A stretch of DNA of 64,000 bases, from UHGV virus genome UHGV-1430452, one strand, 5' to 3'. The position numbers and the translations under genes were made by a program. Of this stretch, positions 1-64,000 are shown one piece after another. How positions within the stretch are numbered: position 1 is the first letter of the stretch; the number at the start of each line of letters is the position of its first letter. The stretch comes from a virus. A model generated the notes under the pieces. It saw nothing but the letters and a program-made list of their open reading frames with translations. It made no database searches and had not been told where the DNA came from.

Positions 1-4
1 TGCA

Positions 5-36
5 GGAGGGGGTGCATTTTTGCAGAGCCCCTCCCC
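5..36 (-). terminator. GC-rich inverted repeat GGAGGGG-N17-CCCCTCC downstream of ORF 42..302; possible terminator stem
   Basis: 7-bp G/C arms read directly; any U-tract would lie outside the window. Confidence 0.25.
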
Positions 37-41
37 CGGTC

Positions 42-302
42 TTAGAAAATAAATGGAATATCCTTTTTTACTTTTTTATAAATTCCTAAAGGATTCAACT
101 CAATTATTTCGTCAATCGCTCTTTCAATCTCTTCATCTTCTTCTTTCTGAGACATATCATCTGTAAGAACAGCAATACGTGCCAGATAGCCACATGTGTT
201 ATAACCTTTCTCTTCATCGAATCTTCTCCAAGAAGTGAAGTCATCGATCGGATCGAAAGGATTGTCCATTGTAGTCAACATGACTTTACTTTCTGTCATC
301 AC
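42..302 (-). CDS. hypothetical protein (86 aa)
   Basis: minus-strand ORF 3 nt downstream of the RNAP-like gene. Confidence 0.65.
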   Translation of the reverse strand: MMTESKVMLTTMDNPFDPIDDFTSWRRFDEEKGYNTCGYLARIAVLTDDMSQKEEDEEIERAIDEIIELNPLGIYKKVKKDIPFIF

Positions 303-304
303 TC

Positions 305-3300
305 TTACTTCACTCCTTTCAAATACTTAGATACTGTCGATGTAGAAACTCCCATCTTCTTAGCAATCTGTTCAAGTGTATAGTTAGATGCAGCCATTGC
401 TTTAGCTCTACTAACTTGTGCACTGCTTAGACTGTTGGTTAGTCTAGGAGTTGCTCGTTCTCTAAGGTTATCGATGTCTGTTGTGTTAAGGATTCTCTTA
501 AGCTGATTCTCACTAACAGCACCAGCTTGTATAGCTTCCCATTCTTTGTCACTGATCTCTATGTTACGATCTCTTCTAGAGATAGAGCCAACCTCTTGTC
601 TATACTTATTCAACGCCTGTTGGCTAAGCTTTCTCAACGGTTCTCCTTTAAGCTCTTCACCATGTTCTTCAAGGTAAGCCTTCTTCTTAGCTGCTATCTC
701 GGAATTAGCTTTTCGTTGAGCAGTTCTTTCTTTAATCTTATTGAGATCTGACTTATCGACTCTCTCCATTAAAGACTTAACCTCATCTCTATACGCAGCC
801 TTAGCACTTGCTGTTGTTTCGATCTTTCCTGTGTTAGCCATAGCTAATCTAGCTTTGTTACCAAGAGCTTTCATCTCATTAGCGTAGTCCGCATAGATAA
901 GTTCCATAGGATGTCTAGCTTTAGATACTAATTTATAAGCATCATCAGTCTCAGCCATCTTAGTACTTTGCTGCATACGGGTTTTAGTACGATATGTAAT
1001 ATCACCAGCGGCATTAGTATAGGTTACTTTCCCAGTGACGGGGTCTTTTTTCTCAATAGGGTTATACCTTTCGTAAGCTGCCTTATCTTTGGGATCATAT
1101 TCAATCTTCTTGCCATCAGCTGTTCGCACGGTAATAAGACCGGTCTTCTTATCTCGTTTTCTATCGACATAATATAGATCGTCGGCCTTCTTCCAAAGCT
1201 TGGCTCCATCTGGTTTGGTGGGGTCATAATCTTTACTACCTGGGATGTTTATTTTATATGAGCCTTGTCTTTTCTCAACTGAATATTGTCCCTTTGATCT
1301 TGATAAAATGGTAGAAGCTCCACCTGATCTTTCATTTCCGTCATCGTCAATACGAACCTGATACTTCTTTTTAAGTGCAGCAATATTGTTATCTATCTCA
1401 CTTTGTTTGTAATCAAGATGATGTTTCTCAGCATCAATAACAACCATGCTATGCTTAACTGCTCTTGCCAATTCTTTTTCATCAGCTCCAGCTAAAGTCA
1501 TATCAGTAATAAGATTGGATACAACACCCATCTGAGTTCCAGTGTTTTTCATGATGGGATATGCTTTTCCATTACGATAATAACGAACATTACCATCTGC
1601 ATCCTTCTTAGCAACACCACCATATTCAACCTTAGGATCAAATCCTTCAAGATCTTCAAGAGGTCGCTTATTAAGAATTTTTACCTTTCCACCTGGATCA
1701 TTGGTAGGAATACACATAACAGTATCGCCATCAAAGTCTGCACCTGAAAGCTGATCAGCAATCTTATGATTAATGCCGACTGCATCGATACTTTGTTTGC
1801 CAATTATTTTATCTCCCAGTGGATTCTTATTGTTAACTGTTAAGATAGGAATTTCAAATCGTCCGCCATGAGGATAACGAATAAGAGCGAGCTTAGTTCC
1901 ACTCTCGTAGTTTGGAGCATATACTTCATTGTCTTTTAAAGAGTTTATTGGAATAATAACGTGGTACTTCTGTCCAGGTAACGCTGCTGCTTTTAAATGT
2001 ACAGCCGCTGCATCGCAGCTATCTGCAAATTTCTCAAGCATATGTTTCTTAATAGTAGGATTAGTAATAGACATATACTCATCAAACTCAGCAAACTTAT
2101 CTTTCTTAGCAAGATCTAACTGTTTCTTAGCTAGAGTCTGTGACTGTTTAGCCAGGAACTGAGATGGTAATGCGTCCTGCCAATCATCCCAATCTCCTTC
2201 ATCGGATCTCTTATTAATGAGACCTAATTTCTTCTTACCGGTCTTAGGATCGTCATACCAATACTGTCCACCCTTGTCAGCATCTTTTATAAGAGAGCCA
2301 AATGGATTGTCTGGATCATCTTTCTTAATATTTTTAAGAACCGTACTTGTTTTATCGCCTAAAGCTGGAGTACCTTTTTTCTTATTCGTATTAAATATGA
2401 CATCTACTCCATCAGGCATGTTGTCAGAATATACTGCCATACCTTTAAGATAATGAGTTCCATCTACAAGAATACGAACCTGTGAATATCGTGAATCACC
2501 GAGATCAAGATCTTTACATCCTCTGCGAAGTTCAATGATACCGTCCTTATCAATACCCTTAAATCCATCAGCACCGACATCGTCTGCATATCGAACCATT
2601 AAACGTTTTGAATCAAGACTTGCAGGATATGTAAACTTCTTCTGGAATGTATCTCCTCCGTCTATTGATTCATAATCGTTAATTGTCTTTACTCTATCGT
2701 AGTCGTAGATTTCTTTATGTGCCGTTCCTGGTTTACAAAGAACTTTCTGGATGGTCTGTTGTCCTTTTGTATTTATCTGAGGAATACCACCAGTATACAC
2801 AGGATAACCTTCTGCTTTCTGTAAGTAATCAAGAGCAGTATTCAATCGTTCTTTGGATATGCCAAGAGATTTTTCAACACCAGCTGTTACATCGATCATA
2901 CCTTTTTGATCAACATGCTCTCGCAGAAAATCTACAGTCTCCATTGCCTGATGCATACGGTCTTCAGACTTAGGATTAAGAAGAGACCTTACTGTGGACT
3001 CTGGAATACCCATTTCTCTACCGATGGCAGTTGCTCCAAGTCCATCTTCTTTTAAAGATTTAGCTCTAGCTACCTGTTGTAATCTTTCTTCATAACCAGC
3101 CCAACTAATCTGCCTTCTATATTCTGTAGTTGTTAAGTCCATGGATTTAGCTATCGCATTATCTCCGGTCCAGGTCTTACCATTATCATCAGTGTAAGTA
3201 AAACCGGCTTTCTTAAGCTCTTTAACTCTTGCGAGGAAATCGGAACCATGTTGGTATCTATCTTTTCCACTTCCATAAGGATACCTACCGCTGCGGCGAG

Positions 3301-3475
3301 GCATACCATAATGCATAAGTTCATCTTCATTCGCGCTGTCTAAGCGATCAGACCAACCAAAATAAGAAAGGATCTCGTCAGCAACGGTGAACTCTTCATC
3401 GCTGTGCTCAAGATCCTCTTCTCCAAATATAGATTCTACAAGTTCGTTCAACGGAGGTTTCTCTAAGAACTCCAT
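305..3475 (-). CDS. large RNA polymerase-like protein (1056 aa): beta-prime-type double-psi beta-barrel motif ADFDGD preceded by IRYPHGGRFEIP; C-terminal HTH
   Basis: ADFDGD hexamer identical to multisubunit RNAP beta-prime NADFDGD; upstream R-x-P-H...F-E-P resembles the beta-prime NRxPTLHR...FEP block; HTH TLEQIAKKMGVSTSTVSKYLKG at C-terminus; start overlaps upstream stop with in-frame GAGGAGG. Confidence 0.85.
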   Translation of the reverse strand: MEFLEKPPLNELVESIFGEEDLEHSDEEFTVADEILSYFGWSDRLDSANEDELMHYGMPRRSGRYPYGSGKDRYQHGSDFLARVKELKKAGFTYTDDNGKTWTGDNAIAKSMDLTTTEYRRQISWAGYEERLQQVARAKSLKEDGLGATAIGREMGIPESTVRSLLNPKSEDRMHQAMETVDFLREHVDQKGMIDVTAGVEKSLGISKERLNTALDYLQKAEGYPVYTGGIPQINTKGQQTIQKVLCKPGTAHKEIYDYDRVKTINDYESIDGGDTFQKKFTYPASLDSKRLMVRYADDVGADGFKGIDKDGIIELRRGCKDLDLGDSRYSQVRILVDGTHYLKGMAVYSDNMPDGVDVIFNTNKKKGTPALGDKTSTVLKNIKKDDPDNPFGSLIKDADKGGQYWYDDPKTGKKKLGLINKRSDEGDWDDWQDALPSQFLAKQSQTLAKKQLDLAKKDKFAEFDEYMSITNPTIKKHMLEKFADSCDAAAVHLKAAALPGQKYHVIIPINSLKDNEVYAPNYESGTKLALIRYPHGGRFEIPILTVNNKNPLGDKIIGKQSIDAVGINHKIADQLSGADFDGDTVMCIPTNDPGGKVKILNKRPLEDLEGFDPKVEYGGVAKKDADGNVRYYRNGKAYPIMKNTGTQMGVVSNLITDMTLAGADEKELARAVKHSMVVIDAEKHHLDYKQSEIDNNIAALKKKYQVRIDDDGNERSGGASTILSRSKGQYSVEKRQGSYKINIPGSKDYDPTKPDGAKLWKKADDLYYVDRKRDKKTGLITVRTADGKKIEYDPKDKAAYERYNPIEKKDPVTGKVTYTNAAGDITYRTKTRMQQSTKMAETDDAYKLVSKARHPMELIYADYANEMKALGNKARLAMANTGKIETTASAKAAYRDEVKSLMERVDKSDLNKIKERTAQRKANSEIAAKKKAYLEEHGEELKGEPLRKLSQQALNKYRQEVGSISRRDRNIEISDKEWEAIQAGAVSENQLKRILNTTDIDNLRERATPRLTNSLSSAQVSRAKAMAASNYTLEQIAKKMGVSTSTVSKYLKGVK

Positions 3476-3478
3476 TCA

Positions 3479-4105
3479 TCACACCTCCTCGTTCATTCGC
3501 TCCAATGTTTTGCTATGCTGAATAATCGCATCCATTACAGGAAGGATTTCTTCTGCTGTAGGATTGTGGAATATAACTTCGTCGTTCTGGTAGATTCGCA
3601 ATTCAGTTTCAATCTCTCCAGGTTTGACTTTATACTCCAAACAAAAAAGAGCCGCATACACAAGTAGCTGCTCCATCTTCGCCGGAATTATACCGGACTT
3701 ATAATCATGTATTCTTAAGAAATTATTTCGGAATGAAATGGCATCTGCTGTACCGAAACAGTAATCAGAGTAATATAAGATCTGTTCCGGTGTTAACTTA
3801 AACCCAATTGCGTCATTAACGTAGGTCATAAAGTTACTGTAAATACGATCCATGTCTATAACATTTCTTGGGATACCGTCATTAAGTAGATGGGACAGTA
3901 CAGTTAACTTATCACCTTTCTTGAGTTTTAAGTTGTTGGATATTAATGTTTCAGCCAACTCGTGAAGCGATGTTCCCATGCTCTGCGCATAACCGCTAGC
4001 ATATTTCTGATAAAGCTGCTCTTCGGTATATCGCAACCAGTGAGGTTGGCTAGGAGCCAGGAAAGCATGTTTACCTCGCAGATTCAAATGCTTTTCGAAA
4101 ATCAT
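3479..4105 (-). CDS. PD-(D/E)XK nuclease, RecB/YqaJ/Cas4-like exonuclease fold
   Basis: HDYKSG...QLLVYAAL matches the D-x-K...Q-x-x-x-Y core of RecB-family nucleases; no C-terminal Cys cluster. Confidence 0.7.
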   Translation of the reverse strand: MIFEKHLNLRGKHAFLAPSQPHWLRYTEEQLYQKYASGYAQSMGTSLHELAETLISNNLKLKKGDKLTVLSHLLNDGIPRNVIDMDRIYSNFMTYVNDAIGFKLTPEQILYYSDYCFGTADAISFRNNFLRIHDYKSGIIPAKMEQLLVYAALFCLEYKVKPGEIETELRIYQNDEVIFHNPTAEEILPVMDAIIQHSKTLERMNEEV

Positions 4106-4119
4106 TTAATGGTTCCTCC

Positions 4120-4410
4120 TTATTTGTTAAATGTTTTTCTGAGATCGTCCAGGACTTGGTCCTTGTTCTCAGGAAATATAAATGCTGAGTGTGACATCTC
4201 ATTCATTTTATCTACATAGTAATCCTGATTTGGCTGATGTTTTGCCGTAGCGCTCTTCTTCACTTCTAATGCGCACCATTTATCTTTGTAGAGAACTAAT
4301 AAGTCCGGAACTCCCTGTAAATATGTTGGATCATTTTTCAGGACCATACATCCTGGGAATTCTTTCTTAAGCTCTTTGATAAGTTTTGCTTGAAATTTGT
4401 TCTCTAACAT
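4120..4410 (-). CDS. VRR-NUC domain nuclease
   Basis: GVPDLLVLYKDKWCALEVKK carries the PD...E-V-K VRR-NUC signature. Confidence 0.75.
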   Translation of the reverse strand: MLENKFQAKLIKELKKEFPGCMVLKNDPTYLQGVPDLLVLYKDKWCALEVKKSATAKHQPNQDYYVDKMNEMSHSAFIFPENKDQVLDDLRKTFNK

Positions 4411-4437
4411 ATGTATTGCCTCCTCACGTAAATCACA

Positions 4438-4511
4438 TGGACCCTCTGGGATTCGAACCCAGGACCGTCCGGTTATGAGCCGGATGCTCTAACCAACTGA
4501 ACTAAAGGTCC
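4438..4511 (-). tRNA. tRNA-Met (anticodon CAT), 74 nt, CCA not encoded
   Basis: hand-folded cloverleaf: acceptor GGACCTT/AGGGTCC, D-loop AGTTGGTTA, anticodon stem TCCGG/CCGGA with loop CTCATAA, T-loop TTCGAAT. Confidence 0.85.
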
Positions 4512-4530
4512 GCCTATTATAAAGAAAAGA

Positions 4531-4733
4531 GAAAAATAGACTTTTCTCTCATAAAAGGGCAAGAAAATTTCGTGAATAGGGTGTGTACTTTTATATGTAA
4601 ATTTAGATAAGACCGGGAGCCATGAAGGACATCCCGGTACGTTCCAAAAATATAAATAGAAAGAAAATAGACCATCTCTCTATAAAAGGGTCAGAAATTT
4701 TCGTGAATAGGGTGTGTACTTTTTATATGTAAA
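4531..4733. repeat. two copies of a ~72-bp direct repeat (4531..4603 and 4663..4733), each containing a variant promoter-like motif (ctcataaaaggg...ttcgtgaata) and separated by a 7-bp-arm hairpin
   Basis: near-identical strings read directly; hairpin ACCGGGA-N13-TCCCGGT between copies. Confidence 0.8.
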
Positions 4734-4757
4734 TATCAATAAATGAGATCGTATGTA

Positions 4758-5195
4758 TTAATCTATAGCTTCAAAGTGTAGACCTTTCGTATTGTTGTAG
4801 AAATCGTAGTTACAGCATTTACTTATTGTGGCTTCGTTCATTCCTATAGCTTTACTGCATTCCCTGATAGATTCATAAACTTCTCCAGTTTCCACAATAC
4901 GAATCTTTTTATTGCATCGCCTCCTTTCCAAATTATCAATTCTATTGTTACGTTTGTTACCATCGATATAACCGACACATGGTTTTCCTGGTTCTTCATC
5001 AAGAAATGCGTCAGCCACTAGTCGACCAACGCGCTTTGTTATTCTTCTGCCGTTCTCCTTGACCTTCACTGTTTCGTAACCCTTGTTATCAAGGCATGGA
5101 GTAAGTATTCTTCCAGTCTTTGAGTTCCTAACTCTTCCTTCGCTGCTTACCTCATATCCTTCAGCAATATTACTATCGATCCATTGTTCTTCCAT
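4758..5195 (-). CDS. HNH endonuclease paralog with degenerate HNH motif
   Basis: NUMOD4-like YEVSSEGRVRN N-terminus; HNH region GYIDGNKRNNRIDNLE lacks the His residues seen in the neighbouring paralog. Confidence 0.65.
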   Translation of the reverse strand: MEEQWIDSNIAEGYEVSSEGRVRNSKTGRILTPCLDNKGYETVKVKENGRRITKRVGRLVADAFLDEEPGKPCVGYIDGNKRNNRIDNLERRRCNKKIRIVETGEVYESIRECSKAIGMNEATISKCCNYDFYNNTKGLHFEAID

Positions 5196-5206
5196 CGATA
5201 ACCTCC

Positions 5207-5713
5207 TTATTCTACTTTCTCAAACGTGTAACCTCCGCAAGTTCTCAATCTTCCTCGTAAATACTGTGACAACATACTTTGACTTATCCCAAGCGTTTTA
5301 GCACATTCGTTCAAAGATTCATATACCTCTCCGTTCTCTTTACATCTAACTTTTATTCGATTACTTCTACCACCACCATATGGTTTCATCAATCCATCTC
5401 GTATGGCGTATTGCACATTTTCTTTTCTTGTACACCATTCAAGATTATCTGCGTGGTTATTTGTTTTATCTCCATCTTTGTGATGAACATCTAGACCTGG
5501 ATAAGGTCCGCCTAGAAATGCTTCGGCCACGAGAATATTAACTCTCTTTTGAAACCCATATCCGCATCTAGATAATGTTACAGTTTTATAACCTTTGCTG
5601 TCAGTTCCTTGTTTTAGAATTCTTCTAGTATCGATATTCCTAACCTTGCCAGTATTACTAACTTCATATTGCGAACCAAAATCATGCACCGCCTCCCATT
5701 CTTCAACTTTCAT
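5207..5713 (-). CDS. HNH homing endonuclease (NUMOD4 + HNH_3-type)
   Basis: YEVSNTGKVRN and HHKDGDKTNNHADNLEW motifs. Confidence 0.8.
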   Translation of the reverse strand: MKVEEWEAVHDFGSQYEVSNTGKVRNIDTRRILKQGTDSKGYKTVTLSRCGYGFQKRVNILVAEAFLGGPYPGLDVHHKDGDKTNNHADNLEWCTRKENVQYAIRDGLMKPYGGGRSNRIKVRCKENGEVYESLNECAKTLGISQSMLSQYLRGRLRTCGGYTFEKVE

Positions 5714-5920
5714 ATAGCCGTTCTCTTCTAACCATTGACAATAATCATAAAATCATCCTTCTTTCTTATACTCTTTCCATTGCTCCAATGGACTCTTTTC
5801 TTCGAAATCATCAAACTCGTCGTACTCGTCATACATAAACGCATTCTCCTTTCTAAATTTGTTTTAATATAAGTTCGAAAACAAAAGAAGAGGTTGAAAA
5901 TATCAATCTCATCTTTCTTT

Positions 5921-5948
5921 CTATAATAGGGCGTGTAATTTTCGCGAG
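5921..5948 (-). promoter_or_regulatory. conserved promoter-like motif copy
   Basis: plus-strand ctataatagggcgtgtaattttcgcga; family consensus. Confidence 0.55.
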
Positions 5949-6022
5949 CCGACTTATCTTATATCAAGATTCGTAGACAAAAAGAAGAGGCCGGGAATCA
6001 ATCCCGAAACCTCCTCATTCTG

Positions 6023-6406
6023 TTAAACTTCTTCGTTTACTCCGATAGATACTACTCCTCCGATCAACTGATCTGGCTTCCAATCGTAAGCATCACATAA
6101 TTCTTTTCCAAAGTTACCGAGTTCTGATAATGGAACTCCGTCTGTCCAAATATCAAACCATTTATCTGGATTGTGACTCGATACTTCTGTTACCCCTTTC
6201 TGTAATAAAGTTTCTGGTACTTCCAGTTTCTTTAGTTTTGGATCAGGAATACTCGGAAGTTTATCCCAGTCAAAATCCTCAAATTTAGGTTTCTTTTTGG
6301 TTACAACGAATATAACTCCACCAGCTATCACTAGCCCGGTTCCAATAAGAATTTCCTTCTTGTGTTCCTTTACAAATATTTTTGCTTTCTCAAGTTTTTC
6401 TTTCAT
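6023..6406 (-). CDS. membrane protein (127 aa), N-terminal TM helix
   Basis: ORF with SD AAGGAG; hydrophobic GTGLVIAGGVIFVVT. Confidence 0.7.
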   Translation of the reverse strand: MKEKLEKAKIFVKEHKKEILIGTGLVIAGGVIFVVTKKKPKFEDFDWDKLPSIPDPKLKKLEVPETLLQKGVTEVSSHNPDKWFDIWTDGVPLSELGNFGKELCDAYDWKPDQLIGGVVSIGVNEEV

Positions 6407-6447
6407 AGTTTTGTTCTCCTTTCGACTTAAACAATTTTGTTTATTTG

Positions 6448-6474
6448 CATAATAGGAGTTGTTTATTTAGCGTA
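6448..6474 (-). promoter_or_regulatory. conserved promoter-like motif copy
   Basis: cataataggagttgtttatttagcg about 40 nt upstream of start at 6406. Confidence 0.55.
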
Positions 6475-6508
6475 AAAAAAAGGAAAGCCCAAGTCGTTTT
6501 GACCTGGG
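6474..6508 (-). terminator. rho-independent terminator
   Basis: minus-strand hairpin GACCCAGGUC-loop-GACUUGGG followed by U9 tract. Confidence 0.7.
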
Positions 6509-6529
6509 TCTTTGCCTTTAGATAATAGT

Positions 6530-7027
6530 TTAAATGATATCTTTATGTTCACCTTTAAACCATAAAGAACCATCCTCGAAACCTTCAATCAGTACACAAG
6601 TTCCGACAATATCGGTTTCGTGCTTATTATGTTCCACAACCAAACGATTACCTACTGTTTTCCATGACGATAAAGCTCGTTCGTATTTTACTTTTGTATT
6701 ATACGCAGACACATATCTCTTTTCGTAACCGTCCAATCTCTGTTTTAATTTCTTTACCTCATCACCATCCGGTTTCTCTTTTTCAGTTTGCTCTTTCAAT
6801 CTGTCAAGAGTTTCCGTGATATTGTAAGGTAATTCCTTCAATCTGTTCTTGGAAGTACTCAAGTTTTTTGCTGCTTGCTTATGTAAATAATTCTCAAGCT
6901 TATCGATCTTGTCGATAATGTTCTTTGCGGTATCAATCACGATCCAATTAGAACCAAGTTTTGTACCTAAATAAATAATTTCGTTTTCTTCCTGTTTCTT
7001 TAAAAAGTTGATAAATGTTGTTTTCAT
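6530..7027 (-). CDS. hypothetical protein (165 aa), coiled-coil rich
   Basis: co-directional ORF with motif 34 nt upstream. Confidence 0.7.
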   Translation of the reverse strand: MKTTFINFLKKQEENEIIYLGTKLGSNWIVIDTAKNIIDKIDKLENYLHKQAAKNLSTSKNRLKELPYNITETLDRLKEQTEKEKPDGDEVKKLKQRLDGYEKRYVSAYNTKVKYERALSSWKTVGNRLVVEHNKHETDIVGTCVLIEGFEDGSLWFKGEHKDII

Positions 7028-7060
7028 AAATATACCCCTTTCTTTAAATAAACTATTTTT

Positions 7061-7088
7061 CTATAAAGGGAGATGTTTATTTAGCGAG
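7061..7088 (-). promoter_or_regulatory. conserved promoter-like motif copy
   Basis: ctataaagggagatgtttatttagcgag. Confidence 0.55.
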
Positions 7089-7529
7089 TTAATCCATGTT
7101 CACTAATTCGTGAATTGAACATTTCAATGCTCTCGCCATTTTTATCAGATTACGAGAATTCGGAGTGGCTAGACCGTTTGTGTATTTACTTATCGTAACC
7201 TGAGTGACACCTATCTTTTCAGCTAATCGATCTTGTGTCATAGCTACGTTTCTCATTTTCCGATTTAGATTACGAGCAAATATCTTTCTCCATTCTTCTT
7301 CTGAAATGTCAATTGAATCTTCGTTGCCTGGATCATGAATCAGATAGGCTTGTCTATTAAGAAAATCATAAGCATACTTTTTACCGCCTTTGATCTTTAC
7401 CGTGATCTCTAATTGTGCACTAGGATACCAATCTAACATTTCTTCCGCTAGATTAGGATAATCCTGACAAAATGCTTCATATACGGGTTTCCAATATTTT
7501 TTACCGTCATTCATCTTAAGTCCCTCCAT
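7089..7529 (-). CDS. XRE-family HTH DNA-binding protein (146 aa)
   Basis: C-terminal HTH QDRLAEKIGVTQVTISKYTNG. Confidence 0.75.
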   Translation of the reverse strand: MEGLKMNDGKKYWKPVYEAFCQDYPNLAEEMLDWYPSAQLEITVKIKGGKKYAYDFLNRQAYLIHDPGNEDSIDISEEEWRKIFARNLNRKMRNVAMTQDRLAEKIGVTQVTISKYTNGLATPNSRNLIKMARALKCSIHELVNMD

Positions 7530-7542
7530 TTCTTAAAGATTG

Positions 7543-7971
7543 AATTATGTGCAGACCGAAATTCGTGAAAAATAAAAAAAATACATTTTTAAATTAATAT
7601 ACAACTACTTTATACTTTGGTTATATAACTAAAGTATAAAGTTACCTTACAACAATATATAAAGAAAAAATTATTTTTTACGAATTATGTGCAGACCGAA
7701 ATTCATTTTTACCGTTTTTAGGGCCAAAATGACCGAAAATAGCCAATTTAGCCCCATTTTTGACGAAAAGTGCCGAATTATTAGCAGACCAAAAATAATT
7801 ATTAGCAGACCAAAATTCTATTTTACCATCATTTTCTTATTTATTAGCAGACCAAAAATACCATTTTCCTATTTATTAGCAGACCGAAATTCGGAATTAT
7901 TAGCAGACCAAAAATAGCAAAAACTGAATTATTAGCAGACCAAAAATAATTATTAGCAGACCAAAATTCGG
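7543..7971. repeat. iteron array: 9 copies of a ~20-bp direct repeat (A)ATTATTAGCAGACCAAAA(T), variants ATTATGTGCAGACCGAAATTCG, irregular spacing
   Basis: copies near 7543, 7683, 7776, 7797, 7837, 7871, 7895, 7927, 7949; flanked by HTH and RHH genes. Confidence 0.85.
7607..7642. promoter_or_regulatory. 12-bp-arm perfect palindrome ACTTTATACTTT-N12-AAAGTATAAAGT upstream of the HTH gene; operator-like
   Basis: inverted repeat read directly. Confidence 0.6.
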
Positions 7972-7977
7972 CATATC

Positions 7978-8262
7978 TTACACATAATCGTCCTCATCTA
8001 TGTCGTCTTCATACTCAAATTCATCATTATAATCGTCACTACCAGATCCATATAACTCTTTTAAAGCTTCTTGACGTTTGTTAATACTATCGATAGATGC
8101 TTTATATGTACTGATTCTGATAAACTCCGACATAGACATTCCGCTAAGTCTAGCTGCCCTCTCTATAGACGAATACTCCTCGTCATTGCATTTAGAGAAA
8201 ATAGGTTTTCTTCTCGCTCCAAACTTCAACGGCCTCCCACGTTTCTTTTTAACTTCTTCCAT
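7978..8262 (-). CDS. ribbon-helix-helix (CopG/MobC-like) DNA-binding protein with acidic tail
   Basis: KRGRPLKFGARRKPIFSKCNDEEYSSIERAARLSGMSMSEFIR resembles RHH family; paralogs at 9504 and 12151. Confidence 0.65.
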   Translation of the reverse strand: MEEVKKKRGRPLKFGARRKPIFSKCNDEEYSSIERAARLSGMSMSEFIRISTYKASIDSINKRQEALKELYGSGSDDYNDEFEYEDDIDEDDYV

Positions 8263-8268
8263 AAAATA

Positions 8269-8430
8269 TCAATCCTCCTCGCGAGCACTAGACGAACCAT
8301 AACGATCTAATTCAATATCTACACCCTGCAAATTATCATAATTATGTATGGTAAGATCTGTCGATACCGTACCACCAAGCAATAAATCACCGATATCCTC
8401 AATACTAAGTTTTACAATAATTCTACTCAT
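8269..8430 (-). CDS. small hypothetical protein (53 aa)
   Basis: ORF missed by track; SD AGGAGG upstream; stop TGA embedded in junction GAGGAGGATTGATATTTT-ATG. Confidence 0.5.
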   Translation of the reverse strand: MSRIIVKLSIEDIGDLLLGGTVSTDLTIHNYDNLQGVDIELDRYGSSSAREED

Positions 8431-8445
8431 AAATATCAATCCTCC

Positions 8446-8820
8446 TTACCACTCATCAAACTCATGATAATCTTCGTCCTTGCAGCCACCCTTAGCCCAC
8501 AACAACACCTGTATCAGACGGTCAATATCATACTCTTCAAATATCAAGAATTGTTTGTAACCAAGGTAGTCATTAGTATCGCCATCATAAATCTCAAATG
8601 TCGCCTTAACAGATTCCTCATCGAACACGCTATCCAGATTCCACGGTTCCAACGGCATAACCCCATTAAAAACCCAATCGAAAATATAAAACATAGGATT
8701 TAATTCTCTACCATGATCGACCTTAATCGCTAATCTCTCTTCCAAAACACACGGAGTATACGGAGCAAATATAGTACCAGCTGGCATACGATTAAATGTT
8801 TTAAAATCTACTATCTTCAT
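8446..8820 (-). CDS. hypothetical protein (124 aa)
   Basis: co-directional ORF. Confidence 0.65.
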   Translation of the reverse strand: MKIVDFKTFNRMPAGTIFAPYTPCVLEERLAIKVDHGRELNPMFYIFDWVFNGVMPLEPWNLDSVFDEESVKATFEIYDGDTNDYLGYKQFLIFEEYDIDRLIQVLLWAKGGCKDEDYHEFDEW

Positions 8821-8823
8821 AAT

Positions 8824-9207
8824 TTATTCCTCCTTATCTTTTTCACACCACATTCCAACAAGATCACTATACACTTCTAGCATTTTTACATCTGGTTTAT
8901 CGTGGGTTTTATTATATTCATCAAAATATTCATTGAATGCACAAATACACTTCCAAATATACATTTGTTTAGAATCATTTGTTTCATCCATTTCAGGTCT
9001 TTTTGCTTCCTCCTTGACATTCACTTTAGCCCAAGCGAAATAATGCTCCATATGCTCTCCAGGACCAAAGCCAACACAACGCGTGCTAACTGATAACGTA
9101 ACATCATCGGGTTTTACTTTGTAACCGTTTCGACAACAATAGTCTGCTATAATCTCACAGACATCATCTTCTGATAAATTAATAGTAATGTTCTTATTAA
9201 TATTCAT
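8824..9207 (-). CDS. hypothetical protein (127 aa)
   Basis: co-directional ORF. Confidence 0.65.
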   Translation of the reverse strand: MNINKNITINLSEDDVCEIIADYCCRNGYKVKPDDVTLSVSTRCVGFGPGEHMEHYFAWAKVNVKEEAKRPEMDETNDSKQMYIWKCICAFNEYFDEYNKTHDKPDVKMLEVYSDLVGMWCEKDKEE

Positions 9208-9221
9208 AACTCTAATCCTCC

Positions 9222-9482
9222 TTATCTCACATCAACGTTGCATCCAAAATTAATCAGATAATCGGTAGTACAACCCAACACATGAGACATTCTAGCGATA
9301 ACATCTATTCTAGGGGTACGTTTACATCTCATATAATTAGACATAGCCGACTCAGATATACCGATTAATTTAGCCAATTCTTTTTGATTAATGCCGCATA
9401 AGTCCATACGGTAATTAAGCTTTTCAACGAAGCGTTTTCGCCATTCAATTTCACTAATAGATTTTATAGGAGTCATTTCCAT
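9222..9482 (-). CDS. XRE/Cro-like HTH protein (86 aa)
   Basis: HTH QKELAKLIGISESAMSNYMRCKR. Confidence 0.7.
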   Translation of the reverse strand: MEMTPIKSISEIEWRKRFVEKLNYRMDLCGINQKELAKLIGISESAMSNYMRCKRTPRIDVIARMSHVLGCTTDYLINFGCNVDVR

Positions 9483-9503
9483 AAAAATATCAATCCTCCT
9501 TAC

Positions 9504-9674
9504 TTACTTCTCTTCTTGGTACATTCTCTCTAAAGCAGTTCTAAATACATCAGCAGCACTCATACCTGTTGACTTACGAACCTTCTCTAAAATATCTAAT
9601 TCTTTCCTATTAACACGAACTAGATATCTTGTATCTCTAGGATCTGCTATCGGTTTTCTACCTCTCTTCGCCAT
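9504..9674 (-). CDS. small RHH-type protein (56 aa), paralog of 12151..12354
   Basis: translation MAKRGRKPIADPRD...TGMSAADVFRTALERMY; missed by track (<60 aa). Confidence 0.6.
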   Translation of the reverse strand: MAKRGRKPIADPRDTRYLVRVNRKELDILEKVRKSTGMSAADVFRTALERMYQEEK

Positions 9675-9771
9675 ACATATCGCCTCCCTTCTATGACAGA
9701 TACCATTAATACGAAAAACAAAAGAAGAGCCTCAACTAAATATCAATCTAGTCAAAGCTCTCCCACATCAA

Positions 9772-9843
9772 TTAATCTTTAAGATAACCAACTTTATATA
9801 AGAATCTTCCTACAACTGCCCAAAACTTCTGTCTGAGTGTCAT
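9772..9843 (-). CDS. possible micro-ORF (23 aa, hydrophobic)
   Basis: AGGAGGG SD 6 nt upstream; promoter-like motif 32 nt upstream. Confidence 0.3.
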   Translation of the reverse strand: MTLRQKFWAVVGRFLYKVGYLKD

Positions 9844-9874
9844 ATAGATCCCTCCTTTCTATTTGGTTTCTTTT

Positions 9875-9902
9875 CATAATAGGCGTTGTTAATATCACGA
9901 AA
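9875..9902 (-). promoter_or_regulatory. conserved promoter-like motif copy
   Basis: cataataggcgttgttaatatcacgaa. Confidence 0.5.
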
Positions 9903-9928
9903 GAAAAAGAGAGAAGAAGTATATCTCA

Positions 9929-10052
9929 GCTACACGTTTCTCTGCATCCATTTAAAGACACATTCACTGGTCAGTTCCAGTCCCACTAATATACTTTGAT
10001 GCTACACGTTTCTCCATACATAAGTATGTTCACTGGTCAGTTCCAGTCCCAC
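9929..10052. repeat. tandem direct repeat (2 units, period ~72 bp): GCTACACGTTTCTC ... TTCACTGGTCAGTTCCAGTCCCAC
   Basis: both blocks recur exactly; each has the hairpin ACTGG-N6-CCAGT; lies between two promoter-like motifs. Confidence 0.8.
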
Positions 10053-10072
10053 ATCAACTTTTATTCTTCTCT

Positions 10073-10100
10073 CATAATATAAAATGTATTTTTCGCGAAT
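10073..10100 (-). promoter_or_regulatory. conserved promoter-like motif copy, directly after a terminator-like hairpin
   Basis: cataatataaaatgtatttttcgcgaa. Confidence 0.5.
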
Positions 10101-10134
10101 AAAAAGAAGAGGCTGTAAAAGCCCCTTACTTGTT

Positions 10135-10518
10135 TTACTTAATTTTAATTGAGTCGTATTCCTCCTTAAATTTATTAAGCTTTTCCGTAAGTTCTTTTAA
10201 CTCCTCTTCATATCTTTGTTTTACTATTAATGACACTTCGGAATTGTGTTTGTCACATCCTTCGATTTTAGAGACTCGATAAGCTATCTTTCTGTTCAGT
10301 GTTCCTATAGCTTCTTCAAGAGCACCTTCTTTTACCACATCTCTCACGAACTCTATAGTTTCAGTGTTATTCTTTATCTGTATATGATTCTTACATATAA
10401 AGAACGTTACCAATCCTATAGAAACACATGAGACACCGGCAATTATTTTGCCATTGTTGTCCATAACCACTTCTTTGAAAGACCTCTTTCCTTTCTCTTT
10501 AACATCGTGCTTCTTCAT
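10135..10518 (-). CDS. membrane protein (127 aa)
   Basis: TM segment IIAGVSCVSIGLVTFFIC. Confidence 0.65.
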   Translation of the reverse strand: MKKHDVKEKGKRSFKEVVMDNNGKIIAGVSCVSIGLVTFFICKNHIQIKNNTETIEFVRDVVKEGALEEAIGTLNRKIAYRVSKIEGCDKHNSEVSLIVKQRYEEELKELTEKLNKFKEEYDSIKIK

Positions 10519-10551
10519 ATCAAATACCTCCTTTAGAAATTAATAGTTTTT

Positions 10552-10577
10552 CATAAAGGGGTATGTAATTTACGCGA
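10552..10577 (-). promoter_or_regulatory. conserved promoter-like motif copy
   Basis: cataaaggggtatgtaatttacgcga. Confidence 0.55.
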
Positions 10578-10595
10578 TCACAAAAACCTCAAATA

Positions 10596-10856
10596 TCAAT
10601 CCTCACTCTCTTTTTCTTCAAACATATCTGGTCTAGCGTATAAAGCTGCTTCAACCTCTTCTTCAGTCATTAGTGGTTTAATAGAACATCTGTCAAAATC
10701 CTGGTCATTAAATCTTACAACCATACCTTTTATCCCTTCATTCTGAGCGTGGATTGCTACAAGATCCATACAGGTTCTGAAAGTCCTCTTATCCACCGAC
10801 AATCCAGCTTTTACTTCTACGTTAACTTCTCCGATAATATTCTTTTTACTTTCCAT
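10596..10856 (-). CDS. hypothetical protein (86 aa)
   Basis: co-directional ORF; C-terminal ESED tail encodes downstream SD. Confidence 0.65.
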   Translation of the reverse strand: MESKKNIIGEVNVEVKAGLSVDKRTFRTCMDLVAIHAQNEGIKGMVVRFNDQDFDRCSIKPLMTEEEVEAALYARPDMFEEKESED

Positions 10857-10859
10857 AAT

Positions 10860-11150
10860 TCAATCCTCCTTCGTTTTATCTGCCATATCTCGAATAAGCA
10901 CAATCTCATTGATATCATCCTCAATACGACGATAAATGCTATCAAATTTTTCCTGATAACGATACATGTCTTGCAAATAGAAACTATGTATACGACTGTC
11001 TCGCTTACCGAAATTGACGATAACAGTTATGTATAAACCATCAAATTGGATATTAATTGGTATATCATTCGCGCACCCAAGATCTCGTAACATCATTAAT
11101 GCGGTAGTTACGTTAGTTATCATGTTGGTTTCATCGTTATAAAACTTCAT
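10860..11150 (-). CDS. hypothetical protein (96 aa)
   Basis: co-directional ORF, coupled junction. Confidence 0.65.
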   Translation of the reverse strand: MKFYNDETNMITNVTTALMMLRDLGCANDIPINIQFDGLYITVIVNFGKRDSRIHSFYLQDMYRYQEKFDSIYRRIEDDINEIVLIRDMADKTKED

Positions 11151-11156
11151 AAAATA

Positions 11157-11417
11157 TCAATCCTCCAATGGCTTACCAGAACAATCCACCTCGATCATCT
11201 CTGGATTAGTATGTAACGTTTTCCCAAACTCCATTAATTCGGTAAGTAATTTGTTAAACTTAATAATAAATTCTTTAAGTGCCTCCTCACGAGTTTCGCC
11301 ATACCCTTCGATAGTATAAATAGTATAGTCATCAAAATCTGCGCTTACGGTATGAGACTGCCACCTACCTTTTCCATCGTCATTATGTGTTAACTTCATA
11401 AACTCAATCCTCCTCAC
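11157..11417 (-). CDS. hypothetical protein (86 aa)
   Basis: co-directional ORF, coupled junction. Confidence 0.65.
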   Translation of the reverse strand: MRRIEFMKLTHNDDGKGRWQSHTVSADFDDYTIYTIEGYGETREEALKEFIIKFNKLLTELMEFGKTLHTNPEMIEVDCSGKPLED

Positions 11418-11695
11418 AACATTTCATCAGCTAATTCCAAACAAATCTCTCTGGCCTGATCCCAAATATCAATCTCAAATGACACTCTCTTATATTCTTC
11501 CGAAAGAGATGTGTATCGGTCACTAAGCTCCATGTATTCACGGTAGCTTAATGATTCTTCACCATCTTTTAGTTTTCTATCAATCTCAATCATCTCTCTC
11601 GATACAGCACATTTCTTTTTAATACACTCTACGTACTTATCGCTCATGGCCTGCCTTACTGCGGTGTTGTATTTGGTGATACTTTCTTTACTCAT
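11414..11695 (-). CDS. hypothetical protein (93 aa)
   Basis: co-directional ORF, 4-nt overlap. Confidence 0.65.
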   Translation of the reverse strand: MSKESITKYNTAVRQAMSDKYVECIKKKCAVSREMIEIDRKLKDGEESLSYREYMELSDRYTSLSEEYKRVSFEIDIWDQAREICLELADEML

Positions 11696-11701
11696 AAAAT
11701 A

Positions 11702-11959
11702 TCAATCCTCCTTCTTGATGACGTCTATGCTAGCCTGAGCTAAAACAAAACCATCCATGTAATCAGTATCGATATCAACTGTAATTTGTTGTTTCAACTG
11801 ATCGGTAAATAACCCTGCGATATCTTCTGAAATACTGTCGGCCGGTGTGTCTGATCTGTAAATTTTATTAACACGATACTTTATAATATCTTTTGTTGGT
11901 TCTTTAAGTCTTTTTAACTCTCTTTTTAACTTTTTATTCTTGATTTTAAGATTACTCAT
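11702..11959 (-). CDS. hypothetical protein (85 aa)
   Basis: co-directional ORF. Confidence 0.65.
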   Translation of the reverse strand: MSNLKIKNKKLKRELKRLKEPTKDIIKYRVNKIYRSDTPADSISEDIAGLFTDQLKQQITVDIDTDYMDGFVLAQASIDVIKKED

Positions 11960-11966
11960 AAAAACA

Positions 11967-12167
11967 TCATTCCTCCTTACTTCTTCTAACTTCCATTTCT
12001 AACCCAGATTGTATCCAACATCTTCTACATTTACTCTCATCATAGCCAGTAACACCACAGTTACAGCGCTCAGATGATTGTAAATCATAATCGTATGGAC
12101 AATTAAACTCGACTAATAAATCGAGCATCGTTTCTTTCTGATTTTCATTATCAAATATCATTTTCAT
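11967..12167 (-). CDS. small Cys-containing protein (66 aa)
   Basis: co-directional ORF; start overlaps upstream stop. Confidence 0.6.
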   Translation of the reverse strand: MKMIFDNENQKETMLDLLVEFNCPYDYDLQSSERCNCGVTGYDESKCRRCWIQSGLEMEVRRSKEE

Positions 12168-12354
12168 CGTTTAACACACCTCGCTCCGATTCCTTCTCAT
12201 ATAACTTCTCCAAAGCCACTCTAAAAACATCGGCCTGTCCCATACCAGTCATCTTGCAGCAATCCTCTAGCATTTTATTTTCTTTATCATTTATACGTAT
12301 CATGTAATGTTTCTTCCTCGGGTCTTTACTATAAGGTCTCCCTCGTCTGCCCAT
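12151..12354 (-). CDS. RHH-type DNA-binding protein (67 aa), paralog of 9504..9674
   Basis: GRRGRPYSKDPRK...TGMGQADVFRVALEKLY. Confidence 0.65.
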   Translation of the reverse strand: MGRRGRPYSKDPRKKHYMIRINDKENKMLEDCCKMTGMGQADVFRVALEKLYEKESERGVLNDENDI

Positions 12355-12392
12355 CGGTAATCACCTCCAATCAAATATGCTTAACTTTAAAT

Positions 12393-12425
12393 GCAAAAAG
12401 AGAAGACCCACATCCGAGCCTTCTC
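12393..12425 (-). terminator. rho-independent terminator
   Basis: 8-bp stem GAGAAGGC/GUCUUCUC with G-U pair, followed by U-rich tract. Confidence 0.55.
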
Positions 12426-12433
12426 CCATCAAT

Positions 12434-12643
12434 TTAACTATTATGTATTTTACCAGCGATAGCGTGTAGCAGATCCCTCTCATACTGTGTACGAAGCAGC
12501 ACGATTTTCTCGATAGCTAAATCACGAACTGCCTTTCTAGTACCAGGACTTTCAACCAAAGATTCGATAAATAAATCGTCTAAAATCTCTTCAAGGCCTT
12601 TCTTGAAATTCTCATTTCTTTCGGTAACACTGTAATCACTCAT
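12434..12643 (-). CDS. hypothetical protein (69 aa)
   Basis: co-directional ORF. Confidence 0.6.
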   Translation of the reverse strand: MSDYSVTERNENFKKGLEEILDDLFIESLVESPGTRKAVRDLAIEKIVLLRTQYERDLLHAIAGKIHNS

Positions 12644-12698
12644 TTTATTATACTAACCTCTTTTCTTGTAACCTACATACGGCTTAATATATGATGCA

Positions 12699-13034
12699 TC
12701 AAATATCGCCTTCTTTTCTATGCTGACTCTTCTCACTGTCAAACCCATCAGGATACCTCTCCATAAGTTTGCATAAGTTAGTCTCCATAATAGTCTGAAG
12801 ATCATAACCGATAGCTTTAGCACTGATTGCCAAATACCAAGCAACATCTCCAAGCTCTTTTGCGATATGCTTTCTATCGAGTTCATGACCCTGAAACAAA
12901 TGCTTCTTGAGAATATCGATACACTCTCCGGCCTCTCCATTAAGACCCATAAGACCATTTTGAAGCTGCTCCATGTCTGTTAACTCCTGGTTTGCTGATC
13001 TCCATGCTCCATCCTGATATGCGTTAATTTCCAT
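12699..13034 (-). CDS. MazG-like nucleoside triphosphate pyrophosphohydrolase
   Basis: LNGEAGECIDILKK ... ELGDVAWYL matches the EExxE/ELGD MazG motifs. Confidence 0.75.
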   Translation of the reverse strand: MEINAYQDGAWRSANQELTDMEQLQNGLMGLNGEAGECIDILKKHLFQGHELDRKHIAKELGDVAWYLAISAKAIGYDLQTIMETNLCKLMERYPDGFDSEKSQHRKEGDI

Positions 13035-13133
13035 TTCTTTCTTTCTCCTTTTCTTATGCTATAATTATTTCGGATAAATAGACAAAACCCCTAGAAACGC
13101 CGTATAAAGCGTCACAGGGGCATTCTTAGAGGG

Positions 13134-13625
13134 TTAATCGCACCACAACACAATCTGTCCAAGTTCTCTAGTTCTCTTTACATCTATAACTCTTTGATTT
13201 GAGCTTCCTCTCCATTTCAACTGTACATCTCTGAGTTTCTCGACATACGGTCCGTCTACCAAAACATCAATGTACTCCATAACCGGTAGATCTTTAACCG
13301 CTTCATATGTATATCCGGTGTAAAGCCAGATCGTTTTGTTTGGGAAAGATGCTTTTACTATTTCGCATAGTGTCAAAATATCCCATCGGTTTCCTTCAAA
13401 CAACGGATCTCCACCCGATAAAGTCAAACCGGAAATATAATCTTCATCGAGTAGATCTTCGAGTTCCTCCCAAGCATTTCCATCAAACAACAATCCATCA
13501 TCAGGGTTCCAAGTAACAGGATTCTGACATCCAGGGCATTCATGATCGCAGCCGGCAACCCATAGGACTACACGAAGACCGTCTCCGTTTTTCATATCGT
13601 CTTTCGTAATATCATGGTATCTCAT
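13134..13625 (-). CDS. nrdG: radical-SAM activating enzyme, NrdG-like (anaerobic ribonucleotide reductase activase family)
   Basis: GDGLRVVLWVAGCDHECPGCQNPVTW with CxxxCxxC cluster and downstream LSGGDPLF. Confidence 0.75.
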   Translation of the reverse strand: MRYHDITKDDMKNGDGLRVVLWVAGCDHECPGCQNPVTWNPDDGLLFDGNAWEELEDLLDEDYISGLTLSGGDPLFEGNRWDILTLCEIVKASFPNKTIWLYTGYTYEAVKDLPVMEYIDVLVDGPYVEKLRDVQLKWRGSSNQRVIDVKRTRELGQIVLWCD

Positions 13626-13660
13626 TTACTATCACCTCCATCATTCAGTTTCACATTTGT

Positions 13661-13900
13661 TTATATATTCCATTCGTCAAGATCATCCTCGTTATTATCA
13701 ATAGCTTTCTTTGCCTCAGCAGTTGATGCCTTGATATGACGATAAATAACTTTGCTAATAACCGCAACGACTAAAACTGGCCATATAGCTATGAGAATCA
13801 ATGATTTAGGCTCTTCTGGATCTTTCTTAGCGACCTCATCAATAAGAGAACCCATACAAAAATATAACAATGCAGCACAAAACCATTCAAAACCTGTCAT
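13661..13900 (-). CDS. small membrane protein (79 aa)
   Basis: two hydrophobic segments. Confidence 0.6.
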   Translation of the reverse strand: MTGFEWFCAALLYFCMGSLIDEVAKKDPEEPKSLILIAIWPVLVVAVISKVIYRHIKASTAEAKKAIDNNEDDLDEWNI

Positions 13901-13913
13901 AATATCTCCTTTC

Positions 13914-14237
13914 TTAATCTACACATTTAACTTCGATGCCTGTCTCTTCTTCAAGTTCGCGGAAATAATCTTCCATTGTTTTACTTCCGTCTTCGATAGC
14001 GCCCATAAGCTCGTCAACGTACTCTAATGTCTTAGCGATACGCTTACTTCCGAATTTATGAATCCTATGTTCAGCCAGTGCGAAACAAGACATCAGGGCC
14101 TCCGTACTAAATGTGGAAGCCCTATCTGAAATATCTTTCTTGATCTTAGCAAGTTCATACTTGTCGATCACGACCTGATTTTTCTTGTTCTCAATCCTTT
14201 CTAATCGTTCGCGCATTCTCCTTTCAGCACGTCCCAT
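13914..14237 (-). CDS. hypothetical protein (107 aa)
   Basis: co-directional ORF. Confidence 0.65.
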   Translation of the reverse strand: MGRAERRMRERLERIENKKNQVVIDKYELAKIKKDISDRASTFSTEALMSCFALAEHRIHKFGSKRIAKTLEYVDELMGAIEDGSKTMEDYFRELEEETGIEVKCVD

Positions 14238-14241
14238 ACTT

Positions 14242-14511
14242 TTAATCCTCCTTTAAAAACGTATCTTCAAACTCCAAATCAGGCATAAAATTAGCGCATA
14301 TACTATCGTAGCGATAATCATAAAACTCGATCTCACTAACGAATATGAATATGCGCCCATCTTTTAAATAAATTATTCGTTCGGATACGTGTAACTCAGC
14401 AATGTCTTGTGCAATGTCACTCTTAGTCATAAACCGTTCAAATATATTTTGTGCCATCCGGTTGGTTCTTGATATTATTATGTATAAATTAGTATTTGGT
14501 TTTTCTGACAT
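14242..14511 (-). CDS. hypothetical protein (89 aa)
   Basis: co-directional ORF. Confidence 0.65.
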   Translation of the reverse strand: MSEKPNTNLYIIISRTNRMAQNIFERFMTKSDIAQDIAELHVSERIIYLKDGRIFIFVSEIEFYDYRYDSICANFMPDLEFEDTFLKED

Positions 14512-14674
14512 TATTTGATCCTTTCAATGCGTAGGGAGTACGATCAAACCATTTTCTAGCTTTCGAATAGTTTTCCTTTTCTCGCCCTAAACTTTCACAT
14601 CTAGAATATTCAGCGTGTTTATTGAAACCTATCACTTTCTTAGAATGGCTTTTGTCCACATCCACATATCTCAT
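14489..14674 (-). CDS. hypothetical protein (61 aa)
   Basis: co-directional ORF. Confidence 0.55.
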   Translation of the reverse strand: MRYVDVDKSHSKKVIGFNKHAEYSRCESLGREKENYSKARKWFDRTPYALKGSNNVRKTKY

Positions 14675-14829
14675 TTCTTTTTCTCCTTGTAATATACAGG
14701 TTTATGAGAGTTAAGATTTGTCGGTTCATCGAGACAATCAAAACACGGATCTTCCCATTCTTCTTTATCCTCATGTCGGCACGATTTACAATACTCAAAA
14801 TAAACCTCTTTTTCATCATTTGGCCGCAT
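14671..14829 (-). CDS. small Cys-rich protein (52 aa), zinc-ribbon-like
   Basis: missed by track; CxxC...CxxC; SD GGAGGAAA; ATGA overlap with next gene. Confidence 0.5.
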   Translation of the reverse strand: MRPNDEKEVYFEYCKSCRHEDKEEWEDPCFDCLDEPTNLNSHKPVYYKEKKK

Positions 14830-14861
14830 CTCGGTTTCCTCCTTTCTAAAAAAGAGAAGCC

Positions 14862-15023
14862 CTAATTGGACTCCTTTTGAGTTACTTCATTCTTTTCGGT
14901 GCTATTCTTTTCTTCGTTTTTGTTACGTTTCCCGCTCGCCATATTCAACGCAAATATAACAGTGGAAACAATACCTGCAATGTAGCTCAGTACGATAATC
15001 GCTAAAATCTCTGTGAATGCCAT
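14862..15023 (-). CDS. small membrane protein (53 aa)
   Basis: missed by track; SD AGGAGG; hydrophobic N-terminus. Confidence 0.5.
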   Translation of the reverse strand: MAFTEILAIIVLSYIAGIVSTVIFALNMASGKRNKNEEKNSTEKNEVTQKESN

Positions 15024-15026
15024 AAT

Positions 15027-15707
15027 TTAATCCTCCTTTTTAGATCCGGTGATAAGTTCTGAATATGGAAGAGTTTCGATCCATCTACAGAATTCTCTCC
15101 ACTCATCGAGCTTGTGGTTTTTTCTCTGGTGATACATGGCTGCCAGGACTTCATAATTGAGCATAACAGTACGTTTCTGGTTATAGCTGCTCGGAAGAAG
15201 CTGAATCATCTGCCACCAACAGCCTTTGTCTTTAGATTTTAAATAAGATTCACGGCACCAGTTTAACTGCTCTATTGTGGTATTAAGAACGGATAATGAT
15301 GCTTTGCATAAATGTTCACAACTAAAATCCTCCAGCGTAAATTCCTTCGCATGAATCTTGTGCATAGTTGAGCAAGAGTTAGCAACAGTACCGATTTTAT
15401 AAGTATCGAACTCCTTCCACCAATACAAAGGCGCTGTAATATCCACATACACAGTAATCATCCGCATAAATTTACGATGCTCTGTACCAGCGTTCCGAAG
15501 TCTTTTCATAAGGTCGAGGTCGTTTGGCCCGATTATAAAACGGCATGTATTACCGCACCAATCCGGTTTGAAACCACACGATTTACAAAGACCAGTATCG
15601 CATCCGTTACTACTATCACTCTTCTCCCAACTATTCATCGGATTCCGCATACCTCTAATGGCAGCTTCCCATCCCATAACTTCTACATTCTCAATTTTAA
15701 TACTCAT
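15027..15707 (-). CDS. Cys-rich protein (226 aa); tentative ThyX-like fold lacking the canonical RHR motif
   Basis: N-terminal VEVMGWEAAIRGMRNPMNS and ITVYVDITAPLYWW loosely resemble ThyX blocks; recalled alignment only. Confidence 0.6.
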   Translation of the reverse strand: MSIKIENVEVMGWEAAIRGMRNPMNSWEKSDSSNGCDTGLCKSCGFKPDWCGNTCRFIIGPNDLDLMKRLRNAGTEHRKFMRMITVYVDITAPLYWWKEFDTYKIGTVANSCSTMHKIHAKEFTLEDFSCEHLCKASLSVLNTTIEQLNWCRESYLKSKDKGCWWQMIQLLPSSYNQKRTVMLNYEVLAAMYHQRKNHKLDEWREFCRWIETLPYSELITGSKKED

Positions 15708-15719
15708 AATTTAATCCTC

Positions 15720-16463
15720 CTATTCAAGCCAATTGTTATCTAAATAATAAAATCCAATTACACAAGCGATAATTAACACAATCCATACTACCCAAAAGAA
15801 TATAAGCCACCCGTTTCCGTATTTTAATGTCTCGTACGTTTCATCAATGCTCATATTGTTATAGAAATTAGTGTTATCAGGTATGGTTCCGTCTTTTAAC
15901 CTGGCAAATATAGTTCCTTTGAATTTGGTTGGTGTACCATAATACTTATATCGAACGTCACTAGATTCCTTAAGGGTATCGATATAATCCGGTGATGGAA
16001 TATTGATTTTACTAGACGGAAAAGTAACACCACAAAATATCAATTCTTTGCAGGTCTTATCCTCGCTTCCAACCCTATCCCATGTCCAGTAGTACTCTGT
16101 TCTTGTATGTGTGGTTCTATTTTTGCCAGAACCGGTAGTATAAGTGACAATTCGAGTATGCATTGTATATCGCTCTTTCACTTTTTCGACATACATATAT
16201 TTTCCGTCTATTTCCGGATAAGTAACCGTGTCAACAGCTTTTAGATTTCCATTCACAAAAGCGTTTCCGACATTGGTCCTCATACCATACTCGAATATAT
16301 CGGACTCTTTGATTTTTACTGCTTTGTTGTAGATCTCATTCTTATCCATTTGGTGCTCCGAAATCTTACTAGAAATCAGAACACCAATAAGTAATAGAAT
16401 GGCTATAATAGAAATACTGGCTAACACTTCCCTTTTAGTTATTTCAATATCATAGTCTCCCAT
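15720..16463 (-). CDS. membrane protein (247 aa), TM helices at both ends; partner of LemA
   Basis: hydrophobic ends; immediately downstream of LemA gene. Confidence 0.65.
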   Translation of the reverse strand: MGDYDIEITKREVLASISIIAILLLIGVLISSKISEHQMDKNEIYNKAVKIKESDIFEYGMRTNVGNAFVNGNLKAVDTVTYPEIDGKYMYVEKVKERYTMHTRIVTYTTGSGKNRTTHTRTEYYWTWDRVGSEDKTCKELIFCGVTFPSSKINIPSPDYIDTLKESSDVRYKYYGTPTKFKGTIFARLKDGTIPDNTNFYNNMSIDETYETLKYGNGWLIFFWVVWIVLIIACVIGFYYLDNNWLE

Positions 16464-16468
16464 ATTAT

Positions 16469-17023
16469 TTACTCCTTGAATAAATCCTGCGGTGCGTCAA
16501 CTGGAGCATCATAATCCAAATATGTATAATCTTGTGTCTCGTATCCTAATAAACTTAAAAATGTTCTTGTCGGGAATTTACGTACATAGCGATTGTATTC
16601 TTTTATCTGCTTATTATAGTTACTACGATATTCCGCGATAAGATTCTCTGTAATAGATAATTCATTCATTAGTTCTTTATAGTTTGAATCTGACTTCAAC
16701 TCAGGATATGCTTCAGATACTGCGGTAATAGCTGTCGTCACATTCTCAATGTCTCCTGTTTTACCTCGGCCTTCCACAATTGACTTAAGAGTCTCTGCTT
16801 CGTGTTTATCGTACTGCTTCACACAATCTGCCAGATTCATAACGAGATCTACTCTTCGTTTTTCCTGAACCTTGATATCAGAATCAGCACTGTTTACTTG
16901 TTCTTCTAGAGCAATTGCTTTGTTCTGAGAACTCTGGACTACAAATACACCTAATAAAATAACTGCCAGAATACCAGCAGCTACGATTAACATTACCTTC
17001 CAATTTTTATTATTTCCTTTCAT
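16469..17023 (-). CDS. lemA: LemA family protein
   Basis: N-terminal TM then RRVDLVMNL...EAYPELKSDSNYKELMNELSITENLIAEYRSNYN matches LemA; likely start at internal ATG (17023), not the TTG used by the track. Confidence 0.75.
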   Translation of the reverse strand: MKGNNKNWKVMLIVAAGILAVILLGVFVVQSSQNKAIALEEQVNSADSDIKVQEKRRVDLVMNLADCVKQYDKHEAETLKSIVEGRGKTGDIENVTTAITAVSEAYPELKSDSNYKELMNELSITENLIAEYRSNYNKQIKEYNRYVRKFPTRTFLSLLGYETQDYTYLDYDAPVDAPQDLFKE

Positions 17024-17199
17024 TTTTTGATCTCCTTTTCTAAATATTTTTTGATTTCTTCGCAACGTTCTGCATGTTTACAAGTAATGTCTGTATTAGT
17101 GCAATATCTACCCATATCGCATTCCAATTCAGCTTTACTAACATACGGATCGAAGTCAGGACAATTATGACAATAATCCTCCACGAATAATTTGATCAT
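17020..17199 (-). CDS. small Cys-rich protein (59 aa)
   Basis: missed by track; multiple Cys pairs; TGA/ATG overlap with lemA. Confidence 0.45.
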   Translation of the reverse strand: MIKLFVEDYCHNCPDFDPYVSKAELECDMGRYCTNTDITCKHAERCEEIKKYLEKEIKK

Positions 17200-17268
17200 G
17201 TAATTCCTCCTTTCTTTAGTTTACTTATACAAAAAGAAAAAGAGCCCCACAATTGAGACTTTAATTCT

Positions 17269-17394
17269 CTAAAATATAAGTTCCAAAATTACATTGATGA
17301 TGCTCACACTGGTCCAAGCAATTGCTCCACCCGCATATAATGCTAATGCAAGTTTTCCTGCCTCAACCAAGTCTTTCTTAATATTTCTCAACAT
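17269..17394 (-). CDS. small membrane peptide (41 aa)
   Basis: SD AAGGAGG; promoter-like motif 25 nt upstream. Confidence 0.45.
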   Translation of the reverse strand: MLRNIKKDLVEAGKLALALYAGGAIAWTSVSIINVILELIF

Positions 17395-17418
17395 ACTTTT
17401 ATCCTCCTTAATATCTTT

Positions 17419-17448
17419 CTATAAAGAAGAATGTTTACTTCGCGAATA
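17419..17448 (-). promoter_or_regulatory. conserved promoter-like motif copy
   Basis: ctataaagaagaatgtttacttcgcgaata. Confidence 0.55.
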
Positions 17449-17573
17449 CGGTCTTCTATAGAAACGTTCTTTCACTTTTTCTTCATGATCTTCATTTGCA
17501 AATTTGCTATATCGTATCGATTTGTTTTTAGATATATCTTCTCTCATGAAACGCTTATCTTTATATTCTTTTG

Positions 17574-17843
17574 TCACTGTTGACTATCCCCTTTCATCGC
17601 CGAACATATACGGCAATCATTGTTAGCTGCTCCGAAACAACCCTCACATTTATCGGTGTTTGTGCAGTCGAGTAATCCTAAGAAAATATAAAGTTTCTTC
17701 ATACAATCATTGCATAGATCAAGTTCGTCTATTACACTGCGGTTTTCTCTCAATATAGCCACCTTTGATGGAACTTCTCCATTTTTTATACTCACATTCT
17801 TGTCGTAATAGTTTCCGCATCTATCACATTTCTTAGCTTTCAT
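17574..17843 (-). CDS. zinc-ribbon protein (89 aa)
   Basis: CDRCGN...CNDC...CEGC...CRIC. Confidence 0.6.
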   Translation of the reverse strand: MKAKKCDRCGNYYDKNVSIKNGEVPSKVAILRENRSVIDELDLCNDCMKKLYIFLGLLDCTNTDKCEGCFGAANNDCRICSAMKGDSQQ

Positions 17844-17895
17844 TTAAACCTCCATTTCACTATAAATAATGAAAAACGAAAAGAGTAGCACCCGA

Positions 17896-18171
17896 TTATT
17901 GAGTGCCACCCTTGTCAATAAAGTACCTGTTAAATATAAATTTACGATACTTGGCTAATACTTCATAAGCTTCATAATCTGTAGAATATCCATGCAGTAT
18001 CCTGTCTGAGAAATTCTCAATAACAACTTTGAATGTCAAATCTTCGCTTTTTCTAACGATTAAGATCTCCAATTTATCATCATTAGTACTTCTCACAAAT
18101 ACACCAGCATGAACTTTTTCCTTCAGTTTTTCATGTAAAGCTTTGCTGAAAATATAACCATAATCTGTCAT
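17896..18171 (-). CDS. hypothetical protein (91 aa)
   Basis: SD AAAAGGAG; motif upstream. Confidence 0.65.
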   Translation of the reverse strand: MTDYGYIFSKALHEKLKEKVHAGVFVRSTNDDKLEILIVRKSEDLTFKVVIENFSDRILHGYSTDYEAYEVLAKYRKFIFNRYFIDKGGTQ

Positions 18172-18199
18172 AAATTTGTTCTCCTTTTTACTGTATTTT

Positions 18200-18229
18200 C
18201 TATAAAGGAGTTTGTTTTATCCGCGAATA
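18200..18229 (-). promoter_or_regulatory. conserved promoter-like motif copy
   Basis: ctataaaggagtttgttttatccgcgaata. Confidence 0.55.
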
Positions 18230-18577
18230 TAACGCGAGCCGTGGAGAATGTTTCTTACGCGTACCATCTACTAACAGATTCATACACATCTACAAGTTCC
18301 TCGTAACCTAGTAGTCTAAGAAAATCACAAAGAATATCATCGGCATTCTCATGATCTTCTTCCGGATTCCCGGTAAAACAGTTGCATTTAATTCGCTCAA
18401 TTACTTCTGCTTCGTCAATCACAGTAAGTCCTCCTTTCTATTCATCCAATTCAAAATCGTCACATGCAGACTGATCAGGTGATACGTCAGTATAAGATCT
18501 ACGGCAATAATGTTCGCCAGTAGCCATATTGTATCGACAGTGCTTGCAATCTAAGCATTCATAGTATTTTTCATCAT

Positions 18578-19231
18578 TCATAACTCAACCTCAATAATTC
18601 TTTCTGGTTCAATGTCACTATCATCATCGATAAACACAGGCATAATCATACAAATACCAATACTTGTCTGAATAGTAATTGGTCTGCGTTTACCGTCAGG
18701 ATGATAAACCATAGCTTCTTTACCGTCATCGATAATTCCATAAGTCGCTTCCAACAATCCAATTTTGTAATAAGTACCGTCATAAAGCATTAGGTACTCA
18801 AACCCAGCTCCAACTTCTTTCTTAGTAAGTTTATAACCTCGACTCCTAGCCTCTGCAAATATCTTACTGAAATCTACTTTCCGTTTAATCCCCTCGAAAC
18901 TAATCAATCTAGTAACGTCAGGGTATTTCAAATTCTCCTTATCAAACAATTCGATTTCACCAATATCTTCGGTAGTTAATACCAAAGACCAAGAGTTAGT
19001 GAAAGAAATATAAGGTTTTCCTTCAAACTCAATTTCACAAGGCTTCTGGCAGCATTCTCTGGCATTGTTAGTATATGAGAAATACTTTTTCATAGCTGTG
19101 TAACGTTTCTTAGCATTCGGTTTAGACTTTAATGAATCTGCATAAATCTCGTCTTGTAATTTAGTCTTTAATTCATCAATCTTACCTTCATTAAGCATTT
19201 CCAATACTTTTACGCTTCTCATGGAAGTCAC
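18578..19231 (-). CDS. hypothetical protein (217 aa)
   Basis: co-directional ORF. Confidence 0.7.
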   Translation of the reverse strand: MTSMRSVKVLEMLNEGKIDELKTKLQDEIYADSLKSKPNAKKRYTAMKKYFSYTNNARECCQKPCEIEFEGKPYISFTNSWSLVLTTEDIGEIELFDKENLKYPDVTRLISFEGIKRKVDFSKIFAEARSRGYKLTKKEVGAGFEYLMLYDGTYYKIGLLEATYGIIDDGKEAMVYHPDGKRRPITIQTSIGICMIMPVFIDDDSDIEPERIIEVEL

Positions 19232-19274
19232 GTCCTTTAGTTATTTTGTCTCGGTCGTGCTAATAACTTATCGT

Positions 19275-19493
19275 TTATTGTTCTTTTCCTAATAAAATAC
19301 GCAATTCGCTAATTATCTGATCGCTCGTAACATCTCGATATGACCATGTACCAACCTCTTCTGGTAAAAATATAGTGGCCATAGTTGGACTTTTAATAAC
19401 GCCAAATAAGACGAGGATTTTATGGAGTTTACTGTTCATGCAGTTCTTTCTCCATAGATTCCATCGCCTTATATGCTTTATCAATTTATTCAT
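19275..19493 (-). CDS. hypothetical protein (~72 aa); track start trimmed to the SD-supported ATG
   Basis: SD TAAAGGAGGTGAG before ATG at 19493. Confidence 0.5.
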   Translation of the reverse strand: MNKLIKHIRRWNLWRKNCMNSKLHKILVLFGVIKSPTMATIFLPEEVGTWSYRDVTSDQIISELRILLGKEQ

Positions 19494-19507
19494 TAATCTC
19501 ACCTCCT

Positions 19508-19768
19508 TTATTTCGGAACCACAATCTTGTGTTTGCCTAACGAGTTCCTTAACACTTTCAATCCACAACTTTTAATTTGATCGAGTCCTTTGTTATACTC
19601 GACCAACTGAGCAGGATTTCCTCTCATATAAATAGCCCACATATCATCCAGGTTCTTCTCAAATTCCTGACGTCGAAACATGATTTCCATCATAAGGGTA
19701 TCCTTATATTCAGATGTGTTTTTATAAGCATCAAATACACCTCCAAAAATATCCTCAAACTGTCCCAT
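19508..19768 (-). CDS. hypothetical protein (86 aa)
   Basis: co-directional ORF. Confidence 0.65.
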   Translation of the reverse strand: MGQFEDIFGGVFDAYKNTSEYKDTLMMEIMFRRQEFEKNLDDMWAIYMRGNPAQLVEYNKGLDQIKSCGLKVLRNSLGKHKIVVPK

Positions 19769-19781
19769 TCACAGATCCTCC

Positions 19782-19997
19782 TTACACTCCATTAACAATC
19801 ATCGTATTAGGTCGTAAATACAAATCCCCATCCTCGGTTTCATCGAAGACAGGTTCACAACCGTTTTCAAAATGTGCTAGATTCAAATGTGATGGTAATA
19901 CCCAGTTACCGTTTTTCTCGTATACGATAACTCTGCCAGTCATACCGTCATAAATAACATTGGTGTGATCTTTGTCACTCATTTTTGCTCTCCTCAC
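19782..19997 (-). CDS. hypothetical protein (71 aa)
   Basis: co-directional ORF. Confidence 0.6.
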   Translation of the reverse strand: MRRAKMSDKDHTNVIYDGMTGRVIVYEKNGNWVLPSHLNLAHFENGCEPVFDETEDGDLYLRPNTMIVNGV

Positions 19998-20379
19998 TAA
20001 CGAGTTTGATTTTGTAACCGAGCTTCTTTTCGATTTCTGCTATAGTCATCTCTTGAGGCTTTTCTTTTAGAGTATTAATGACATAAGCTGCTTTTTCGCA
20101 TTTGAGAGTCACACCATTTTTTCTAACAGCTACATCATCTCGCAATAAGTCAAAAGTATCAGAATCACGATTGATATAATAATCTAAAATAGCCATAGGA
20201 CCTACATGAAAGTCATGTTTAATAATCGGTAAATAGTCTGTTCGAATCTCTAAATCTAATTTAGGAATAATAAGCTCATATACACCACGTTCAGTTTCGT
20301 ACTCGTACACCAGTTTTAAATATAAACGATTATCCTCTTCAAACACTTTACGTTCCTTTAAAACTACATTTTTATTCAT
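19975..20379 (-). CDS. hypothetical protein (134 aa)
   Basis: co-directional ORF. Confidence 0.65.
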   Translation of the reverse strand: MNKNVVLKERKVFEEDNRLYLKLVYEYETERGVYELIIPKLDLEIRTDYLPIIKHDFHVGPMAILDYYINRDSDTFDLLRDDVAVRKNGVTLKCEKAAYVINTLKEKPQEMTIAEIEKKLGYKIKLVSEESKNE

Positions 20380-20592
20380 TTATTTCTCCTTTCTAGTCAG
20401 CACCTTTTCAAATATCAATCTGCCTTTAAATTGTTGTTTTGTCATACAACTTCCGTCATCGTTATCTATTGGATTCTCTATAGTTTCTTCACACTCTTTT
20501 CGGAATGCACAATAAAGACATTCTCGAAGTCTATCTTTATCTTCATCACTAAGAGCACGGATTGCTTTAATGACACTTATCACTTCACTCAT
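20380..20592 (-). CDS. hypothetical Cys-containing protein (70 aa)
   Basis: co-directional ORF. Confidence 0.6.
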   Translation of the reverse strand: MSEVISVIKAIRALSDEDKDRLRECLYCAFRKECEETIENPIDNDDGSCMTKQQFKGRLIFEKVLTRKEK

Positions 20593-20594
20593 CT

Positions 20595-20762
20595 CTACCT
20601 CCTATTTTTCATCATCCGTTCGAAGTCGTTAATAACTTCTTGCTGATGATTGATGATTCCGATCAACTCATTTACTTTTTGAACCAGAATCTTATCGGTA
20701 TGTCCGTATTCGTCTGATACATACCAAGGTTTATTAAGTCTGTTGATTTTCTTTTTAGGCAT
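20595..20762 (-). CDS. small hypothetical protein (55 aa)
   Basis: missed by track; SD AAAAGGAGGG; stop within the next gene's SD. Confidence 0.5.
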   Translation of the reverse strand: MPKKKINRLNKPWYVSDEYGHTDKILVQKVNELIGIINHQQEVINDFERMMKNRR

Positions 20763-20802
20763 AATATCAACCCTCCTTTTTAAATCAGTCTCAGTTCCTT
20801 CA

Positions 20803-20845
20803 AACAGAAAACAAAAAGAGTCCTAATCATTTCTGATTAAGACCC
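20803..20845 (-). terminator. strong rho-independent terminator
   Basis: 12-bp stem GGGUCUUAAUCA/UGAUUAGGACUC (with G-U pairs), loop GAAA, then U-rich tract. Confidence 0.7.
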
Positions 20846-20982
20846 TTTCCAAGAATAAGAATAGAGTTGCGCAAATCTAATGCCTTCGCGAGGGGGCGGC
20901 TTTTACACCGAGGACAGTCGCAACATTAGATATCTCTATCCTAAGCATAACTAATCCCTATCCATTTAATTATGCAGTTTCT
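20846..20982 (-). ncRNA. candidate small non-coding RNA: promoter-like motif, ~135-nt GC-rich structured segment, then terminator
   Basis: only micro-ORFs; 8-bp inverted repeat ATCTAATG/CATTAGAT encloses a GC-rich core; bounded by motif 20983..21009 and terminator 20803..20845. Confidence 0.4.
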
Positions 20983-21009
20983 CATAATAGGAATTGTATT
21001 TATCGCGAA
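20983..21009 (-). promoter_or_regulatory. conserved promoter-like motif copy
   Basis: cataataggaattgtatttatcgcgaa. Confidence 0.55.
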
Positions 21010-21010
21010 T

Positions 21011-21036
21011 AAAGAAAAGCCCCGGATAGAGGGCTT
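21011..21036 (-). terminator. terminator hairpin immediately upstream of promoter motif
   Basis: stem AAGCCC/GGGCUU then UUCUUU. Confidence 0.5.
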
Positions 21037-21041
21037 ATCTA

Positions 21042-21398
21042 TTAAATCTTGTTTTTCTCTAAATAGAGTTCTTCAAGTTGTATAGTTAGTTCTTCTATCC
21101 GTGCTTGCCTTTCTGGAATTCTACTAAATTTATTAATGTTTATAGTATCATCCAATCTGCTTATAGATTCCTTTAACTCGTCAATTTCAAATATCACGCG
21201 CTTTATCTCTCTGTCGATACTTCTTTTTGCTACCGATGTAACCTTTCCTAGTCTAATGTCGATACTGTTCAGAATCTTAGTCTTATGATTCAACTTGCAT
21301 CCCATTATAACTAATCCAGTTCCGGCGACAGCTAATGATATCTCGATTTTATGCTCCTTGATATAGTCTTTAGCTTTGTTAAATTTTTCTTTCAGCAT
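21042..21398 (-). CDS. membrane-anchored coiled-coil protein (118 aa)
   Basis: TM LAVAGTGLVIMGC then coiled coil. Confidence 0.65.
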   Translation of the reverse strand: MLKEKFNKAKDYIKEHKIEISLAVAGTGLVIMGCKLNHKTKILNSIDIRLGKVTSVAKRSIDREIKRVIFEIDELKESISRLDDTININKFSRIPERQARIEELTIQLEELYLEKNKI

Positions 21399-21433
21399 AA
21401 TAAATACCTCCTTTAAATAACTTTAATGATTTC

Positions 21434-21460
21434 CATTAAAGGAGATGTTTACGACGCGAG
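21434..21460 (-). promoter_or_regulatory. conserved promoter-like motif copy
   Basis: cattaaaggagatgtttacgacgcgag; near-identical to copy at 22006. Confidence 0.55.
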
Positions 21461-21524
21461 ATTAACACTTTTAGAAAAAGAAACAAAAAGAAAGACCCCA
21501 GCATTTCTGCCAGAGTCTATCTCT

Positions 21525-21998
21525 TTAAATATAGTCCAATATGTTTCCATCCACATTGAAGTCTAATAATGCCGTATTCTTATAACCATTGATAAAATCG
21601 AAATTACATTCATTCATTAAACCAAAATCTACGAAATTGTCTCCAATAGGATTCTCCTCGTCATAAACCCAGCCAACAACTGCTCCTGCTTTTGTTCTCG
21701 GAATGCCTAACGTATCGTAGACATCATTCAGAAATAAATGTCCTCTTGATCTCAGCAAAACATTACAATATTTCTGCTGATCTTTCAAAAAGTTCATATT
21801 ATACTCTGGATCTTTAATCCACCCAATACAGCTATCATCGAAAAACCTAGCATATTGACTAAAGTTTTCGGTTTTGTCAACCCTGTTTCCTGGATACTCT
21901 TCTTCTGATTTCAGATTGAATAATTTCTTTAATTCCTCATCATCAATTTCAATAGTTACATTAATCTTCATAATTATTCTCCTTTCAAATATAAACAT
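21525..21998 (-). CDS. hypothetical protein (157 aa) sharing a ~110-aa domain with the C-terminus of 44029..44967
   Basis: FFDDSCIGWIKDPEYNMNFLKDQQKY...GDNFVDFG...LLDFNVDGNIL aligns by eye with 44029 C-terminus. Confidence 0.7.
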   Translation of the reverse strand: MFIFERRIIMKINVTIEIDDEELKKLFNLKSEEEYPGNRVDKTENFSQYARFFDDSCIGWIKDPEYNMNFLKDQQKYCNVLLRSRGHLFLNDVYDTLGIPRTKAGAVVGWVYDEENPIGDNFVDFGLMNECNFDFINGYKNTALLDFNVDGNILDYI

Positions 21999-22005
21999 AT
22001 TGTTT

Positions 22006-22032
22006 CATTAAAGGAGATGTTTACGACGCGAG
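22006..22032 (-). promoter_or_regulatory. conserved promoter-like motif copy
   Basis: cattaaaggagatgtttacgacgcgag. Confidence 0.55.
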
Positions 22033-22136
22033 TTATTTATGAAAGCCGATATCGCCGGCAATAGCAAATAAACCAGCAGCTATAATTAATGCAGGTTCAC
22101 TTGTCGCAAGATACAAAAATATTAATATTCCAGAAA

Positions 22137-23423
22137 TTACCCATCCCATTTACACCACCGCCTTTCATTAAATTTTCGCTTTTCATGCAGAGCTCTGGAT
22201 ATTGCTAGGTCAATACCACTCCTACTTTTTAGATGATAGTAATATAAATCTATGAATGGAGAATTAAGTCTATCGATCCTACCCTTTGCCTGGAGTAATG
22301 TCTTGTATGAATATGTTTGCGAATAAAATACGATACAGTTTGTTTTAATGCAATTGAAACCCTCGGCTCCTGCTGAATAATTTACCAGATAAATCCACTT
22401 CTCGCTTTCTGGTATAGCATCATGCTGGTGTCCGTTATATTCTGCAATAACCACATCTTCTCCATAATATAGATTCTTCAAGATATCCAGTTCGTAGTCG
22501 AATGAATAGAACACAATCATTCTTGGATGTTGTTCAAATATCTCTAATAGTTTTATCTGGCGTGATTCATCTGAATTAACGATTCTACGTAGAACATAGC
22601 AAAGCCCAGAAGCTTGTTGGATAGGTTCTTGTTTAAAAGGATCAAAACGAGTTCTAATAGCTTGCTTGTATTTATGGATGTCGTAAGTAGCCGAAATATC
22701 AATGTCATGAGGTACCGTATGTCTCTCGAAATCCATATCAATAAGAATCCGATCTCTTAAACGAATCAATCTCGTCTCATTACGATAACCTTCAACACTA
22801 GGATACTTTGTCCAACGAGAATATATAATGTGCTCTTGCCTGAATTCCGTTCTATTACGAAAGAATCCATTAGCCACAAATACCGTTTCGTAATCTGACC
22901 AATTATCACCTGGACTAGCTGATAGTATGATCCATTCGTTAAATTTAGCTATCTTTAAAAAAGCTTTACACCATGCGCCTTTACCAGTTAGCTTATCTTC
23001 GTCAAATATAAATACAGCATCTCGAACATCTGCATATTTCTTTATGCATTGCCAACTATCGATAAATATTTTGTTCCCATATCTAGTCTTTTTAGTATCT
23101 GGATCAGGATATAAAAGAAACGGCATCAATTCTTCTTCCCATTCAAGATCATTTTTTTTCTTTGCTGTGCTGATAATGTATAAATCTGGTGGATTAGGTT
23201 TCATTGGTTTGTACTCTTTATTACCTATGTATCCTCCGTTTTTAGAGAAATACCAATACAAAGCAGTTCTAGATTTCCCAGAACCTGTGCCACCGTTAAG
23301 AATGCAACCGCTGAACATACGATCTATAGCCTGCTGTTGATGTGGATAGAGAAAATCCGTTTTGGTTTGAGTTTTGTTGTAAGAAATAGTATGTCGATCT
23401 TTATAGCTCACTTCCAAAATCAC
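22137..23423 (-). CDS. SF2 helicase (DEAD/DEAH-like NTPase)
   Basis: motif I GTGSGKS, motif II IFDEDK, motif III SAS, motif VI QAKGRIDR. Confidence 0.75.
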   Translation of the reverse strand: MILEVSYKDRHTISYNKTQTKTDFLYPHQQQAIDRMFSGCILNGGTGSGKSRTALYWYFSKNGGYIGNKEYKPMKPNPPDLYIISTAKKKNDLEWEEELMPFLLYPDPDTKKTRYGNKIFIDSWQCIKKYADVRDAVFIFDEDKLTGKGAWCKAFLKIAKFNEWIILSASPGDNWSDYETVFVANGFFRNRTEFRQEHIIYSRWTKYPSVEGYRNETRLIRLRDRILIDMDFERHTVPHDIDISATYDIHKYKQAIRTRFDPFKQEPIQQASGLCYVLRRIVNSDESRQIKLLEIFEQHPRMIVFYSFDYELDILKNLYYGEDVVIAEYNGHQHDAIPESEKWIYLVNYSAGAEGFNCIKTNCIVFYSQTYSYKTLLQAKGRIDRLNSPFIDLYYYHLKSRSGIDLAISRALHEKRKFNERRWCKWDG

Positions 23424-23605
23424 TCATCCTCCTTACCACTACCGGTCAACTTCCTATACAACTCCATGGCCTCTTCTCCCTGAAAAGCATTCAAAATATC
23501 GATAGTCTCGCCTTTCTTTTTCTTACCAACGACTAAAATAGCTGTATCAGGTCCGCCTTTCATATCAAAATCAACTGATACTAAAATAGAATCTGTTATT
23601 CTCAT
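23420..23605 (-). CDS. hypothetical protein (61 aa)
   Basis: co-directional ORF, 4-nt overlap. Confidence 0.6.
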   Translation of the reverse strand: MRITDSILVSVDFDMKGGPDTAILVVGKKKKGETIDILNAFQGEEAMELYRKLTGSGKEDE

Positions 23606-23865
23606 AATTCGTCCTCCAAATTTAATCTCGGAAAATGTTTATCTAATAGCTCCAAAAGTTTTTCTGCACATTCTGGACACATGTCTAGCCGTAAATGTTT
23701 GTGTCTATTATTTCTATCCTTGATAGTGAGCGATAACCAAGATTCATCATAAATAGGATCTAACGCAATTTTTTCGTCAATGACATGGTCAGCCTCAAAC
23801 CGTATCTTACACATATCGCAAGTATGTTTGATTTTTTTAAATTTTCTTCCTAAATCTGTCGCCAT
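23602..23865 (-). CDS. zinc-finger protein (87 aa)
   Basis: CDMC...CPEC pairs. Confidence 0.6.
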   Translation of the reverse strand: MATDLGRKFKKIKHTCDMCKIRFEADHVIDEKIALDPIYDESWLSLTIKDRNNRHKHLRLDMCPECAEKLLELLDKHFPRLNLEDEL

Positions 23866-23937
23866 TTAAGTTACTCCCTTCTAAAATATAAACAAAAAGA
23901 AAGAGAGTCCAAATTAATGAACCCTCTCCTCCTGAAA

Positions 23938-24099
23938 CTATTCTTCAGTTTTGTTCTTCACGTTATGTCTCGTTTTCGTCACAGATCTCACTGTCTTGCA
24001 AACGTATCGTCCGATGCTCTCAACCACTACTCCCATTGCGAACATACCCCACACTGGAATATCAATTGTTTTGTCACCTTTCTTAATATGCATGTTCAT
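23938..24099 (-). CDS. small membrane protein (53 aa)
   Basis: missed by track; SD AAAGGAG; hydrophobic core. Confidence 0.45.
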   Translation of the reverse strand: MNMHIKKGDKTIDIPVWGMFAMGVVVESIGRYVCKTVRSVTKTRHNVKNKTEE

Positions 24100-24147
24100 A
24101 ATCTGTTTCTCCTTTCATTGTTTGAATTTAACTTTTATGTATAGTTT

Positions 24148-24174
24148 CATAATAGCAAGTGCGAATATCGCGAA
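24148..24174 (-). promoter_or_regulatory. conserved promoter-like motif copy
   Basis: cataatagcaagtgcgaatatcgcgaa. Confidence 0.5.
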
Positions 24175-24215
24175 TTTTTATGAGCGTGTATTTGATATGT
24201 ATTTTGCGCGAAATA

Positions 24216-24848
24216 TCAATATGGAATCTTCCACTTGCCTCCTACTTTCACAGCTCCTGGATGCAACCCCTGTCTACACTGTTTCTGAATTGTAGCTTTT
24301 GTACAACCTAATTTTTCAGCGAGTTCTTCTGCGGTAAGCATGATTACTTTTCTTTCTTCTGTATTGTCCTTGTTAACCGCGATCGAAAGTTTTGGTATAG
24401 TTAAATTATTAAGTGCTTGTTTTAATTCATCCAAAGCCGATAATTCTTCCTCCTCTTTTTCTTCCGGTAACCATTTCTTAAATACTTCATAATAGTTACC
24501 CTTATTTCCAAGAGCCTTCTTAGCAATTGCCATAGCCAGACCTTTCTCCGGATCGTAAATATCATCTTCTCCTGATTTTACGATAGTCTTAGTTCCATCT
24601 TCCCACAGAACTACAGTTACCGGATCATTGAAATATACTTTCTTAATTGTCATAGTGTTTTCTCTCCTCTCTGAACTTTCAACTCCAAACATTTTATTCA
24701 GAGCATGTTTAGCTAACATTTTCATTTCTTTATCAATATCCATAGCAAGTACCGGATTTATTAAAGTATTAGACTCGTAATGACTCCATCCGACACACCC
24801 CCTACATGCATAGGTGTTTTTATTTTTACATCCATAACAACTCAACAT
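24216..24848 (-). CDS. DNA-binding protein with N-terminal Cys cluster and C-terminal excisionase/MerR-type HTH
   Basis: LTAEELAEKLGCTKATIQKQCRQGLHPGAVKVGGKWKIP resembles HTH_17. Confidence 0.65.
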   Translation of the reverse strand: MLSCYGCKNKNTYACRGCVGWSHYESNTLINPVLAMDIDKEMKMLAKHALNKMFGVESSERRENTMTIKKVYFNDPVTVVLWEDGTKTIVKSGEDDIYDPEKGLAMAIAKKALGNKGNYYEVFKKWLPEEKEEEELSALDELKQALNNLTIPKLSIAVNKDNTEERKVIMLTAEELAEKLGCTKATIQKQCRQGLHPGAVKVGGKWKIPY

Positions 24849-24988
24849 AATTTTATTTTCCTTTCTTAAATATCAATCTTTTACATAATGAAGACCCTCC
24901 CAAACTACGAGAGAGCCAAGTTACTCAAACGGATTATCTACCTTTGGCATTGTAAATCCCACTACGCATCACCTCACTTTGTTTTTTT

Positions 24989-25171
24989 TTATTCGTAAGC
25001 AGACATTTTTACAAAAGATTCGTCATGTTTGTTAAACTGTATGCTAGCATGACAATATGGTCCGTAAACTTCGATATATACATGTTTCGGATCAATACAT
25101 TCATAATAGCTATTTTCGTATTTGACACCCCATTTATTTAACCATTCTTTCCATTGTTCTAGATCTGTCAT
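24989..25171 (-). CDS. hypothetical protein (60 aa)
   Basis: co-directional ORF. Confidence 0.55.
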   Translation of the reverse strand: MTDLEQWKEWLNKWGVKYENSYYECIDPKHVYIEVYGPYCHASIQFNKHDESFVKMSAYE

Positions 25172-25206
25172 AATATTATTCTCACTTTCTAAATATCAAC
25201 TCTAAC

Positions 25207-25761
25207 TTAAAACTCAAACGGAATTTGTTCTACATCCCCGCCCTGAACAGTAACGCTCTGCATTAGCTGTCCAGTCTCTTCGTCGTAAAATAAATCATCC
25301 AAGAAATGATCAATGTCATCTTGAACGTCCTGGTCTGCCATTCTCATAACTTCATAGCCTTCAAGACCGATATGACGACGGAGTTTCTTCAAAACAGTAG
25401 CAGTCCATCTTCTGAATTTACGAGCTTCAAGTTTCTTACTAGAATATAAAGCTTCATATATACCGATCTCATTTACCGCCAACATCCAACGGTATCTATT
25501 TTCCCCTTTTGATCTATCCACCTTTGAAAGGTGATCAGATGATTCGTTATACCTTAAAGGTATATCAGATACGTCTACTCTAACTCTCATCATCATATCC
25601 GGATCTAATCTCTGAGATACTTTGAATGTTTTAAGTTCCAAAGCATTACAAATATCTTTCAGGATAGCCCACCATTCACCATCCTGCTCGATAAATCTAA
25701 TATCATATCCCATCCAATTCTCTGTTCTCATTTCGCTCATATTATTCTCCTTTCCTACCAA
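25207..25761 (-). CDS. Bro-N domain antirepressor-like protein
   Basis: YDIRFIEQDGEWWAILKDICNALEL resembles Bro-N. Confidence 0.65.
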   Translation of the reverse strand: MVGKENNMSEMRTENWMGYDIRFIEQDGEWWAILKDICNALELKTFKVSQRLDPDMMMRVRVDVSDIPLRYNESSDHLSKVDRSKGENRYRWMLAVNEIGIYEALYSSKKLEARKFRRWTATVLKKLRRHIGLEGYEVMRMADQDVQDDIDHFLDDLFYDEETGQLMQSVTVQGGDVEQIPFEF

Positions 25762-25966
25762 AACTTCACGTTACGAATCTTTCCACAGATCTTACACCGA
25801 CATCTAAATATGCCTACTTTAAAACCGCAGTAGTCGTAATAAATATCATGCGGTTTGTCTTCGAGTTTTTCCCATTCGTGAATATGAAACATACTATACC
25901 TCTCCTTTCTTATCAAAAATCCCACACTGATAAAATTTTAGTTAAAATAAAAAAAAAGAGGCCAGA

Positions 25967-27535
25967 CTATTTAGCCAAGCCCCTTTCGTTTAGTGCATCC
26001 TCAACTGCGGAATATCGATCTGAGTTAAGTTGCTCTAATAAGCACTCTAGCGGATCGGTGTTATTACTAAGCACCATATTGGTAATAATCGGACTAAATC
26101 CACTTACTAAAGCAACTCCTAGATCGTTCTCTTTTACTGGGATGGTTCCTGTTCTGCTACAAATGTTCCAGAATATCAATCTAGGAAGTTTATAGCCGTA
26201 CTGAGAGTAACGATCTGATATCGTATTAAACAGTGTTTTACTCGGTCTGATATTGCTCCATCTTGAACCTCCTTCGCAACTAGCACAGCTATCAAATTCC
26301 ATATCTGATAAGATAAGTATGTTTTTAGGAATGTCGTTCTGTGACATGTTATTGTTGATTGCTGTTTTGAGAATAAGTTCAAATACAGCTTCGATGTTTG
26401 TGTTAGCCACCTCGTTGTATCTCCTGGCAATTTCGATCTTTTCTCTCAAAGATTCTCCGTTACTAAGATCTACTAAACGAGGATTCATGCTGAATGTAAT
26501 ATATTTGTCTCTGAATTCACCAGAACTTCTTTCAGAAAAATATATTGCAAGAGCATTGGCTACCTCTAAAGCTGTTACACTTGTTCCGCCGACAGGACAG
26601 TCCATACTACCCGATCCGTCCGCAACGCAAATTGTGTTACCGTCTCCGTTTACATAATCGGGAAGTGCTTTCCACAATTCTTCAAGTGTAATGTCATCTT
26701 TACCTTTGAGTTTATTCCCGTACCAAAATTCACCCCGATCAAAGTATTTATGTACAATATCATGCGGGAATAGTACACCAGCATTGATTTTCGTCTCGCC
26801 TTTCTGCAAACTCGCTAAGTAACTACTTCTCCTTTCCTCATCGTTCTTCATAAACGCATTACCATATATAATATTGGCTCTTGATGGAACCGCAGAATAA
26901 TCAATCTTTGACCATTCTTTCTTACACATACTAACTTCCACAACTTTTAAATATGCACGAAGATCCGAAAGCATTTTACGATAGGATTTCTCGTTAATAA
27001 ATAACTTCTGAATCATAAGACGTGCTAGTCGTTTTGTCTCTTTAGACGAAGTGTTTGCAGACGGCATCCATTTAGCTAATAAAGAAATAGGCTCTCCTAG
27101 AGATCTCTTCCTTATATCACTTGTCAACTGTGTAGATACAATTGATACAACGTAGTCTGAAACGTCAGTGTCTAATAAACACCATAAATCATCCCATCTA
27201 CCGTATTCCGGAACCAACGGAATGATTGCCTTTGATATATCGGCATGTTTTTCGGATAGATACTTAAGACAATATCTGAATAATCTTCTTTCTCCGAGAC
27301 CTTCTCGTACATCTCTGGCATAGAACAACCACTTGATAGCAAGCTGTTTGTTTTCGTAGAATGTCTTTACAAACTTGTCTACGATTTCTCCCTCGTCCAT
27401 ATTTCGCATGGATGTTACTGAAAAGTTGATGTCAAGAAGTTCTTTACCAGTAGTACGGTAACCAACTGCTCCATTTTCAGTAAGGCTTGTGTTGAATTCA
27501 TCATTGATTGTTTCTTTCAGATTGTTCATAAACAT
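25967..27535 (-). CDS. vWA-domain protein with MIDAS motif (522 aa); possibly TROVE/Ro60-like or DUF2828-type
   Basis: ICVADGSGSM is a DxSxS MIDAS motif; helical N-terminal region; family assignment tentative. Confidence 0.7.
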   Translation of the reverse strand: MFMNNLKETINDEFNTSLTENGAVGYRTTGKELLDINFSVTSMRNMDEGEIVDKFVKTFYENKQLAIKWLFYARDVREGLGERRLFRYCLKYLSEKHADISKAIIPLVPEYGRWDDLWCLLDTDVSDYVVSIVSTQLTSDIRKRSLGEPISLLAKWMPSANTSSKETKRLARLMIQKLFINEKSYRKMLSDLRAYLKVVEVSMCKKEWSKIDYSAVPSRANIIYGNAFMKNDEERRSSYLASLQKGETKINAGVLFPHDIVHKYFDRGEFWYGNKLKGKDDITLEELWKALPDYVNGDGNTICVADGSGSMDCPVGGTSVTALEVANALAIYFSERSSGEFRDKYITFSMNPRLVDLSNGESLREKIEIARRYNEVANTNIEAVFELILKTAINNNMSQNDIPKNILILSDMEFDSCASCEGGSRWSNIRPSKTLFNTISDRYSQYGYKLPRLIFWNICSRTGTIPVKENDLGVALVSGFSPIITNMVLSNNTDPLECLLEQLNSDRYSAVEDALNERGLAK

Positions 27536-27585
27536 AGTTTTTCTCCTTTCTTACAAGACGGTTTTTAATCCCTTTGTTTTAAATT

Positions 27586-27740
27586 TGCTGTTACCGCCTT
27601 AGGTCAAGATGCTTCATTCTTCTTAATTGCCAACATTAAAAATTGCTGTTAGCATCTTAAAAAAGAAAAGAGAGTAGCTGTTACAAGATACTATAATTCG
27701 CTCATCCAATTGTTTTAATTAGTTGCTGTTAGTATCTTTA
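27586..27740. repeat. four copies of TTGCTGTTA(C/G)NATCTT-like repeat in the 5' leader of the vWA gene
   Basis: copies near 27586, 27641, 27673, 27721. Confidence 0.6.
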
Positions 27741-27759
27741 TTTAACTACTACTCTCTCT

Positions 27760-27784
27760 CATAATAGGTGTTGTAAATTTCGCG
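27760..27784 (-). promoter_or_regulatory. conserved promoter-like motif copy, ~225 nt upstream of vWA gene start
   Basis: cataataggtgttgtaaatttcgcg. Confidence 0.55.
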
Positions 27785-27787
27785 TCT

Positions 27788-27967
27788 CTAGACAAGTACA
27801 TACAACTGTCTTCCGTTCACAACACCACAAGCCTCAAGTTTTCCATAAGCCTTCAAAGTGTCTAAACCGTACTTACCAACCAGACTCACAATATAATCCT
27901 CGTAAATTGAATCCAGTCCTTCGCAGTCTTTCTTTATGATCTCGTAAACAGATTCTTCGTATGTCAT
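27788..27967 (-). CDS. small hypothetical protein (59 aa)
   Basis: missed by track; ATG with SD-like AAAGGGG. Confidence 0.45.
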   Translation of the reverse strand: MTYEESVYEIIKKDCEGLDSIYEDYIVSLVGKYGLDTLKAYGKLEACGVVNGRQLYVLV

Positions 27968-27986
27968 TTTAAGCAGCCCCTTTTAG

Positions 27987-28226
27987 TTAATAATCGCCAA
28001 GACCTCTAAATGAAGACGGGGAATACAAAACACTTCCGTCATCTGGGTTATTCCACCAATGTCCTCCGCCCGAAGTCGTGTAATCATCAGTTCCTATCAT
28101 TCCGTATTTATTTTTAATAACATAATTTCCGCTTTTATCCGGCTTCCCCTTTATAAAATCATTGAATAACGTTTTCCACATTTTATCGTTTCTATAATAT
28201 TTTTTCTTTAAGTCATCAATACTCAT
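27987..28226 (-). CDS. hypothetical protein (79 aa)
   Basis: co-directional ORF. Confidence 0.6.
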   Translation of the reverse strand: MSIDDLKKKYYRNDKMWKTLFNDFIKGKPDKSGNYVIKNKYGMIGTDDYTTSGGGHWWNNPDDGSVLYSPSSFRGLGDY

Positions 28227-28227
28227 T

Positions 28228-28419
28228 TCATTCTCCTTTCAACTTCTTTCCACACATAGGACAGTAATTGATTCTACTAATTAAACCGTTACTTCCAGAT
28301 CCATGAATATCATAGCCGTAAGCATTCAATCTATTAGGATAGTGAATGGCAATACCCTGATCATTTGTTTTACCAGTTACTAAAGGTTTTCCTCCTTCGC
28401 AGTATTCACACATATTCAT
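28228..28419 (-). CDS. zinc-ribbon protein (63 aa)
   Basis: CEYC...CPMC. Confidence 0.6.
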   Translation of the reverse strand: MNMCEYCEGGKPLVTGKTNDQGIAIHYPNRLNAYGYDIHGSGSNGLISRINYCPMCGKKLKGE

Positions 28420-28434
28420 TCTCCTTTCTTTTAG

Positions 28435-28746
28435 TTAAAATAAATAGACCAGAGCCACAATATAATGTAGCACCTGGTCGGTAACGTAATTTATTTTGTT
28501 GTATCGGGCTTTCAATGGATCAATAATCATATGAGCTACAAATATCAATCCAAGCTGCCACGTTAACCCGAATGCTATATAGAACGGTAAAACATATAAT
28601 CCACAATGAACAAATAGATGATACCAGTTTGATCCTTTTGATTTGGCGATAAAGTCAGATTGTAAAACGTAGTCGCCTACTAAGTGACAAAATATAATTA
28701 GTAATATTGTTTCAAACATATCATTCTCCTTTCTTATTAAACACAC
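28435..28746 (-). CDS. membrane protein (103 aa)
   Basis: three hydrophobic segments. Confidence 0.65.
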   Translation of the reverse strand: MCLIRKENDMFETILLIIFCHLVGDYVLQSDFIAKSKGSNWYHLFVHCGLYVLPFYIAFGLTWQLGLIFVAHMIIDPLKARYNKINYVTDQVLHYIVALVYLF

Positions 28747-28981
28747 TCAACATCTCATTCTCCTCATCGCAGAATTTGATACATGGTGGTTCTACTCGCT
28801 TAACACCATCCTCAAATTCAACTAGTCCATATACTCCACTTTGCCCAGACGAATTAGTATAATGCTCCCAGGTATGAAAATATCCATAACTTCCTCTAAC
28901 TGTACAGAGTCGTCGTTCTTGTTTAACTACCATTTCCCAAGCCATGTTATTCTCCTTTCTTATTACATTTGCTACTCTCAC
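28721..28981 (-). CDS. hypothetical protein (86 aa)
   Basis: co-directional ORF. Confidence 0.6.
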   Translation of the reverse strand: MRVANVIRKENNMAWEMVVKQERRLCTVRGSYGYFHTWEHYTNSSGQSGVYGLVEFEDGVKRVEPPCIKFCDEENEMLSVFNKKGE

Positions 28982-29372
28982 AATCGAAATAATTTACAAA
29001 GTTATCTTCCTTGCACTCCTCACACGGATAAATATAAGGATCATGGTTTCGAAAACTTGCTCTATGATATACAGGCCTGCCATAACATTCGCAGCGATGA
29101 TCTTTCTTATAAGAGTTTGCTCCATAAGCTTGCTGCTCTTCTTCTGTAAAGTTCAAATATCCACAATCATTACAGTCTGGCACACGGATATTCATACACT
29201 TTGTTAAGAATTCTGGTGGATTCGACTGCTTTATTTTTTCAGTTATATCCCGCAATTCAGACCAAAGATTATCAATAGCATCTTTCTTCCCGTCTCGATA
29301 ACCTTTATCGTATCCTTCCATAGCAGAAGTAGCGATAAGTTCGTTATACTCTTTGTCCGACAAAACGATCAT
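28947..29372 (-). CDS. Cys-rich protein (141 aa)
   Basis: co-directional ORF; multiple Cys pairs. Confidence 0.65.
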   Translation of the reverse strand: MIVLSDKEYNELIATSAMEGYDKGYRDGKKDAIDNLWSELRDITEKIKQSNPPEFLTKCMNIRVPDCNDCGYLNFTEEEQQAYGANSYKKDHRCECYGRPVYHRASFRNHDPYIYPCEECKEDNFVNYFDCESSKCNKKGE

Positions 29373-29386
29373 TGCTACTCTCCTTT

Positions 29387-29731
29387 CTATAATACTTCCG
29401 TAAGAATCCTGAAATCTTTAAATGTGTTGTTTTCCATAGTTACCTCAACTGGTTTATTCAGAAGTTCTGATACATAATTTACTTTTGCATCTTTTAATAT
29501 CCGGTCAACTTCTTCAATAGATTTTGTGACTGTCGCCTCTCGGTTTAAATCTTTCCATTTGCATTCTGGACTAATATTGACGGTATATTTTCCGCCATCC
29601 ATAACACTACTTCCGCCCATACGAAAGCCGAGCTGCAAACCGATTAGAAACGGATAATCTCTAATAGTTCCAAACTCGGCAAAAGTAATTTTCCCTAATT
29701 CTTTAGTTGTCATTTTGTTCTCCTTTCTCAA
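29387..29731 (-). CDS. hypothetical protein (114 aa)
   Basis: co-directional ORF. Confidence 0.65.
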   Translation of the reverse strand: MRKENKMTTKELGKITFAEFGTIRDYPFLIGLQLGFRMGGSSVMDGGKYTVNISPECKWKDLNREATVTKSIEEVDRILKDAKVNYVSELLNKPVEVTMENNTFKDFRILTEVL

Positions 29732-30312
29732 AAATTGTCAAGGAAATGTTTATCATATCTCCATTTATAAGGTCCGTGTTTCATCTGGTATTTCTTCTTA
29801 TCTTCCTTACTCCAAAACACTGGTCTCATCTCGATTCCAGCATCTCGCAGCTTCTCCCAAATATCACGGTATTCGCCTCTAATTATAGCGGATCTATGAG
29901 AAGGTGCTGGCCTAGTAAAATCAATCGGTTCTTCATTTACAGAAAGAAGCTGATGAAGCATCTCGGCGGTAGTCTTTCCTGTTCTACGACCAGCATAAGC
30001 ACAACCACTAAGAATATAATCCTTCTGCCAACCGAACAGTCGGAAACCTAGAGCCTTTTCTACAGCATCGAAATTTACAGTGCAACAGTACTCTTTAGGT
30101 GCATGATATATCCATTCCGGTGGTTCTTCCTCAATCTTAATACTCATAAAATCCTTCTTACTCGCCTCTTTAAGTCCGTCCGCAATATATGGAAATTCAT
30201 GAGTAAATAAAGGTCTTCCCATGATCTCTTCAGCATAAGCCTGGAAATCACTAAACTCTCCAATCAAATATCCCGTGTAAGCACTTATAATAGCAGCCTC
30301 TCTTTTAGTCAT
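29728..30312 (-). CDS. hypothetical protein (194 aa)
   Basis: co-directional ORF. Confidence 0.7.
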   Translation of the reverse strand: MTKREAAIISAYTGYLIGEFSDFQAYAEEIMGRPLFTHEFPYIADGLKEASKKDFMSIKIEEEPPEWIYHAPKEYCCTVNFDAVEKALGFRLFGWQKDYILSGCAYAGRRTGKTTAEMLHQLLSVNEEPIDFTRPAPSHRSAIIRGEYRDIWEKLRDAGIEMRPVFWSKEDKKKYQMKHGPYKWRYDKHFLDNF

Positions 30313-30688
30313 ACTGTTCTCCTTTCTCAGAAACTATCTCAATACTACAGGAAGCAGGGGTCGCGTCCTTATAAATAGAAGAAGCACAGAATACAATACC
30401 GAATATTAGATCCTCGTCTGCGCCAGTTAACCTTCCTATCGTGACACCGTTCTCATCTTTGATAGGTTTGTTTTCTACTTGTTCCGTCGTTAAGTGGTCG
30501 GTATTATTCATAGCGACATTAACAAACTCTTCAGTACACCAAATATCATCGACAATCATTTTATTCTCCTTTCTAGCTGCATCTAGAAATATCTCATACC
30601 TATAGCAATCCTCACATTCACCCGGATATGGCGAATGCTCATCACATTTCTCTTCATTAAAATATCCACAATCAGGGTATATTTTCAT
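30305..30688 (-). CDS. hypothetical protein (127 aa)
   Basis: co-directional ORF. Confidence 0.65.
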   Translation of the reverse strand: MKIYPDCGYFNEEKCDEHSPYPGECEDCYRYEIFLDAARKENKMIVDDIWCTEEFVNVAMNNTDHLTTEQVENKPIKDENGVTIGRLTGADEDLIFGIVFCASSIYKDATPASCSIEIVSEKGEQYD

Positions 30689-30916
30689 TCACTTTCTCCT
30701 TTCATAACTCTCCTTTACATGATCAATCCTCTTACCATTACCATCCAGAATCATCGGACCTTTTCTACCCATTACGATAGTAGATCCTTCCGGTAAATCG
30801 GCAAATATCTCAAGCATTTTCTTTTGATACACAGTAAGTTTTATGCCGGATACTTTTTCGACGAAATCGACAATATTTAATTCCGGCAATTGTTCAATTA
30901 AAGCTTTTTCTTCCAT
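30689..30916 (-). CDS. hypothetical protein (75 aa)
   Basis: co-directional ORF. Confidence 0.6.
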   Translation of the reverse strand: MEEKALIEQLPELNIVDFVEKVSGIKLTVYQKKMLEIFADLPEGSTIVMGRKGPMILDGNGKRIDHVKESYERRK

Positions 30917-30940
30917 TAAATATCACTTGTTTCTCCTTTT

Positions 30941-31276
30941 CTACTTATCAAAATTCCTAACTTCATTAATACTAAAACCGGCAATATCACAGGCTCCAGT
31001 ATCAGTTGGCGTATACCTTGCACCTTCGATTGACGGATACATGAATTCGATCATTGCAAAGTTAGCCACATCAGCTAGGAACTCTGTATTTCCGGTTTCT
31101 TTGTACTTTTGAATGCGCTTCTCAATATTTCCTAACGCATCCATACACTTGAACTTATCGTAGTTTTCTTTCATAGGTCCGTACTTATAATAAGACATAA
31201 CCATCATATCTTTACGAATCTTATCAAACCTTTCAGAATATTCAGTCTTTAAAATATCTTCTATCGCTTTACTCAT
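30941..31276 (-). CDS. hypothetical protein (111 aa)
   Basis: co-directional ORF. Confidence 0.65.
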   Translation of the reverse strand: MSKAIEDILKTEYSERFDKIRKDMMVMSYYKYGPMKENYDKFKCMDALGNIEKRIQKYKETGNTEFLADVANFAMIEFMYPSIEGARYTPTDTGACDIAGFSINEVRNFDK

Positions 31277-31567
31277 TTAATCCTCCTCGCTATAATCCTC
31301 AATTTTAATTCCTAATAAGATTTTCCACATTTTCTTTTGTAACCAGTTAAAGTGTTGGTTCACTTTAATAATAGTAGCAAAACAATTTTTACCTATAGTC
31401 AGTTTCGAACCATTTTTGATTTTAGGAATATAAATAGTCCCGATTCCTTGTTCTAAAGTTGGTTCTTCTTTCTCGTCTTTAATAGGTCGATTCGCAAAAT
31501 AAACCAATAAGACTATACCGACTATAGCGAAACCAAATAAACCCAAAGCTATTAAAATATCAATCAT
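31277..31567 (-). CDS. membrane protein (96 aa)
   Basis: N-terminal TM IDILIALGLFGFAIVGIVLLV. Confidence 0.65.
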   Translation of the reverse strand: MIDILIALGLFGFAIVGIVLLVYFANRPIKDEKEEPTLEQGIGTIYIPKIKNGSKLTIGKNCFATIIKVNQHFNWLQKKMWKILLGIKIEDYSEED

Positions 31568-31806
31568 TTATTACCTCCAAACGGTGTTCTCACAGTAACA
31601 TCTTCTCTGAACTCTTTACATCGAACAGAGGCCTCAAAAATATCACTAATAGTTTCTCCAAGTTTTTCGATTCCTCTTTTTGCATCCAAGAAATCCTGCT
31701 GATAATCCATTTTGCATACGCTTTTATGAATACATTTTTCACAACTTGTTTCTCCTTTAAATATCATAGTTTTCTCCTTTCTAATAAACACCCATCTTCC
31801 TAGCAA
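31564..31806 (-). CDS. hypothetical protein (80 aa)
   Basis: co-directional ORF. Confidence 0.6.
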   Translation of the reverse strand: MLGRWVFIRKEKTMIFKGETSCEKCIHKSVCKMDYQQDFLDAKRGIEKLGETISDIFEASVRCKEFREDVTVRTPFGGNK

Positions 31807-32122
31807 ACTCTAGTATTTCCTCCATAGTTAACCACTCAGGTTTATCATTCTCGTCGAAAGAATTCCAAATATCTTTCATGTTCTGGATATGCTGCTTTTC
31901 ATCTTTAGCCCAGAGAACGTTAGCACTTCCTCCAATCCTCAAGTAATACTCACAATCCTGTCTCATTCTGTCTAACATCATATATCTGAAACGCTTTTCT
32001 GATTTCAAAATATCTTTCATGGTTAACAGCCCCTTCATTTTTTGTAATAAATCTTTCTTTACCGGAAGAGCAGGTTTTTCTTTAGTTAAATAAAAATAAG
32101 TTACCATAGACATTCCTTTCAT
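31781..32122 (-). CDS. hypothetical protein (113 aa)
   Basis: co-directional ORF. Confidence 0.65.
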   Translation of the reverse strand: MKGMSMVTYFYLTKEKPALPVKKDLLQKMKGLLTMKDILKSEKRFRYMMLDRMRQDCEYYLRIGGSANVLWAKDEKQHIQNMKDIWNSFDENDKPEWLTMEEILEFARKMGVY

Positions 32123-32124
32123 TT

Positions 32125-32337
32125 CTAATCCGTATATTCATGAACTGTATTTAGAACTTTACTAGCACCAGAACAACCGCCTATTTCGATAGATAACGTG
32201 GCTAAATGTTCTGTTAAATACGTCGCAGCTTCAATATCGTTAACGTATTTGTTACATATGATCTGACAGGCTGCGATTCGTTTAAGCAATTCGTCCTGTT
32301 TATTTTTAGTTAATAGTTTCATAACCTCTCCTTTCAT
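32125..32337 (-). CDS. hypothetical protein (70 aa)
   Basis: co-directional ORF. Confidence 0.6.
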   Translation of the reverse strand: MKGEVMKLLTKNKQDELLKRIAACQIICNKYVNDIEAATYLTEHLATLSIEIGGCSGASKVLNTVHEYTD

Positions 32338-32705
32338 TTGTATTCAAATAGCACTTGCGTATCTGGACTGCATTCTTTTCGTTCTTCTTTTTCGCAATAT
32401 GGGCAACCAAACTTGTCGTAGTTTAGATGCTTACAAAATTCACAAGTTCTTAAAAACGGAACTGGAAAATTACCAAAATCCCAGAAAGATATCTCCCCGC
32501 ACTTAGAACATTTATACTTAATGATTCCGTCATTATCCTCTATAAATTGTCCATTTTTAATAAGTTCGTTGATGCACTTAGGACAATATATGAAGGTATG
32601 TTGTTTGTTCTTATTTCCATGTTTGATAATGAAGTCTAACATTATAGACCACACCATAATGATTATCACTGCTATTAAAATATCAATCATACTTACTCCT
32701 TTCAT
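32334..32705 (-). CDS. membrane-anchored zinc-ribbon protein (123 aa)
   Basis: N-terminal TM; CPKC...CSKC...CEFC...CPYC. Confidence 0.65.
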   Translation of the reverse strand: MKGVSMIDILIAVIIIMVWSIMLDFIIKHGNKNKQHTFIYCPKCINELIKNGQFIEDNDGIIKYKCSKCGEISFWDFGNFPVPFLRTCEFCKHLNYDKFGCPYCEKEERKECSPDTQVLFEYK

Positions 32706-33205
32706 CTATGCTGATCGCAGCACCCATTATCGTAATCGAATTCTTCTCGATCTAATGCGCAGTAATAGCCAGATATGTTATCGCAAGTCTCTTCATCATA
32801 ATAGTCTTCAAAATCACAATGAACACACTCCCCGCAGCAATGTTTTTCTCTAATATCTTCAACATTCGCATACTCATCATCTCCGGTTAAACGTAATAAT
32901 TCTTTAATCTCATCGTCTGTTAAATCGAGTTCACCAGAGTTAAGTCTACTTCTCAAATATTCTGAAAATACAACATCCGAATTACTTGTATAATCAGAAA
33001 TGATATCACCTAACTTGTCATAAGCATCCGGTCCTTCTCCATATTCCTCAGCACATTTCTTACTATTCGGAATATAGTACATACACTGATCTCCGGAAAC
33101 ATCACAATAGTATCTTCCTTCATCCGGATCAAATTTTGCAGCTTTACAAGACATAGTTTTCTCCTTTCTACAATTAACAAAATTCAAGTCCATACCAAGT
33201 ATCAT
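32702..33205 (-). CDS. acidic Cys-rich protein (167 aa)
   Basis: co-directional ORF. Confidence 0.65.
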   Translation of the reverse strand: MILGMDLNFVNCRKEKTMSCKAAKFDPDEGRYYCDVSGDQCMYYIPNSKKCAEEYGEGPDAYDKLGDIISDYTSNSDVVFSEYLRSRLNSGELDLTDDEIKELLRLTGDDEYANVEDIREKHCCGECVHCDFEDYYDEETCDNISGYYCALDREEFDYDNGCCDQHR

Positions 33206-33458
33206 TGATTTTAGTTACTTTTAATTTGTCTTCATAATACTCGTTTTTATAATTATCAATCAGCTTCTTTTTAGCTTTTGATAAATTTGTAAACCATTCC
33301 TTATCATACATATCGTAATCCCATTCCCAACTGTCTGGTTCAGTCGCTGTACCGAAGCTATCAATAATAAAGCTATCCTTGCCTAAGAACCCGACAGTAT
33401 CGACTAAGATACCATCGTCGTAAATACAATATACTTTTCTACCAAGCTTTGGTTTCAT
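33174..33458 (-). CDS. hypothetical protein (94 aa)
   Basis: co-directional ORF. Confidence 0.6.
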   Translation of the reverse strand: MKPKLGRKVYCIYDDGILVDTVGFLGKDSFIIDSFGTATEPDSWEWDYDMYDKEWFTNLSKAKKKLIDNYKNEYYEDKLKVTKINDTWYGLEFC

Positions 33459-33471
33459 AGTTTCCCCTTTC

Positions 33472-33615
33472 CTATTTATTGCTCTTTAATTCGTTAGATA
33501 ACGATAACACGATAAGTCCAGCAAATATCAACCAAGCATCCGGTGAAATATTTGAAGTCTGTGCGTTAGTTCCAAAGACAAAACATAAAATTAATAGTAT
33601 TAATATAGTAATCAT
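33472..33615 (-). CDS. small membrane peptide (47 aa)
   Basis: missed by track; strongly hydrophobic. Confidence 0.4.
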   Translation of the reverse strand: MITILILLILCFVFGTNAQTSNISPDAWLIFAGLIVLSLSNELKSNK

Positions 33616-33638
33616 ATATTTATTCGAATCCTTTCCGT

Positions 33639-33687
33639 AAAAATAAAACAAAAGAGTCTCAACTAAATATCAATCTAGTTAAGACTC
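33639..33687 (-). terminator. rho-independent terminator
   Basis: stem GAGTCT/AGACTC extended by AACTA/TAGTT, then U-rich tract. Confidence 0.65.
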
Positions 33688-33701
33688 CTTTGTGTGATAA
33701 A

Positions 33702-33917
33702 TCATCTTTTTTTAGTAATCGGAATATTCAAATTCATACCACTCTCTTTCAAATCCTTACGGACATTATCGAATTCCTCTTTCCACTTATCAGTCCAGTC
33801 TCCGGCCTTTGTCTTTTCAGGTCTTGTGAACCTGATTTTAGACAGATCGCATCCCTTTTCTTTAAGTCCGTTTGCTACTTCGATAATTTCCTTAATAATT
33901 TTTCCATCAGTATTCAT
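33702..33917 (-). CDS. hypothetical protein (71 aa)
   Basis: SD AAAGGAGGA; motif upstream. Confidence 0.65.
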   Translation of the reverse strand: MNTDGKIIKEIIEVANGLKEKGCDLSKIRFTRPEKTKAGDWTDKWKEEFDNVRKDLKESGMNLNIPITKKR

Positions 33918-33952
33918 TTCAATTCCTCCTTTAATAAAAAAATGTTTTATTT

Positions 33953-33977
33953 CATTAAAGTAGATGTTTTTTACGCG
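33953..33977 (-). promoter_or_regulatory. conserved promoter-like motif copy
   Basis: cattaaagtagatgttttttacgcg. Confidence 0.5.
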
Positions 33978-34235
33978 TTATTTCCTAATAAACTGTCCAC
34001 ATGATCCGCAATAATGATCATACTCAGCTGTAGGTATTGGTGCCTCGCATGTCGGACATAATTTAAGAGATCCCTGGTCTGGATCGTCCGCCACTCGATA
34101 TTTTAATTCACTAACTACTTCTGTAAAAAGATCGGCGTTAGGTCCACCGTTTTTAATTTCCAAATCTCTAAGTTCTCTCATTCTATTTACAATATTGATT
34201 ACTCTCTGATTTCTTTCTTCTAAATATTTTTTCAT
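33978..34235 (-). CDS. zinc-ribbon protein (85 aa)
   Basis: CPTC...CGSC. Confidence 0.6.
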   Translation of the reverse strand: MKKYLEERNQRVINIVNRMRELRDLEIKNGGPNADLFTEVVSELKYRVADDPDQGSLKLCPTCEAPIPTAEYDHYCGSCGQFIRK

Positions 34236-34236
34236 C

Positions 34237-34851
34237 TTATTTCTCCTTTCTTACTACCCTAGCTCTCTCAAAAATATAATTGTTAATATTATCAGGACCG
34301 TTACCATAGCGTTGTACATATGGCACTCCTAAAACATTTCTACCATTTACAAATCTATGTTCTCCGATCCCGATAACTTCGTGTTTCTCATATCGTCCAC
34401 TACTATTCATAATGAACACAATATCACCGACTTTAATCTCATTTACTGGAGTTTCTACAGCATCTAGGAATTCTCCGAGCTGTTCTTTTAATGGTTGACG
34501 AATATCAATCTCTTTAAGGAATTCGTCTAGATCATAACCTTCATGATAGTCTTCACCACCAACATGTCTAACAATATCCCAGTCTTTTACGACATAAATA
34601 CCATTATCCAACCAGTAATCCTCGACTTCACTTTCCCTTACATCAGTCTCAATTCCGATAGATAAGTTTCCACCAAAGAAATTACCTACGACCTGACAGA
34701 ATCTAGCCATACCGTAGGAATCATCAAATCCTCTATGCTCTTTTAACTCACAGTATTTAAGAAATGCAGTAACGCTATCAATACCTCCATTCCAATGCAA
34801 ATATACTCCGATGTCTTTTCCTTCTGGTTTTACGATAGCTCTGTTACCCAT
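34237..34851 (-). CDS. hypothetical protein (204 aa)
   Basis: co-directional ORF. Confidence 0.7.
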   Translation of the reverse strand: MGNRAIVKPEGKDIGVYLHWNGGIDSVTAFLKYCELKEHRGFDDSYGMARFCQVVGNFFGGNLSIGIETDVRESEVEDYWLDNGIYVVKDWDIVRHVGGEDYHEGYDLDEFLKEIDIRQPLKEQLGEFLDAVETPVNEIKVGDIVFIMNSSGRYEKHEVIGIGEHRFVNGRNVLGVPYVQRYGNGPDNINNYIFERARVVRKEK

Positions 34852-34874
34852 GTTAAGTCAGCTCCTAAGTTGAT

Positions 34875-35075
34875 TTATTTTAAAATGCCTTTATGTCTAC
34901 ATAACTCTAGCAACATTTCATTCTCTTCTTGTAAAGCCTCTAATTTATCGGCAGCATTCTTACAGTAAATATGAATCGCATTAGACATTTTATCCGTTTC
35001 ATCCAACGGAACTTTCGTTAATGGAAACATATTTACAAGCCAACGTAGAGACTTAGCTTCTGGTACTTCTTTCAT
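34875..35075 (-). CDS. hypothetical protein (66 aa)
   Basis: co-directional ORF. Confidence 0.55.
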   Translation of the reverse strand: MKEVPEAKSLRWLVNMFPLTKVPLDETDKMSNAIHIYCKNAADKLEALQEENEMLLELCRHKGILK

Positions 35076-35106
35076 TCGTTTCTCCTTTCAAATATCAGCT
35101 CCTAAT

Positions 35107-35256
35107 TTAGTCTATCTTTACTATTTGTTCTATGCCGCCATCCCTAAGCTCACGATTTACAACTTGTGCTCCGTAAATTTCAAAATAGTCTGATTCTACA
35201 ATTTGCAAATCCTTTGGCAATTGTTCTAAAATATCGATAAGTTCACCTACTGTCAT
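35107..35256 (-). CDS. small hypothetical protein (49 aa)
   Basis: missed by track; SD AAAGGAGAAACT. Confidence 0.45.
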   Translation of the reverse strand: MTVGELIDILEQLPKDLQIVESDYFEIYGAQVVNRELRDGGIEQIVKID

Positions 35257-35281
35257 TTAGTTTCTCCTTTCAAATATCAAC

Positions 35282-35632
35282 TCACAAATCCTCATAGCTA
35301 TGAGCAATCAATGCGTAAATACTTTTATCTAAAACAAACGCATTATCGCCATCATTTCCGAAACCGATTACTCTATGATTCTTCAAGTTGTCACCGTGGA
35401 ATTTCGCATCAATACAACTTTCATCTTTGCTAGTCTGCATAACACAAAAAGTGACATAATTATCGTTAGGAAGTTTTATAGATATAGTGTTCATCCAGTC
35501 TTTAGATTTATGGTCCAAATGAGACATATCAACTGTATAGTGATTACATTTGTTGAATGTCGGATAACCTAATTTCTCAGCTTCCTCGATTGAACATTTA
35601 GTAAATATCAATTCTTTTTGTGTTGCTTCCAT
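35282..35632 (-). CDS. hypothetical protein (116 aa)
   Basis: co-directional ORF. Confidence 0.65.
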   Translation of the reverse strand: MEATQKELIFTKCSIEEAEKLGYPTFNKCNHYTVDMSHLDHKSKDWMNTISIKLPNDNYVTFCVMQTSKDESCIDAKFHGDNLKNHRVIGFGNDGDNAFVLDKSIYALIAHSYEDL

Positions 35633-35721
35633 TGTTGGTCAGCTCCCTAAGTTAGTTTTAATGCTTAACATTAAATATAAAAAGAAGAAGCCCCAGCTAA
35701 ATATAGCCAGAGCTTCATACT

Positions 35722-35976
35722 TTACTTGCAATGAAATCCCATTACTACTTTTTCTTCAGATTCATTTTCCTTATTTTCTTCCGGTTCAACTTTGATTTTC
35801 GCTTTCTCGCATACCTCCTGTGCGATTTCGTTACCTTCTTTAGCAGCAAACTTCAATGTACCAAGGCCGATACCTGTAATAACTGCCTGAGCCATTTCCG
35901 CTGCAAACTTACCCATAGCAACTCCAAATGACACTGCAAATGCTGCTTTGCGTAAATCTTTAAATTGTCCATTCAT
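35722..35976 (-). CDS. small glycine-zipper membrane protein (84 aa)
   Basis: AFAVSFGVAMGKFAAEMAQAVITGIGLG; motif upstream. Confidence 0.65.
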   Translation of the reverse strand: MNGQFKDLRKAAFAVSFGVAMGKFAAEMAQAVITGIGLGTLKFAAKEGNEIAQEVCEKAKIKVEPEENKENESEEKVVMGFHCK

Positions 35977-36012
35977 TTTAAGTTCCTCCTTTAAGAAATA
36001 TAGACTTCATTC

Positions 36013-36037
36013 CATTAAAGGCGATGTTTATGTCGCG
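36013..36037 (-). promoter_or_regulatory. conserved promoter-like motif copy
   Basis: cattaaaggcgatgtttatgtcgcg. Confidence 0.55.
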
Positions 36038-36039
36038 TA

Positions 36040-36369
36040 TTATCTATTTTTCTTACCGTAAGCGGAATAATCCCTACGCTTTGGAGTTACTGGTGCTTCT
36101 GGTTTTTCCGGACTTTCTTCCACCACCTCAACAGCATCGACGGGAGTGTCTGGCTTCTCTTCTTTTTTGACTTCTCCGTATGCGCTGCTAGTCTCGACTT
36201 TCTTACCGTTAACTCTTTTCTTCCATTCACAATCAAACTCTTCATCGATGCCAGACTTGTAAGAAAACGTGCAAATATACTCCTGTCCTGTTTTTGAATC
36301 TGTGTAAATATCACCGATAGCTCCTTCTGTTCTTCTTGTTGGTGCTCCTACTCCTGTTAATTTAGCCAT
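36040..36369 (-). CDS. hypothetical protein (109 aa)
   Basis: co-directional ORF. Confidence 0.65.
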   Translation of the reverse strand: MAKLTGVGAPTRRTEGAIGDIYTDSKTGQEYICTFSYKSGIDEEFDCEWKKRVNGKKVETSSAYGEVKKEEKPDTPVDAVEVVEESPEKPEAPVTPKRRDYSAYGKKNR

Positions 36370-36388
36370 TGATATTATCCTCCATAAT

Positions 36389-36607
36389 TTAAACTTTTTC
36401 TATTTTGCATTCATCACTGAGTAACCAGTTAAGACTTACTCCAGATAAACAAGGGTGTGGTGCAAAACCAGGTAATTTGATTAATGAACCCTGCTTACTA
36501 TCGAAATAATAAATATCGTTACTCTTCTGATTTGTAAATCTGAAGTATTCAGACGGCCCAATACCGAGCCGCCTTCTGATTAAAAATATAATTAATCTAT
36601 TTAACAT
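36389..36607 (-). CDS. hypothetical protein (72 aa)
   Basis: co-directional ORF. Confidence 0.55.
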   Translation of the reverse strand: MLNRLIIFLIRRRLGIGPSEYFRFTNQKSNDIYYFDSKQGSLIKLPGFAPHPCLSGVSLNWLLSDECKIEKV

Positions 36608-36622
36608 ATCGCTCCTTTCTGA

Positions 36623-37120
36623 TTACTCTTCCGGATGTTCCTCCGCTGCAAATCTGGATGAGAATCTGTCAATATCCTGAGTTACACACATTGACTGCAA
36701 ATATGCTGCACGGAATGGTTTACCGTTAATCTCAGAATCATACGGTCTGATATCAAGATCGACACTTGCAATATCAATTTCGTCGAGCATGGATACTGTT
36801 TCTTCATCAAGTTTGACTCTATTTCTACCAGACTGAAGATATACAATAGGGCCTCTGTCGTTAAATTTGACTTTAACTGGAAGATAGATAAATGGTTCAT
36901 CTCCATCTTCTCTTGGCGGTTTGATCTTTACATTCCATCCTGCTCCAAACTTATTTACATCATTCTGCAAAGCTTCTGCCATTTCTTCGTTAGGGATAAT
37001 CAAAGCGAAGTTACGGTCTCCTTCTTTGTTGAATTTACCGCCTTCTCCTCTGAAGTTTCTGAAAATGATTCTTGCGTCATCGATCTGTAATACTCCTCTT
37101 GGTGCGAATGTTAATTCCAT
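36623..37120 (-). CDS. hypothetical protein (165 aa); possibly ssDNA-binding by position next to the replicase
   Basis: location in replication module; no motif confirmed. Confidence 0.6.
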   Translation of the reverse strand: MELTFAPRGVLQIDDARIIFRNFRGEGGKFNKEGDRNFALIIPNEEMAEALQNDVNKFGAGWNVKIKPPREDGDEPFIYLPVKVKFNDRGPIVYLQSGRNRVKLDEETVSMLDEIDIASVDLDIRPYDSEINGKPFRAAYLQSMCVTQDIDRFSSRFAAEEHPEE

Positions 37121-37228
37121 AATGTTAATCTCCTTTTAAATAAATATAGTTTTTAATGGATTTGATTTAATTGCTGCGTTGGACTTTTGTTTAACTTCCT
37201 CGCATATGATTGCTCCTTTCTTGTGATA

Positions 37229-37268
37229 GAAAAACAAAAAGAGTCTCAACCATAATCGGTCAAGACTC
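37229..37268 (-). terminator. terminator-like hairpin with U-tract, immediately downstream of a promoter-like motif
   Basis: 9-bp stem GAGUCUUGA/UUGAGACUC then UUUUUGUUUUUC. Confidence 0.55.
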
Positions 37269-37278
37269 CTTATCTCTT

Positions 37279-37304
37279 CATTAAAGCCGTTGTATTTTTC
37301 GCGA
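37279..37304 (-). promoter_or_regulatory. conserved promoter-like motif copy followed by a hairpin (attenuator-like)
   Basis: cattaaagccgttgtatttttcgcga. Confidence 0.45.
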
Positions 37305-37310
37305 TTCGTA

Positions 37311-37601
37311 CTATCGTAAAGATTTTGGGACAAGGCTTTTGATAATCTTTTTCTGATGCTCGTCCAGATCGTGATATAGAGTGAAACCCGTTGCCCCATT
37401 ATACTCATCGCCAAACTGTTTGTAGTACATAGATTGTTTCCATAACTCCGGATACTCTTTTTTGTACTTTGCGAGTTCTTTTGCTTTCTTGTCATACTGT
37501 TTATCCGAAATTATATTATTATCTAACTCGTAATAAATATATGAATGAAGTATGATATATCTTTGCAAGTAATCTATGTATTCGAGGGTTGTTAGTTCCA
37601 T
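37311..37601 (-). CDS. hypothetical protein (96 aa)
   Basis: start overlaps replicase stop; preferred over overlapping ORF 37136..37495. Confidence 0.6.
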   Translation of the reverse strand: MELTTLEYIDYLQRYIILHSYIYYELDNNIISDKQYDKKAKELAKYKKEYPELWKQSMYYKQFGDEYNGATGFTLYHDLDEHQKKIIKSLVPKSLR

Positions 37602-40600
37602 GGCAGCTCTACATCTTCATCATCGAATGGAATTTCCTCAGGAGATCCTTCCGGTATGTTCATGAAGTCTGGTAAATGAGAATCTCTAAAAGGAGGTTCA
37701 TGCCGATCTGAAGCATCCCAAGGCGGAGTACCAACATATGGATCGTCTGATATGAACCACTCAGCGTCTCCGTATTGACCAATAGTTTCAAGAGCATCAT
37801 CCACAAGCTTTCGATAATATGAACGATCAATATTTTCTTCATTTCCCGGAGACATCATTAACTCGGATTCAAGCCAACGGAAACCAGTTGTTCCTGTAGC
37901 TGCATAATATTTACCGTTCTGTTCTCGCATCAATAGTCCTCCACCCTTTCCAGGCTTAACCGGACAAAATTGCCCAACTTTACCTACGAAATGATAGTCA
38001 TGACCTTCAGCTATTAAATCGTTTAATCTTCGACACTCACTTTCGAAAGTTGTGTCCGATAACTTACCTTTCCTGTACTTATCTTCAAGTTTGGATAGTT
38101 CTTTTTCATACTCGGATACATCTGGAAGTTTTTCGTTCATATCCAAATATAAAGCAGATTTTACTGAGAATGCTTCGCACATATCTTTCAACTCAATTGG
38201 TTCTTTACTGAACAGTGTTTTAAATACATACGGAACTGCAAACTGTTTTCCAGTAGCTGTCCATTCTCCGGCATTCTTTCCATCTTTAAACCTAGCCACG
38301 TACACAGCATCATTTACTAAACAGAATTTTTCAAAGTTAGCCTCTGTTTCAAATGTATATCCGTATTCTTTACCGAATTTGGTTACGAAATCAATAATAT
38401 CAGGAGTAGCATCGGGTATCTTTATGGAATCTGTCTTGATATGACAAACAGTAAATCCTCGTTTCTGAACTTCTCTTTTCAATAATGTCATGAAGAGAGC
38501 TCCTCTTTTGGCAACAATGTTATCCTTATTTCTAGGATCTCTAAATTCATTTACGAAGCCAGCTGATGTCAAACCATAAATGGAATTGATAACAATCTTA
38601 AGTGCCTGCGCTAAATCAGCAGCCTGTTCTTCATTTAAGTATGGTTTCAACGCTCCACCTAATAATTGTCCAGCTGTTTCAAAGTCTTTATGCTTAATTG
38701 CAACACGAGCTTTTACAATATCCTCAAACCGTTTTGTATATTCTGGTCCAAATAGACATTCGAATATAATACTGTGAGGATGCTGAGAAGCAATGTCTCC
38801 ATCCCATACATTACCGTAATGCCCAGGTTCAGAGTAAACCCGACCGCCTTCTCCAATGGCTTCGCCTAAATATGTTGATTTACCAAACTCAAAAGTATAG
38901 CCTTTAAAGAATGGAAGAATGCTATAACCTTCTGGAAGCTTTTCGCCAGGAACGTAAGATCGATATAATGGAAGACCCTCAGAATCAAATACTCTGAAAT
39001 CATAATCATCTCCGAATTTAATTCTATATTCATCATAACGATCTGAGCTAACCGGTTCCGCCAAGTATCTATAGTTGAATACATTCTGCGGTTTTTTATT
39101 ATTTCCAAATATAATTCTTTTAGAAAGAGTATTTGTCGTATCATTAACTGTAACGTTTGTAATATCATGTAAGAGTTTTACAAGATCAACCTGAATCTGT
39201 CTAGCAACAAAGTCTGCTTTTCTTGCATTGAATACAGCTTCCGTCGCAATGACATCATTATCGCAATACTCAGCAACCTTTGCCCATAATTCTTCTGGAA
39301 CTGGTTGATCCCAAGGAAGACCAAGCTCTTGATGATGAATACCCAGTTCAATCTCCCATTTCTTTAAACTCTGTTTCACAGTTGACATATCATATACATC
39401 AATGTAACCAAGATTATATGCCTCACCAAACATGCCATTATCACGGCTTCCCTTTGGAGCATTAATAATTCTTTGAGATAACTTATATATTTCCTCATTT
39501 GTGTATCCCATAAGTCTAGCATAAATGATATGTCTGTCGTATTTACGTCCATTAAAATCAACAAGTTTAAACTTTAGAAGATTTTCTATTTCTGCTGGTG
39601 TAGGATTAATTAATCTAACTACTGTTTTTCCTTCTCCAGCAAACTTATAGTTTACCAAAAATAAATTTGGGAATACCTCACAATCATAGAATACAAGATC
39701 GTCAGTATCACCCTCATTACTTGTCTCTGAAGCCTCTTCACTCTTAAACGCCATCTGATTAACTAACTTCAAACACTCATCAGCCTGGTTACTACTACTC
39801 GCCGCCAAAGCAAATACAGCATTTTTCATATCAGACACATCATATCCAATACCACTCTCATAAGCCTCATCCAAAAGTTTCTTAATCATTTGAATACTTG
39901 GAGCTGTGTTACCCATAATTTCTTTATTCAGATGTTTCTTAAGAACGGATCTCAAATATTTCTCATTCTTAATACCATCAAAGTTAATCACATTTTTCAC
40001 CTCTTTCAACGGAAGACCTGAGCTAATTGTACGAATAACAAGATTGACACACTTAGTAAGTTTTCTTCTAAGAGATGTTTTACCGGTAAATACCTTAATC
40101 TCGATATCCTCATCAAATATACGACTTAATTCACTCACATCACCGTTATAAATATAATGAAGATGAATACCTCCACCACTTTTGCTTAACTCAGCATATG
40201 TTGGAGGCCATTTACTAGCTGCTTCAAGATTCTTCTCGAAACATTTATTACCATTCTCGTCCTTAATATCAAAGTCAATAACTACATGATTTTCAGGGAC
40301 CTTGACGTAATGAAGTTTTGATGTGTCAAGTTCTGATAGGGTAGTTGAAACTTCATCCCATGGCTTCGTCGGAGTTTCTTTTGAAGTAGCATATTGAGCT
40401 GGACAATCAGAACATTCTTTATCAAAAATAGACTCCTGTTCTTCAAATATAAGCCAGCTCTCAGTTTTCTCATCTCCAATAGGTTTCTCTGCTTTAACCT
40501 TTTTCTTCCCACCAATAGAGTCTTCGAAAATATCAGTCTTAAAACCGTCGTAATAACTCAGCAGCTTACTTCCATCTTCTTTCTCCACCTTCTCATCAAA

Positions 40601-41818
40601 TTCCAAAAAATAGTTTCTCAACTCGTCTTTGAATTTTGTCTTAGAAAATGGATACGGCACTTTTGCTTCCTCACAGTAGTTTTTATACATCTCCCATGCT
40701 GCTTTTAGCGTAGTACCATCTTCTTTCTTGAAGACACTGAATGAATCACATACGAAGTTATAAAAGTCATTAGAAGCCATAAGCATGTCCTTCGGAGCGT
40801 AAGTATCGTAATACTCTGGATCTTCTTTAAAGACTTGTAAACAATGATATGCGATTGCTCCCAACTCAAAATCAACCTGTTTGGTCAATCTACGATATTC
40901 TCGAATCGGTATCTTGTTTCCAGTAGGACGAACGTCAATCAAACGCCTTAGTAAACCAGACTTAGCATCAGTGATCTTAACAGGTGTGTTTGTACCCATA
41001 AATAAAAAACATTTGAATCTTGTTTCATATTGTCCTTTAAATTTTTCATTCATGGTCATTATCTCGTGTGAAATCACCGAGTTTAAGCGCGTATTATCTT
41101 CGATTTTTGATAAATCACCATCATGTTGTATCGCTACAAGAGGGTTATTCTTAAACGGTTCCAGAGCGAAAACATTATTCGGATTACCCAAAGCTTTTGC
41201 GTCAAAAGAACAACAATATCCTTCAAATAATTTCTCGATAATATTTATGATAGTTGATTTACCAGTACCACCAGCTCCGTAAAGCACCAGGAACTTTTGA
41301 AGTATTTTTGATTCCCCAGATACAACGGAGCCGATAGCCCATTCTATTTTACGTCGTTCTTCTTCGGAATATAGAGTACCGATGAGTTTATCCCATGCAG
41401 AAATATCGCCAGGTTCGAGAGGATACGGGAGTCTCTTGCTTGCGAAATTCTCTCTGCTTAATTCTGTGTTTGAAAATATAAGTTCATCATCGAGTACAGC
41501 AAAGTTATCACGCATCTGTTTCTGACAATATTTATGGAACTTATCGATTGAGCCACTGTCAGCATCCCACATATACTTAATTACAGGAGTACCTTCAAGA
41601 CGTCCTTCATTTTCAGCGACATATCTATCAAGTTCTCTATCTACAAGACGGGTTACATCGTCTTCATCTGTACTCCACATCTTTCGATCTTCATCCCAGA
41701 TAGCGTAAAAGTCCCTACCTCGAATCATGAGATCTTTAGATTTCAACATTTTGAACTTAGGAGAAACATCAACACTGCTTTTATTCGTCTTCGTTGATAC
41801 TGTCATGAAGTCCAACAT
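37592..41818 (-). CDS. multidomain replicase (1408 aa): SF3 helicase-type NTPase + primase-polymerase (AEP) domain + family B DNA polymerase with 3'-5' exonuclease
   Basis: Walker A VLYGAGGTGKST and motif C FMGTNTP; AEP motifs VVIDFDIKD and GGGIHLHY; exonuclease FYDCEVF and YCDNDVIATEAVF; PolB motif A DIASQHPHS, motif B KIVINSIYG, motif C HIKTDS. Confidence 0.9.
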   Translation of the reverse strand: MLDFMTVSTKTNKSSVDVSPKFKMLKSKDLMIRGRDFYAIWDEDRKMWSTDEDDVTRLVDRELDRYVAENEGRLEGTPVIKYMWDADSGSIDKFHKYCQKQMRDNFAVLDDELIFSNTELSRENFASKRLPYPLEPGDISAWDKLIGTLYSEEERRKIEWAIGSVVSGESKILQKFLVLYGAGGTGKSTIINIIEKLFEGYCCSFDAKALGNPNNVFALEPFKNNPLVAIQHDGDLSKIEDNTRLNSVISHEIMTMNEKFKGQYETRFKCFLFMGTNTPVKITDAKSGLLRRLIDVRPTGNKIPIREYRRLTKQVDFELGAIAYHCLQVFKEDPEYYDTYAPKDMLMASNDFYNFVCDSFSVFKKEDGTTLKAAWEMYKNYCEEAKVPYPFSKTKFKDELRNYFLEFDEKVEKEDGSKLLSYYDGFKTDIFEDSIGGKKKVKAEKPIGDEKTESWLIFEEQESIFDKECSDCPAQYATSKETPTKPWDEVSTTLSELDTSKLHYVKVPENHVVIDFDIKDENGNKCFEKNLEAASKWPPTYAELSKSGGGIHLHYIYNGDVSELSRIFDEDIEIKVFTGKTSLRRKLTKCVNLVIRTISSGLPLKEVKNVINFDGIKNEKYLRSVLKKHLNKEIMGNTAPSIQMIKKLLDEAYESGIGYDVSDMKNAVFALAASSSNQADECLKLVNQMAFKSEEASETSNEGDTDDLVFYDCEVFPNLFLVNYKFAGEGKTVVRLINPTPAEIENLLKFKLVDFNGRKYDRHIIYARLMGYTNEEIYKLSQRIINAPKGSRDNGMFGEAYNLGYIDVYDMSTVKQSLKKWEIELGIHHQELGLPWDQPVPEELWAKVAEYCDNDVIATEAVFNARKADFVARQIQVDLVKLLHDITNVTVNDTTNTLSKRIIFGNNKKPQNVFNYRYLAEPVSSDRYDEYRIKFGDDYDFRVFDSEGLPLYRSYVPGEKLPEGYSILPFFKGYTFEFGKSTYLGEAIGEGGRVYSEPGHYGNVWDGDIASQHPHSIIFECLFGPEYTKRFEDIVKARVAIKHKDFETAGQLLGGALKPYLNEEQAADLAQALKIVINSIYGLTSAGFVNEFRDPRNKDNIVAKRGALFMTLLKREVQKRGFTVCHIKTDSIKIPDATPDIIDFVTKFGKEYGYTFETEANFEKFCLVNDAVYVARFKDGKNAGEWTATGKQFAVPYVFKTLFSKEPIELKDMCEAFSVKSALYLDMNEKLPDVSEYEKELSKLEDKYRKGKLSDTTFESECRRLNDLIAEGHDYHFVGKVGQFCPVKPGKGGGLLMREQNGKYYAATGTTGFRWLESELMMSPGNEENIDRSYYRKLVDDALETIGQYGDAEWFISDDPYVGTPPWDASDRHEPPFRDSHLPDFMNIPEGSPEEIPFDDEDVELPWN

Positions 41819-42029
41819 TCATCTTATGGCCTCCTTTCATTTTTTTAATATATGATTCTAATGTTTCATAGCACCAGTCATAAAAATTATGGTAAGTAAA
41901 AACAAAATCCGAGCCGCTTTTTATGCGAACTCGGACACTATCTTTACCGTTGGGGAACCAGTCTTCTACATGAATTGCAATTTCCGGAAATTGTTTGCTA
42001 AATTGTTTATATACATCTTCGTGCTTCAT
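41781..42029 (-). CDS. hypothetical protein (82 aa)
   Basis: co-directional ORF. Confidence 0.6.
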   Translation of the reverse strand: MKHEDVYKQFSKQFPEIAIHVEDWFPNGKDSVRVRIKSGSDFVFTYHNFYDWCYETLESYIKKMKGGHKMNVGLHDSINEDE

Positions 42030-42038
42030 ATCTTACCT

Positions 42039-42593
42039 CTAAACAAAAGTATCTAAATACCATAACATTTGAATCCAGATTTCAAATTTACGTAAGTCAT
42101 GATCGCAATTCTTAACTCTGAATAATCCACCGCGGCCGTCGGGTTCATATTCACGTTTGAGAAATGTGTTGATCACTTCTCTAACATACTTTTTATCAAA
42201 CCTGGAATCATACATACCGCCCAAACCGAGATTTACGATCATCTTCCAGAACCATTGTCCTGTTCTATCGCCGACACTCGGATCGTCCATAATATCTTCG
42301 CAACGAATTGCAAGAGCTATTATCATTTCTAGGATACTACATGGACGAGATAACATATCGACGATAACTTCTCGGCTTTCAGGGCTGTATATTTCATAAG
42401 CAAACCGACTTCTCAGATTTTCTCCGTCAGTTTCTCTGTTCTCATCTTTTGGGATGCTGTATCTGAATTCAATCTCATGTAAATATTCCAAAAGCTTTTT
42501 ATATGAATTTGCTTTGGCATATCTACCACTGCATACCAGATTATACATCCACTCGAAATATTCTATCTCAATTTCAGTCCTCGTCACCGCCAA
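42039..42593 (-). CDS. hypothetical protein (184 aa)
   Basis: co-directional ORF. Confidence 0.7.
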   Translation of the reverse strand: MAVTRTEIEIEYFEWMYNLVCSGRYAKANSYKKLLEYLHEIEFRYSIPKDENRETDGENLRSRFAYEIYSPESREVIVDMLSRPCSILEMIIALAIRCEDIMDDPSVGDRTGQWFWKMIVNLGLGGMYDSRFDKKYVREVINTFLKREYEPDGRGGLFRVKNCDHDLRKFEIWIQMLWYLDTFV

Positions 42594-43167
42594 CTACCTC
42601 GCTGTAACTTCCGTAATCTCTAAGGATTTCGTAATATGACTTAAAATTAGGATTTTTGATATACACAGTATCGTCTTCATACTCTCCGAAATGGGAAGCG
42701 AAATCCTCTCCTACCATCTCGTCAATATTACCAATTATTCTGTCACGTTCATCCGCGAGCACTCCATCACCTTCATAATATGTCAGAGTGATCATCGGAT
42801 AATCCTGCTCCCATGTCTCTTCTGGAGCAATTACTTCAGGTCCGCCCATGTCATCTGCTTCCTCCTTTTCTTTCTCTTTCATAGCCTGCTCGTTAATATA
42901 ACCGAGCTCCTGTACTTTATCTCTGATTTCCTGAACAGTAAGTTTATCCGGATTTTCAATACCATCTTTTAAACCTTCCGTTAAAGCCTCTCCAACTTTT
43001 TTACAAGCTTTGCTCTCAGAATAGCGATCCCTAAGGAATTCATTCTCTTCGGTTTTGTCAGCAATGATCTGCTCGTACTTGGTTTTAACTAACTTCCATG
43101 TTACTACCGAACCGATTGCACCTCCAGCTAAGAATATCATTCCTTTAATTAATAAATTCTTGTTCAT
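42574..43167 (-). CDS. membrane-anchored acidic protein (197 aa)
   Basis: N-terminal TM then acidic domain. Confidence 0.65.
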   Translation of the reverse strand: MNKNLLIKGMIFLAGGAIGSVVTWKLVKTKYEQIIADKTEENEFLRDRYSESKACKKVGEALTEGLKDGIENPDKLTVQEIRDKVQELGYINEQAMKEKEKEEADDMGGPEVIAPEETWEQDYPMITLTYYEGDGVLADERDRIIGNIDEMVGEDFASHFGEYEDDTVYIKNPNFKSYYEILRDYGSYSEVVGGDED

Positions 43168-43179
43168 TTGTTTCTCCTT

Positions 43180-43377
43180 TCACTCAGAGTATATAAGTTC
43201 GTACTCACCGCTATCATTTTGTTCCTCGTTTGGATCAGTCTTTACCGATAACACCGTCACTGCTAGTCCACCGAATAACAGTGAAATACTCATAAGAATC
43301 CCTCCTGCGATATGACGTCTTTTCTTTGTATTTAACGAATGGTCTATCATTGATAGAATTCTTCCGAGCTTCTCCAC
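43180..43377 (-). CDS. small membrane protein (65 aa)
   Basis: TM HIAGGILMSISLLFGGLAVTVL. Confidence 0.6.
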   Translation of the reverse strand: MEKLGRILSMIDHSLNTKKRRHIAGGILMSISLLFGGLAVTVLSVKTDPNEEQNDSGEYELIYSE

Positions 43378-43521
43378 TTATATCTCTCCCTTTGTTTTAT
43401 TTAGTTGCTGTTGTAGTTTTTAAAATATGCGAATTCCCCTCAATAGGATGAGTAAGAATCATAAGTCCACTGACAAAACAAATCCCAGCAATAGTGGCAA
43501 ACGTAATTGATAACTTTTCTT

Positions 43522-43773
43522 TCACGTTAAGTCAGTCCTTTCATTCTTTTCGAACGGATTTGGTTGCAACGCTAAAACAAAGTAGTCATCGACGATTTTA
43601 GCACCTTTTACTTTGCCGATTTCAATCATTGCTTTAACTGTTGCAGTTCCACAATTCCATCTCACAGCTGCTTTTTCTGCTGAGATAAATAACGGCGTAA
43701 GATTCTGACTGAATAACTCTTTGTCTTCCAAACCGTTCTCCAAAATATAAATGATTAACTCTCTACCGGTCAT
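43522..43773 (-). CDS. hypothetical protein (83 aa)
   Basis: co-directional ORF. Confidence 0.6.
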   Translation of the reverse strand: MTGRELIIYILENGLEDKELFSQNLTPLFISAEKAAVRWNCGTATVKAMIEIGKVKGAKIVDDYFVLALQPNPFEKNERTDLT

Positions 43774-43925
43774 AAATCTCTCTCCATTTTTGATATATAC
43801 TCTTCAGGAAATATGGAATCGATAGACTTCAAGATGTCATTTAGATCATCTTCATCCATCGGTTCACTTAGAGTACAGGCTACTGCAATTTTTAAGTTAT
43901 TGAGTCTTTCTCGTAAATCGGTCAT
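43770..43925 (-). CDS. small acidic protein (51 aa)
   Basis: missed by track; SD AAGGAGAA; ATGA overlap with next gene. Confidence 0.45.
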   Translation of the reverse strand: MTDLRERLNNLKIAVACTLSEPMDEDDLNDILKSIDSIFPEEYISKMERDL

Positions 43926-44028
43926 TCAATTCTCCTTATACTTACCCTCAGCCTCATGCACGAAGCCAAGGGTAGTCAAACATATCTCTGTAGGGATTCC
44001 CAGACCCGAGATTATCGAGTCCTGACAT

Positions 44029-44967
44029 TCAAATCATGTTGAGAATATCCCCATCCACATTGAAATCAAGAAGAATAGTTCTCTCATAACCGTTCACGAA
44101 GTTACGATTTGCCTCGTTGTAAGTGTTATAGATTCCGAAATCTACGAAATTATCACCTACTGGATGTTTCTCGTCATAAATCCATCCAACAATCTGACCT
44201 GCCTGTGTACGCGGGATTCCGAGCATATCATATACTTCATTCAGGAACAGATGACCTTTCGTTTTCAACATGTCATTTGCATAACGCTGCTGATCTTTAA
44301 GGAACATTAGATTGAATTCAGGATCTTTAGTCCATCCTGTACATCCATCATCGAAGAATTTAGCATAATCGCTGTAACTGTCGAGAGTTGCTACATTTGC
44401 TGTTTTCTTAACAGTAGTTTCTGTACCATCTTCATTTACAACAGTCTCTTCGATTTCTTTTGCTTTGATGTTGTACTTCAGTTCTTTATCAAGCTCTTCA
44501 CCAAATCTCTCAATAACACGACCACGATATTCCTTGAAGCCTTTGTCAATAGTTGCATAAGCGGCTGCAAGTGCTAAGTTACGTTTACGAAGAATATGAT
44601 GACCACTAAGAATAGCAGCGATAGAAACTGTTCCAAGGATTACTGCTGGAGCATAAAGTTTTGCTACCTTTACGGCTGTTTGAGTATACATGATAGTTAA
44701 ATCTTTCTTACCATCTTCTTCTGTGTACTCTTTACCTTCTGGAACCATATCTGGATTTTCCATAAATTCATGAATTTTCTCGATTTTTTCTTTTGGCTCA
44801 GCGAGCACCTCATCGAGTTTAGTAGTTGCTTTACATGCCATTACAGCAGAGCCAACTACACCAACAATACCTGCGCCAACCAAGATTTCAGGGCTATGCT
44901 TTTTAAATTTAAAACCTACACGATGGAGGCTTCTAGTTACTGTGTTCATAATTTCTAATTTTGCCAT
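44029..44967 (-). CDS. two-TM-anchored modular protein (312 aa), paralog family A (N-terminal domain shared with 47042 and 49330; C-terminal domain shared with 21525)
   Basis: N-terminal ...PEILVGAGIVGVVGSAVMACKAT... and C-terminal FFDDGCTGWTKDPEFNLMFLKDQQRY blocks. Confidence 0.75.
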   Translation of the reverse strand: MAKLEIMNTVTRSLHRVGFKFKKHSPEILVGAGIVGVVGSAVMACKATTKLDEVLAEPKEKIEKIHEFMENPDMVPEGKEYTEEDGKKDLTIMYTQTAVKVAKLYAPAVILGTVSIAAILSGHHILRKRNLALAAAYATIDKGFKEYRGRVIERFGEELDKELKYNIKAKEIEETVVNEDGTETTVKKTANVATLDSYSDYAKFFDDGCTGWTKDPEFNLMFLKDQQRYANDMLKTKGHLFLNEVYDMLGIPRTQAGQIVGWIYDEKHPVGDNFVDFGIYNTYNEANRNFVNGYERTILLDFNVDGDILNMI

Positions 44968-44969
44968 GA

Positions 44970-45416
44970 TTATTTACTCTCCTTTTCTAATTCTTTACAA
45001 AATTCCATTAAACTTTTACCGCGAATAAGAATATCGTTTGGTGTTAAAACAATATCAGGTTCCTTGCTCTTATTCGGATTCTCAACATATTCAATAAGCC
45101 TATTGAGATACCACTGAGCTTTCTTTAAGTCCTCAATGCCGTTTTTCTTTTTCCAGCGACATAAATACTTCATTGCATTACCTGTACAAAATGCTTCTAA
45201 TCCGTTAAGACCATCACAAAAGGCCTCGATAACGTCGATAGTTTCGAGACCTGATTTTGACTGATAATGATCCGGATGATTCACCATATCGTTTTTGGCA
45301 ACCCATTGTGTCGGAATACAAAAAGGATCATCGCTCGTTATACAGTGTTTACAAGCTTCCGATCCCATTGTACGACCACAATTGTCACAATCATATTTGC
45401 TTTTTGTTATACTCAT
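44970..45416 (-). CDS. DUF3310-like phage protein
   Basis: NHPDHY...GLETIDVIEAF...GNAMKYLCRWKKK resembles the DUF3310 HPxHY signature. Confidence 0.6.
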   Translation of the reverse strand: MSITKSKYDCDNCGRTMGSEACKHCITSDDPFCIPTQWVAKNDMVNHPDHYQSKSGLETIDVIEAFCDGLNGLEAFCTGNAMKYLCRWKKKNGIEDLKKAQWYLNRLIEYVENPNKSKEPDIVLTPNDILIRGKSLMEFCKELEKESK

Positions 45417-45426
45417 AGTTTTCCTT

Positions 45427-45735
45427 TCAAATATAATCTTTTACCTTCTTGCCAGTGTTATAAATCTCTCGTTCGATTCCTAGACCAAAAGGTAATCTAA
45501 CACTCTCTAATTCAGACAGCATTACATAACCCCATTCCCATTCAAAAAGATGACAATAACCGTATAATAACCAGTCACCGTCATCTTGTTTTTCACCTTC
45601 TGTAATTAACCAGGTACCTGTTCCAGTTGGATTAAAATACTTAACTACTACATCAGCTTCTTCCATCTTTCCTTCCTGAGAACCAATCGGATAATTTTCA
45701 AAAGTTTTCTCCAATTCATCGGTCATTAGTAGCAT
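45427..45735 (-). CDS. conserved phage protein (102 aa)
   Basis: co-directional ORF; motifs YFNPTGTGTWLITE, WEWGYV. Confidence 0.65.
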   Translation of the reverse strand: MLLMTDELEKTFENYPIGSQEGKMEEADVVVKYFNPTGTGTWLITEGEKQDDGDWLLYGYCHLFEWEWGYVMLSELESVRLPFGLGIEREIYNTGKKVKDYI

Positions 45736-45767
45736 CGTAACGACACATCCTTATTGTGTATTTTTAT

Positions 45768-46376
45768 TTAGTCAATTGGCATAGCTTTTGGCAACTTAAG
45801 AACATATCCATCTTTAATTCTCACAGTCTCGGCAGTACGAATGTTTGTCCATCCGTATTTGTTACTTGTATACGGTGCTGGAAGAGCAGCCATATCATAC
45901 ATATCAGCTACAGTAACAAAGCCATATGTGTCTATAAGATCTACCATCTGTTCTCTTACAGCCTCACATTCACCGCGAGAATCAAACACAAGATCATCAT
46001 AATCAAACCGGCCTTTTGCACGTAGACCACCATCACGTCGATCGTCTTTCTTATCGTCATAATAACTTCGGTAAGATATCTTGTTCCCAGTCTTACGCTT
46101 ATTACTTCCAGAACCGCCGTAAAGAATCATGTCGGCACCATCAGTAACAATATCCAAGATTGCTTTCTTAATTGCTGGAATCAAAACATCCAAGACAATA
46201 TATGATTTAACATTAGCTGCATCTTCGGAAATGAACATGCTTGCTAATTTACGTCCTTCGTTTTTCTTCGTTTTCACTTTACCATTAACAACTTTCTGCA
46301 CCCTCTTTTCTTTCGTAGGCGCTTCAGTTGCTTTTTCTTCTTTGCTCTTATGAGAATTCGGTTGATATTCTCTCAT
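45768..46376 (-). CDS. hypothetical basic protein (202 aa)
   Basis: co-directional ORF. Confidence 0.7.
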   Translation of the reverse strand: MREYQPNSHKSKEEKATEAPTKEKRVQKVVNGKVKTKKNEGRKLASMFISEDAANVKSYIVLDVLIPAIKKAILDIVTDGADMILYGGSGSNKRKTGNKISYRSYYDDKKDDRRDGGLRAKGRFDYDDLVFDSRGECEAVREQMVDLIDTYGFVTVADMYDMAALPAPYTSNKYGWTNIRTAETVRIKDGYVLKLPKAMPID

Positions 46377-46390
46377 TTTCTTATCACCTC

Positions 46391-46594
46391 TTAATTAACC
46401 ATTTTGATTTCACCAGGCAATGTTATCCTCACACCTGGCAATAAATTTAATTGTTTCTTAGCCTGATAAGTTAAGTTACTCCTGGCTTTTTGTTTTGATG
46501 AAGCACTTGTTTCACCCTTCCAACGATCGATCATGCATTTATCAAACGACATTACAGGACCTTCGTATGTGTATTTGTCATACTCTTCGTTCAT
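46391..46594 (-). CDS. hypothetical protein (67 aa)
   Basis: co-directional ORF. Confidence 0.55.
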   Translation of the reverse strand: MNEEYDKYTYEGPVMSFDKCMIDRWKGETSASSKQKARSNLTYQAKKQLNLLPGVRITLPGEIKMVN

Positions 46595-46666
46595 TGTTAC
46601 CTCCTAGAAACAAAAAGAGAAGAGTCCCATAATTGAGACCCGTCTCTTTTTCGAATACTTTAAATG

Positions 46667-46972
46667 TTATTTCTCGGCTGCTTCCTCGTCGATTTCTTCC
46701 TCGATAACGGATTCATCTTCAGGTTCATCAACCTCTTCAACCTCGACCCATTTCAGTCTTTTCTTGGCTTTCTTCTTTTTAGGCTGCTCGTCTTTCTTTT
46801 TGGATTTGATTTTCTTGTAAGCTGCTGCTCCTAATGCAACTGCTCCAGCAATCAATCCTACTGTCAGACCGATAGCCTTTCCAGATCCACCTTCTTCTAC
46901 TGAATAGTCTTCCGGCTCCAGGTCAATAACCTCAACCTCGTTATCCATTACTTCGTCTTTGATTTCGCTCAT
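46667..46972 (-). CDS. membrane protein with Lys-rich tail (~101 aa); start trimmed to SD-supported ATG
   Basis: SD AAAGGAGGA before ATG at 46972; TM LTVGLIAGAVALGAAAY. Confidence 0.6.
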   Translation of the reverse strand: MSEIKDEVMDNEVEVIDLEPEDYSVEEGGSGKAIGLTVGLIAGAVALGAAAYKKIKSKKKDEQPKKKKAKKRLKWVEVEEVDEPEDESVIEEEIDEEAAEK

Positions 46973-47011
46973 AGCAAGATCCTCCTTTAAAATAATTTTA
47001 AGTATTTTCTT

Positions 47012-47036
47012 CATAAAGCACTGTGTATTTTTCGCG
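47012..47036 (-). promoter_or_regulatory. conserved promoter-like motif copy
   Basis: cataaagcactgtgtatttttcgcg. Confidence 0.5.
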
Positions 47037-47041
47037 TATGA

Positions 47042-47869
47042 TTAATAGTAGCTATCGAAACCATATTCCGGAGGCATCAGATGATCAATAACAATACACG
47101 GTTCATTATCTTCCGTAATTTGAGCACTATATCTCACATCGATTTTGCCTTTATCGATTCTCCAACCGATGCTATTACCAACTTCGGTATGCTTAAGACC
47201 AATTTCGTCATAGAAATCATTCAGAGAAATATACATCTCGTTACCGTTGATCATTCTCTCATTAAGAGTAAGAACAGCATTTTTAATCTTGTCGATATCC
47301 GATCTGAAATATCTGTCGGAATGACTGTCATAACACAACGTGTTACCTTTACCTGTCATGATAATCTGAGTGTCTGCAACCGGATGTTCTTCAACTTGCT
47401 TCTTAGCGACTTTATCTCTGATGTTATTTTCCTTCTTCTCTCCGATAGTCTCTACCACTTTCTCTCTGTAGTCAGACAGTGCTGTTGTAGATAACTGATA
47501 TGCTGTTGCCAATGCTGCGTTACGTCTTACATGTACGGAATTAGCACCGATAAGACAAGCGACTGACGCAATGCCAGTGATAGCTGCTGGAATATAAGGT
47601 TTCCAAGCTGCTTTTACTGTTTCGACAGGTGTGAGATTTAAAGCGTTTCTTTCGTCTTCTTCTGTGAAAATACCGCCTTCATGAGCTTCTTTCTCTTTAA
47701 ACTTCTTCTCTTCCTCGATTAACTCCATAGCTTTTGGTGTTGCTTTTACTGCAAGCACAACAGTAGATATCATACCTGCGATACCAATGCCAGTAAGAAT
47801 TTCCGGACTGCGTTTTTTCATTACATATTTTGCAGTGTTTAAAAATTTTGTTACATTTGGTTTGTTCAT
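47042..47869 (-). CDS. two-TM-anchored modular protein, paralog family A (275 aa)
   Basis: N-terminal domain aligns with 44029 and 49330. Confidence 0.75.
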   Translation of the reverse strand: MNKPNVTKFLNTAKYVMKKRSPEILTGIGIAGMISTVVLAVKATPKAMELIEEEKKFKEKEAHEGGIFTEEDERNALNLTPVETVKAAWKPYIPAAITGIASVACLIGANSVHVRRNAALATAYQLSTTALSDYREKVVETIGEKKENNIRDKVAKKQVEEHPVADTQIIMTGKGNTLCYDSHSDRYFRSDIDKIKNAVLTLNERMINGNEMYISLNDFYDEIGLKHTEVGNSIGWRIDKGKIDVRYSAQITEDNEPCIVIDHLMPPEYGFDSYY

Positions 47870-47957
47870 TTTTTATCTCCTTTCATGAACAGTTAAATTG
47901 TTTTTACCAAAAATCCCACTCGGGAAAATTTTGATCTTGAAAAAATAGAAATCGAAA

Positions 47958-48029
47958 AGAAACAGTGTAGGACTCGAACCCACAACCTACAGATATAAGT
48001 CTGTTGCTCTACCAATTGAGCTAACTGTT
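47958..48029 (-). tRNA. tRNA with atypical anticodon loop, probable anticodon TAT (Ile)
   Basis: acceptor AAACAGT/ACTGTTT, D-arm GCTC-AATTGGTA-GAGC, T-loop TTCGAGT; anticodon stem ACAG/CTGT with loop containing CTTATAT (6 or 8 nt by hand). Confidence 0.6.
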
Positions 48030-48034
48030 TCTTC

Positions 48035-48061
48035 TCATAATAGCGCTTGTAAATTTCGCGA
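48035..48061 (-). promoter_or_regulatory. conserved promoter-like motif copy directly upstream of the tRNA
   Basis: cataatagcgcttgtaaatttcgcgaa. Confidence 0.55.
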
Positions 48062-48106
48062 ATATAGATCTTCAGAAACAAAAAAGAAGAACCCCGAAGG
48101 ATTCTC

Positions 48107-48277
48107 CTAGACTTTCTTCTGAAGCTCAGAAACTGCTTTCTTCAACTCTTCAAACTCCTTTTCTTTTTTCTGATCTGATAATGCACCTGCTATAGCCATA
48201 ATACCTGTTACTACAACACCTGCATATTTTCCGACAGACTTCAGAAGCGGATTATTGATAATACCTTTGAATTTCAT
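48107..48277 (-). CDS. small glycine-zipper membrane protein (56 aa)
   Basis: missed by track; SD AAGGAGACGAG; KYAGVVVTGIMAIAGALS. Confidence 0.5.
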   Translation of the reverse strand: MKFKGIINNPLLKSVGKYAGVVVTGIMAIAGALSDQKKEKEFEELKKAVSELQKKV

Positions 48278-48301
48278 TTTTCTCGTCTCCTTTCTTCATT
48301 C

Positions 48302-48327
48302 CATTAAAGGAAATGTTTTTGTCGCGA
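48302..48327 (-). promoter_or_regulatory. conserved promoter-like motif copy
   Basis: cattaaaggaaatgtttttgtcgcga. Confidence 0.55.
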
Positions 48328-48364
48328 TACCGGTTTCGCTATATCAAAATATCATCGTTTATCG

Positions 48365-48853
48365 TCACCCGTGTATGGGTAAATCCATTTTGATTTTGTC
48401 AGGATTCATAATGAGGATACTATCGCAGTCCCAGCCATACAGATCCCAATATAACTGATGATCAGCTGATAAATTTAACTCGATGGCATCATAGCCAAGT
48501 TCAATGCATTTCTCGAAATCTATCAGTGTACTTATTGATTTCCATACCGGGTCAGCAATTGTTGGAAGTTCCTTTAATTTTTCTACGGAATCTATAACGA
48601 ATATATTGGCTTCCGGAAGAGTGAATATGAAACTATTTTCTTCAATACATTCACGAAAATTTTCTCTTTCACACCAGTCTTTCCAACCTAATTTGGCATC
48701 TATCGGACTAGCCCAAAGACCTCCTCTAGGTTTAACCCAGCATTGCTCATTTTGAATAGGTTTAAATAAGTTTGGATTAAAAGTTGCATGTCCGTAATGA
48801 ATATAAATCTTGTCTTGCATATTACTATCCTTTCGTTCAAAAACATATGTCAC
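48365..48853 (-). CDS. hypothetical protein (162 aa)
   Basis: co-directional ORF. Confidence 0.7.
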   Translation of the reverse strand: MTYVFERKDSNMQDKIYIHYGHATFNPNLFKPIQNEQCWVKPRGGLWASPIDAKLGWKDWCERENFRECIEENSFIFTLPEANIFVIDSVEKLKELPTIADPVWKSISTLIDFEKCIELGYDAIELNLSADHQLYWDLYGWDCDSILIMNPDKIKMDLPIHG

Positions 48854-48860
48854 TTAGTAA

Positions 48861-48893
48861 CAAAAAGAAAAGAGGCCCCTATTTCAGGACCTC
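48861..48893 (-). terminator. rho-independent terminator overlapping the stop of 48879..49082
   Basis: stem GAGGUCC/GGGCCUC then UUUUCUUUUUG. Confidence 0.6.
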
Positions 48894-49082
48894 AAATTTC
48901 TCTTTTTTATTTTTCTTGATTTTATTCTCAACGGATTCTTTCCATTGATTCGCTTTAGTTGCCACTGCCTGTCTGACTTCTGGAATAGCAAGTGCCGAAC
49001 CGACAACCGTTACTGCCGGCACAACAATCTGTCCAATCCAAAGTCTTACTTCTCTCATAGCATCAATATTTTTGCGTTTCAT
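48879..49082 (-). CDS. small membrane protein (67 aa)
   Basis: TM IVVPAVTVVGSALAI; own motif and terminator. Confidence 0.65.
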   Translation of the reverse strand: MKRKNIDAMREVRLWIGQIVVPAVTVVGSALAIPEVRQAVATKANQWKESVENKIKKNKKEKFEVLK

Positions 49083-49114
49083 AGTTTTATCCTCCTTTAA
49101 AAATATAATCTTTT

Positions 49115-49140
49115 CATTAAAGGCGTTGTTTATTTAGCGA
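49115..49140 (-). promoter_or_regulatory. conserved promoter-like motif copy
   Basis: cattaaaggcgttgtttatttagcga. Confidence 0.55.
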
Positions 49141-49349
49141 GTGTAATGGATATGCTCATTGTTTAATTCGTCGAGATGTTTAATAAAATCTAAATATCTT
49201 TTATTTCGTCTATTCTCCACAAAGTTTATAACTAACCAAGCAATCCCTACGATAGGCAAGCCAACGAATACTAATAGAAATAGTAAGCATGTAATCATAG
49301 AAACAAGCGTATTCATAAATCTTCTCCTTTCAATACTCTTCGTAATCAA
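49134..49349 (-). CDS. small membrane protein (71 aa)
   Basis: two hydrophobic segments; track start may overextend into the motif. Confidence 0.55.
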   Translation of the reverse strand: MITKSIERRRFMNTLVSMITCLLFLLVFVGLPIVGIAWLVINFVENRRNKRYLDFIKHLDELNNEHIHYTR

Positions 49350-50106
49350 TGAACGGCTCTGTGAAATCTACAATATAACATTCAATACCGTCGTCCATTT
49401 CTACTTTTGTATGGTGGAAATATAGCCAACCATCCCAGTACATTTCATACATCTGAGCTGCGGACCAACCCATAAATTCACCGTAATCCTGTCGATCAAT
49501 CTCTAGTAAATCGTAATAATCGTTTAAAGATGCACCACCGGATTGAGATAGCATTTTATTAATCTCATACTCTGCTCTCAATTGAGTTTCTTTCGTCACA
49601 CGGTAATAACGTTTGGAATATTCATCGTAGAATAGTGTTTTGCCATCCTCGTATTCGTCGTCATATTCTTCTTTGTCTTCTTCCTCGTAATGGTCTTTTG
49701 CTACAGCAGCACGAATGAGTTTGTCTCCGTCTTCACCATATAACTTTTTAACTTTGTTTTTGTACTCTTTGTGAGTTTGGTCTAGTAAGGCATAAGCAGA
49801 TGCGATGGCTGCTTGGGAATGTTTGTTTAATAGATTCGCGCCAAATATGCAAGCTAGGGTTCCTGTTCCAATCAATAAGGAAGGAATATATGTTGGTCCT
49901 GCTACTCGAATAGTCTCCCATTTTGTTAATTCATCTCCTTTCTCTTCTTCAGCTAGTTCAATAAGTTCCATTGCTTTCGGAGTAGCTTTAACCGCCATTA
50001 CAGCTGTACCTACCACTCCGGCAGCTCCTAATACTGTTAATATAGTAGAGCTGTTTTTCTTTACGAATCTTTTCGAAACTGTTAGTAAGTCATTCATTTC
50101 CAGCAC
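49330..50106 (-). CDS. two-TM-anchored modular protein, paralog family A (258 aa)
   Basis: N-terminal domain aligns with 44029 and 47042. Confidence 0.75.
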   Translation of the reverse strand: MLEMNDLLTVSKRFVKKNSSTILTVLGAAGVVGTAVMAVKATPKAMELIELAEEEKGDELTKWETIRVAGPTYIPSLLIGTGTLACIFGANLLNKHSQAAIASAYALLDQTHKEYKNKVKKLYGEDGDKLIRAAVAKDHYEEEDKEEYDDEYEDGKTLFYDEYSKRYYRVTKETQLRAEYEINKMLSQSGGASLNDYYDLLEIDRQDYGEFMGWSAAQMYEMYWDGWLYFHHTKVEMDDGIECYIVDFTEPFIDYEEY

Positions 50107-50218
50107 GCTCCTTGGCGATAAATTTGGTAAAAATAAAAAGAGAAAGAAAAGAGTCAGCTTGTTGTGTAAACCAAGTCTAACTCAATTCTTTTTGTCATTA
50201 TCCGAAATAACAATATCC

Positions 50219-50245
50219 CATAACAGGTGATGTAATTTTCGCGAA
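50219..50245 (-). promoter_or_regulatory. conserved promoter-like motif copy
   Basis: cataacaggtgatgtaattttcgcgaa. Confidence 0.55.
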
Positions 50246-50248
50246 TCC

Positions 50249-50479
50249 CTACTGCTCAAAAAATAAAACTACATCTACCGGATCTTTGAAGTGCTGCTCC
50301 TCCACTACTTCTTTAAATTCTTCAAATGATTCCGGTTCGTATTCTTGTAAATATAAAATCTGTTCAAGCAATCTTCCGTAAAATCCTTGAGAATTAGATA
50401 GCATTTTTACCACACCAATGACTTGTTCAACATCATAACCGTCTGCTTTCTTTTCCATAGCGTTTGCCATTTTGAACAC
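50249..50479 (-). CDS. hypothetical acidic protein (76 aa)
   Basis: SD AAAGGAG; preceded by long structured leader. Confidence 0.65.
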   Translation of the reverse strand: MFKMANAMEKKADGYDVEQVIGVVKMLSNSQGFYGRLLEQILYLQEYEPESFEEFKEVVEEQHFKDPVDVVLFFEQ

Positions 50480-50648
50480 TCCTTTAATTGGTTTTTGATA
50501 AAAATAAAAAGAGAATACAATGACTTCAGGGTCGGCCCAACGAAAACCGTTGCCCGGTGGGTAGCATGTTTTATTACGTTATTACGTGCCGCTACGCCTT
50601 CGTGTCTCACCACTGGATTTCCACCAGTATCTATCCATTGCTTTCTCT
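50480..50648 (-). ncRNA. candidate structured 5' leader / cis-regulatory RNA (~165 nt, GC-rich) between promoter motif and start of 50249..50479
   Basis: hairpins ACTGG-N7-CCAGT and CAACG-N5-CGTTG, followed by U-rich tract just upstream of the SD. Confidence 0.35.
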
Positions 50649-50675
50649 CATAATAGGTGATGTAATTTTCGCGAA
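50649..50675 (-). promoter_or_regulatory. conserved promoter-like motif copy (consensus match)
   Basis: cataataggtgatgtaattttcgcgaa. Confidence 0.55.
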
Positions 50676-50702
50676 TAGAAAAAGAAAATGCCTAGTTTTT
50701 AA

Positions 50703-50966
50703 CTAGACAAATTCTTTAATAATTATTGTTCCACCAACTACATCGATTTTTATTTTATTCATCGCTTTCAACATACTAGCCACTTTTTGCACTGGTAACT
50801 TACTTGTGAAACCATAGAACACCAAGTCGCCCATGGTATATACATGCCCTACTGAATACTTAACTTCAATATCGGCTGTATATTTGCCAAGGCAATCCAT
50901 TGCTCCTAAATTTTTCACAACTTCGTTTTTATTCGCGCATAAAGTAATTTCATATTTAGTAAACAT
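50703..50966 (-). CDS. hypothetical protein (87 aa)
   Basis: SD AAGGAGGA; motif upstream. Confidence 0.65.
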   Translation of the reverse strand: MFTKYEITLCANKNEVVKNLGAMDCLGKYTADIEVKYSVGHVYTMGDLVFYGFTSKLPVQKVASMLKAMNKIKIDVVGGTIIIKEFV

Positions 50967-51001
50967 ATAAATTCCTCCTTATTCGATTTCATTGTTTTTC
51001 T

Positions 51002-51028
51002 CATAATAGGTGATGTAATTTTCGCGAA
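51002..51028 (-). promoter_or_regulatory. conserved promoter-like motif copy
   Basis: cataataggtgatgtaattttcgcgaa, identical to 50649 copy. Confidence 0.55.
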
Positions 51029-51050
51029 AACAAAAGAGAAAGGGCCCATG

Positions 51051-51191
51051 TTACTGAGCCACTTTCGCTTTCTTATGATTTTTAACTGCTTTCTTAGAAA
51101 CCTCTACTGCTTTATTCACTGCATCACTTGCCAAACTACCGACTACCAATCCGCCAGCAATCTCAATAATGTGTCTAACTAAAACATTCAT
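51051..51191 (-). CDS. small glycine-zipper membrane protein (46 aa)
   Basis: missed by track; SD AGGAGGAA; IIEIAGGLVVGSLAS. Confidence 0.5.
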   Translation of the reverse strand: MNVLVRHIIEIAGGLVVGSLASDAVNKAVEVSKKAVKNHKKAKVAQ

Positions 51192-51227
51192 TTTAGATTC
51201 CTCCTGTTAAGCAATTTATTATCTTTC

Positions 51228-51254
51228 CATAATAGGACTTGTAATTTTCGCGAA
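51228..51254 (-). promoter_or_regulatory. conserved promoter-like motif copy
   Basis: cataataggacttgtaattttcgcgaa. Confidence 0.55.
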
Positions 51255-51256
51255 TT

Positions 51257-51285
51257 AAAAGAAAAGACACCGTGTTTCAGGTGCC
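51257..51285 (-). terminator. rho-independent terminator directly followed by promoter motif
   Basis: stem GGCACC/GGUGUC (G-U) then UUUUCUUUU. Confidence 0.6.
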
Positions 51286-51512
51286 TAATCCTCTGAATCA
51301 ACCATTTGTTCAATTTTCAGTAATACTTTCTGATCAATTTCTCCATCCGCATTGATATGAAATCGTATTTTACCATCCTTCATCTCAGCTTCTATCTCAC
51401 TAATACGGATGTCTGGTTTGACTCCAATATTTTTGTATATAGCTCTAGATATAAGTTTGGCTACCATACCTCTCATAAATCTAGTAGATAATTTAATTTT
51501 CATTTCGTCCAT
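51285..51512 (-). CDS. hypothetical protein (75 aa)
   Basis: co-directional ORF. Confidence 0.65.
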   Translation of the reverse strand: MDEMKIKLSTRFMRGMVAKLISRAIYKNIGVKPDIRISEIEAEMKDGKIRFHINADGEIDQKVLLKIEQMVDSED

Positions 51513-51539
51513 AATTACCTCCTCCTTCTAGGTTGTTTC

Positions 51540-51567
51540 CTATAATAGGGGAAGTTTAAGTCGCGAA
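51540..51567 (-). promoter_or_regulatory. conserved promoter-like motif copy
   Basis: ctataataggggaagtttaagtcgcgaa. Confidence 0.55.
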
Positions 51568-51598
51568 AACAAAAGAAAGAGCAGTGGGTGACACCGCT

Positions 51599-51706
51599 CT
51601 AACTGTTTCTCAAAAATCGAATGAGAATCCATACAAGCCATAATCCTCCGGTTGCAAATACTAATACAAAGTCGATAAGCAATCCGAATAATCCACGCTT
51701 TTTCAT
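51599..51706 (-). CDS. small membrane peptide (35 aa)
   Basis: missed by track; SD AAAGGAGAAG; terminator hairpin overlaps its 3' end. Confidence 0.45.
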   Translation of the reverse strand: MKKRGLFGLLIDFVLVFATGGLWLVWILIRFLRNS

Positions 51707-51733
51707 GATTATCTTCTCCTTTCATTTTCTTTT

Positions 51734-51758
51734 CACAATAGGAGAAGTTTTTATCGCG
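51734..51758 (-). promoter_or_regulatory. conserved promoter-like motif copy
   Basis: cacaataggagaagtttttatcgcg. Confidence 0.5.
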
Positions 51759-51809
51759 TGCATTATCAGTTCCTTCAAATACAAAATAAAAGAGACCAAT
51801 CGGCCTCTC

Positions 51810-51959
51810 TTACATGTTTCGTTTAGAAAGTTCTTCTGCTACCTTCTTTGCAATCTTTTCATCCAATAACTTATCTGTACTTTGTTTCCCTGCGAATGTT
51901 AATCCCGCACTAACAATAGCTGTTATAAGCTTTGCAATTCTAATTACTTTTGGTGACAT
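51810..51959 (-). CDS. small glycine-zipper membrane protein (49 aa)
   Basis: missed by track; SD AAGGAGGT; KLITAIVSAGLTFAG. Confidence 0.5.
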   Translation of the reverse strand: MSPKVIRIAKLITAIVSAGLTFAGKQSTDKLLDEKIAKKVAEELSKRNM

Positions 51960-51974
51960 AAATATACCTCCTTT

Positions 51975-52000
51975 CTATAATAGAAGAGGTTTAAATCGCG
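51975..52000 (-). promoter_or_regulatory. conserved promoter-like motif copy
   Basis: ctataatagaagaggtttaaatcgcg. Confidence 0.5.
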
Positions 52001-52350
52001 CGTCTATCGAAGCAAGTTTCCCATCGTTCTCGCTTAACTGGCTTCATTTTCATAGTCCACATCATTTGTCGGACCGTTACGGTGGGATATAAACCGTTCT
52101 CAGGTTCTCCCGATCTATCCTCGAAGAACTCCAGGAATCTTTCATGTAAATATAAAGTGTCTGTCAGCCACGGATCAATCTCGCCCCACCAGGTATTTTT
52201 CGTCGCTGGATCATATCGCTGCTGAATAACAGCTAGTCCTTTTCGTCCCATTTTGAATAAAGTACATTTACTGTAAACTGGATGATCACATTCATAAGTT
52301 TCTCCGTACATCGATACATAAACTTTTGGCTTTTCGTAGTGATAACGCAT
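51991..52350 (-). CDS. hypothetical protein (119 aa)
   Basis: co-directional ORF. Confidence 0.65.
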   Translation of the reverse strand: MRYHYEKPKVYVSMYGETYECDHPVYSKCTLFKMGRKGLAVIQQRYDPATKNTWWGEIDPWLTDTLYLHERFLEFFEDRSGEPENGLYPTVTVRQMMWTMKMKPVKRERWETCFDRRAI

Positions 52351-52445
52351 ATTACTATTATCCTTTCTTTAACTTTAGTTATATAACTTTTGTTTAAACT
52401 CTCGCGTTAGGAAATATAAAAGAAGAAAAAAAAAGAAAAGACTAT

Positions 52446-52525
52446 GGGAATAGCGCGGGATTCGAACCCACGACGTTGAGTTTCCTCTTATTCTTCCATT
52501 AGAACTAACCGTCTTAACTATTCCA
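52446..52525 (-). other. tRNA-like element: canonical acceptor stem and T-arm (GGGTTCGAATCCC) but no resolvable anticodon arm; pseudo-tRNA or tRNA-derived structured RNA
   Basis: acceptor GGAATAG/CTATTCC and T-loop TTCGAAT found; every 5-bp/7-nt anticodon-arm register checked by hand fails; promoter motif directly upstream. Confidence 0.4.
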
Positions 52526-52572
52526 GAGACTTCTTCCGATATATTGCTATACGGGAATTGTTCTCTTCTTTT

Positions 52573-52600
52573 CTATAATAGGAAATGTTTATTTAGCGAA
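52573..52600 (-). promoter_or_regulatory. conserved promoter-like motif copy upstream of the tRNA-like element
   Basis: ctataataggaaatgtttatttagcgaa. Confidence 0.55.
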
Positions 52601-52643
52601 AGAAAATAGCCCAGGCGTTTAACCCGAGCTAATTCTCTTAAAC

Positions 52644-53012
52644 TTATTCGTTACCATTGAGTTTCTCAATAGCTTCAACCTTCCTGCTGTCAAACATCGT
52701 AGAATTTACAATACTCATCACAGCTTTGTAATATGTTTTCGGCTGATCCTTCTTGAGCAACTCTATCGCCTGAACTTTACGACTATCAAACATGCTGCTG
52801 TTCATTATCGAAGCTACCGCACTGTCATAATCTGCTGTGCTAAATATATCCGCTAATAAATCAACTTCATATGTGTCCTGTTTTCGTTTCTTTTCACGCA
52901 ATACAACTGCCACAATTGGAATCGCAATACCAATCCCATTTGCTACATATTCTGTGATTTTCCATAAACTCTCTTTTGTTTTCTCGCTAGTTAAAACTTC
53001 TTTGATTTTCAT
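52644..53012 (-). CDS. membrane-anchored protein with internal sequence repeat (122 aa)
   Basis: duplicated block MNSSMFDSRKVQAIELL / VNSTMFDSRKVEAIEKL. Confidence 0.65.
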   Translation of the reverse strand: MKIKEVLTSEKTKESLWKITEYVANGIGIAIPIVAVVLREKKRKQDTYEVDLLADIFSTADYDSAVASIMNSSMFDSRKVQAIELLKKDQPKTYYKAVMSIVNSTMFDSRKVEAIEKLNGNE

Positions 53013-53039
53013 ATCAATAACCTCCTATAAGTTTATTCT

Positions 53040-53066
53040 CATAACAGGCGTTGTAATAATAGCGAA
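53040..53066 (-). promoter_or_regulatory. conserved promoter-like motif copy
   Basis: cataacaggcgttgtaataatagcgaa. Confidence 0.5.
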
Positions 53067-53112
53067 AAAGAAGAGCCTAAGTCATTTCGACTCAAGCCCT
53101 TCCATTTTGAAA

Positions 53113-53496
53113 TTACTTTTTTGGGAGTAACTTCTGAATGAATCCTCGACCCATTATTGTTGTGATGGTTCCAGTCTCTTCGAATTTGATAGACTTGATT
53201 GTGCCCCAGATAGTAACCGCTGTCGGTATAACAATACCCGCTCCTGTTAAGCAATTCTTAACAACTCGATCTTTTCGTTCATCTTTAAGCTGCTCTGCTC
53301 TTAATTCAGCATCAACATTTTGCTGATCCTTTTTAAGTTCTTGTTCAGCCTTAATTTTCTCAAGTTCGATTGCTCGATCACATAACTTTGTCAGGCCGTC
53401 TACCGTATTTTTGTACTTATCTGTACCTACTTCAAGTTTTCCTAACTCTTCGAATTCGTCCTGAATCTCATCTTTTAATAATGTTTCAATACTCAT
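53113..53496 (-). CDS. coiled-coil membrane protein (~127 aa); start at SD-supported second ATG
   Basis: SD AAGGAGGAG before ATG at 53496; C-terminal TM. Confidence 0.65.
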   Translation of the reverse strand: MSIETLLKDEIQDEFEELGKLEVGTDKYKNTVDGLTKLCDRAIELEKIKAEQELKKDQQNVDAELRAEQLKDERKDRVVKNCLTGAGIVIPTAVTIWGTIKSIKFEETGTITTIMGRGFIQKLLPKK

Positions 53497-53523
53497 TTTG
53501 AACTCCTCCTTATATTCGTATTT

Positions 53524-53549
53524 CATAATAGGGAATGTTATTTTTGCGA
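53524..53549 (-). promoter_or_regulatory. conserved promoter-like motif copy
   Basis: cataatagggaatgttatttttgcga. Confidence 0.5.
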
Positions 53550-53747
53550 CAGATCTACTCTAAGCATTACGTGTTTATCTTTTCGTAGCTTATATGCCTT
53601 ACCACTATCTATTTCTAAAAATAAATACGGTGCTGAGTCTGGATCTGAGCTGTCTACTTTCAGTGTGCCGATTGGCTTTTTTACTAAGAGTGTCGTTGCC
53701 ACAACTGCACCTATCAGCATACCTACTAATAAAAATAAAAGTTCCAC
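53538..53747 (-). CDS. small membrane protein (~70 aa); probable GTG start after SD AAGGAGGAAG
   Basis: track start lacks SD and overlaps motif; TM LLFLLVGMLIGAVVATTLLV. Confidence 0.5.
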   Translation of the reverse strand: MELLFLLVGMLIGAVVATTLLVKKPIGTLKVDSSDPDSAPYLFLEIDSGKAYKLRKDKHVMLRVDLSQK

Positions 53748-53861
53748 TACGCTACTTCCTCCTTTCTTCAATAGAATTGTTTTATCGAAAACTCCCTCCC
53801 GGGAAATTTTCACTTTAGAATTTTAATATTGTTTCCTGTCACCTATGTACGGAATATCTAT

Positions 53862-53890
53862 TCTAGATTAGAGTTTGTTTTAATCTAGGT
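53862..53890. promoter_or_regulatory. 8-bp-arm palindrome CTAGATTA-N10-TAATCTAG; operator-like
   Basis: perfect inverted repeat read directly. Confidence 0.45.
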
Positions 53891-53891
53891 T

Positions 53892-53918
53892 AAAGAAAAA
53901 AGAGAGCCTAAGCCCTCT
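53892..53918 (-). terminator. rho-independent terminator
   Basis: stem GAGGGC/GCUCUC loop UUAG then U6. Confidence 0.55.
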
Positions 53919-54144
53919 TATCTGTCATAAAACTTGGTAACTGAAGTTCTGGTTTATAAGTCATTAACTCTGCTTCATATAGCCTCATGATAATAGCTAT
54001 CTCATCTTCATGAATACTTTTTATCAACTTAAAGACTTTATCATAATCAACATCTGATTTATTCTTCATTTGACAAATATAATCCACGAGTCTGGTATAC
54101 TTATCATCCGCAGTTCCTATCATTGCCGCAAATTTAACTTCCAT
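53908..54144 (-). CDS. hypothetical protein (78 aa)
   Basis: co-directional ORF. Confidence 0.65.
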   Translation of the reverse strand: MEVKFAAMIGTADDKYTRLVDYICQMKNKSDVDYDKVFKLIKSIHEDEIAIIMRLYEAELMTYKPELQLPSFMTDKRA

Positions 54145-54178
54145 AATTTATCCTCCTTAAATTTAAAGTTTTATGTTT

Positions 54179-54206
54179 CTATAAAGTAGTATGTATTTTT
54201 GGCGAA
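54179..54206 (-). promoter_or_regulatory. conserved promoter-like motif copy
   Basis: ctataaagtagtatgtatttttggcgaa. Confidence 0.5.
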
Positions 54207-54225
54207 AAAGAAAAGAAGAGACCGA

Positions 54226-54426
54226 TTAGGCCTCCTCTTTAAATAACTCAGGGTATTTCTCCATCAGTTCTTTTCTGTCTCGTTCAATGTCTTTTTCTAT
54301 ATGCTCGATTTCTGCTTCCAATTTACCTGTGCTTTTACCTAAACGGTAACCCAGATAAGATCCTACAGCATAAACCAATCCGGCATATAAACCAAAACCT
54401 AAACCAGCTTTTAAATTAGCTTTCAT
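54226..54426 (-). CDS. small glycine-zipper membrane protein, YtxH-like (66 aa)
   Basis: GLGFGLYAGLVYAVGSYLGYRLG then coiled coil. Confidence 0.65.
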   Translation of the reverse strand: MKANLKAGLGFGLYAGLVYAVGSYLGYRLGKSTGKLEAEIEHIEKDIERDRKELMEKYPELFKEEA

Positions 54427-54452
54427 GATAGATCACTCCTATAATTTATTCT

Positions 54453-54478
54453 CATAATAGGCGTTGTTTTAGTCGCGA
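54453..54478 (-). promoter_or_regulatory. conserved promoter-like motif copy
   Basis: cataataggcgttgttttagtcgcga. Confidence 0.55.
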
Positions 54479-54657
54479 TCATCAAACGGTACTTCTATGT
54501 TTTCAATCTCGTCAGAAATAATCTCCCCGTCACCGATAAGTAGTTCTCTTTTGTTTATTTGATTAACGCTAGTTCGATATATACCCTCAGCTACTGCTAG
54601 TCCGATAAATGTACTTACTCCCCAAAGAATTCCTTTGATTAATTTATTAGTATCCAT
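54469..54657 (-). CDS. small membrane protein (~62 aa); start trimmed to internal ATG
   Basis: SD-like GAGGAAAA before ATG at 54657; TM ILWGVSTFIGLAVAEGIY. Confidence 0.5.
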   Translation of the reverse strand: MDTNKLIKGILWGVSTFIGLAVAEGIYRTSVNQINKRELLIGDGEIISDEIENIEVPFDDRD

Positions 54658-54737
54658 TTTGAATTTTCCTCTCATGATATATTCTCTATTGGAAATCAAA
54701 AGGAAGAGTATCTGCATAGATACCCGCCTTTTTGTTT

Positions 54738-54953
54738 TTAATTATTGCTTGTGGTCCAACCCATGTTGTTCTGTGTGAATGAGTTGTTAATGCCGTTGAT
54801 AGTTCTTACTCTATCCTCGTACAATGAATTGTCGCTAATGATGCTAACTCCGAATTTCCATTTGAAGTCTGGAATTTCGTTAGCTGCTTTCATAGCTTCA
54901 TCCCATTTCTCAAGGAAGACTTCTATCGCATATCCTCTCTCTACACTATCCAT
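54738..54953 (-). CDS. hypothetical protein (71 aa)
   Basis: co-directional ORF; motif upstream. Confidence 0.6.
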   Translation of the reverse strand: MDSVERGYAIEVFLEKWDEAMKAANEIPDFKWKFGVSIISDNSLYEDRVRTINGINNSFTQNNMGWTTSNN

Positions 54954-54980
54954 GTCGTTACCCTCCTTTATAATAATTTT

Positions 54981-55008
54981 CTATAAAGGAGCGTGTAATT
55001 TTCGCGAA
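54981..55008 (-). promoter_or_regulatory. conserved promoter-like motif copy
   Basis: ctataaaggagcgtgtaattttcgcgaa. Confidence 0.55.
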
Positions 55009-55056
55009 TATCTAATCCCGTGCATTAATCAACTTCAGATTCTCACTTCGTTCTAA

Positions 55057-55476
55057 TCAATCCCTAGCATTCGATAGCAGCCAAAAGAACCTTCTGTACC
55101 TGTCGTAATACATGTCTCTACCGCACGGAATATCTAACTTTGACCGCAGGTAAGTATACGATAAACCCTCTGTAACCGCTTTTAAAATGTAATCGTACAA
55201 ATAACGGTCTGCATCCAAAGCTATCCTCTCGATTAGATCGATTTTCTCTTTATAATAAGCTCTCAAGATTGCTCTCTTACCTGTTGGATCACCAGGCATA
55301 TTGCTCGTTGGGATTTTCTCGATCATGGATAACGGTACAGAATGATCGTTAAAAGCAGCATAAGCACTCTTCCATATCGGATACTGTAAACAAAAATGTT
55401 TTAGTTCGTAATATCGATGTTTGCTAATCCAGTATTTGTTGTTCTCAGACAGCTCTGGACGTATTCTTGTTGCCAT
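55057..55476 (-). CDS. hypothetical protein (139 aa)
   Basis: SD GAAGGAGAAAAA. Confidence 0.7.
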   Translation of the reverse strand: MATRIRPELSENNKYWISKHRYYELKHFCLQYPIWKSAYAAFNDHSVPLSMIEKIPTSNMPGDPTGKRAILRAYYKEKIDLIERIALDADRYLYDYILKAVTEGLSYTYLRSKLDIPCGRDMYYDRYRRFFWLLSNARD

Positions 55477-55617
55477 TTTGATTTTTCTCCTTCAATTTAT
55501 TCTTCCTGCATTTATCTGCTTTCTTCATAAATTTAACAGTGGCTTTTTCCAACTTCTCTCTATCAACTTCTCCATAAACATTAACGATAGCATTCTTATA
55601 ACGGTATGTTTCCATCA

Positions 55618-55836
55618 CTATTTACTCCGTGATAAGAATATGTCCAATGCTTCTAGGTTAGTTAATCCAAGAACCTCTTTTAACTTAGCCGCTTCATTTA
55701 CCGTAAATGCATCAAATCCATTTAGCTTACGATAAAAAGAAGATCTGTTGATGTCGATCAGATCAGCGGTCTTAGCCACGTTCAATCCCTTTTCGACTAT
55801 CTTGCCTTTTAATTTATTCGCATTCATGCACATCAC
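55618..55836 (-). CDS. Cro/XRE-type HTH regulator (72 aa), divergent from plus-strand regulator
   Basis: HTH VAKTADLIDINRSSFYRKLNG. Confidence 0.7.
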   Translation of the reverse strand: MMCMNANKLKGKIVEKGLNVAKTADLIDINRSSFYRKLNGFDAFTVNEAAKLKEVLGLTNLEALDIFLSRSK

Positions 55837-56052
55837 CTCTCGCTGTATTTGTCGCTTATCTGCAACAACACGAGAATATCACCAGCTTACTTTTTCTGTC
55901 AATAACTTTTTCGCATAAAACGAAAACGATTTATTCTAGAATACAATTTATTTGCATATATGCGATTTTGTGTGTATCATATGGATTGATAAGAGAAGAA
56001 TAAGAAAGAGTCCTAAGACTCATCTTCGCGATAGTATAAAGGAGTTAACCGA
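55837..56052. promoter_or_regulatory. divergent-promoter/operator region of the lysogeny switch; contains palindromes GCATATATGC, ATTCTAGAAT and GAGTC-CTAA-GACTC
   Basis: intergenic between divergently oriented HTH genes; palindromes read directly. Confidence 0.55.
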
Positions 56053-56649
56053 ATGACAATAGGACAAAAAATAAAAGAATTACGCAATCAACTTAATATG
56101 TCGGTGGATGATCTTGCTGTGAAACTGGGTAAGAACCGTGCGACTATCTACCGCTATGAACGAGGAGATATCGAGAACCTCCCTCTCGATGTACTAGAAC
56201 CATTAGCAAATGCTCTTGAGACCACACCTGGTTATTTAATGGGATGGGAAGAAACTACGAAAAAGAAAGAGCCTTCAATTATCGATGAAGTTACCATGGG
56301 TGACGTTTTTAAAGCGTTACGTCTAGGAAGTAATTTATCGATAGAGGAATTTTCGCATGAGATTGGATTATCTGCCCAAGACATAAGCAATTATGAAGCA
56401 GGAAAGACTCCTATACCTGTAAATATAATTAATCTTGTTGCTGATTTCTTTGGCATATCAATAGCGGAAATAGTTAAGGCACACAAAAACAGCGAAAATA
56501 GAACGCCTTCTGGTTTCGAAATGAAAAAGGAACGATTTGAACGTTTTAAAGTTTGGAATAAAGAGTTTGGACGAATACATTTTACTGATGAAGAAATCAA
56601 TAAAATAATGGAATATACAAGGTTCTTACTTAGCCAAAGAAGACAGTAA
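56053..56649 (+). CDS. XRE-family transcriptional regulator with two HTH domains (198 aa), CI-like
   Basis: HTHs LNMSVDDLAVKLGKNRATIYRYERG and LSIEEFSHEIGLSAQDISNYEAG; SD AAAGGAG. Confidence 0.8.
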   Translation: MTIGQKIKELRNQLNMSVDDLAVKLGKNRATIYRYERGDIENLPLDVLEPLANALETTPGYLMGWEETTKKKEPSIIDEVTMGDVFKALRLGSNLSIEEFSHEIGLSAQDISNYEAGKTPIPVNIINLVADFFGISIAEIVKAHKNSENRTPSGFEMKKERFERFKVWNKEFGRIHFTDEEINKIMEYTRFLLSQRRQ

Positions 56650-56734
56650 GTCTACATAGGTTTACTCTATTTAAAGGAGGTGATGCCTGAATTCAGTTCA
56701 TCGTAGAATTTACATCAAAGGAAAGGTGGAACCA

Positions 56735-58312
56735 ATGACAACGTTTGATATGAACAACGCTGTAGACAATGCGTTCGGTATGGACGTATATGCTATCTAT
56801 CTTCGGAAAAGTCGAGCCGATGTAGAAGCAGAAAAACTTGGAGAAGGAGAAACACTAGCAAGGCATAGAAAGATACTAACAGAACTTGCTGCTAGAAAAG
56901 GATTGTATATCGGTAAGATTTACGAGGAAATTGTATCTGGTGAAACAATCGAAGCTAGACCTGAAATACAAAAACTGATAGAAGATTGTTATAAAGGGAA
57001 ATATAGAGGAATCCTAATAGTAGAAGTTACTCGTCTATCTCGTGGTAATCAAGGAGACGCTCAAAAAATACTCGACTGTCTCAAATATTCGAATAGAAAC
57101 AATGGTGTATTAGTTATCACTCCTACTAAGACTTATGACGTTGCACACAGCCAAGAAGACGAAGAATATATGGAGTTTGAATTGTTTATGTCTCGTCGAG
57201 AATATAAGATGATTCAAAAGCGTATGGATCGTGGCCGTAAACAAGCAGTCGTAGAAGGAAACTTCATGGGTAGTTACCGTCCCTATGGATATGACATCTT
57301 AAAAACCAAGACCGGACGAACACTTATACCGAATGAAGATGAAGCTCCTATCGTGAAAATGATTTACGAATGGACAGTTAACGATAATTTATCTCCTTTC
57401 AAGATAGCTGAGCGTTTAACTAATATGGGTGTTCCTACTTATTATGGTGAGAAGGATTGGTCTAAAGAAACAGTTAAAACCATTTTGACGAATCAGACAT
57501 ACATGGGTAAAGTTCGTTGGAATGATCGAATGACTGTTAAGACTATGGTCGACGGAGAACTTAAAGCTACACGACCTCGTTCAAATCATTCCGATCACTT
57601 CATGCTATATGATGGAAAACATATGAAACACGCACTCGTCGACGAAGAAACATTCAAAGCAGCCTCCTCTCGCTTTCATAACGATAGGACAAGATCAAAT
57701 CTAAAACTTGTTAATCCTCTTGCAGGACTTCTATTTTGTAAGAAATGTGGTAAATCTATGGGTTATCAATCATATAGACATAAGAAAAACGGACCAATGG
57801 ATCGATACAATCATAGACAGTCTGCTAATGGATGCAAGGTTAAGTCAGCAGTTGCTGAGGATGTTATAAAAGCTGTTATACATGCTTTGAAACTTTATAT
57901 AGAAGATTTCGAATTTAAGTTAGACAACACTCCAGATGTTGACGAAAATTCAATCAATACGCAGCTCGAAGCTTTACAAAAAGAAATACGAAAATCCGAA
58001 CGAAAACTTGCTAAGCTATTCGATTCTTGGGAAGATGAGAAGATAACAGATAATGAATTTGTTCAAAGGAAAGCCGTCCATAATCAGAAGATAGAAAATA
58101 TAAAGAGGCAAATGGAAGAACTCGAATATTCGATACCAGAAAGAGAAGAATATGAGGATAAAATAATATTGCTGTCTGAAGCACTTGTCGCTATCACAGA
58201 CGAATCGCTTGACGCAGATATTAAGAACGAGTATCTTAAAAGAATCATTGATAGAATAGAGTTTAGTAGAGAGAATAACTCAGAGTTTATACTAGATATA
58301 GACTTATGCTAA
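56735..58312 (+). CDS. large serine recombinase (phage integrase)
   Basis: N-terminal YAIYLRKSRAD catalytic-Ser motif, zinc ribbon CKKCGKS...C, C-terminal coiled coil; start moved to ATG with SD AAAGGTGGA. Confidence 0.85.
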   Translation: MTTFDMNNAVDNAFGMDVYAIYLRKSRADVEAEKLGEGETLARHRKILTELAARKGLYIGKIYEEIVSGETIEARPEIQKLIEDCYKGKYRGILIVEVTRLSRGNQGDAQKILDCLKYSNRNNGVLVITPTKTYDVAHSQEDEEYMEFELFMSRREYKMIQKRMDRGRKQAVVEGNFMGSYRPYGYDILKTKTGRTLIPNEDEAPIVKMIYEWTVNDNLSPFKIAERLTNMGVPTYYGEKDWSKETVKTILTNQTYMGKVRWNDRMTVKTMVDGELKATRPRSNHSDHFMLYDGKHMKHALVDEETFKAASSRFHNDRTRSNLKLVNPLAGLLFCKKCGKSMGYQSYRHKKNGPMDRYNHRQSANGCKVKSAVAEDVIKAVIHALKLYIEDFEFKLDNTPDVDENSINTQLEALQKEIRKSERKLAKLFDSWEDEKITDNEFVQRKAVHNQKIENIKRQMEELEYSIPEREEYEDKIILLSEALVAITDESLDADIKNEYLKRIIDRIEFSRENNSEFILDIDLC

Positions 58313-58373
58313 ATGGTGGCTTTGCTGCCTGTAAGACCTGCACTAAAATGGTGTAGGTAACTTTTTCCCCGAC

Positions 58374-58421
58374 ATATATATCATGGTTGTGTTTCTTTTA
58401 TATCGCCACCATGATATATAT
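58374..58421. other. candidate attP: perfect 14-bp inverted arms ATATATATCATGGT / ACCATGATATATAT flanking a 20-bp asymmetric core
   Basis: read directly, 62 bp downstream of the integrase stop; no U-tract so unlikely a terminator. Confidence 0.4.
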
Positions 58422-58468
58422 CACAGGGAAACTATTCTAAACGTTGATATATCAAGGAGGAGATATAC

Positions 58469-58720
58469 ATGAGAATAGTATGGAAAGACAGTGCGCCTAA
58501 AACAAAACCTTGGTTGACGTTCAAATATAGAGAACATATCGTTAGCCAATATGGAGATGGATGGATTACCGATATACCTGGTGATAACAATATCTATTTT
58601 CCGAGAGAGTGTGCTTATAATGCAATCGATAAGTCTCTAGGTGGAAAGACACGAAAAGCTAATCCTCAAAGACATAAATTAGGAATAAAAGTTATTGGTA
58701 GAAAGGACGATGTATCATGA
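58469..58720 (+). CDS. small protein (83 aa), tandem paralog 1 (MRIVWKDS family)
   Basis: SD AAGGAGGAG; shares MRIVWKDS...GDNN.Y...NAID...G.K.IG.K.D with the next ORF. Confidence 0.7.
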   Translation: MRIVWKDSAPKTKPWLTFKYREHIVSQYGDGWITDIPGDNNIYFPRECAYNAIDKSLGGKTRKANPQRHKLGIKVIGRKDDVS

Positions 58721-58968
58721 GAATCGTATGGAAAGATAGTCATAAGCCAAAAGAATATGAACCTATGAAATATCGAAATATTTACATCTTCGGTACTCCT
58801 GAAGGATGGGAAGTAAATATAAAAGGAGATAATAATCTATACAAGACTCATTACTGTGCTATGAATGCGATTGATGATTACTTTGGAGATTTTGGAGAAC
58901 GTGGTACAGAAAAACGTAAACGATATGGAATACAAATAATAGGTAAGAAAAATGATGAGACTGCATGA
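58717..58968 (+). CDS. small protein (83 aa), tandem paralog 2
   Basis: ATGA overlap with paralog 1. Confidence 0.7.
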   Translation: MRIVWKDSHKPKEYEPMKYRNIYIFGTPEGWEVNIKGDNNLYKTHYCAMNAIDDYFGDFGERGTEKRKRYGIQIIGKKNDETA

Positions 58969-59016
58969 ATCTCAAAAGCCACTTCCTTTTCTGGAGGTGG
59001 CATATTTTTATCTAGG

Positions 59017-59568
59017 TTAGACATTTCTATTTTCGTATGACGTAAATTTTACATTTGTGTACTCGTTAACCAAAAAGCTACATGCTTCATTAACTGTTTT
59101 AACGACGGATTCCCCTTCTATATAACTCTGATAATTCCTTCTTTGATTTTCAAATTTAAGATCAGGTTCAACCATGGTATCTACACTTAACCATATTAGT
59201 TCCGTAGTATAGTCTTCGGTAAAATATCCTTTTATAAAAACCTCTTTCTTTCCAACCGTTCCGATTAGTTTTATAAACGACATATCATGCTTCGTCAGAT
59301 TAAACGCATATCTTATTCCTTTTACATATTGCCCGCCAAGTTTCCTCGACTTAATTGTTTCATAGTAATTATCTTTATTGTTGTTCTTTTTATGCCACTC
59401 ATCCGATATACAAATCCACATTAAAAGTTCGCTTAAAGTTGCAACCATGGATATGCTATTTTGTTTGTCGCTTGTGCTTAAATATTCATGAAATCTTTTA
59501 TGAGATTCTCTTAATCCATGGTTTATATACATTAGCCTAAATTCTTCGACACTATTCATTATCTGCAT
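59017..59568 (-). CDS. hypothetical protein (183 aa), stand-alone unit between integrase region and lysis genes
   Basis: isolated minus-strand ORF. Confidence 0.65.
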   Translation of the reverse strand: MQIMNSVEEFRLMYINHGLRESHKRFHEYLSTSDKQNSISMVATLSELLMWICISDEWHKKNNNKDNYYETIKSRKLGGQYVKGIRYAFNLTKHDMSFIKLIGTVGKKEVFIKGYFTEDYTTELIWLSVDTMVEPDLKFENQRRNYQSYIEGESVVKTVNEACSFLVNEYTNVKFTSYENRNV

Positions 59569-59625
59569 TCCTCCTTTTATCGTAATATTCGACCATATAG
59601 GAGAAATTTCCTTTTAACCATATGA

Positions 59626-59657
59626 AGAAAAATAAAAGGGGCTGTTTTATTCGCCCC
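59626..59657 (-). terminator. rho-independent terminator
   Basis: stem GGGGC/GCCCC loop 10 nt then UUUUAUUUUUC. Confidence 0.65.
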
Positions 59658-59664
59658 AATTATT

Positions 59665-59973
59665 TTACATCTTGTGTGAAATCTCCTCGCAATGCTTTTC
59701 CAATGATTTGATTCGTTCTTCGTGACCCTGATTTTGAATTTTCAGCTCGTCTATTTCAGATCCATGATTCGTAACCCGAGTCTTCAAGTTATTAATCATC
59801 TCGGTCAAGAAGTTTATAGTCGCGTTGAGTTTGATTATGTTTTCGTTTAGCTTTTCGATAGGCTCATTTTTAGAATGTTCTTCCTGAGTAATATCCTTCC
59901 TCAGTTTCATATAGAAAGCGAACACTGAGCCTATGACTGTTAAGACAATGATTATAACTTGATTCTCTGCCAT
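59665..59973 (-). CDS. membrane-anchored coiled-coil protein (102 aa), lysis-associated by position
   Basis: N-terminal TM IIIVLTVIGSVFAFY then coiled coil. Confidence 0.6.
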   Translation of the reverse strand: MAENQVIIIVLTVIGSVFAFYMKLRKDITQEEHSKNEPIEKLNENIIKLNATINFLTEMINNLKTRVTNHGSEIDELKIQNQGHEERIKSLEKHCEEISHKM

Positions 59974-59975
59974 AG

Positions 59976-60269
59976 TTATTTTTCCTTCGCTGTATTATTA
60001 TCGTCTTTCTTACCTTCTACAAATCTACTAAATCCCTGATGTAGACCTGTAGATGCCAGACCCATAACTGCACCATATACGATGGAATCGACAGAGATGC
60101 CGCTTACTGCCGTATTCAATGCTGCGCCGACAACAGCCAGGATGACTGGAATATCGTCGTTAGGGATACGTTTTAAAAAAGTCGCATGTTTGATGATATA
60201 TCCAACCACCAGACAAGCGACCATTACTACAAGTACGAAATGTTCAGTTAAAATTTTTGCGAAATCCAT
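59976..60269 (-). CDS. putative phage holin (97 aa)
   Basis: two TM helices, charged C-terminal tail; sits just downstream of tail fibre genes. Confidence 0.65.
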   Translation of the reverse strand: MDFAKILTEHFVLVVMVACLVVGYIIKHATFLKRIPNDDIPVILAVVGAALNTAVSGISVDSIVYGAVMGLASTGLHQGFSRFVEGKKDDNNTAKEK

Positions 60270-60293
60270 TTTGAATTACCTTCCTTTCTTTTA

Positions 60294-60929
60294 CTAATTA
60301 ACTTTTTCCCATCCAGCAGGATATGCCTCAGGGGAGTACACGTTGTTATCGATAAGTGAAACGTACTTCTCGTTATTGAATGTTATCTTATCTCCCTTTT
60401 TATATGCCGTCTCAGCGTTGATCGGCTGTTTAAATTCTGGATACTCAACGTTAGGATCTGAGATTTCAACATACAAGGACGGAGAAACATCCGGCTTCCA
60501 TTCTTCAGTAGATGTGAACGGATCTGACGCGACAACCTTATAGAATTTATCCTGATAGATAAAGCGATCTCCTTTGCTATATGTAACTCCCACAACATAT
60601 TCCGGATACATATATCTCATAATATAAGCATCTTTGTCAGAAGCTTGTTTAAGTGTAAGATCGAACTGCAACTCTTCAAGTTTCTTAGTTCCTTCTTCGA
60701 TAGCTGCTTCTTTTTCTTTTTCTTTCAGGATATTATTGTAATGCTCTTCGTCATAAACTAGATGGTATTTCTTATCCTCTTCGTTAAGTTTCAAAGCATA
60801 ACAATGTAATTTGGAAAGATCCACAACAGTATCATCGAGAATCGCACAAATATAATTATTGCGTAATTGACGAAGAGAAATGTTAGTTATCTCTCCATTG
60901 ACGTTTTCCGCTTCAACATAAACATTCAT
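60294..60929 (-). CDS. hypothetical protein (211 aa), possibly tail-fibre associated
   Basis: co-directional ORF downstream of tail fibre gene. Confidence 0.65.
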   Translation of the reverse strand: MNVYVEAENVNGEITNISLRQLRNNYICAILDDTVVDLSKLHCYALKLNEEDKKYHLVYDEEHYNNILKEKEKEAAIEEGTKKLEELQFDLTLKQASDKDAYIMRYMYPEYVVGVTYSKGDRFIYQDKFYKVVASDPFTSTEEWKPDVSPSLYVEISDPNVEYPEFKQPINAETAYKKGDKITFNNEKYVSLIDNNVYSPEAYPAGWEKVN

Positions 60930-60945
60930 TGCTCATCACCTCCCC

Positions 60946-61281
60946 TTAAACATCAACAGCCCCCGTATAGGAAGGCTGAGTTTTTAACCAATCGTATGCA
61001 TTTTGAATTAGATCGCCTATAAGTAGTTTCTGAGCCTCATCCCATTCAATGCTAAGATAATCCATGTTGGTGTATGGAAAAGATGGCTCTCCTATGATTC
61101 TACCAGCCATATAATCCTTATCGTATTGACGACCTTCTTTATCAATGTACGATTCTACAATAATAGTAGCTCGCTGATTAATTTCTACGTTAATGGCGGC
61201 AATATGATGATAGCTTACTACTACACCATTAGCGGTTTTAATGTTTACTTCTATAGCCAAAATATCACTCCTAAACTCCAA
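60946..61281 (-). CDS. hypothetical protein (111 aa), possible tail-fibre assembly factor
   Basis: overlaps tail fibre gene end by 11 nt. Confidence 0.6.
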   Translation of the reverse strand: MEFRSDILAIEVNIKTANGVVVSYHHIAAINVEINQRATIIVESYIDKEGRQYDKDYMAGRIIGEPSFPYTNMDYLSIEWDEAQKLLIGDLIQNAYDWLKTQPSYTGAVDV

Positions 61282-63703
61282 TTACTTGTCTAAGAACAAA
61301 CCTGTTATTGGTATAAGCAACTCCATTGTTTCCCTGTCCGGTATAGTTATTTTCAACCCCACCGGTGAGTTTGCCATCAGATATGTTCAATACTTTAACA
61401 CTCGCATATCCGCAAACTTCAGACATAAGCGTGAAACACCACGGTTTTCCTGAGTATGTAGAAACAGCGCTTTTAGGCACGAAGAAGCTATGTAATCTTG
61501 TATTAGTAGCAGACCCATTATAATAGTCAGAGAATATCAATACGATTCCATGAGGTTGATTTGATACAGGGCTACTAAAAGTTATGGTATGAGTATTACT
61601 CGGCCATAAACTTCCGGTCCATAGTGTATTATTTGTAAACCTTTCGGTAACTGAACCTCTTACAAAGCCATTATCAGCAGTAAACGTCATAGCAGTTCTG
61701 ATACTGTGAGGGGAATATGAATCTGTTGGGGTCATGAGAAAATAATTTTCGCTACTCCCATCAACTTTTCTAGCAAACATTTTTACTGTAGGACTGACTC
61801 CTCCTCTATCCCCTTTAACGCTAACATAAGAAGCCACACCATCGTGTGACTCAAAATTTGCTAACATATCAGCAATATCTGCTCTTAATACCACGCGATA
61901 CTCTCCATCATAGCGGCTAGTGTAAATTGTTTCAGTAGTTGAGGCAGCATTAGCTTCGTATGTAATGATTGGATCATCATCATCTTCGAAATAAACGAGA
62001 ACATCGTCTGTAAATGCTTCATCGTTTTCGATGACTAAAGTACCTTTTACAGTAGATATCTTACCTCTACCGTTATTCATGGATATTACTGTATTATCTG
62101 AATTTTTCCCGAGATCTATTAACGATTCACCAAAAGTAGCCAACTCAGTAATTCCGTTTCTCATTTCGATGTCTGTACTACTAATAAGAATATTTCTGCC
62201 AAGAGTTGATGTTCTCTTATCAGCAACCATAAGTCCATTAGCATCGAAACCGAGGAAGTTTGTAGCGGTTTTAGCAGCTTCTACAGCCTGACCATAAGGA
62301 TCAATCCAGCTACTCCATGTTGAAGTTGAAGTTCCAACACGCCAATATTCTTTTCCAGTACCTTCGACTTTGGCTGTCTGTCTCGGATATCCTCCGCTAG
62401 TATCTTTGTACGGCATATCAGTTCGTAAATGACAGTAAGTCCCTACTCCAGACAATCCTATAGTAGAACAATACTTGAATTCGGCAACTGATGTACTAGG
62501 ATAATTATTTATGTAATATAGCGGCGGGTAATTCGAATTTTTGGTATCTTTTACGTCAAGTCCGTCGCCTTTTGGTCCTTGTGGTCCAGTAGGTCCTTGT
62601 GGTCCTGTTGCGCCTGTACTACCAGTTTCTCCTCGTGGTCCAGTAGGTCCTTGTGGTCCAGTGGCTCCTGTGGCTCCGGTGTTACCAGTAATACATACAC
62701 CATTAGATGATGGAGTATATGATGTAGTGTTGTCTGTGTACGTTACCAGTGTTCTTCTCCAAATATACTTTCCATCAGCCCACGTAGGTTGACTCGTACT
62801 CCATGATCCACCTGTTAATGTTGTCGGGGAATTGGATGAATAGAACTGTTCTTGTGTACTTTTTATGGTAGAACCCAGTGTTACGCTCAATCCATTAGCA
62901 GTCTGTTCTAGAGTAGAGACCTCGCCTTCCAAATCTGTTACTTTCGAACTTAAACCACTGGCAGTCTGTTCTACCGTACTAACCCTGTTTCCAAGAGAAG
63001 TAGTTTCCTGTACATTTGCTTCTATTCTGTCAGCATTTTGATCGATACTGGATTTAGCGTTTGTTAGATCTGTAGTGAGCTTCGATACATCCGAAGTTAA
63101 GCCATCAGCAGTCTGTTCAAGCGTGCTTGTCCTGACACCTAATTCATTTGTGGCGTTCACATTTGCTGTAATACGTTCTCTTTCTATGTTCAGATCAGCT
63201 TCGTACTCCGTTCTGAGGTCATTCACGGCTTCCCATGAACTATCACAAACTGGGCTTGTGTATGCATTTGACGTTGGGTTCTTATACGTAATGAGATATC
63301 TCGTCCATAAATACATACCAGTAGACCAGGTAGGCATGGAAGTTACCCATGACCCGCCTGTCTGTGTTGTTTTGGAAGTGCTTAAATAATATTGCTGAGT
63401 GATGCTATCAATGCCAGTACCAGTAGGACCCTGAGATCCTGTTGCCCCGTCGGTTCCATTCTTAGGTATGTAAGATACTGAATATGTTGTAGATGTATCA
63501 CCCTCTGTATATGTAATGACGGTTCTGCTCCACAAATACTGTCCAGGTGATACAGAGGGGATTGTCGTACTCCATGTACCGTTTGGAGGATTTGTGCCTG
63601 ACGTACCAGCCTGATAAGTTATGACTGTGGATGTAATTCCCTTGCCGTCTATTCCGTCTATAATGTCCGAGATAGTAACCTCGGCTTTAGCTATCACAGC
63701 CAA
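61271..63703 (-). CDS. tail fibre protein with collagen-like Gly-X-Y repeats (810 aa)
   Basis: GNTGATGATGPQGPTGPRGETGSTGATGPQGPTGPQGPKGDG plus shorter GxY runs; coiled-coil/Thr-rich segments. Confidence 0.85.
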   Translation of the reverse strand: MAVIAKAEVTISDIIDGIDGKGITSTVITYQAGTSGTNPPNGTWSTTIPSVSPGQYLWSRTVITYTEGDTSTTYSVSYIPKNGTDGATGSQGPTGTGIDSITQQYYLSTSKTTQTGGSWVTSMPTWSTGMYLWTRYLITYKNPTSNAYTSPVCDSSWEAVNDLRTEYEADLNIERERITANVNATNELGVRTSTLEQTADGLTSDVSKLTTDLTNAKSSIDQNADRIEANVQETTSLGNRVSTVEQTASGLSSKVTDLEGEVSTLEQTANGLSVTLGSTIKSTQEQFYSSNSPTTLTGGSWSTSQPTWADGKYIWRRTLVTYTDNTTSYTPSSNGVCITGNTGATGATGPQGPTGPRGETGSTGATGPQGPTGPQGPKGDGLDVKDTKNSNYPPLYYINNYPSTSVAEFKYCSTIGLSGVGTYCHLRTDMPYKDTSGGYPRQTAKVEGTGKEYWRVGTSTSTWSSWIDPYGQAVEAAKTATNFLGFDANGLMVADKRTSTLGRNILISSTDIEMRNGITELATFGESLIDLGKNSDNTVISMNNGRGKISTVKGTLVIENDEAFTDDVLVYFEDDDDPIITYEANAASTTETIYTSRYDGEYRVVLRADIADMLANFESHDGVASYVSVKGDRGGVSPTVKMFARKVDGSSENYFLMTPTDSYSPHSIRTAMTFTADNGFVRGSVTERFTNNTLWTGSLWPSNTHTITFSSPVSNQPHGIVLIFSDYYNGSATNTRLHSFFVPKSAVSTYSGKPWCFTLMSEVCGYASVKVLNISDGKLTGGVENNYTGQGNNGVAYTNNRFVLRQVIGV
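62570..62705 (-). repeat. collagen-like Gly-X-Y triplet repeat region within the tail fibre gene
   Basis: GPxGPxG periodicity; produces a mirror ORF on the plus strand. Confidence 0.8.
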
Positions 63704-63723
63704 ATAACATCACTGTCCTTTCT

Positions 63724-64000
63724 CTAAATATCTGTAGCTCCCTCGAATTCAGGAAGTGTTTTAAGATACTCATATGCAAGTTCAATTGTCATATTAGGAC
63801 TATAATCTGTCTCATAAGTCTTGCTCTTTTTATAAGCAACAGAATCGAATGTGTCTTTTTCGTCATTCCTTGCATGTTCATCAATGTATGAGAGAACCGC
63901 TATGGAATTCTGCCGATTGATTGTCGACTGAATAAATAAGATTCTATGATAGTTTGTAGTAACGCCGTCCAGTTGTTTAATAGCTTTACATAATGCCATA
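63724..64000 (-). CDS. hypothetical protein, 5'-truncated by window edge
   Basis: minus-strand ORF running off the window end. Confidence 0.55.
   Translation of the reverse strand, partial: MALCKAIKQLDGVTTNYHRILFIQSTINRQNSIAVLSYIDEHARNDEKDTFDSVAYKKSKTYETDYSPNMTIELAYEYLKTLPEFEGATDI

What the first reader, a model, noticed from the sequence alone, without database searches (positions are those of the whole stretch)
9929..10100. Tandem 72-bp direct repeats with conserved hairpin, placed between two promoter motifs
Two units each contain GCTACACGTTTCTC and TTCACTGGTCAGTTCCAGTCCCAC (hairpin ACTGG-N6-CCAGT) and lie downstream of the promoter motif at 10073 with no ORF. They may encode a repeated sRNA or a protein-binding array.
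Basis: seen in the sequence. Interest (0 to 1): 0.45.

Follow-up and report, generated by a model that had tools for sequence, protein, structure and literature searches.

The report
Two-domain structured phage RNA gene
The repeat is real and is the DNA copy of a small, previously uncatalogued non-coding RNA of a gut (Faecalibacterium-phage-like) virus that folds into two near-identical three-armed domains, has its own promoter and terminator, and almost always sits beside one small membrane-protein gene; what it does is not yet known.

Summary
A 14-nt box and a 24-nt box each occur twice, exactly, at the stated coordinates and nowhere else in the window. All local genes are on the minus strand, and so is the RNA.

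Between a phage promoter motif (10070-10100) and a U-run (9898-9908) lies a roughly 170-nt ORF-less transcription unit. Its RNA has a closing stem P0 that encloses two homologous three-way-junction domains. Each domain is P1, GGG, P2 (5 bp, loop AACUGA), a variable P3 hairpin, the junction (A/G)AACGUNNA, then P1.

I found 18 distinct versions in 34 loci. In a curated alignment every cell of P1, P2, P3 and one junction pair is base-paired. Eleven of 14 pairs show compensatory changes. Twenty-one percent of cells are G-U, which fits only the minus-strand RNA.

There is no Rfam match. There are always exactly two domains. The downstream gene varies, and a second promoter often follows, so a classical riboswitch is unlikely. 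A DNA operator array is not supported.

The RNA was adjacent to a small membrane-anchored helical-hairpin protein (c0) in 8 of 8 protein-first look-ups. My best reading is a stable trans-acting RNA that presents two equivalent binding domains. Its function and partner are inferred, not shown.

The parts
10070..10100 (-). Phage promoter-like motif AUUCGCGAAAAAUACAUUUUAUAUUAUGAGA that drives the RNA
   Evidence: It is one of 13 minus-strand sites of the motif (A)TTCGCGAAAWTTACA-N-CCTATTATGAGA in the window. Other sites precede protein genes and both tRNAs. The same motif precedes the RNA in every homolog. It directly follows the terminator of the upstream gene at 10127..10107.
10064..10073 (-). 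P0 5' arm (GAGAGAAGAA), the closing stem of the whole RNA
   Evidence: There is a perfect 10-bp complement at 9909-9918 (I3). Complementarity is kept in all 13 aligned homologs, with matched changes. The MFE fold contains it.
9996..10057 (-). Domain a. P1a is 10051-10057/9996-10002. GGG is 10048-10050. P2a is 10043-10047/10032-10036, with loop AACUGA at 10037-10042. The P3a region is 10012-10031. Junction AAACGUGUA is 10003-10011.
   Evidence: CM hit of 70.7 bits at 9998-10055. P1a columns show CG/UA, AU/GC and UA/CG exchanges. Coordinates were verified.
9919..9994 (-). Domain b. The P1b 5' strand is 9985-9994 and pairs with 9927-9930 and 9919-9924, leaving an AG bulge at 9925-9926. GGG is 9982-9984. 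P2b is 9977-9981/9966-9970, with loop AACUGA at 9971-9976. The P3b region is 9940-9965. Junction AAACGUGUA is 9931-9939.
   Evidence: CM hit of 65.4 bits at 9926-9989. The inner P1b pairs exchange between homologs: UAGU/GCUG, UGUU/GGCG, UGAAU/GUUCG, UGGU/GCCG. Coordinates were verified.
9909..9918 (-). P0 3' arm (UUCUUCUCUC)
9898..9908 (-). U-rich tail (UUUUUCUUUCG) directly after P0. It is the presumed termination point and runs into the next promoter motif.
   Evidence: A U-run follows the P0 3' arm in every homolog. The same design, a leader that pairs with a 3' arm followed by a U-run, recurs at three other promoters in the window.
9872..9902 (-). Second promoter-like motif (UUUCGUGAUAUUAACAACGCCUAUUAUGAAA). 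It serves the downstream 23-aa ORF and is not part of the RNA, but it bounds it.
10135..10518 (-). Gene for 'c0', a 127-aa protein with an N-terminal transmembrane helix and a C-terminal helical hairpin. It is the conserved neighbour of the RNA.
   Evidence: It is adjacent to the RNA in most RNA-first loci and in 8 of 8 protein-first look-ups. It has no Pfam or PHROG family.

Best explanation
The repeat is the gene for a stand-alone structured non-coding RNA of about 165-176 nt, read from the minus strand.

**Transcription unit.** Transcription starts at a phage-specific promoter, with the start probably at the G right after TATTAT, near 10073. It ends at a U-run near 9900. The first roughly 10 nt pair with the last roughly 10 nt before the U-run. 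This stem, P0, would both close and protect the RNA and form the stem of its terminator.

**Fold.** Inside P0 are two homologous three-way-junction domains. Each displays the same invariant elements:
- a U-G closing pair followed by GGG;
- a 5-bp hairpin with a GG/CC top and loop AACUGA;
- the junction (A/G)AACGUNNA.

The third arm, P3, is free to vary.

**Function (inferred).** I infer that the RNA accumulates as a stable molecule and acts in trans as a bivalent binding platform or decoy. Its two equivalent domains would be bound by a dimeric partner or by two copies of a partner. The neighbouring membrane-anchored helical-hairpin protein c0, or a host factor, is the most likely partner.

**Shown versus inferred.** Shown: the repeat, the conserved fold, the strand, the family, the promoter and terminator motifs, and the linkage to c0. 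Inferred: the transcript ends, stability, trans action and the partner.
For: **Repeat and chance.**

**Strand and signals.** Neighbouring genes and GC skew are minus-strand. The upstream terminator is at 10127..10107. The promoter motif family is shared with mRNAs and tRNAs.

**Fold.**
- RNAalifold on 13 homologs recovers P1a, P2a, P3a and P2b, with 14 pairs changed on both sides.
- On a curated 18-unit alignment, 100% of 252 cells pair and 11 of 14 pairs have both-side changes. Controls with the partner slid by 1-3 columns pair only 28-43%.
- On 30 distinct CM-aligned units, P1, P2 and the junction pair are 100% paired.
- P3 is a hairpin in all 26 units despite unrelated sequences. Several have GNRA loops.
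- P0 complementarity holds in every homolog.
- For the transcript 10073..9898, the MFE fold (-44.8 kcal/mol) has the same helices as the comparative model (-41.5 to -43.6).
- G-U pairs make up 21% of cells, so only the minus-strand RNA fits.

**Stand-alone gene.**
- There are exactly two domains per locus and no other copy.
- The downstream gene differs between phages: a 23-aa ORF, c0, or a dNMP-kinase/RNR operon. A full promoter follows the RNA in the window and in L001, L133, L142, L150, L151, L264, L266 and L268.

**Link to c0.** 8 of 8 look-ups that started from c0 homologs found the RNA within about 100 nt. The closest GenBank relative lacks both the RNA and c0.
Against: - There is no expression data, so the transcript ends and stability are inferred from motifs only.
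- If the promoter worked like a sigma-70 promoter, the start would fall about 6 nt into the P0 5' arm and would shorten P0.
- In the L004 clade no promoter separates the RNA from a dNMP-kinase/RNR operon. The P0/U-run terminator must be read through there, which fits a cis-acting leader equally well.
- Nothing shows that c0 binds RNA. Its fold is a generic helical hairpin with no significant structural match. Its C-terminal domain could lie outside the cell.
- Four RNA-bearing lineages lack c0 (L005, L130, L135, L134).
- Part of the P1 'covariation' comes from pooling domains a and b, which have different P1 sequences.
- All sequences come from one phage clade, so many substitutions are inherited rather than independent.
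Confidence: 0.5

Rival explanations
1. Cis-acting tandem-aptamer riboswitch or attenuator. The two domains would bind a small ligand. Folding would then lock P0, whose 3' arm plus U-run terminates transcription before the downstream genes.
For: - The RNA lies immediately after a promoter.
- The terminator stem (P0) can form only if the interior folds.
- Invariant junction nucleotides with a free peripheral arm are typical of aptamers.
- In the L004 clade the RNA directly precedes a dNMP-kinase-like gene and a ribonucleotide reductase, with no promoter in between.
Against: - The downstream gene is not conserved: a 23-aa ORF, c0, or dNMP kinase.
- In at least nine lineages a complete promoter follows the RNA, so the next gene does not depend on read-through.
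- In half of the loci the conserved neighbour c0 is upstream of the RNA, not downstream.
- No Rfam riboswitch model matches.
Confidence: 0.17
2. Anti-defence or antitoxin-type RNA. It would be a decoy that neutralises a protein, either the neighbouring membrane protein c0 (type III-like toxin-antitoxin logic) or a host immune nuclease or effector (as RNA anti-CRISPRs and pseudo-ToxI do).
For: - Tandem repeated RNA units are followed by a terminator and then the protein gene in arrangement A.
- c0 was never seen without the RNA (8 of 8), while the RNA occurs without c0 in L005, L130, L135 and L134. That is the asymmetry expected of a toxin and its antitoxin.
- The locus is an accessory module, absent from the nearest relatives.
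Against: - c0 is not a ToxN/AbiQ-type endoribonuclease. It has no Pfam hit and is predicted to be a TM helix plus a helical hairpin.
- The units are 62-76 nt and sit inside one closed fold. They are not 34-45-nt head-to-tail repeats.
- The c0-only test rests on only eight look-ups within one clade.
- The host CRISPR repeats are unknown.
Confidence: 0.15
3. Base-pairing regulatory sRNA. Its invariant single-stranded loops (AACUGA, AAACGUGUA) would be seeds for host or phage mRNAs.
For: It is a stand-alone unit with a terminator, and it has invariant unpaired stretches.
Against: - No complement of the 14-nt box exists elsewhere in the 64-kb window, even with up to 2 mismatches.
- Predicted duplexes with c0 mRNAs are no better than with shuffled mRNAs.
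- The seeds would be only 6-9 nt and partly buried in junctions.
- Duplicated identical domains are unusual for seed-type sRNAs.
Confidence: 0.08
4. DNA-level element: an array of operator or iteron sites for the nearby RHH/HTH proteins, regulating the two flanking promoters.
For: - Two exact repeats lie between two promoters.
- RHH and HTH genes lie within 1 kb downstream.
Against: - Substitutions in relatives preserve pairing rather than sequence.
- G-U pairs make the signal strand-specific.
- The RHH and HTH genes are not conserved neighbours of the repeat.
- The spacing between the two boxes varies from 10 to 20 nt but always forms a hairpin.
Confidence: 0.03

Closest known systems
Type III toxin-antitoxin antitoxin RNAs (ToxI, CptI, TenpI) and phage pseudo-ToxI
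   Same: These are tandem repeated RNA units encoded next to a protein gene, with a terminator between them, and are found on or used by phages. The protein here was never seen without the RNA.
   Different: - The units here are 62-76 nt three-way junctions inside one closed fold, with exactly two copies.
- The neighbour c0 is a membrane-anchored helical hairpin, not a ToxN/AbiQ endoribonuclease.
- The gene order flips between phages, and each gene has its own promoter.
Tandem-aptamer riboswitches (e.g. the glycine riboswitch)
   Same: Both have two homologous junction-type domains in one RNA directly after a promoter, with conserved junction nucleotides, variable peripheral arms and a terminator at the end.
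   Different: There is no conserved downstream gene, a second promoter often follows, and no Rfam model matches. The terminator stem encloses the aptamer-like domains instead of competing with them.
Bacillus phage phi29 packaging RNA (pRNA)
   Same: Both are phage-encoded stand-alone structured RNAs of about 120-170 nt, built around a three-way junction, in which structure is conserved more than sequence.
   Different: This phage is a genome of more than 64 kb related to Faecalibacterium phage Oengus, not a phi29-like phage. There is no pair of mutually complementary loops for ring formation. This RNA has two tandem junction domains.
Y RNAs / YrlA (Ro60-bound RNAs, also found in phages)
   Same: The 5' and 3' ends pair in a long stem, and the window encodes a protein that PHROGs calls an 'RNA-binding protein' (DUF2828/DUF7788).
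   Different: No Rfam Y RNA or YrlA model matches. That protein is 16 kb away and has its own adjacent RNA candidate. It has no sequence match to solved Ro60 structures.
HK022 put RNA / lambda nut (boxA-boxB) antitermination elements
   Same: Both are promoter-proximal RNA elements made of a conserved hairpin plus a conserved linear box, present in two copies and followed by terminators.
   Different: This RNA has closed P0 and P1 stems and its own terminator, and there is only one locus per genome. No read-through function is shown.

Membership tests
Any Rfam 15 family | Match to a curated covariance model | tested here: not met
   At gathering thresholds, only two tRNAs match in the window. 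The best hits within 9650-10200 at E<=10 are noise. A whole-window scan at E<=0.5 adds nothing.
Type III TA antitoxin RNA | Adjacent gene encodes a ToxN/AbiQ/CptN-type endoribonuclease | tested here: not met
   c0 has no Pfam or PHROG match. Its AF2 model is a TM helix plus a helical hairpin with no significant PDB match.
Type III TA antitoxin RNA | Head-to-tail repeats of about 34-45 nt, each a toxin-processed unit | tested here: not met
   There are two units of 62 and 76 nt with distinct P1 stems, enclosed by P0. Processing cannot be tested here.
Type III TA antitoxin RNA | Terminator between the RNA repeats and the protein gene | tested here: inconclusive
   P0 plus a U-run lies between the RNA and c0 in L001, L142, L150 and L264-L283, but a promoter follows it. 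In the window, L004, L133 and L284, c0 is upstream of the RNA.
Riboswitch (tandem aptamers) | Conserved position in the 5' leader of a consistent set of genes | tested here: not met
   The downstream genes differ, and a promoter intervenes in at least nine lineages.
Riboswitch (tandem aptamers) | Ligand-dependent switch between alternative structures | not testable with these tools
   This needs in-line probing or transcription assays.
RNA anti-CRISPR (repeat mimic) | Sequence and structure resemblance to the CRISPR repeat of the host's system | not testable with these tools
   The host and its arrays are unknown. CRISPR-like arrays containing GGAACTGACC turned up in the metagenome scan (L138, L143, L146/L147). 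They are GC-rich and otherwise unrelated, and most likely came up only because the search pattern required that 10-mer.
Y RNA / YrlA | Ro-binding terminal stem; match to Y RNA or YrlA models; adjacent Ro60 (TROVE) gene | tested here: not met
   No model matches. The DUF2828/DUF7788 protein is 16 kb away and has no sequence hit to Ro60 structures.
DNA operator / iteron array | Repeat conserved as double-stranded sequence, with no requirement for intramolecular complementarity | tested here: not met
   Compensatory changes occur in 11 of 14 pairs, and the G-U content is strand-specific.
tRNA / tRNA-like | Cloverleaf detected by ARAGORN or the Rfam tRNA model | tested here: not met
   The only tRNAs found are at 4438-4511 and 47958-48031.

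The most novel reading that the evidence does not exclude
The RNA and c0 form a new kind of two-component phage module. In it, a bivalent structured RNA directly binds and controls a membrane-anchored, non-nuclease protein. This would be a type III-like toxin-antitoxin or exclusion switch with a membrane effector. Alternatively, the two junction pockets are aptamers that soak up a small host immune or signalling molecule, making the RNA a 'sponge'.
Probability: 0.12. Interest if true: 0.85.

Novelty: new variant of a known kind. Interest (0 to 1): 0.55.

Why it matters
Structured non-coding RNAs of phages are few and mostly unexplained. This one has unusually clean comparative support. It shows multiple compensatory changes in every helix, a defined promoter and terminator, and a strict two-domain architecture. 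It also has a specific genetic partner, c0, which is a concrete handle for experiments.

The phages belong to a clade related to Faecalibacterium phage Oengus, so they likely infect a major health-associated gut bacterium. The module is accessory: it is present in some relatives and absent in others, as expected of host-interaction or anti-defence functions.

The same window shows that this phage packages several RNAs in one cassette design, in which a promoter leader pairs with the terminator arm. That design could be used to find more phage RNAs.

Tried and rejected
1. **Rfam** at gathering and relaxed thresholds gave nothing.
2. **GenBank phages.** A blastn of 9000-11000 found no match. The nearest relatives by RNA polymerase, MT835495.1 and FP_oengus, lack the RNA.
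3. **Genome-collection pattern scan**. The pattern was too loose and returned chance hits only. None passed the structural regex or the CM. That scan was wasted.
4. **Loose viral scans**. These returned mostly chance hits, but they added L159, L172 and L234.
5. **Hairpin-ribozyme loop B resemblance** (AGAAAC ... GUAUAUUA). Rejected. The intervening sequence is the covarying P1a 3' strand, not a helix-4 hairpin, and GUAUAU pairs with AUAUAC in P1b.
6. **Hammerhead core.** Absent: there is no CUGAUGA in a junction.
7. **Loop L2 pairing with junction J3/1** (CUGA with UCAG/GUAG). Disfavoured. L159 has AACAGA in both loops with an unchanged junction.
8. **Kissing of the two ACGU junctions.** The A..U to G..C double change in domain a fits an intra-junction pair, not pairing between a and b.
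9. **Antisense pairing to c0 mRNA.** No better than shuffled controls.
10. **c38, a second small TM protein next to the RNA in L005, L130 and L135.** Not linked. Its homologs occur without the RNA.
11. **Fold search of c0.** Only generic helical hairpins, all with E>0.6.
12. **Literature searches** found no description of this RNA.

Full report
**1. The observation**

GCTACACGTTTCTC is at 9929-9942 and 10001-10014. TTCACTGGTCAGTTCCAGTCCCAC is at 9963-9986 and 10029-10052.

Neither box has any further copy in the 64-kb window, even with 2-3 mismatches allowed. Shuffled sequence gives 0.00 expected matches for the 24-mer and 0.30 for the 14-mer.

The repeat is not uniform. The boxes are 72 and 66 nt apart, and the sequence between them differs completely in content and length. 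That is why Tandem Repeats Finder is silent. Exact blocks separated by unrelated spacers was the first hint of a functional rather than a slippage repeat.

**2. Orientation and signals**

Nearly all ORFs of the window, and its GC skew, are minus-strand. Read on the minus strand, the region runs in this order:

| Element | Window coordinates |
|---|---|
| Stop of a 127-aa gene | 10135 |
| Intrinsic terminator | 10127..10107 |
| Motif AUUCGCGAAAAAUACAUUUUAUAUUAUGAGA | 10100..10070 |
| The two repeat units | 9919-10057 |
| U-run | 9908..9898 |
| Second copy of the motif | 9902..9872 |
| Strong RBS and 23-aa ORF | 9843..9772 |
| Another terminator | 9764..9723 |
| RHH gene | 9504-9674 |

The motif (A)TTCGCGAAAWTTACA-N-CCTATTATGAGA occurs 13 times on the minus strand. 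It sits in front of protein genes and in front of both tRNAs.

The TTCGCG-to-TATTAT spacing is 14 nt, which is not sigma-70-like. The window encodes a YonO-type single-subunit RNA polymerase with a C-terminal HTH (305-3475). I therefore infer a phage-polymerase promoter with the start at the conserved GAGA. For the tRNA at 48031, the motif ends only 2 nt before the mature 5' end, which is compatible with that start. This is inference; no start site was mapped.

**3. Relatives**

Pattern scans of IMG/VR and of JGI/ENA metagenomes retrieved the same arrangement from gut-type viral contigs of 20-90 kb. Look-ups that started from the neighbouring protein added more.

In total there are 18 distinct RNAs in 34 loci. 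Contig OHES01000478.1 (L139) is identical to the window over the RNA.

By RNA polymerase, the closest GenBank entries are an unannotated human-faecal phage, MT835495.1 (79% aa identity), and Faecalibacterium phage FP_oengus (43%). The covariance model finds no copy anywhere in MT835495.1 or in the scanned 16-kb part of FP_oengus. MT835495.1 also has no significant c0 homolog.

**4. Structure**

The relatives immediately showed compensatory change. In L001 the hairpin ACUGG-AACUGA-CCAGU becomes UACGG-AACUGA-CCGUA, and the spacer becomes UCC-GAAA-GGA.

RNAalifold on 13 full-length sequences recovers P1a, P2a, P3a and P2b, with 14 pairs changed on both sides.

Parsing all units gives one plan: P1, then U-GGG, then P2 (5 bp, invariant GG/CC top, loop AACUGA), then P3, then (A/G)AACGU-N-N-A, then G closing P1.

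- **P3** is a hairpin of 3-7 bp with an unrelated sequence, sometimes with a GNRA loop. It is flanked by GAA/GAG, UUA/GAG or GA-C/G-G.
- **P1** is 7 bp in domain a.
- **P1** in domain b is 4-5 bp, then an AG bulge, then the invariant GUAUAU/AUAUAC.

For a stringent count I spliced each unit to equal length: P1, GGG, P2, the outer 3 bp of P3, the junction, then P1. On 18 distinct units all 252 cells are standard pairs, and 11 of 14 pairs show both-side changes. Sliding the partner by 1-3 columns drops pairing to 28-43%.

An independent model-based alignment of 30 distinct units gives 100% pairing for P1, P2 and a junction pair, position 1 with position 8, which alternates A-U and G-C. P3 scores lower there only because three lineages are shifted by one register.

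Fifty-three of the 252 cells are G-U. The same columns on the plus strand would therefore be only 79% paired. This fixes the strand and argues against a DNA cruciform or an operator.

The leader GAGAGAAGAA (10073-10064) pairs with UUCUUCUCUC (9918-9909). This P0 stem, followed by a U-run, is kept in every homolog. Matched changes include GAGAAAAGA/UCUUUUCU and UGAGAGA/UCUCUCA.

For the transcript 10073..9898, the thermodynamic optimum (-44.8 kcal/mol) contains the same helices as the comparative model (-41.5, or -43.6 when enforced).

Caveats:
- Domains a and b were pooled for P1.
- P3 boundaries were set by folding.
- All sequences come from one clade, so the events are not all independent.

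**5. What it is not**

- No Rfam family matches at any threshold.
- ARAGORN finds no tRNA-like element here.
- It is not coding. The only minus-strand AUG opens a 5-codon frame with no RBS, and the AUG is lost in L133 and L134.
- It is not a classical riboswitch. The next gene is a 23-aa ORF (window, L151), c0 (L001, L142, L150, L264-L283), or a dNMP-kinase-like gene plus ribonucleotide reductase (L004 clade). A full promoter follows the RNA in at least nine lineages.
- The covariance model finds exactly two domains per locus and none elsewhere.

**6. The conserved neighbour**

Clustering ORFs within 4 kb of the RNA showed one recurrent family, c0 (window 10135-10518). It lies immediately upstream of the RNA in some phages and immediately downstream in others.

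Starting instead from the protein, a profile search found 254 clusters. For eight of them the contigs were fetched, and all eight carry the RNA within about 100 nt. MT835495.1 lacks both.

The RNA does occur without c0, in L005, L130, L135 and L134. A second small TM protein found there, c38, is not linked. Its homologs sit in RNA-less loci.

c0 has no Pfam or PHROG family. AlphaFold predicts an N-terminal TM helix and a confident C-terminal helical hairpin. Foldseek finds only generic hairpins. The RNA shows no complementarity to c0 mRNAs beyond shuffled controls.

**7. Mechanism**

Shown:
- a conserved two-domain fold on the minus strand;
- promoter and terminator motifs;
- independence from any particular downstream gene;
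- linkage to c0.

Inferred: the RNA is made as a discrete molecule whose paired ends protect it, and it acts in trans. Its two equivalent domains each present the invariant GGG, AACUGA and AACGU elements at a fixed geometry, which suggests binding of a dimer or of two copies of a partner.

| Claim | My estimate |
|---|---|
| Structured RNA gene | about 0.9 |
| Trans-acting binding platform or decoy | about 0.5 |
| c0 is the partner | about 0.2 |

Two details argue that the domains are related by ongoing homogenisation yet are not fully equivalent. P2 is identical between a and b in 16 of 18 variants, and P3 in 6. The single loop variant AACAGA (L159) is present in both domains. But the junction of domain b is always AAACGUGUA, whereas domain a carries GAACGU(U/A)CA in 10 of 18 variants.

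The main rival is a cis-acting attenuator (0.17). In the L004 clade the dNMP-kinase/RNR operon has no promoter of its own after the RNA. An RNA-less relative (L280) has those genes directly after the upstream gene, so the cassette looks inserted and must be read through there.

**8. Novelty**

This is an uncatalogued RNA family with a distinctive architecture: two tandem three-way junctions inside a closing stem that doubles as the terminator. It has an unusual genetic partner. It works most like known protein-binding or decoy RNAs of phages and like type III antitoxins, but it fails their membership tests.

I rate it a new variant of a known kind, of solid but not exceptional interest until a function is found.

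Noticed in passing
window minus strand; T of TTATGA at 54457, 53528, 53044, 51006, 50653, 48040, 27764, 24152, 20987, 10556, 10077, 9879, 4554: A roughly 30-nt phage-specific promoter-like motif, (A)TTCGCGAAAWTTACA-N-CCTATTATGAGA, usually sits right after an intrinsic terminator. It precedes mRNAs, both tRNAs and the ORF-less units. The TTCGCG-to-TATTAT spacing of 14 nt is not sigma-70-like. The window encodes a YonO-type single-subunit RNA polymerase with a C-terminal HTH (305-3475, minus).
   Followed up: partly
window 27659-27760 (minus) and 27536-27660 (minus): A second ORF-less cassette has a leader GAGAGAGAGUAG pairing with CUACUCUCU plus a U-run (fold z = -4.8). Two more hairpins follow. 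All three carry UAACAGCAA after the 5' arm. They lie directly upstream of the DUF2828/DUF7788 gene (25967-27535), which PHROGs labels 'RNA-binding protein'. This may be an RNA-protein pair; there is no Rfam match.
   Followed up: partly
window 50501-50649 (minus): A third ORF-less cassette of about 150 nt follows the promoter at 50653. It is closed by GAGAGAA.GCAAUG/CAUUGU.UUCUCUC plus a U-run. It contains a hairpin with the same stem as P2 (ACUGG/CCAGU) and a GAGACACG...GCGUAGC stretch reminiscent of the 14-nt box. The covariance model does not hit it, and there is no Rfam match.
   Followed up: partly
window about 4515-4554 (minus): After the promoter at 4554 the leader forms a small hairpin, GAGAGAAAAG-UCUA-UUUUUCUCU, plus a U-run. 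This is an 'empty' version of the cassette. A TATAAT box and tRNA-Met (4511..4438) follow.
   Followed up: no
window 47958-48031 (minus): This tRNA scores 62 bits with the Rfam model, but ARAGORN cannot assign its anticodon. It starts 2 nt after the promoter motif. It may be a suppressor or unusual-loop tRNA.
   Followed up: no
window 9772-9843 (minus): A 23-aa ORF (MTLRQKFWAVVGRFLYKVGYLKD) has a strong RBS (AAAGGAGG), its own promoter motif and its own terminator (9764..9723). The same promoter-to-RBS leader sequence follows the RNA in the human-gut contig L151, and L151 and L234 share the window's downstream RHH gene. The ORF itself was not checked in them. It is an amphipathic small peptide of unknown role.
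   Followed up: partly
window 9504-9674, 12151-12354, 7978-8262 (all minus): Three paralogous small ribbon-helix-helix (MobC/NikA/DUF6290-like) proteins are scattered through the early region, next to Xre-type HTH proteins (9222-9482, 7089-7529).
   Followed up: no
window 56053-58312 (plus): This is the only plus-strand block. It holds a double-HTH repressor-like protein and a large serine recombinase/integrase. It is a lysogeny module, so the phage is probably temperate.
   Followed up: no
L138, L143, L146/L147 (metagenome loci): GC-rich CRISPR-like arrays have repeats that happen to contain GGAACTGACC, for example GTTGCCGACGTTGGAACTGACCTGATCGATGGACAC. They are otherwise unrelated to the phage RNA. 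They most likely came up only because the search pattern required that 10-mer.
   Followed up: no
L004, L130, L135, L148 etc., downstream of the RNA; L280: In the roughly 61-kb phage clade, the RNA cassette sits between a small TM protein gene and a dNMP-kinase-like gene plus a class II-like ribonucleotide reductase that have no promoter of their own. A relative (L280) has the same genes with no RNA. The cassette therefore looks like an insertion.
   Followed up: partly

Follow-up and report, generated by a model that had tools for sequence, protein, structure and literature searches.

The early region of this phage genome raises the question of what an activase of the anaerobic ribonucleotide reductase (RNR) does without its reductase, beside a MazG-type protein and a ThyX-like protein that lacks the RHR motif. 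The region (12699..15707) is part of the early/replication genes of a temperate siphophage; of its genome of ~96.5 kb we analysed a 64-kb window. The phage host is a strictly anaerobic gut bacterium of the Clostridium class, and the temperate lifestyle is marked by a serine recombinase and a repressor. Strict anaerobes are also the known hosts and prophage carriers of the ThyX-fold family. The features of the region are as follows.

15027..15707, minus strand: predicted ThyX-fold protein, 226 aa (phrog_6721, function unknown)
14862..15023, minus strand: ORF of 53 aa just downstream of the ThyX-fold gene, predicted to form one membrane helix
14671..14829, minus strand: 52-aa CxxC-x11-CxxC protein (phrog_19852)
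13661..14674, minus strand: four small ORFs (61, 89, 107 and 79 aa) between the 52-aa Cys protein and nrdG
13134..13625, minus strand: nrdG, intact, encoding a predicted radical SAM activase (163 aa) of class III ribonucleotide reductase; phage nrdD partner not found
12699..13034, minus strand: predicted MazG-type all-alpha NTP pyrophosphohydrolase, 111 aa (PF03819, phrog_229)

By megablast the region matched none of the phage records, and PDB sequence searches with the ThyX-fold protein, NrdG and MazG gave nothing useful. A terminator-like hairpin (14875-14855) overlaps the end of the 53-aa ORF, which has a homolog at the equivalent position in locus L188. Among the four small ORFs, only that of 107 aa has detectable relatives (phrog_38149; present in MT835485 and L187), and the last, of 79 aa, has one membrane helix.

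An activase without its reductase

The first-pass annotation had named the three main genes MazG-like, NrdG-like and possibly ThyX-like, and all three identities were upheld. The 111-aa protein scored 34.3 bits against Pfam MazG (PF03819, gathering threshold 22), matched phrog_229 (5e-42) and carries acidic metal-binding motifs (EAGE at 34-37 and ELGD at 60-63). From its sequence it is classed as a MazG-type NTP pyrophosphohydrolase. The 163-aa protein scored 179.9 bits against the NrdG equivalog model TIGR02491, passing its cutoff of 126.1, matched phrog_626 (5e-58) and is 51% identical to T4 NrdG. Its motifs are intact, with CDHECPGC at residue 26 (CxxxCxxC, [4Fe-4S]) and GGDP at residue 71 (GGEP-type SAM motif). 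The choice between NrdG and QueE, raised at first pass, fell to NrdG, as the QueE models scored far below their cutoffs (TIGR03365, 17.1 against 206.1; TIGR03963, 17.2 against 260.1). By profile and motifs, the protein is identified as a bona fide intact NrdG activase.

The absence of its partner, already remarked on for the window, extended further. NrdD was absent from the 64-kb window, from the 17 kb past it (including the tape-measure gene and a 10-kb stretch of tail genes), and from the entire record of MT835485, a 70.6-kb relative whose early region is syntenic. A phage-encoded alternative glycyl-radical substrate (YfiD/GrcA-like) was likewise rejected, with the motif R[VITA][CSAT]G[YFW] present in no real ORF of the window.

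Orphan nrdG genes were also found in L029, L038, L060, L160, L166, L187 and L188 and in ~275 kb contigs. These copies were full length with intact motifs and showed dN/dS values of 0.01-0.2 where dS was not saturated. In two clades the orphan copies are still intact although their identity has fallen to 55-75%. In most related modules nrdD adjoins nrdG (17/21 and 15/18 loci), and some carry an operon-like MazG-NrdD-NrdG block that recalls the T4 NrdD/NrdG pair, in contrast to the phage studied here. Because close module relatives often have nrdD beside nrdG, the orphan state is a derived and recurrent condition, an exception among related modules rather than the rule.

Decay does occur in this family of loci, since L091, from a phage 99% identical to that of L089, has recently lost nrdD through a 2.2-kb deletion that truncates nrdG too. 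This deletion, and the usual adjacency of the two genes, favour the reading that host NrdD is not the partner of the orphan nrdG, which would be a functionless leftover of such a deletion. However, the gene studied here retains its full length and every motif and scores above the equivalog cutoff, and the orphan copies of the two diverged clades remain intact at the low dN/dS values given above. The same reading could hold if a partner nrdD lay in the ~15 kb of the genome that are unread. Head and packaging genes are expected in this part, upstream of the tape-measure gene, which makes an nrdD there unlikely, and MT835485 counts against it as well. Taken in either form, we judge this reading improbable.

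A split of the class III pair between phage and host has been described for phages with nrdD but without nrdG (Dwivedi et al., 2013, PMC3653736), where the other partner is presumably the host's. The phage studied here is the converse case, with the activase only. In that survey nrdG hits were taken only beside other RNR genes (PMC3653736), so orphan nrdG was excluded by design.

Fold and pocket of the ThyX-like protein

The predicted monomer model of the 226-aa protein, without ligands, showed a ThyX-type fold, with ThyX itself the closest (PF02511; T. maritima TM0449 1O26 and H. pylori 3AH5) at 11-18% sequence identity. The profile check proposed for this resemblance gave a divided answer. 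The protein had no Pfam hit, even at E <= 10, and fell below the gathering threshold of Thy1 (PF02511). Profile-profile comparison with ThyX by hhalign was not significant (E 0.08), and the link was not recovered from a shallow alignment or from a single ThyX sequence. Weak Pfam Thy1 matches were seen in 6/64 relatives (best 3e-4). Since the profile-profile match is not significant, the claim of homology rests on the fold and on these matches of relatives, and on the model we interpret the protein as a ThyX-fold homolog with a conserved but re-tooled pocket. PolB, which methylates UMP/dUMP at C5 in polyoxin biosynthesis (PDB 4P5A), can be recognised as a ThyX from its sequence (phmmer 3.7e-34 to TM0449), whereas the phage family cannot.

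Canonical ThyX is a homotetramer whose active sites lie at the interfaces between subunits. In ThyX, the RHR motif binds the phosphates, ribityl and isoalloxazine of FAD, Ser/Thr55 and Arg165 also contact FAD, and Ser88, Arg90, Tyr91, Arg147 and Arg174 bind dUMP (PMC6514825). The lack of RHR seen at first pass was confirmed, with T102-Y103-K104 in its place: R78 is replaced by T102 (92% T), H79 by Y103 (98% Y) and R80 by K104 (84% K), in an alignment register that had further support. The second-subunit FAD contacts are exchanged as well (T55 to K79, 93%; R165 to E186, 82%). Two positions of the dUMP cage are retained, S88 as S113 (97%) and R174 as R195 (94%), and three are exchanged, R90 to M115, Y91 (the Tyr91 lid) to H116 and R147 to Q169. 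Further exchanges are E58 to R and E86 to S, both conserved in the family, and Q75 to E99. The ThyX-invariant residues lost are thus five of six arginines (R78, R80, R90, R147 and R165), H79 and Y91, with R174 the only arginine kept.

Across 125 representatives of the family the pocket positions were 82-98% conserved, and a core of H77, Y103, S111, S113, H116, R195, H198 and E202 was invariant down to 28% identity. Because the equivalents of RHR, T55 and R165 are replaced, canonical FAD anchoring is not expected. To our knowledge thymidylate synthesis takes two forms only, ThyA and ThyX, and the loss of ThyX-invariant residues argues against thymidylate synthesis by any known mechanism. The invariant His77/His116/His198/Glu202 cluster may be a metal or alternative cofactor site. 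The Cys-rich stretch (residues ~33-56, after the first helix) is a four-Cys insertion and was ruled out as a conserved metal site, being variable.

The recurrent module and its possible roles

We compared 160 loci holding the ThyX-fold gene, in which the early region is generally syntenic; these loci were not corrected for relatedness. Of these, 54 had MazG, 39 NrdG and 38 NrdD, and the genes were arranged in at least three different orders. The ThyX-fold gene stood without MazG in 66% of loci and without RNR genes in about 72%, and so does not depend on them. MazG was found in 31/45 loci with RNR genes versus 23/115 without (OR 8.9, p = 1.5e-8, no relatedness correction). The link persists in L187, L188 and MT835485 despite an identity of only 30% in the ThyX-fold protein. 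MazG and dUTPase never occurred together in the 160 loci. No canonical ThyA or ThyX was found near any of them or in the complete PMBT24 genome, which encodes NrdDG, a dUTPase and a dNMP kinase, the kinase two genes from the ThyX-fold gene. In phiCD211 and phiCTP1 the gene is surrounded by genes of the replisome and of recombination. Prophages often carry members of the family. The three genes are a recurrent module that travels together in related phages, usually with nrdD. The 52-aa four-Cys protein is a module member in 60/160 loci; a role as partner dedicated to the ThyX-fold protein was ruled out, as its placement relative to the ThyX-fold gene varies.

We favour, at a probability of roughly 45%, a nucleotide-supply module in which the orphan NrdG activates host NrdD, MazG trims dUTP and the ThyX-fold protein converts a pyrimidine dNMP. 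The phage, having dispensed with its own nrdD, would probably use its NrdG to put the glycyl radical on the class III NrdD of the host, which would raise the flux from NTP to dNTP during replication. Class III reductases yield dNTPs directly, dUTP included, and MazG, judging indirectly from its mutual exclusivity with dUTPase and its enrichment beside nrdD, would hydrolyse dUTP (possibly dCTP) to the monophosphate, keeping uracil out of DNA and feeding the pyrimidine branch. In the least certain step, the ThyX-fold protein would bind the pyrimidine dNMP via the kept equivalents of S88 and R174 and convert it, most likely to dTMP or a related C5-substituted nucleotide. Its chemistry would have to differ from that of canonical flavin-dependent ThyX, because the FAD anchors (RHR, T55 and R165) and the dUMP cage (R90, Y91 and R147) are replaced by invariant Y103, S111, H116, K79, R82 and E186.

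The module has a parallel in T4 dNTP synthesis (gp56 dCTPase/dUTPase, gp42/td and gp1), which combines a pyrophosphatase, a thymidylate-synthase-like protein and an RNR set. It differs from T4 in the fold of the synthase-like component, ThyX instead of ThyA, and in that the window holds no dNMP kinase. Of the two roles first suggested for the cluster, nucleotide supply accords with the recurrence of the module, whereas the 7-deazaguanine branch of DNA modification is not supported, as no QueC, QueD, DpdA-type or TGT domain was found in the window.

Pyrimidine modification by the ThyX-fold protein is a purely hypothetical alternative. MazG would then supply the dNMP, as T4 gp56 does as a dCTPase/dUTPase, the ThyX-fold protein would add a non-methyl C5 group or act on dCMP, and the modified base would evade restriction. 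A MazG-like pyrophosphatase, a thymidylate-synthase-like enzyme and a dNMP kinase together resemble known pre-replicative modification pathways, and the position of the PMBT24 kinase fits. The exchanged residues include R90, which recognises uracil, the Y91 lid and Q75 (now E99). ThyA-fold homologs have also diversified, into hydroxymethylases (PMC8989533) and 5-hydroxy-dCMP synthases (PMC13326640). These dCMP/dUMP hydroxymethylases and 5-hydroxy-dCMP synthases are likewise phage-encoded, and active-site changes redirect their substrate or chemistry at the mononucleotide stage, but their fold is unrelated and our literature searches found no ThyX-fold counterpart. However, the window lacks a dNMP kinase, a glycosyltransferase, a DNA polymerase and any other downstream modification gene, no modification has been reported for PMBT24, the phage is temperate, and the ThyX-fold family is frequent in prophages, which replicate as unmodified host DNA. 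As a full account of the module we find base modification quite unlikely. The ThyX-fold protein may instead be a ligand-binding or regulatory protein (for example one that senses or soaks up nucleotides, or that binds or inhibits a host protein) and no enzyme of nucleotide synthesis, with its linkage to MazG and NrdDG due to shared early-gene location only. Most ThyX catalytic essentials are gone, two thirds of loci lack MazG or RNR genes, and the phiCD211 and phiCTP1 genes keep replisome company, all of which suits this reading. Against it, the replaced positions are themselves highly conserved (82-98%), the invariant His/Ser/Arg/Glu core, which occupies the former active site, is more typical of catalysis than of a scaffold, and the MazG/RNR linkage outlasts rearrangement and deep divergence. 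No known defence or anti-defence family was matched either (PADLOC library, nothing significant), and we consider a regulatory role doubtful.

There is also a bolder reading, which we advance as a speculative proposal and think unlikely as a whole. The ThyX-fold family would be a new class of pyrimidine-nucleotide enzyme without a canonical FAD site, making dTMP or a modified pyrimidine by chemistry absent from ThyA and ThyX, and it would do so in thousands of phages and prophages whose hosts are anaerobic gut bacteria. At the same time, the stand-alone phage NrdG would take over the anaerobic RNR of the host. Beside ThyA and ThyX, such a third and very abundant family, derived from ThyX but with a different conserved pocket, would be either a new DNA-precursor route or a new DNA-modification enzyme. 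With an orphan activase, a phage might cheaply boost an oxygen-sensitive enzyme of its host. Among the temperate phages that infect human-gut Clostridia, a large share carry a gene of the ThyX-fold family, and cultured systems exist in PMBT24 on Enterocloster bolteae and in the prophages of Hungatella hathewayi DSM 13479 and Eubacterium ramulus.

The cluster genes and the orphan nrdG

The three ORFs that the first-pass annotation had proposed at 12699-13034, 13134-13625 and 15027-15707 proved to be real and correctly placed. Together with a small neighbour, the cluster reads as follows:

12699-13034, minus strand, MazG (Pfam MazG 34.3 bits against a threshold of 22; phrog_229, 5e-42)
13134-13625, minus strand, NrdG (179.9 bits against a curated equivalog cutoff of 126.1)
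14671-14829, minus strand, 52-aa CxxC-x11-CxxC protein (phrog_19852)
15027-15707, minus strand, ThyX-fold protein (sole match phrog_6721, function unknown)

The MazG-like call held, and the protein contains the acidic motifs EAGE and ELGD. The choice between NrdG and QueE for the radical SAM protein was settled in favour of NrdG, since it passed the NrdG cutoff while QueE models scored only ~17 bits; it is 50.7% identical to T4 NrdG and carries CxxxCxxC and GGDP. MazG and NrdG are thus identified as ordinary members of known families. The ThyX-fold protein showed no match in Pfam, NCBIfam or PDB sequences, and no cluster protein matched a known defence family. Terminator-like hairpins at 14875-14855 and 12427-12398 (consensus scan only) suggest two transcription units, one ending past the ThyX-fold gene and the small ORF downstream of it, the other extending from the 52-aa gene over nrdG and mazG to the ORF after them. 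The 52-aa protein was found in 60 of 160 related loci, at varying distance from the ThyX-fold gene.

NrdD had been described as lacking from the window, and tblastn with a T4-type NrdD query indeed gave no match there. The query was equally negative for the adjoining 10 kb of tail genes and for the complete tape-measure gene, which an exact-match scan had reached; the search coverage ended at the ~15 kb lying upstream of that gene, the expected place of head and packaging genes. A glycyl-radical motif is absent from every window ORF, which leaves the activase no alternative candidate substrate there. MT835485, a 70.6 kb relative syntenic with the window (integrase, primase-helicase, helicase, NrdG and ThyX-fold gene), encodes an NrdG 73% identical to that of the window and no NrdD across its whole length.

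In most NrdG-bearing loci nrdD adjoined nrdG (17/21 and 15/18); it was not adjacent in L029, L038, L060, L160 and L166. The nearest NrdG relatives in a large protein collection (64-95% identity) lay on phage-like contigs, and none of the three contexts inspected had nrdD within 5-8 kb; among these are L188, which has the same arrangement as the window, and contigs of ~275 kb with the look of a jumbo phage. Of the two clades of orphan genes, one unites the window with MT835485 and the other comprises L029/L038/L060; all copies are 163 aa long with intact motifs, and dN/dS was 0.01-0.2 where dS was unsaturated. The orphan state is therefore a maintained one. A fresh example of loss was seen in L091: it is 99% identical to L089 on both flanks, and between them a clean deletion of 2.2 kb has taken out nrdD together with ~30 codons at the end of nrdG (L089 7460-9586 vs L091 9160-9600). 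Loss of nrdD thus happens, and the intact orphan copies are those retained. A published survey of phage ribonucleotide reductases, which reported many phages with nrdD alone, accepted nrdG only if adjacent to other reductase genes (PMC3653736), a rule that made orphan nrdG invisible to it.

An NrdG 65% identical to that of the window lies at 5001-5501 of L185/L186, contigs of ~265-281 kb that are probably jumbo gut phage; its neighbours are a reverse transcriptase, an HNH endonuclease and a CHAP lysin, with no nrdD within 5 kb.

The ThyX-fold family and its pocket

The family of the ThyX-fold protein is very large and lacks annotation, with at least 8000 clusters (90% identity) sharing words with the window protein and 4826 representatives at 50% identity in a profile search. 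Among 64 diverse members, Thy1 (PF02511) was matched by six (best 3e-4) and no other Pfam family by more than two, and a purpose-built ThyX HMM aligned several members (best 3e-5). The ThyX resemblance proposed earlier was thus recovered as a weak but specific sequence relation: a profile-profile alignment was collinear over the full length without reaching significance (E 0.08), and all three comparisons gave an identical register. We assign the 226-aa protein to the ThyX fold. The Cys-rich stretch that had been pointed out exists, but it is an insertion variable in length and sequence and missing from many members.

We mapped 23 positions invariant in ThyX onto the phage family, using T. maritima ThyX with sequence and numbering checked against PDB entries and their point mutants. 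Retained positions (family residue in brackets) were H53 (H77), N85 (N110), S88 (S113), N163 (N184), R174 (R195), H178 (H198) and E182 (E202); N169 corresponds to N190 in most members and to A in the window protein. The absence of the RHR motif was borne out, with R78/H79/R80 replaced by T/Y/K, and further replacements were T55 to K79, E58 to R82, E86 to S111, R90 to M115, Y91 to H116, R147 to Q169 and R165 to E186. The replacement residues are themselves 82-98% conserved.

In ThyX, the RHR motif and the equivalents of Ser/Thr55 and Arg165 hold the FAD phosphates and ribityl; the first Arg of RHR helps to hold dUMP, as do the Arg174 equivalent and two residues of the S-x-R-Y loop, its Ser and its Arg, while the loop Tyr forms a lid (PMC6514825). 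Read against these roles, the canonical FAD anchor is lost and the dUMP cage half retained. An alignment of distant members at 28-35% identity (MT835485, L187, L188, phiCTP1 gp68, PMBT24 and phiCD211 gp73) kept an invariant core of G74, H77, W97, Y103, S111, S113, H116, P172, R195, H198, E202 and Y215, which argues for a functional pocket with altered specificity or chemistry rather than a decayed enzyme.

Linkage of the module and its proposed role

We collected 80 viral loci and 80 from species-representative bacterial genomes, with up to 10 kb on each side of a family member. MazG was found near the ThyX-fold gene in 54/160 loci, NrdG in 39/160 and NrdD in 38/160, and ThyA or ThyX in none. 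The four genes occur in at least three orders (ThyX-fold, MazG, NrdD, NrdG; MazG, NrdG, NrdD, ThyX-fold; ThyX-fold, NrdG, NrdD, MazG), and the linkage survives at ~30% ThyX-fold identity to the window protein (L187, L188, MT835485). MazG was present in 31 of 45 loci with reductase genes vs 23 of 115 without (odds ratio 8.9, Fisher p 1.5e-8, uncorrected for relatedness). MazG (54 loci) and dUTPase (8-11 loci) never occurred together, which fits one shared role. In an unbiased clustering the most frequent neighbours were a helicase, the 52-aa Cys protein, a nuclease-like protein and MazG; in phiCD211 and phiCTP1 the ThyX-fold gene lies amid replisome and recombination genes. The complete genome of PMBT24, a virulent Enterocloster phage, encodes NrdD, NrdG, a dUTPase and a replisome of its own, with a dNMP kinase gene two genes away from the ThyX-fold gene, yet neither ThyA nor ThyX. 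The family thus occupies the pathway place expected of a thymidylate synthase.

Family members occur in cultured phages of Clostridium, Enterocloster, Clostridioides, Fusobacterium and Desulfovibrio, and in prophages whose hosts include Eubacterium ramulus, Hungatella hathewayi, Moryella indoligenes, Lachnospira hominis, Yeguia hominis and many Oscillospiraceae and Lachnospiraceae. All these hosts are strict anaerobes, and such organisms depend on the class III reductase.

What the three proteins are, their linkage and the retention of an orphan nrdG are established; the mechanism built on them is inferred. We read the cluster as a nucleotide-supply module, with a probability of about 0.45. 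Phage NrdG would probably activate host NrdD and raise dNTP output. MazG, at roughly even odds, would turn dUTP (possibly dCTP), an unavoidable product of the triphosphate-reducing class III enzyme, into the monophosphate. More tentatively, the ThyX-fold protein might act on that pyrimidine monophosphate to give dTMP or a related C5 product, by a chemistry that could not rely on the canonical FAD-anchoring residues. The lost FAD anchor would also suit a non-catalytic, ligand-binding protein, which we consider unlikely given the conserved core of the pocket. A pyrimidine base-modification pathway is improbable. Equally improbable is that nrdG is non-functional, set against its intact motifs and low dN/dS, or that nrdD is concealed in the ~15 kb outside coverage, against which the lack of NrdD in MT835485 also speaks. 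Literature searches returned no description of a ThyX-fold family with a re-tooled pocket or of an orphan activase; the family, tied to the anaerobic reductase module, is new, as is a recurrent, selected orphan activase.

Other features of the phage

The phage was recovered repeatedly from human-gut metagenomes, and the window covers the final 64 kb of its ~96.5 kb genome. Two independent assemblies (contigs of 96,507 and 81,861 bp) end exactly at window position 1, which suggests a physical genome end or terminal repeat. Nearly all window genes lie on the minus strand; the exceptions, at 56-58 kb, are a gene for a large serine recombinase and one resembling a repressor, and from these two we conclude that the phage is temperate. 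The early/replication region inside the window holds a DUF5906 primase-helicase (1408 aa), an SSB, a helicase and many small ORFs; DNA polymerase, ThyA, ThyX, dUTPase and NrdD were not found in the window. Further features are:

16469-17065, minus strand, LemA-family protein (184 aa from the probable true start)
within 15720-17065, minus strand, 247-aa protein with N- and C-terminal membrane helices (phrog_3886)
21525-21998, 44029-44967, 47042-47869 and 49330-50106, minus strand, four DUF6353 paralogues dispersed in the early region
47958-48031 and 4438-4511, minus strand, tRNA-Met and a tRNA-like gene (ARAGORN)
12151-12354, 9510-9674 and 8101-8244, minus strand, three ribbon-helix-helix-like small paralogues (51% and 29% identity to the first)
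5207-5713 and neighbour, minus strand, two NUMOD4/HNH homing-endonuclease-like genes near the early-region end

The LemA-family and phrog_3886 pair (15720-17065) lies immediately upstream of the ThyX-fold gene and was seen again in 6-7 loci per set of 80; the PHROG label of virion structural protein for LemA seems questionable. The anticodon loop called by ARAGORN for the tRNA-like gene is abnormal, with two bases ('ta'). A metagenome contig, L004, carries an identical cluster but departs from the window upstream of the 87-aa gene (~23.4 kb); its positions 1-1140 hold a gene on the opposite strand whose product has an FTCD_C (folate cyclodeaminase-type) domain, and a moron, a variant or an assembly junction could account for it.

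Follow-up and report, generated by a model that had tools for sequence, protein, structure and literature searches.

A LemA gene and a membrane protein of an undescribed family form a co-inherited cassette in Bacillota phages

In the virus genome UHGV-1430452, of which one stretch of 64,000 nucleotides was analysed (the window), a LemA-family gene is followed by the gene of a second membrane protein, here called the partner. The two genes are a co-inherited cassette found across unrelated Bacillota phages, and their adjacency is not due to chance. Both families have already been catalogued as PHROGs, without function. It is new that the gene after phage LemA encodes a distinct family, which is absent from Pfam and for which an OB-like ectodomain was modelled with confidence. 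Furthermore, the pair is now recognized as a near-obligate cassette that is abundant in gut-associated phages. The claim is a modest one, and the sequence gives no pointer to an unprecedented mechanism.

This part of the window has genes on the minus strand only. The LemA gene had been listed as an ORF starting with TTG (16469-17065). An alternative ATG at position 17023 is preceded by AGGAG 8 nt upstream; with this start the protein begins with MKGNNKNWKV, like the N-termini of homologues, and has 184 aa (16469-17023, minus strand). The gene of the partner (15720-16463, minus strand, 247 aa) starts 5 nt after the LemA stop codon and has its own AGGAG. On the other side of LemA, a Cys-rich ORF of 59 aa with 6 Cys (17020-17199, minus strand) overlaps with its stop codon the LemA start codon (ATGA). 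No family match was detected for this ORF in Pfam or PHROG. Only 8 of 80 related viral loci contain this ORF along with the pair; thus, it is a loosely associated upstream gene and not core of the cassette. Further small Cys-rich ORFs near the pair are found in the ORF list at 17574-17843, 14671-14829 and 18438-18581, so that the description of the pair as flanked by such ORFs, given in the initial annotation, holds.

Downstream of the partner, at a distance of 12 nt, a gene of unknown function encodes 226 aa (15027-15707, minus strand). Its sole match is phrog_6721 (E = 6.9e-86); Pfam and PDB searches gave none. This gene is probably co-transcribed with the partner, and in 18 of the 80 viral loci and several prophage loci its distance from the pair is no more than 4 kb. 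The putative transcription unit ends with an ORF of 53 aa for a single-pass membrane protein (14862-15023, minus strand), which is followed by a terminator-like hairpin at 14875-14855. A second hairpin of this type is located upstream of the unit at 17260-17243. Both were found on the minus strand by a consensus scan, and they enclose five genes, namely the 59-aa ORF, LemA, the partner, the 226-aa gene and the 53-aa ORF. A scan for sigma-70 promoters showed no enrichment (13 sites vs 16 expected), and no promoter was identified for the unit.

Sequence comparison identifies the first gene as a genuine LemA, whose four-helix-bundle domain is preceded by one predicted N-terminal membrane anchor. 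The family assignment of the initial annotation was thus confirmed by a match to Pfam PF04011 with 106.3 bits (gathering cutoff 26.2, E = 1.6e-30, residues 48-169) and by a match to the solved LemA of T. maritima, PDB 2ETD (E = 1.7e-24, residues 33-167), which includes the RR-DL--NL motif. The anchor is the hydrophobic stretch MLIVAAGILAVILLGVFVV behind a K-rich N-terminus. The match to the NCBIfam model of MamQ (E = 1.7e-20) reached 73 bits and lies far under the cutoff of 250; hence, the protein is not a MamQ equivalog. Among the PADLOC-DB models only PDC-S35 (E = 5.7e-4) and gop (E = 0.011) were reported, and neither match is convincing.

Phage LemA proteins have been labelled in different ways. 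In the literature no functional study of a phage LemA was found; LemA genes are mentioned in phage genomes without study, and one phage paper confuses the family with the Pseudomonas LemA/GacS sensor kinase. The window protein also matches phrog_1383 (E = 1.6e-49), and this family, several RefSeq records and some GenBank entries for LemA carry the label 'virion structural protein'. A role as virion component, as this label says, is extremely improbable. What the gene encodes is an ordinary, TM-anchored LemA, it lies far from the structural genes, and the particles of tailed phages contain no membrane. The labels are also unreliable, since the same gene is called 'putative repressor' by other annotators.

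A further match of LemA bears on lysis. The N-terminal part weakly resembles the spanin family phrog_739 (E = 0.0055), and the similarity covers only the TM helix and a coiled-coil-like region. In a role in lysis timing, the pair would act with or against a holin, antiholin-like or by stabilising the membrane, and so delay lysis. Small membrane proteins are indeed involved here, and the single-pass ORF at the end of the unit would suit such a role as well. Nevertheless, no endolysin or holin gene adjoins the pair at any locus inspected, and the hosts, being bacteria with a single membrane, need no spanins. A function in lysis timing is therefore considered quite improbable.

The partner is covered end to end by phrog_3886, a family of unknown function (E = 3.8e-85, residues 5-247 vs profile positions 5-263 of 263). 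No match to a Pfam or NCBIfam family was obtained, nor to the models of PADLOC-DB. The relatives of the partner amount to 3018 proteins at 90% clustering and to 940 clusters at 50% identity, 368 of these below an E value of 1e-30; nearly all have a length of 230-270 aa. A homologue search seeded with the partner of an Enterococcus phage returned only 3 proteins. When 121 diverse relatives were scanned with Pfam, the sole recurrent match was DUF4064 (19 members), located over the C-terminal membrane helix. Conserved motifs of the family are T-N-x-G-N-A-F-V-x-G, Y-x-x-E-x-Y-T-x-H-T-R, Y-W-T-W-D and R-Y-x-Y-Y-G. The second TM helix (F-W-x-x-W) and the C-terminal N-x-W-L-E are conserved too.

According to the AlphaFold2 models, the partner, a member of an undescribed family, is a hairpin membrane protein in which a beta domain of about 155 residues with an OB-like barrel core is placed between two TM helices. 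The full-length model, calculated with an alignment of 30 sequences (pLDDT 79), consists of a helix (10-46), the beta domain (49-202), a short helix and a last helix (219-246). TM helices at both ends had been proposed in the initial annotation, and the model agrees with it. For the domain alone (residues 45-215) a pLDDT of 97.6 and a pTM of 0.85 were reached with 137 sequences. In this model two paired strands of 20 residues are added to an OB-like barrel core in the predicted ectodomain, for which no closely related solved structure exists; the PDB was also searched with a sequence profile of the partner family, and no match was obtained. With OB-fold proteins, among them the periplasmic BOF protein YgiW, only about 70 of 171 partner residues can be aligned (5-15% identity), and nothing in them corresponds to the long hairpin of 20 residues or to the flanking elements. 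In a viral structure library (Foldseek), the top match was a protein of 269 aa (E = 1e-20, TM 0.75), probably the homologue of Lactococcus phage PLg-TB25. The next matches were orphan proteins of giant viruses with E values of 1e-7 to 1e-10 and a TM score of about 0.4.

The distribution of the pair was investigated in viral and in bacterial genomes. With the partner as query, at least 550 stretches encoding a relative were found in IMG/VR, and 80 loci were fetched, many of them from contigs of 90-180 kb. LemA is located directly upstream of the partner in 79 of these loci, mostly with gaps of 4-37 nt; the one exception is a locus cut by the contig end. The search of bacterial genomes with LemA gave 51 loci, mostly from Lachnospiraceae isolates and MAGs, with the genera Blautia, Hungatella, Enterocloster, Roseburia and Cuneatibacter among them. 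A full partner follows LemA in 50 loci and a truncated remnant in the 51st. The neighbours were inspected for three of the bacterial loci; they are phage genes, and these loci look like related prophages.

Comparable results were obtained for phage records in GenBank. Among 39 records with LemA at least 27 also encode the partner, 26 of them detected by tblastn and one, Latilactobacillus phage TMW 1.46 P1, by the family profile (E = 7.9e-47). The pair is present in about 22 records of Enterococcus phages with 145-153 kb, in Lysinibacillus phage LC76P1, in Lactococcus phage PLg-TB25 and in C. difficile phage-plasmids of 46-48 kb (partner E = 1.9e-91). Five distant representatives of the partner were examined as well, and in four of them LemA or its C-terminal fragment lies upstream. 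Locus L142 harbours a solo partner homologue next to genes for dUTPase, YopX and a ParB-methylase, with no LemA within 4 kb; hence, the partner can apparently act alone. The pairwise divergences of LemA and partner are correlated (Mantel r = 0.87, 0 of 999 permutations). In the viral loci LemA is the more conserved protein, with a mean identity to the window protein of 81% vs 68% for the partner.

All contexts examined are phage, prophage or phage-plasmid. The window is judged to be part of a large temperate phage of the SPbeta-like type. Genes for a primase-polymerase of 1408 aa, helicases, an exonuclease and a tail-fibre protein were found, and the opposite strand encodes a large serine integrase. 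A protein of 1056 aa matches phrog_4291, a family labelled 'RNA-dependent RNA polymerase'; it is read as a YonO-type phage RNA polymerase, and the phage thus appears to have an RNA polymerase of its own. The phage gene array described in the initial annotation was therefore recovered around the pair. The pair itself is located in the replication and nucleotide-metabolism block and does not adjoin lysis, structural or integrase genes; a gene for an NrdG-like radical-SAM activase (Pfam/PHROG) lies 2 kb downstream. In Enterococcus phage EA1 the pair is placed between genes for NrdD, a deoxynucleoside kinase (annotated as deoxyadenosine/deoxyguanosine kinase), PnuC and a NadR-type protein. In the C. 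difficile element it comes after the genes for DnaB, SSB and a sigma factor. In two small temperate phages it belongs to a set of accessory genes that lie shortly before the terminase genes, in one case with a RinA-type activator between.

The orientation of both proteins was estimated from the charge bias in 124 LemA and 122 partner sequences. For LemA, K+R of 2.5 and D+E of 0.3 were counted in the N-terminus before the helix, and K+R of 1.0 and D+E of 2.0 in the 15 residues after it. Because of this bias the LemA domain is placed outside (positive-inside rule). The soluble domains of LemA and partner are thus inferred to lie on the outside of the cytoplasmic membrane of the host, the partner barrel with less certainty, as its topology signal is moderate: K+R and D+E are 4.4 vs 3.8 in the N-terminus, 0.9 vs 4.6 in the 15 residues before the second helix, and 0.7 vs 2.3 in the acidic C-terminal tail. 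A predicted extracellular C-terminal domain of LemA is also cited in a review (PMC3905215), in agreement with the charge bias found here. A mycobacterial LemA-like domain was modelled on the cytoplasmic face (preprint 10.64898/2026.07.15.738315); hence, the orientation of LemA may not be universal.

Two membrane-borne proteins with predicted outward-facing domains, encoded by a phage or prophage in every context examined, would suit superinfection exclusion. The pair would be present in the host membrane early in infection or be provided by a prophage, and the outward domains would keep other phages from injecting DNA or from using a receptor. Proteins of this kind are Imm and Sp of T4 and the lactococcal Sie2009. 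The position among accessory genes in the two small temperate phages and the faster evolution of the partner agree with this explanation. An identity of about 81% for LemA is, in contrast, unusual for genes in an arms race, and PADLOC gave no convincing match to a defence model. At none of the loci examined does the pair belong to a lysogeny module, and it was not found to have its own promoter. A classical prophage exclusion gene would hardly be expected among genes for replication and nucleotide metabolism, nor in virulent as well as temperate carriers; the carriers taken to be virulent are the Enterococcus phages of about 150 kb. Superinfection exclusion is the main rival explanation, and we consider it rather unlikely.

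By analogy with cellular LemA proteins, the reading we favour, tentatively and with somewhat less than an even chance of being right, is a scaffold-plus-ectodomain complex on the outer membrane face, which would maintain or remodel the membrane of the infected cell. LemA would be a membrane-surface scaffold that organises the barrel domain of the partner, and both proteins would interact physically. As the gene order suggests, the pair would be expressed along with the genes for replication and nucleotide metabolism, and the complex could keep the membrane functional until lysis. Exclusion of later-arriving phages may be a side effect. A scaffold is suggested because cellular LemA genes precede a membrane-anchored protein with an outward domain (TPM/YgcG, DUF2207, DUF3137 or an M48 peptidase of the quality-control type) and because functions in membrane remodelling or scaffolding were proposed for MamQ and for a mycobacterial LemA-like protein. 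MamQ, a LemA homologue required for the formation of the magnetosome membrane, was linked to membrane remodelling (PMC3905215; preprint 10.64898/2026.07.15.738315), and the mycobacterial LemA-like four-helix bundle was proposed as a membrane scaffold or remodeller (preprint 10.64898/2026.07.15.738315). Membrane maintenance is suggested since the pair is found among auxiliary metabolic genes, which in Enterococcus phages include those for PnuC transporters and a NadR-type enzyme, since it occurs in phages of the virulent type and in temperate ones, and since LemA is highly conserved.

An explanation that overlaps with membrane maintenance is counter-defence, in which the complex shields the membrane from abortive-infection effectors of the host that depolarise or permeabilise it. 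Such a function would match the early-region position, the membrane location and the wide spread among Bacillota phages, and in one transcriptome study cellular LemA genes were induced together with envelope-stress genes (PMC13236525). Since no link to any known anti-defence family was found, counter-defence is regarded as improbable.

Membrane maintenance or remodelling remains the preferred reading, and study of the pair could reveal how, in Gram-positive bacteria, an infecting phage manages the membrane of its host. Carriers of the cassette are phages of gut Lachnospiraceae, C. difficile phage-plasmids and Enterococcus phages whose type is under consideration for therapy. To our knowledge, LemA is among the most widespread bacterial membrane proteins still without known function. 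The regular pairing of LemA with a second membrane protein, still unexplained, is met here as a compact phage cassette with a new partner family. The phage pair is easy to delete or to express alone and hence offers a practical route to the function of LemA modules.

Regarding known proteins with a similar architecture, two leads were followed for the partner. In GenBank its homologue in Enterococcus phages is named 'RING-type E3 ubiquitin transferase' by one annotator and 'transmembrane protein 43' by some. The BAM/GIDE domain of MUL1/MAPL is a beta domain between two TM helices that faces away from the cytosol, and RING-less prokaryotic relatives are described (PMC4457424). The partner shares with BAM/GIDE (PF12483) the layout of a beta domain between two TM helices, predicted on the non-cytosolic side from the AlphaFold2 topology and the charge bias. 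In contrast to MUL1, it has no RING domain. Homology to GIDE/MUL1 was unsupported: GIDE is not among the Pfam families of the 121 members, hhalign with human MUL1 gave a probability of 0.08%, and no match to MUL1 was obtained in PDB searches with the partner. A fold relationship is not rejected by these results. The query sequences of human MUL1 and TMEM43 were confirmed with Pfam (GIDE, E = 3.8e-24; TMEM43, E = 5.9e-87); the TMEM43 query is 100% identical to a database cluster.

TMEM43/LUMA (PF07787) likewise has an N-terminal TM helix followed by a beta-rich domain, with a hairpin pattern G-x-L...D-P...Y-x-W...Y-x-W that is similar by eye. It differs from the partner by three C-terminal TM helices and a larger domain. 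The TMEM43 model of Pfam gave sub-threshold matches in 2 of 121 partner members (best E = 2e-4), and the member P0266 reached 13.9 bits vs a cutoff of 23.3. With hhalign, a probability of 0.2% was calculated against a TMEM43 profile that is shallow (18 sequences, amniotes only), and <1% against a single TMEM43 sequence. The scores of local hmmsearch comparisons did not exceed noise; among the best alignments, about half pair TMEM43 89-165 with partner 66-148, which is the region where the hairpin pattern is visible by eye. The relationship to GIDE and TMEM43 is thus a lead, not a result. Taken further, the partner family might represent, in phages, an ancient superfamily characterised by a beta-barrel domain between two membrane helices, with MUL1 BAM/GIDE, nuclear-envelope TMEM43 and the giant-virus orphans as other members and with LemA as its dedicated scaffold; we hold this to be unlikely. 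If true, the pair would be a widespread, unrecognised phage device at the outer surface of the host membrane, and BAM and TMEM43 domains would gain an experimentally accessible model of their function.

MamQ, as a single protein, resembles the window LemA in having the LemA domain behind one N-terminal TM helix; it differs in that the window has no magnetosome context and another partner. For a comparison with cellular LemA operons, 12 LemA loci on plasmids and chromids were examined. In Ralstonia, Cupriavidus, Thiodictyon, Legionella and Leptospira a YgcG/TPM gene follows LemA, usually with a second TPM gene after it. Halomonas, with a TPM gene about 840 bp downstream, makes six of the 12 loci with YgcG/TPM downstream of LemA. 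The gene after LemA encodes a DUF2207 protein in Sulfitobacter, a DUF3137 protein in Thermus, an M48 metallopeptidase in Mycobacterium, a hypothetical protein of 524 aa in Streptomyces and a member of the window partner's family in C. difficile. A different layout was found on the 127-kb plasmid of Lactobacillus gasseri, where the TPM gene lies upstream of LemA.

The initial annotation had spoken of the usual LemA/partner arrangement and had suggested a TPM/DUF3137-like partner. This sample supports the arrangement, whereas the partner belongs to no known LemA-partner family, and the suggestion was not upheld. None of TPM (PF04536), DUF2207, DUF3137 and GIDE was reported by Pfam for the window partner or its 121 diverse relatives, so that 0 of 121 members match a known LemA-partner family. 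With hhalign, only TM segments were aligned with the DUF3137 protein of Thermus and the DUF2207 protein of Sulfitobacter (probability <1%), and only membrane segments with the hypothetical protein of Streptomyces. At the sequence level the partner is therefore unrelated to known LemA partners, which had been named beforehand as a point against the proposal; the pairing is nevertheless very strongly conserved. As in the phage pair, LemA comes first in the cellular operons and is followed, after a short intergenic gap, by a membrane-anchored protein, but in the phages this protein is none of YgcG/TPM, DUF2207, DUF3137 or M48 peptidase. In general, as judged from these comparisons, the phage pair shares the layout of cellular LemA modules, not their partners.

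Some related loci depart from the full pairing of the LemA gene with the partner gene. At locus L142 a distant partner homologue (P0216; 4001-4708; E 9e-87 to the profile of the partner family) is surrounded by genes for a dUTPase, DUF5131, YopX and a ParB-methylase, and no LemA gene was detected within 4 kb on either side. This was the only solo partner encountered. At L052, a locus of one Lachnospiraceae MAG, LemA is followed by just ~50 initial partner residues (about 3455-3600; profile positions 4-53); here the partner gene is truncated or frameshifted. In GenBank records both genes of the pair are annotated inconsistently. LemA is listed as 'virion structural protein', 'putative repressor' or 'LemA', the partner as 'RING-type E3 ubiquitin transferase', 'transmembrane protein 43' or 'putative transmembrane protein'.

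Directly after the partner gene, a 226-aa protein of phrog_6721 is encoded (window 15027-15707, minus strand). It carries a Cys cluster, CDTGLCKSCGFKPDWCGNTC, and gave no matches in Pfam, NCBIfam or PDB. The phrog_6721 gene lies no more than a few kb from the LemA pair in 18 of the 80 viral loci found in IMG/VR via the partner, and in several prophages. A HAD-like gene with the motif DFDGTL (phrog_1238/phrog_24386), wrongly labelled 'phosphoheptose isomerase', was located at the related loci L001 (1987-2364), L029 (4429-5496) and L011 (4321-5019). It adjoins the pair in two settings: on the upstream side in Enterococcus phage EA1, on the downstream side in prophages of Lachnospiraceae. It could belong to this neighbourhood as a third, more loosely associated gene. 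Small ORFs of 47-89 aa with paired CxxC motifs (window 14671-14829, 17020-17199, 17574-17843 and 18438-18581, all on the minus strand) are dispersed across the early-gene block around the pair. They look zinc-ribbon-like, and the ORFs that were scanned gave no convincing match to a family.

The full-length model of the partner, comprising barrel domain and helices, matched giant-virus orphan proteins in BFVD that are about 210-270 aa long (Satyrvirus, Tupanvirus, Klosneuvirus and Hyperionvirus). Foldseek probability was 1.0, yet TM-scores reached just 0.3-0.45, and the barrel or the helices alone could underlie the match.

Elsewhere in the window, a 1408-aa fusion protein (37592-41818, minus strand) is matched along its whole length by phrog_4210 (E=0). 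Its N-terminal part hits primase profiles (about residues 120-430), and the region beyond hits DNA-polymerase profiles. Three paralogues of phrog_2152, a family of unknown function, lie at most 6 kb apart (44029-44967, 47042-47869 and 49330-50106, all minus strand; E 1e-67 to 1e-93). The sole long plus-strand block (56053-58312) consists of a 198-aa ORF and the gene of a large serine integrase (phrog_95, E 1.2e-91), and at this block the sign of GC and AT skew switches. The window also encodes an NrdG-like anaerobic ribonucleotide reductase activase (13134-13625, minus strand; Fer4_12 E 7.8e-44, phrog_626), in keeping with a host that is an obligate anaerobe. Furthermore, a 1056-aa protein (305-3475, minus strand) matches phrog_4291 (E=0), which is labelled 'RNA-dependent RNA polymerase', and has an additional HTH/HNH-like region at its C-terminal end (residues ~990-1054). 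We interpret it as a single-subunit phage RNA polymerase of the YonO type. This reading points to an SPbeta-like phage that encodes transcription machinery of its own.
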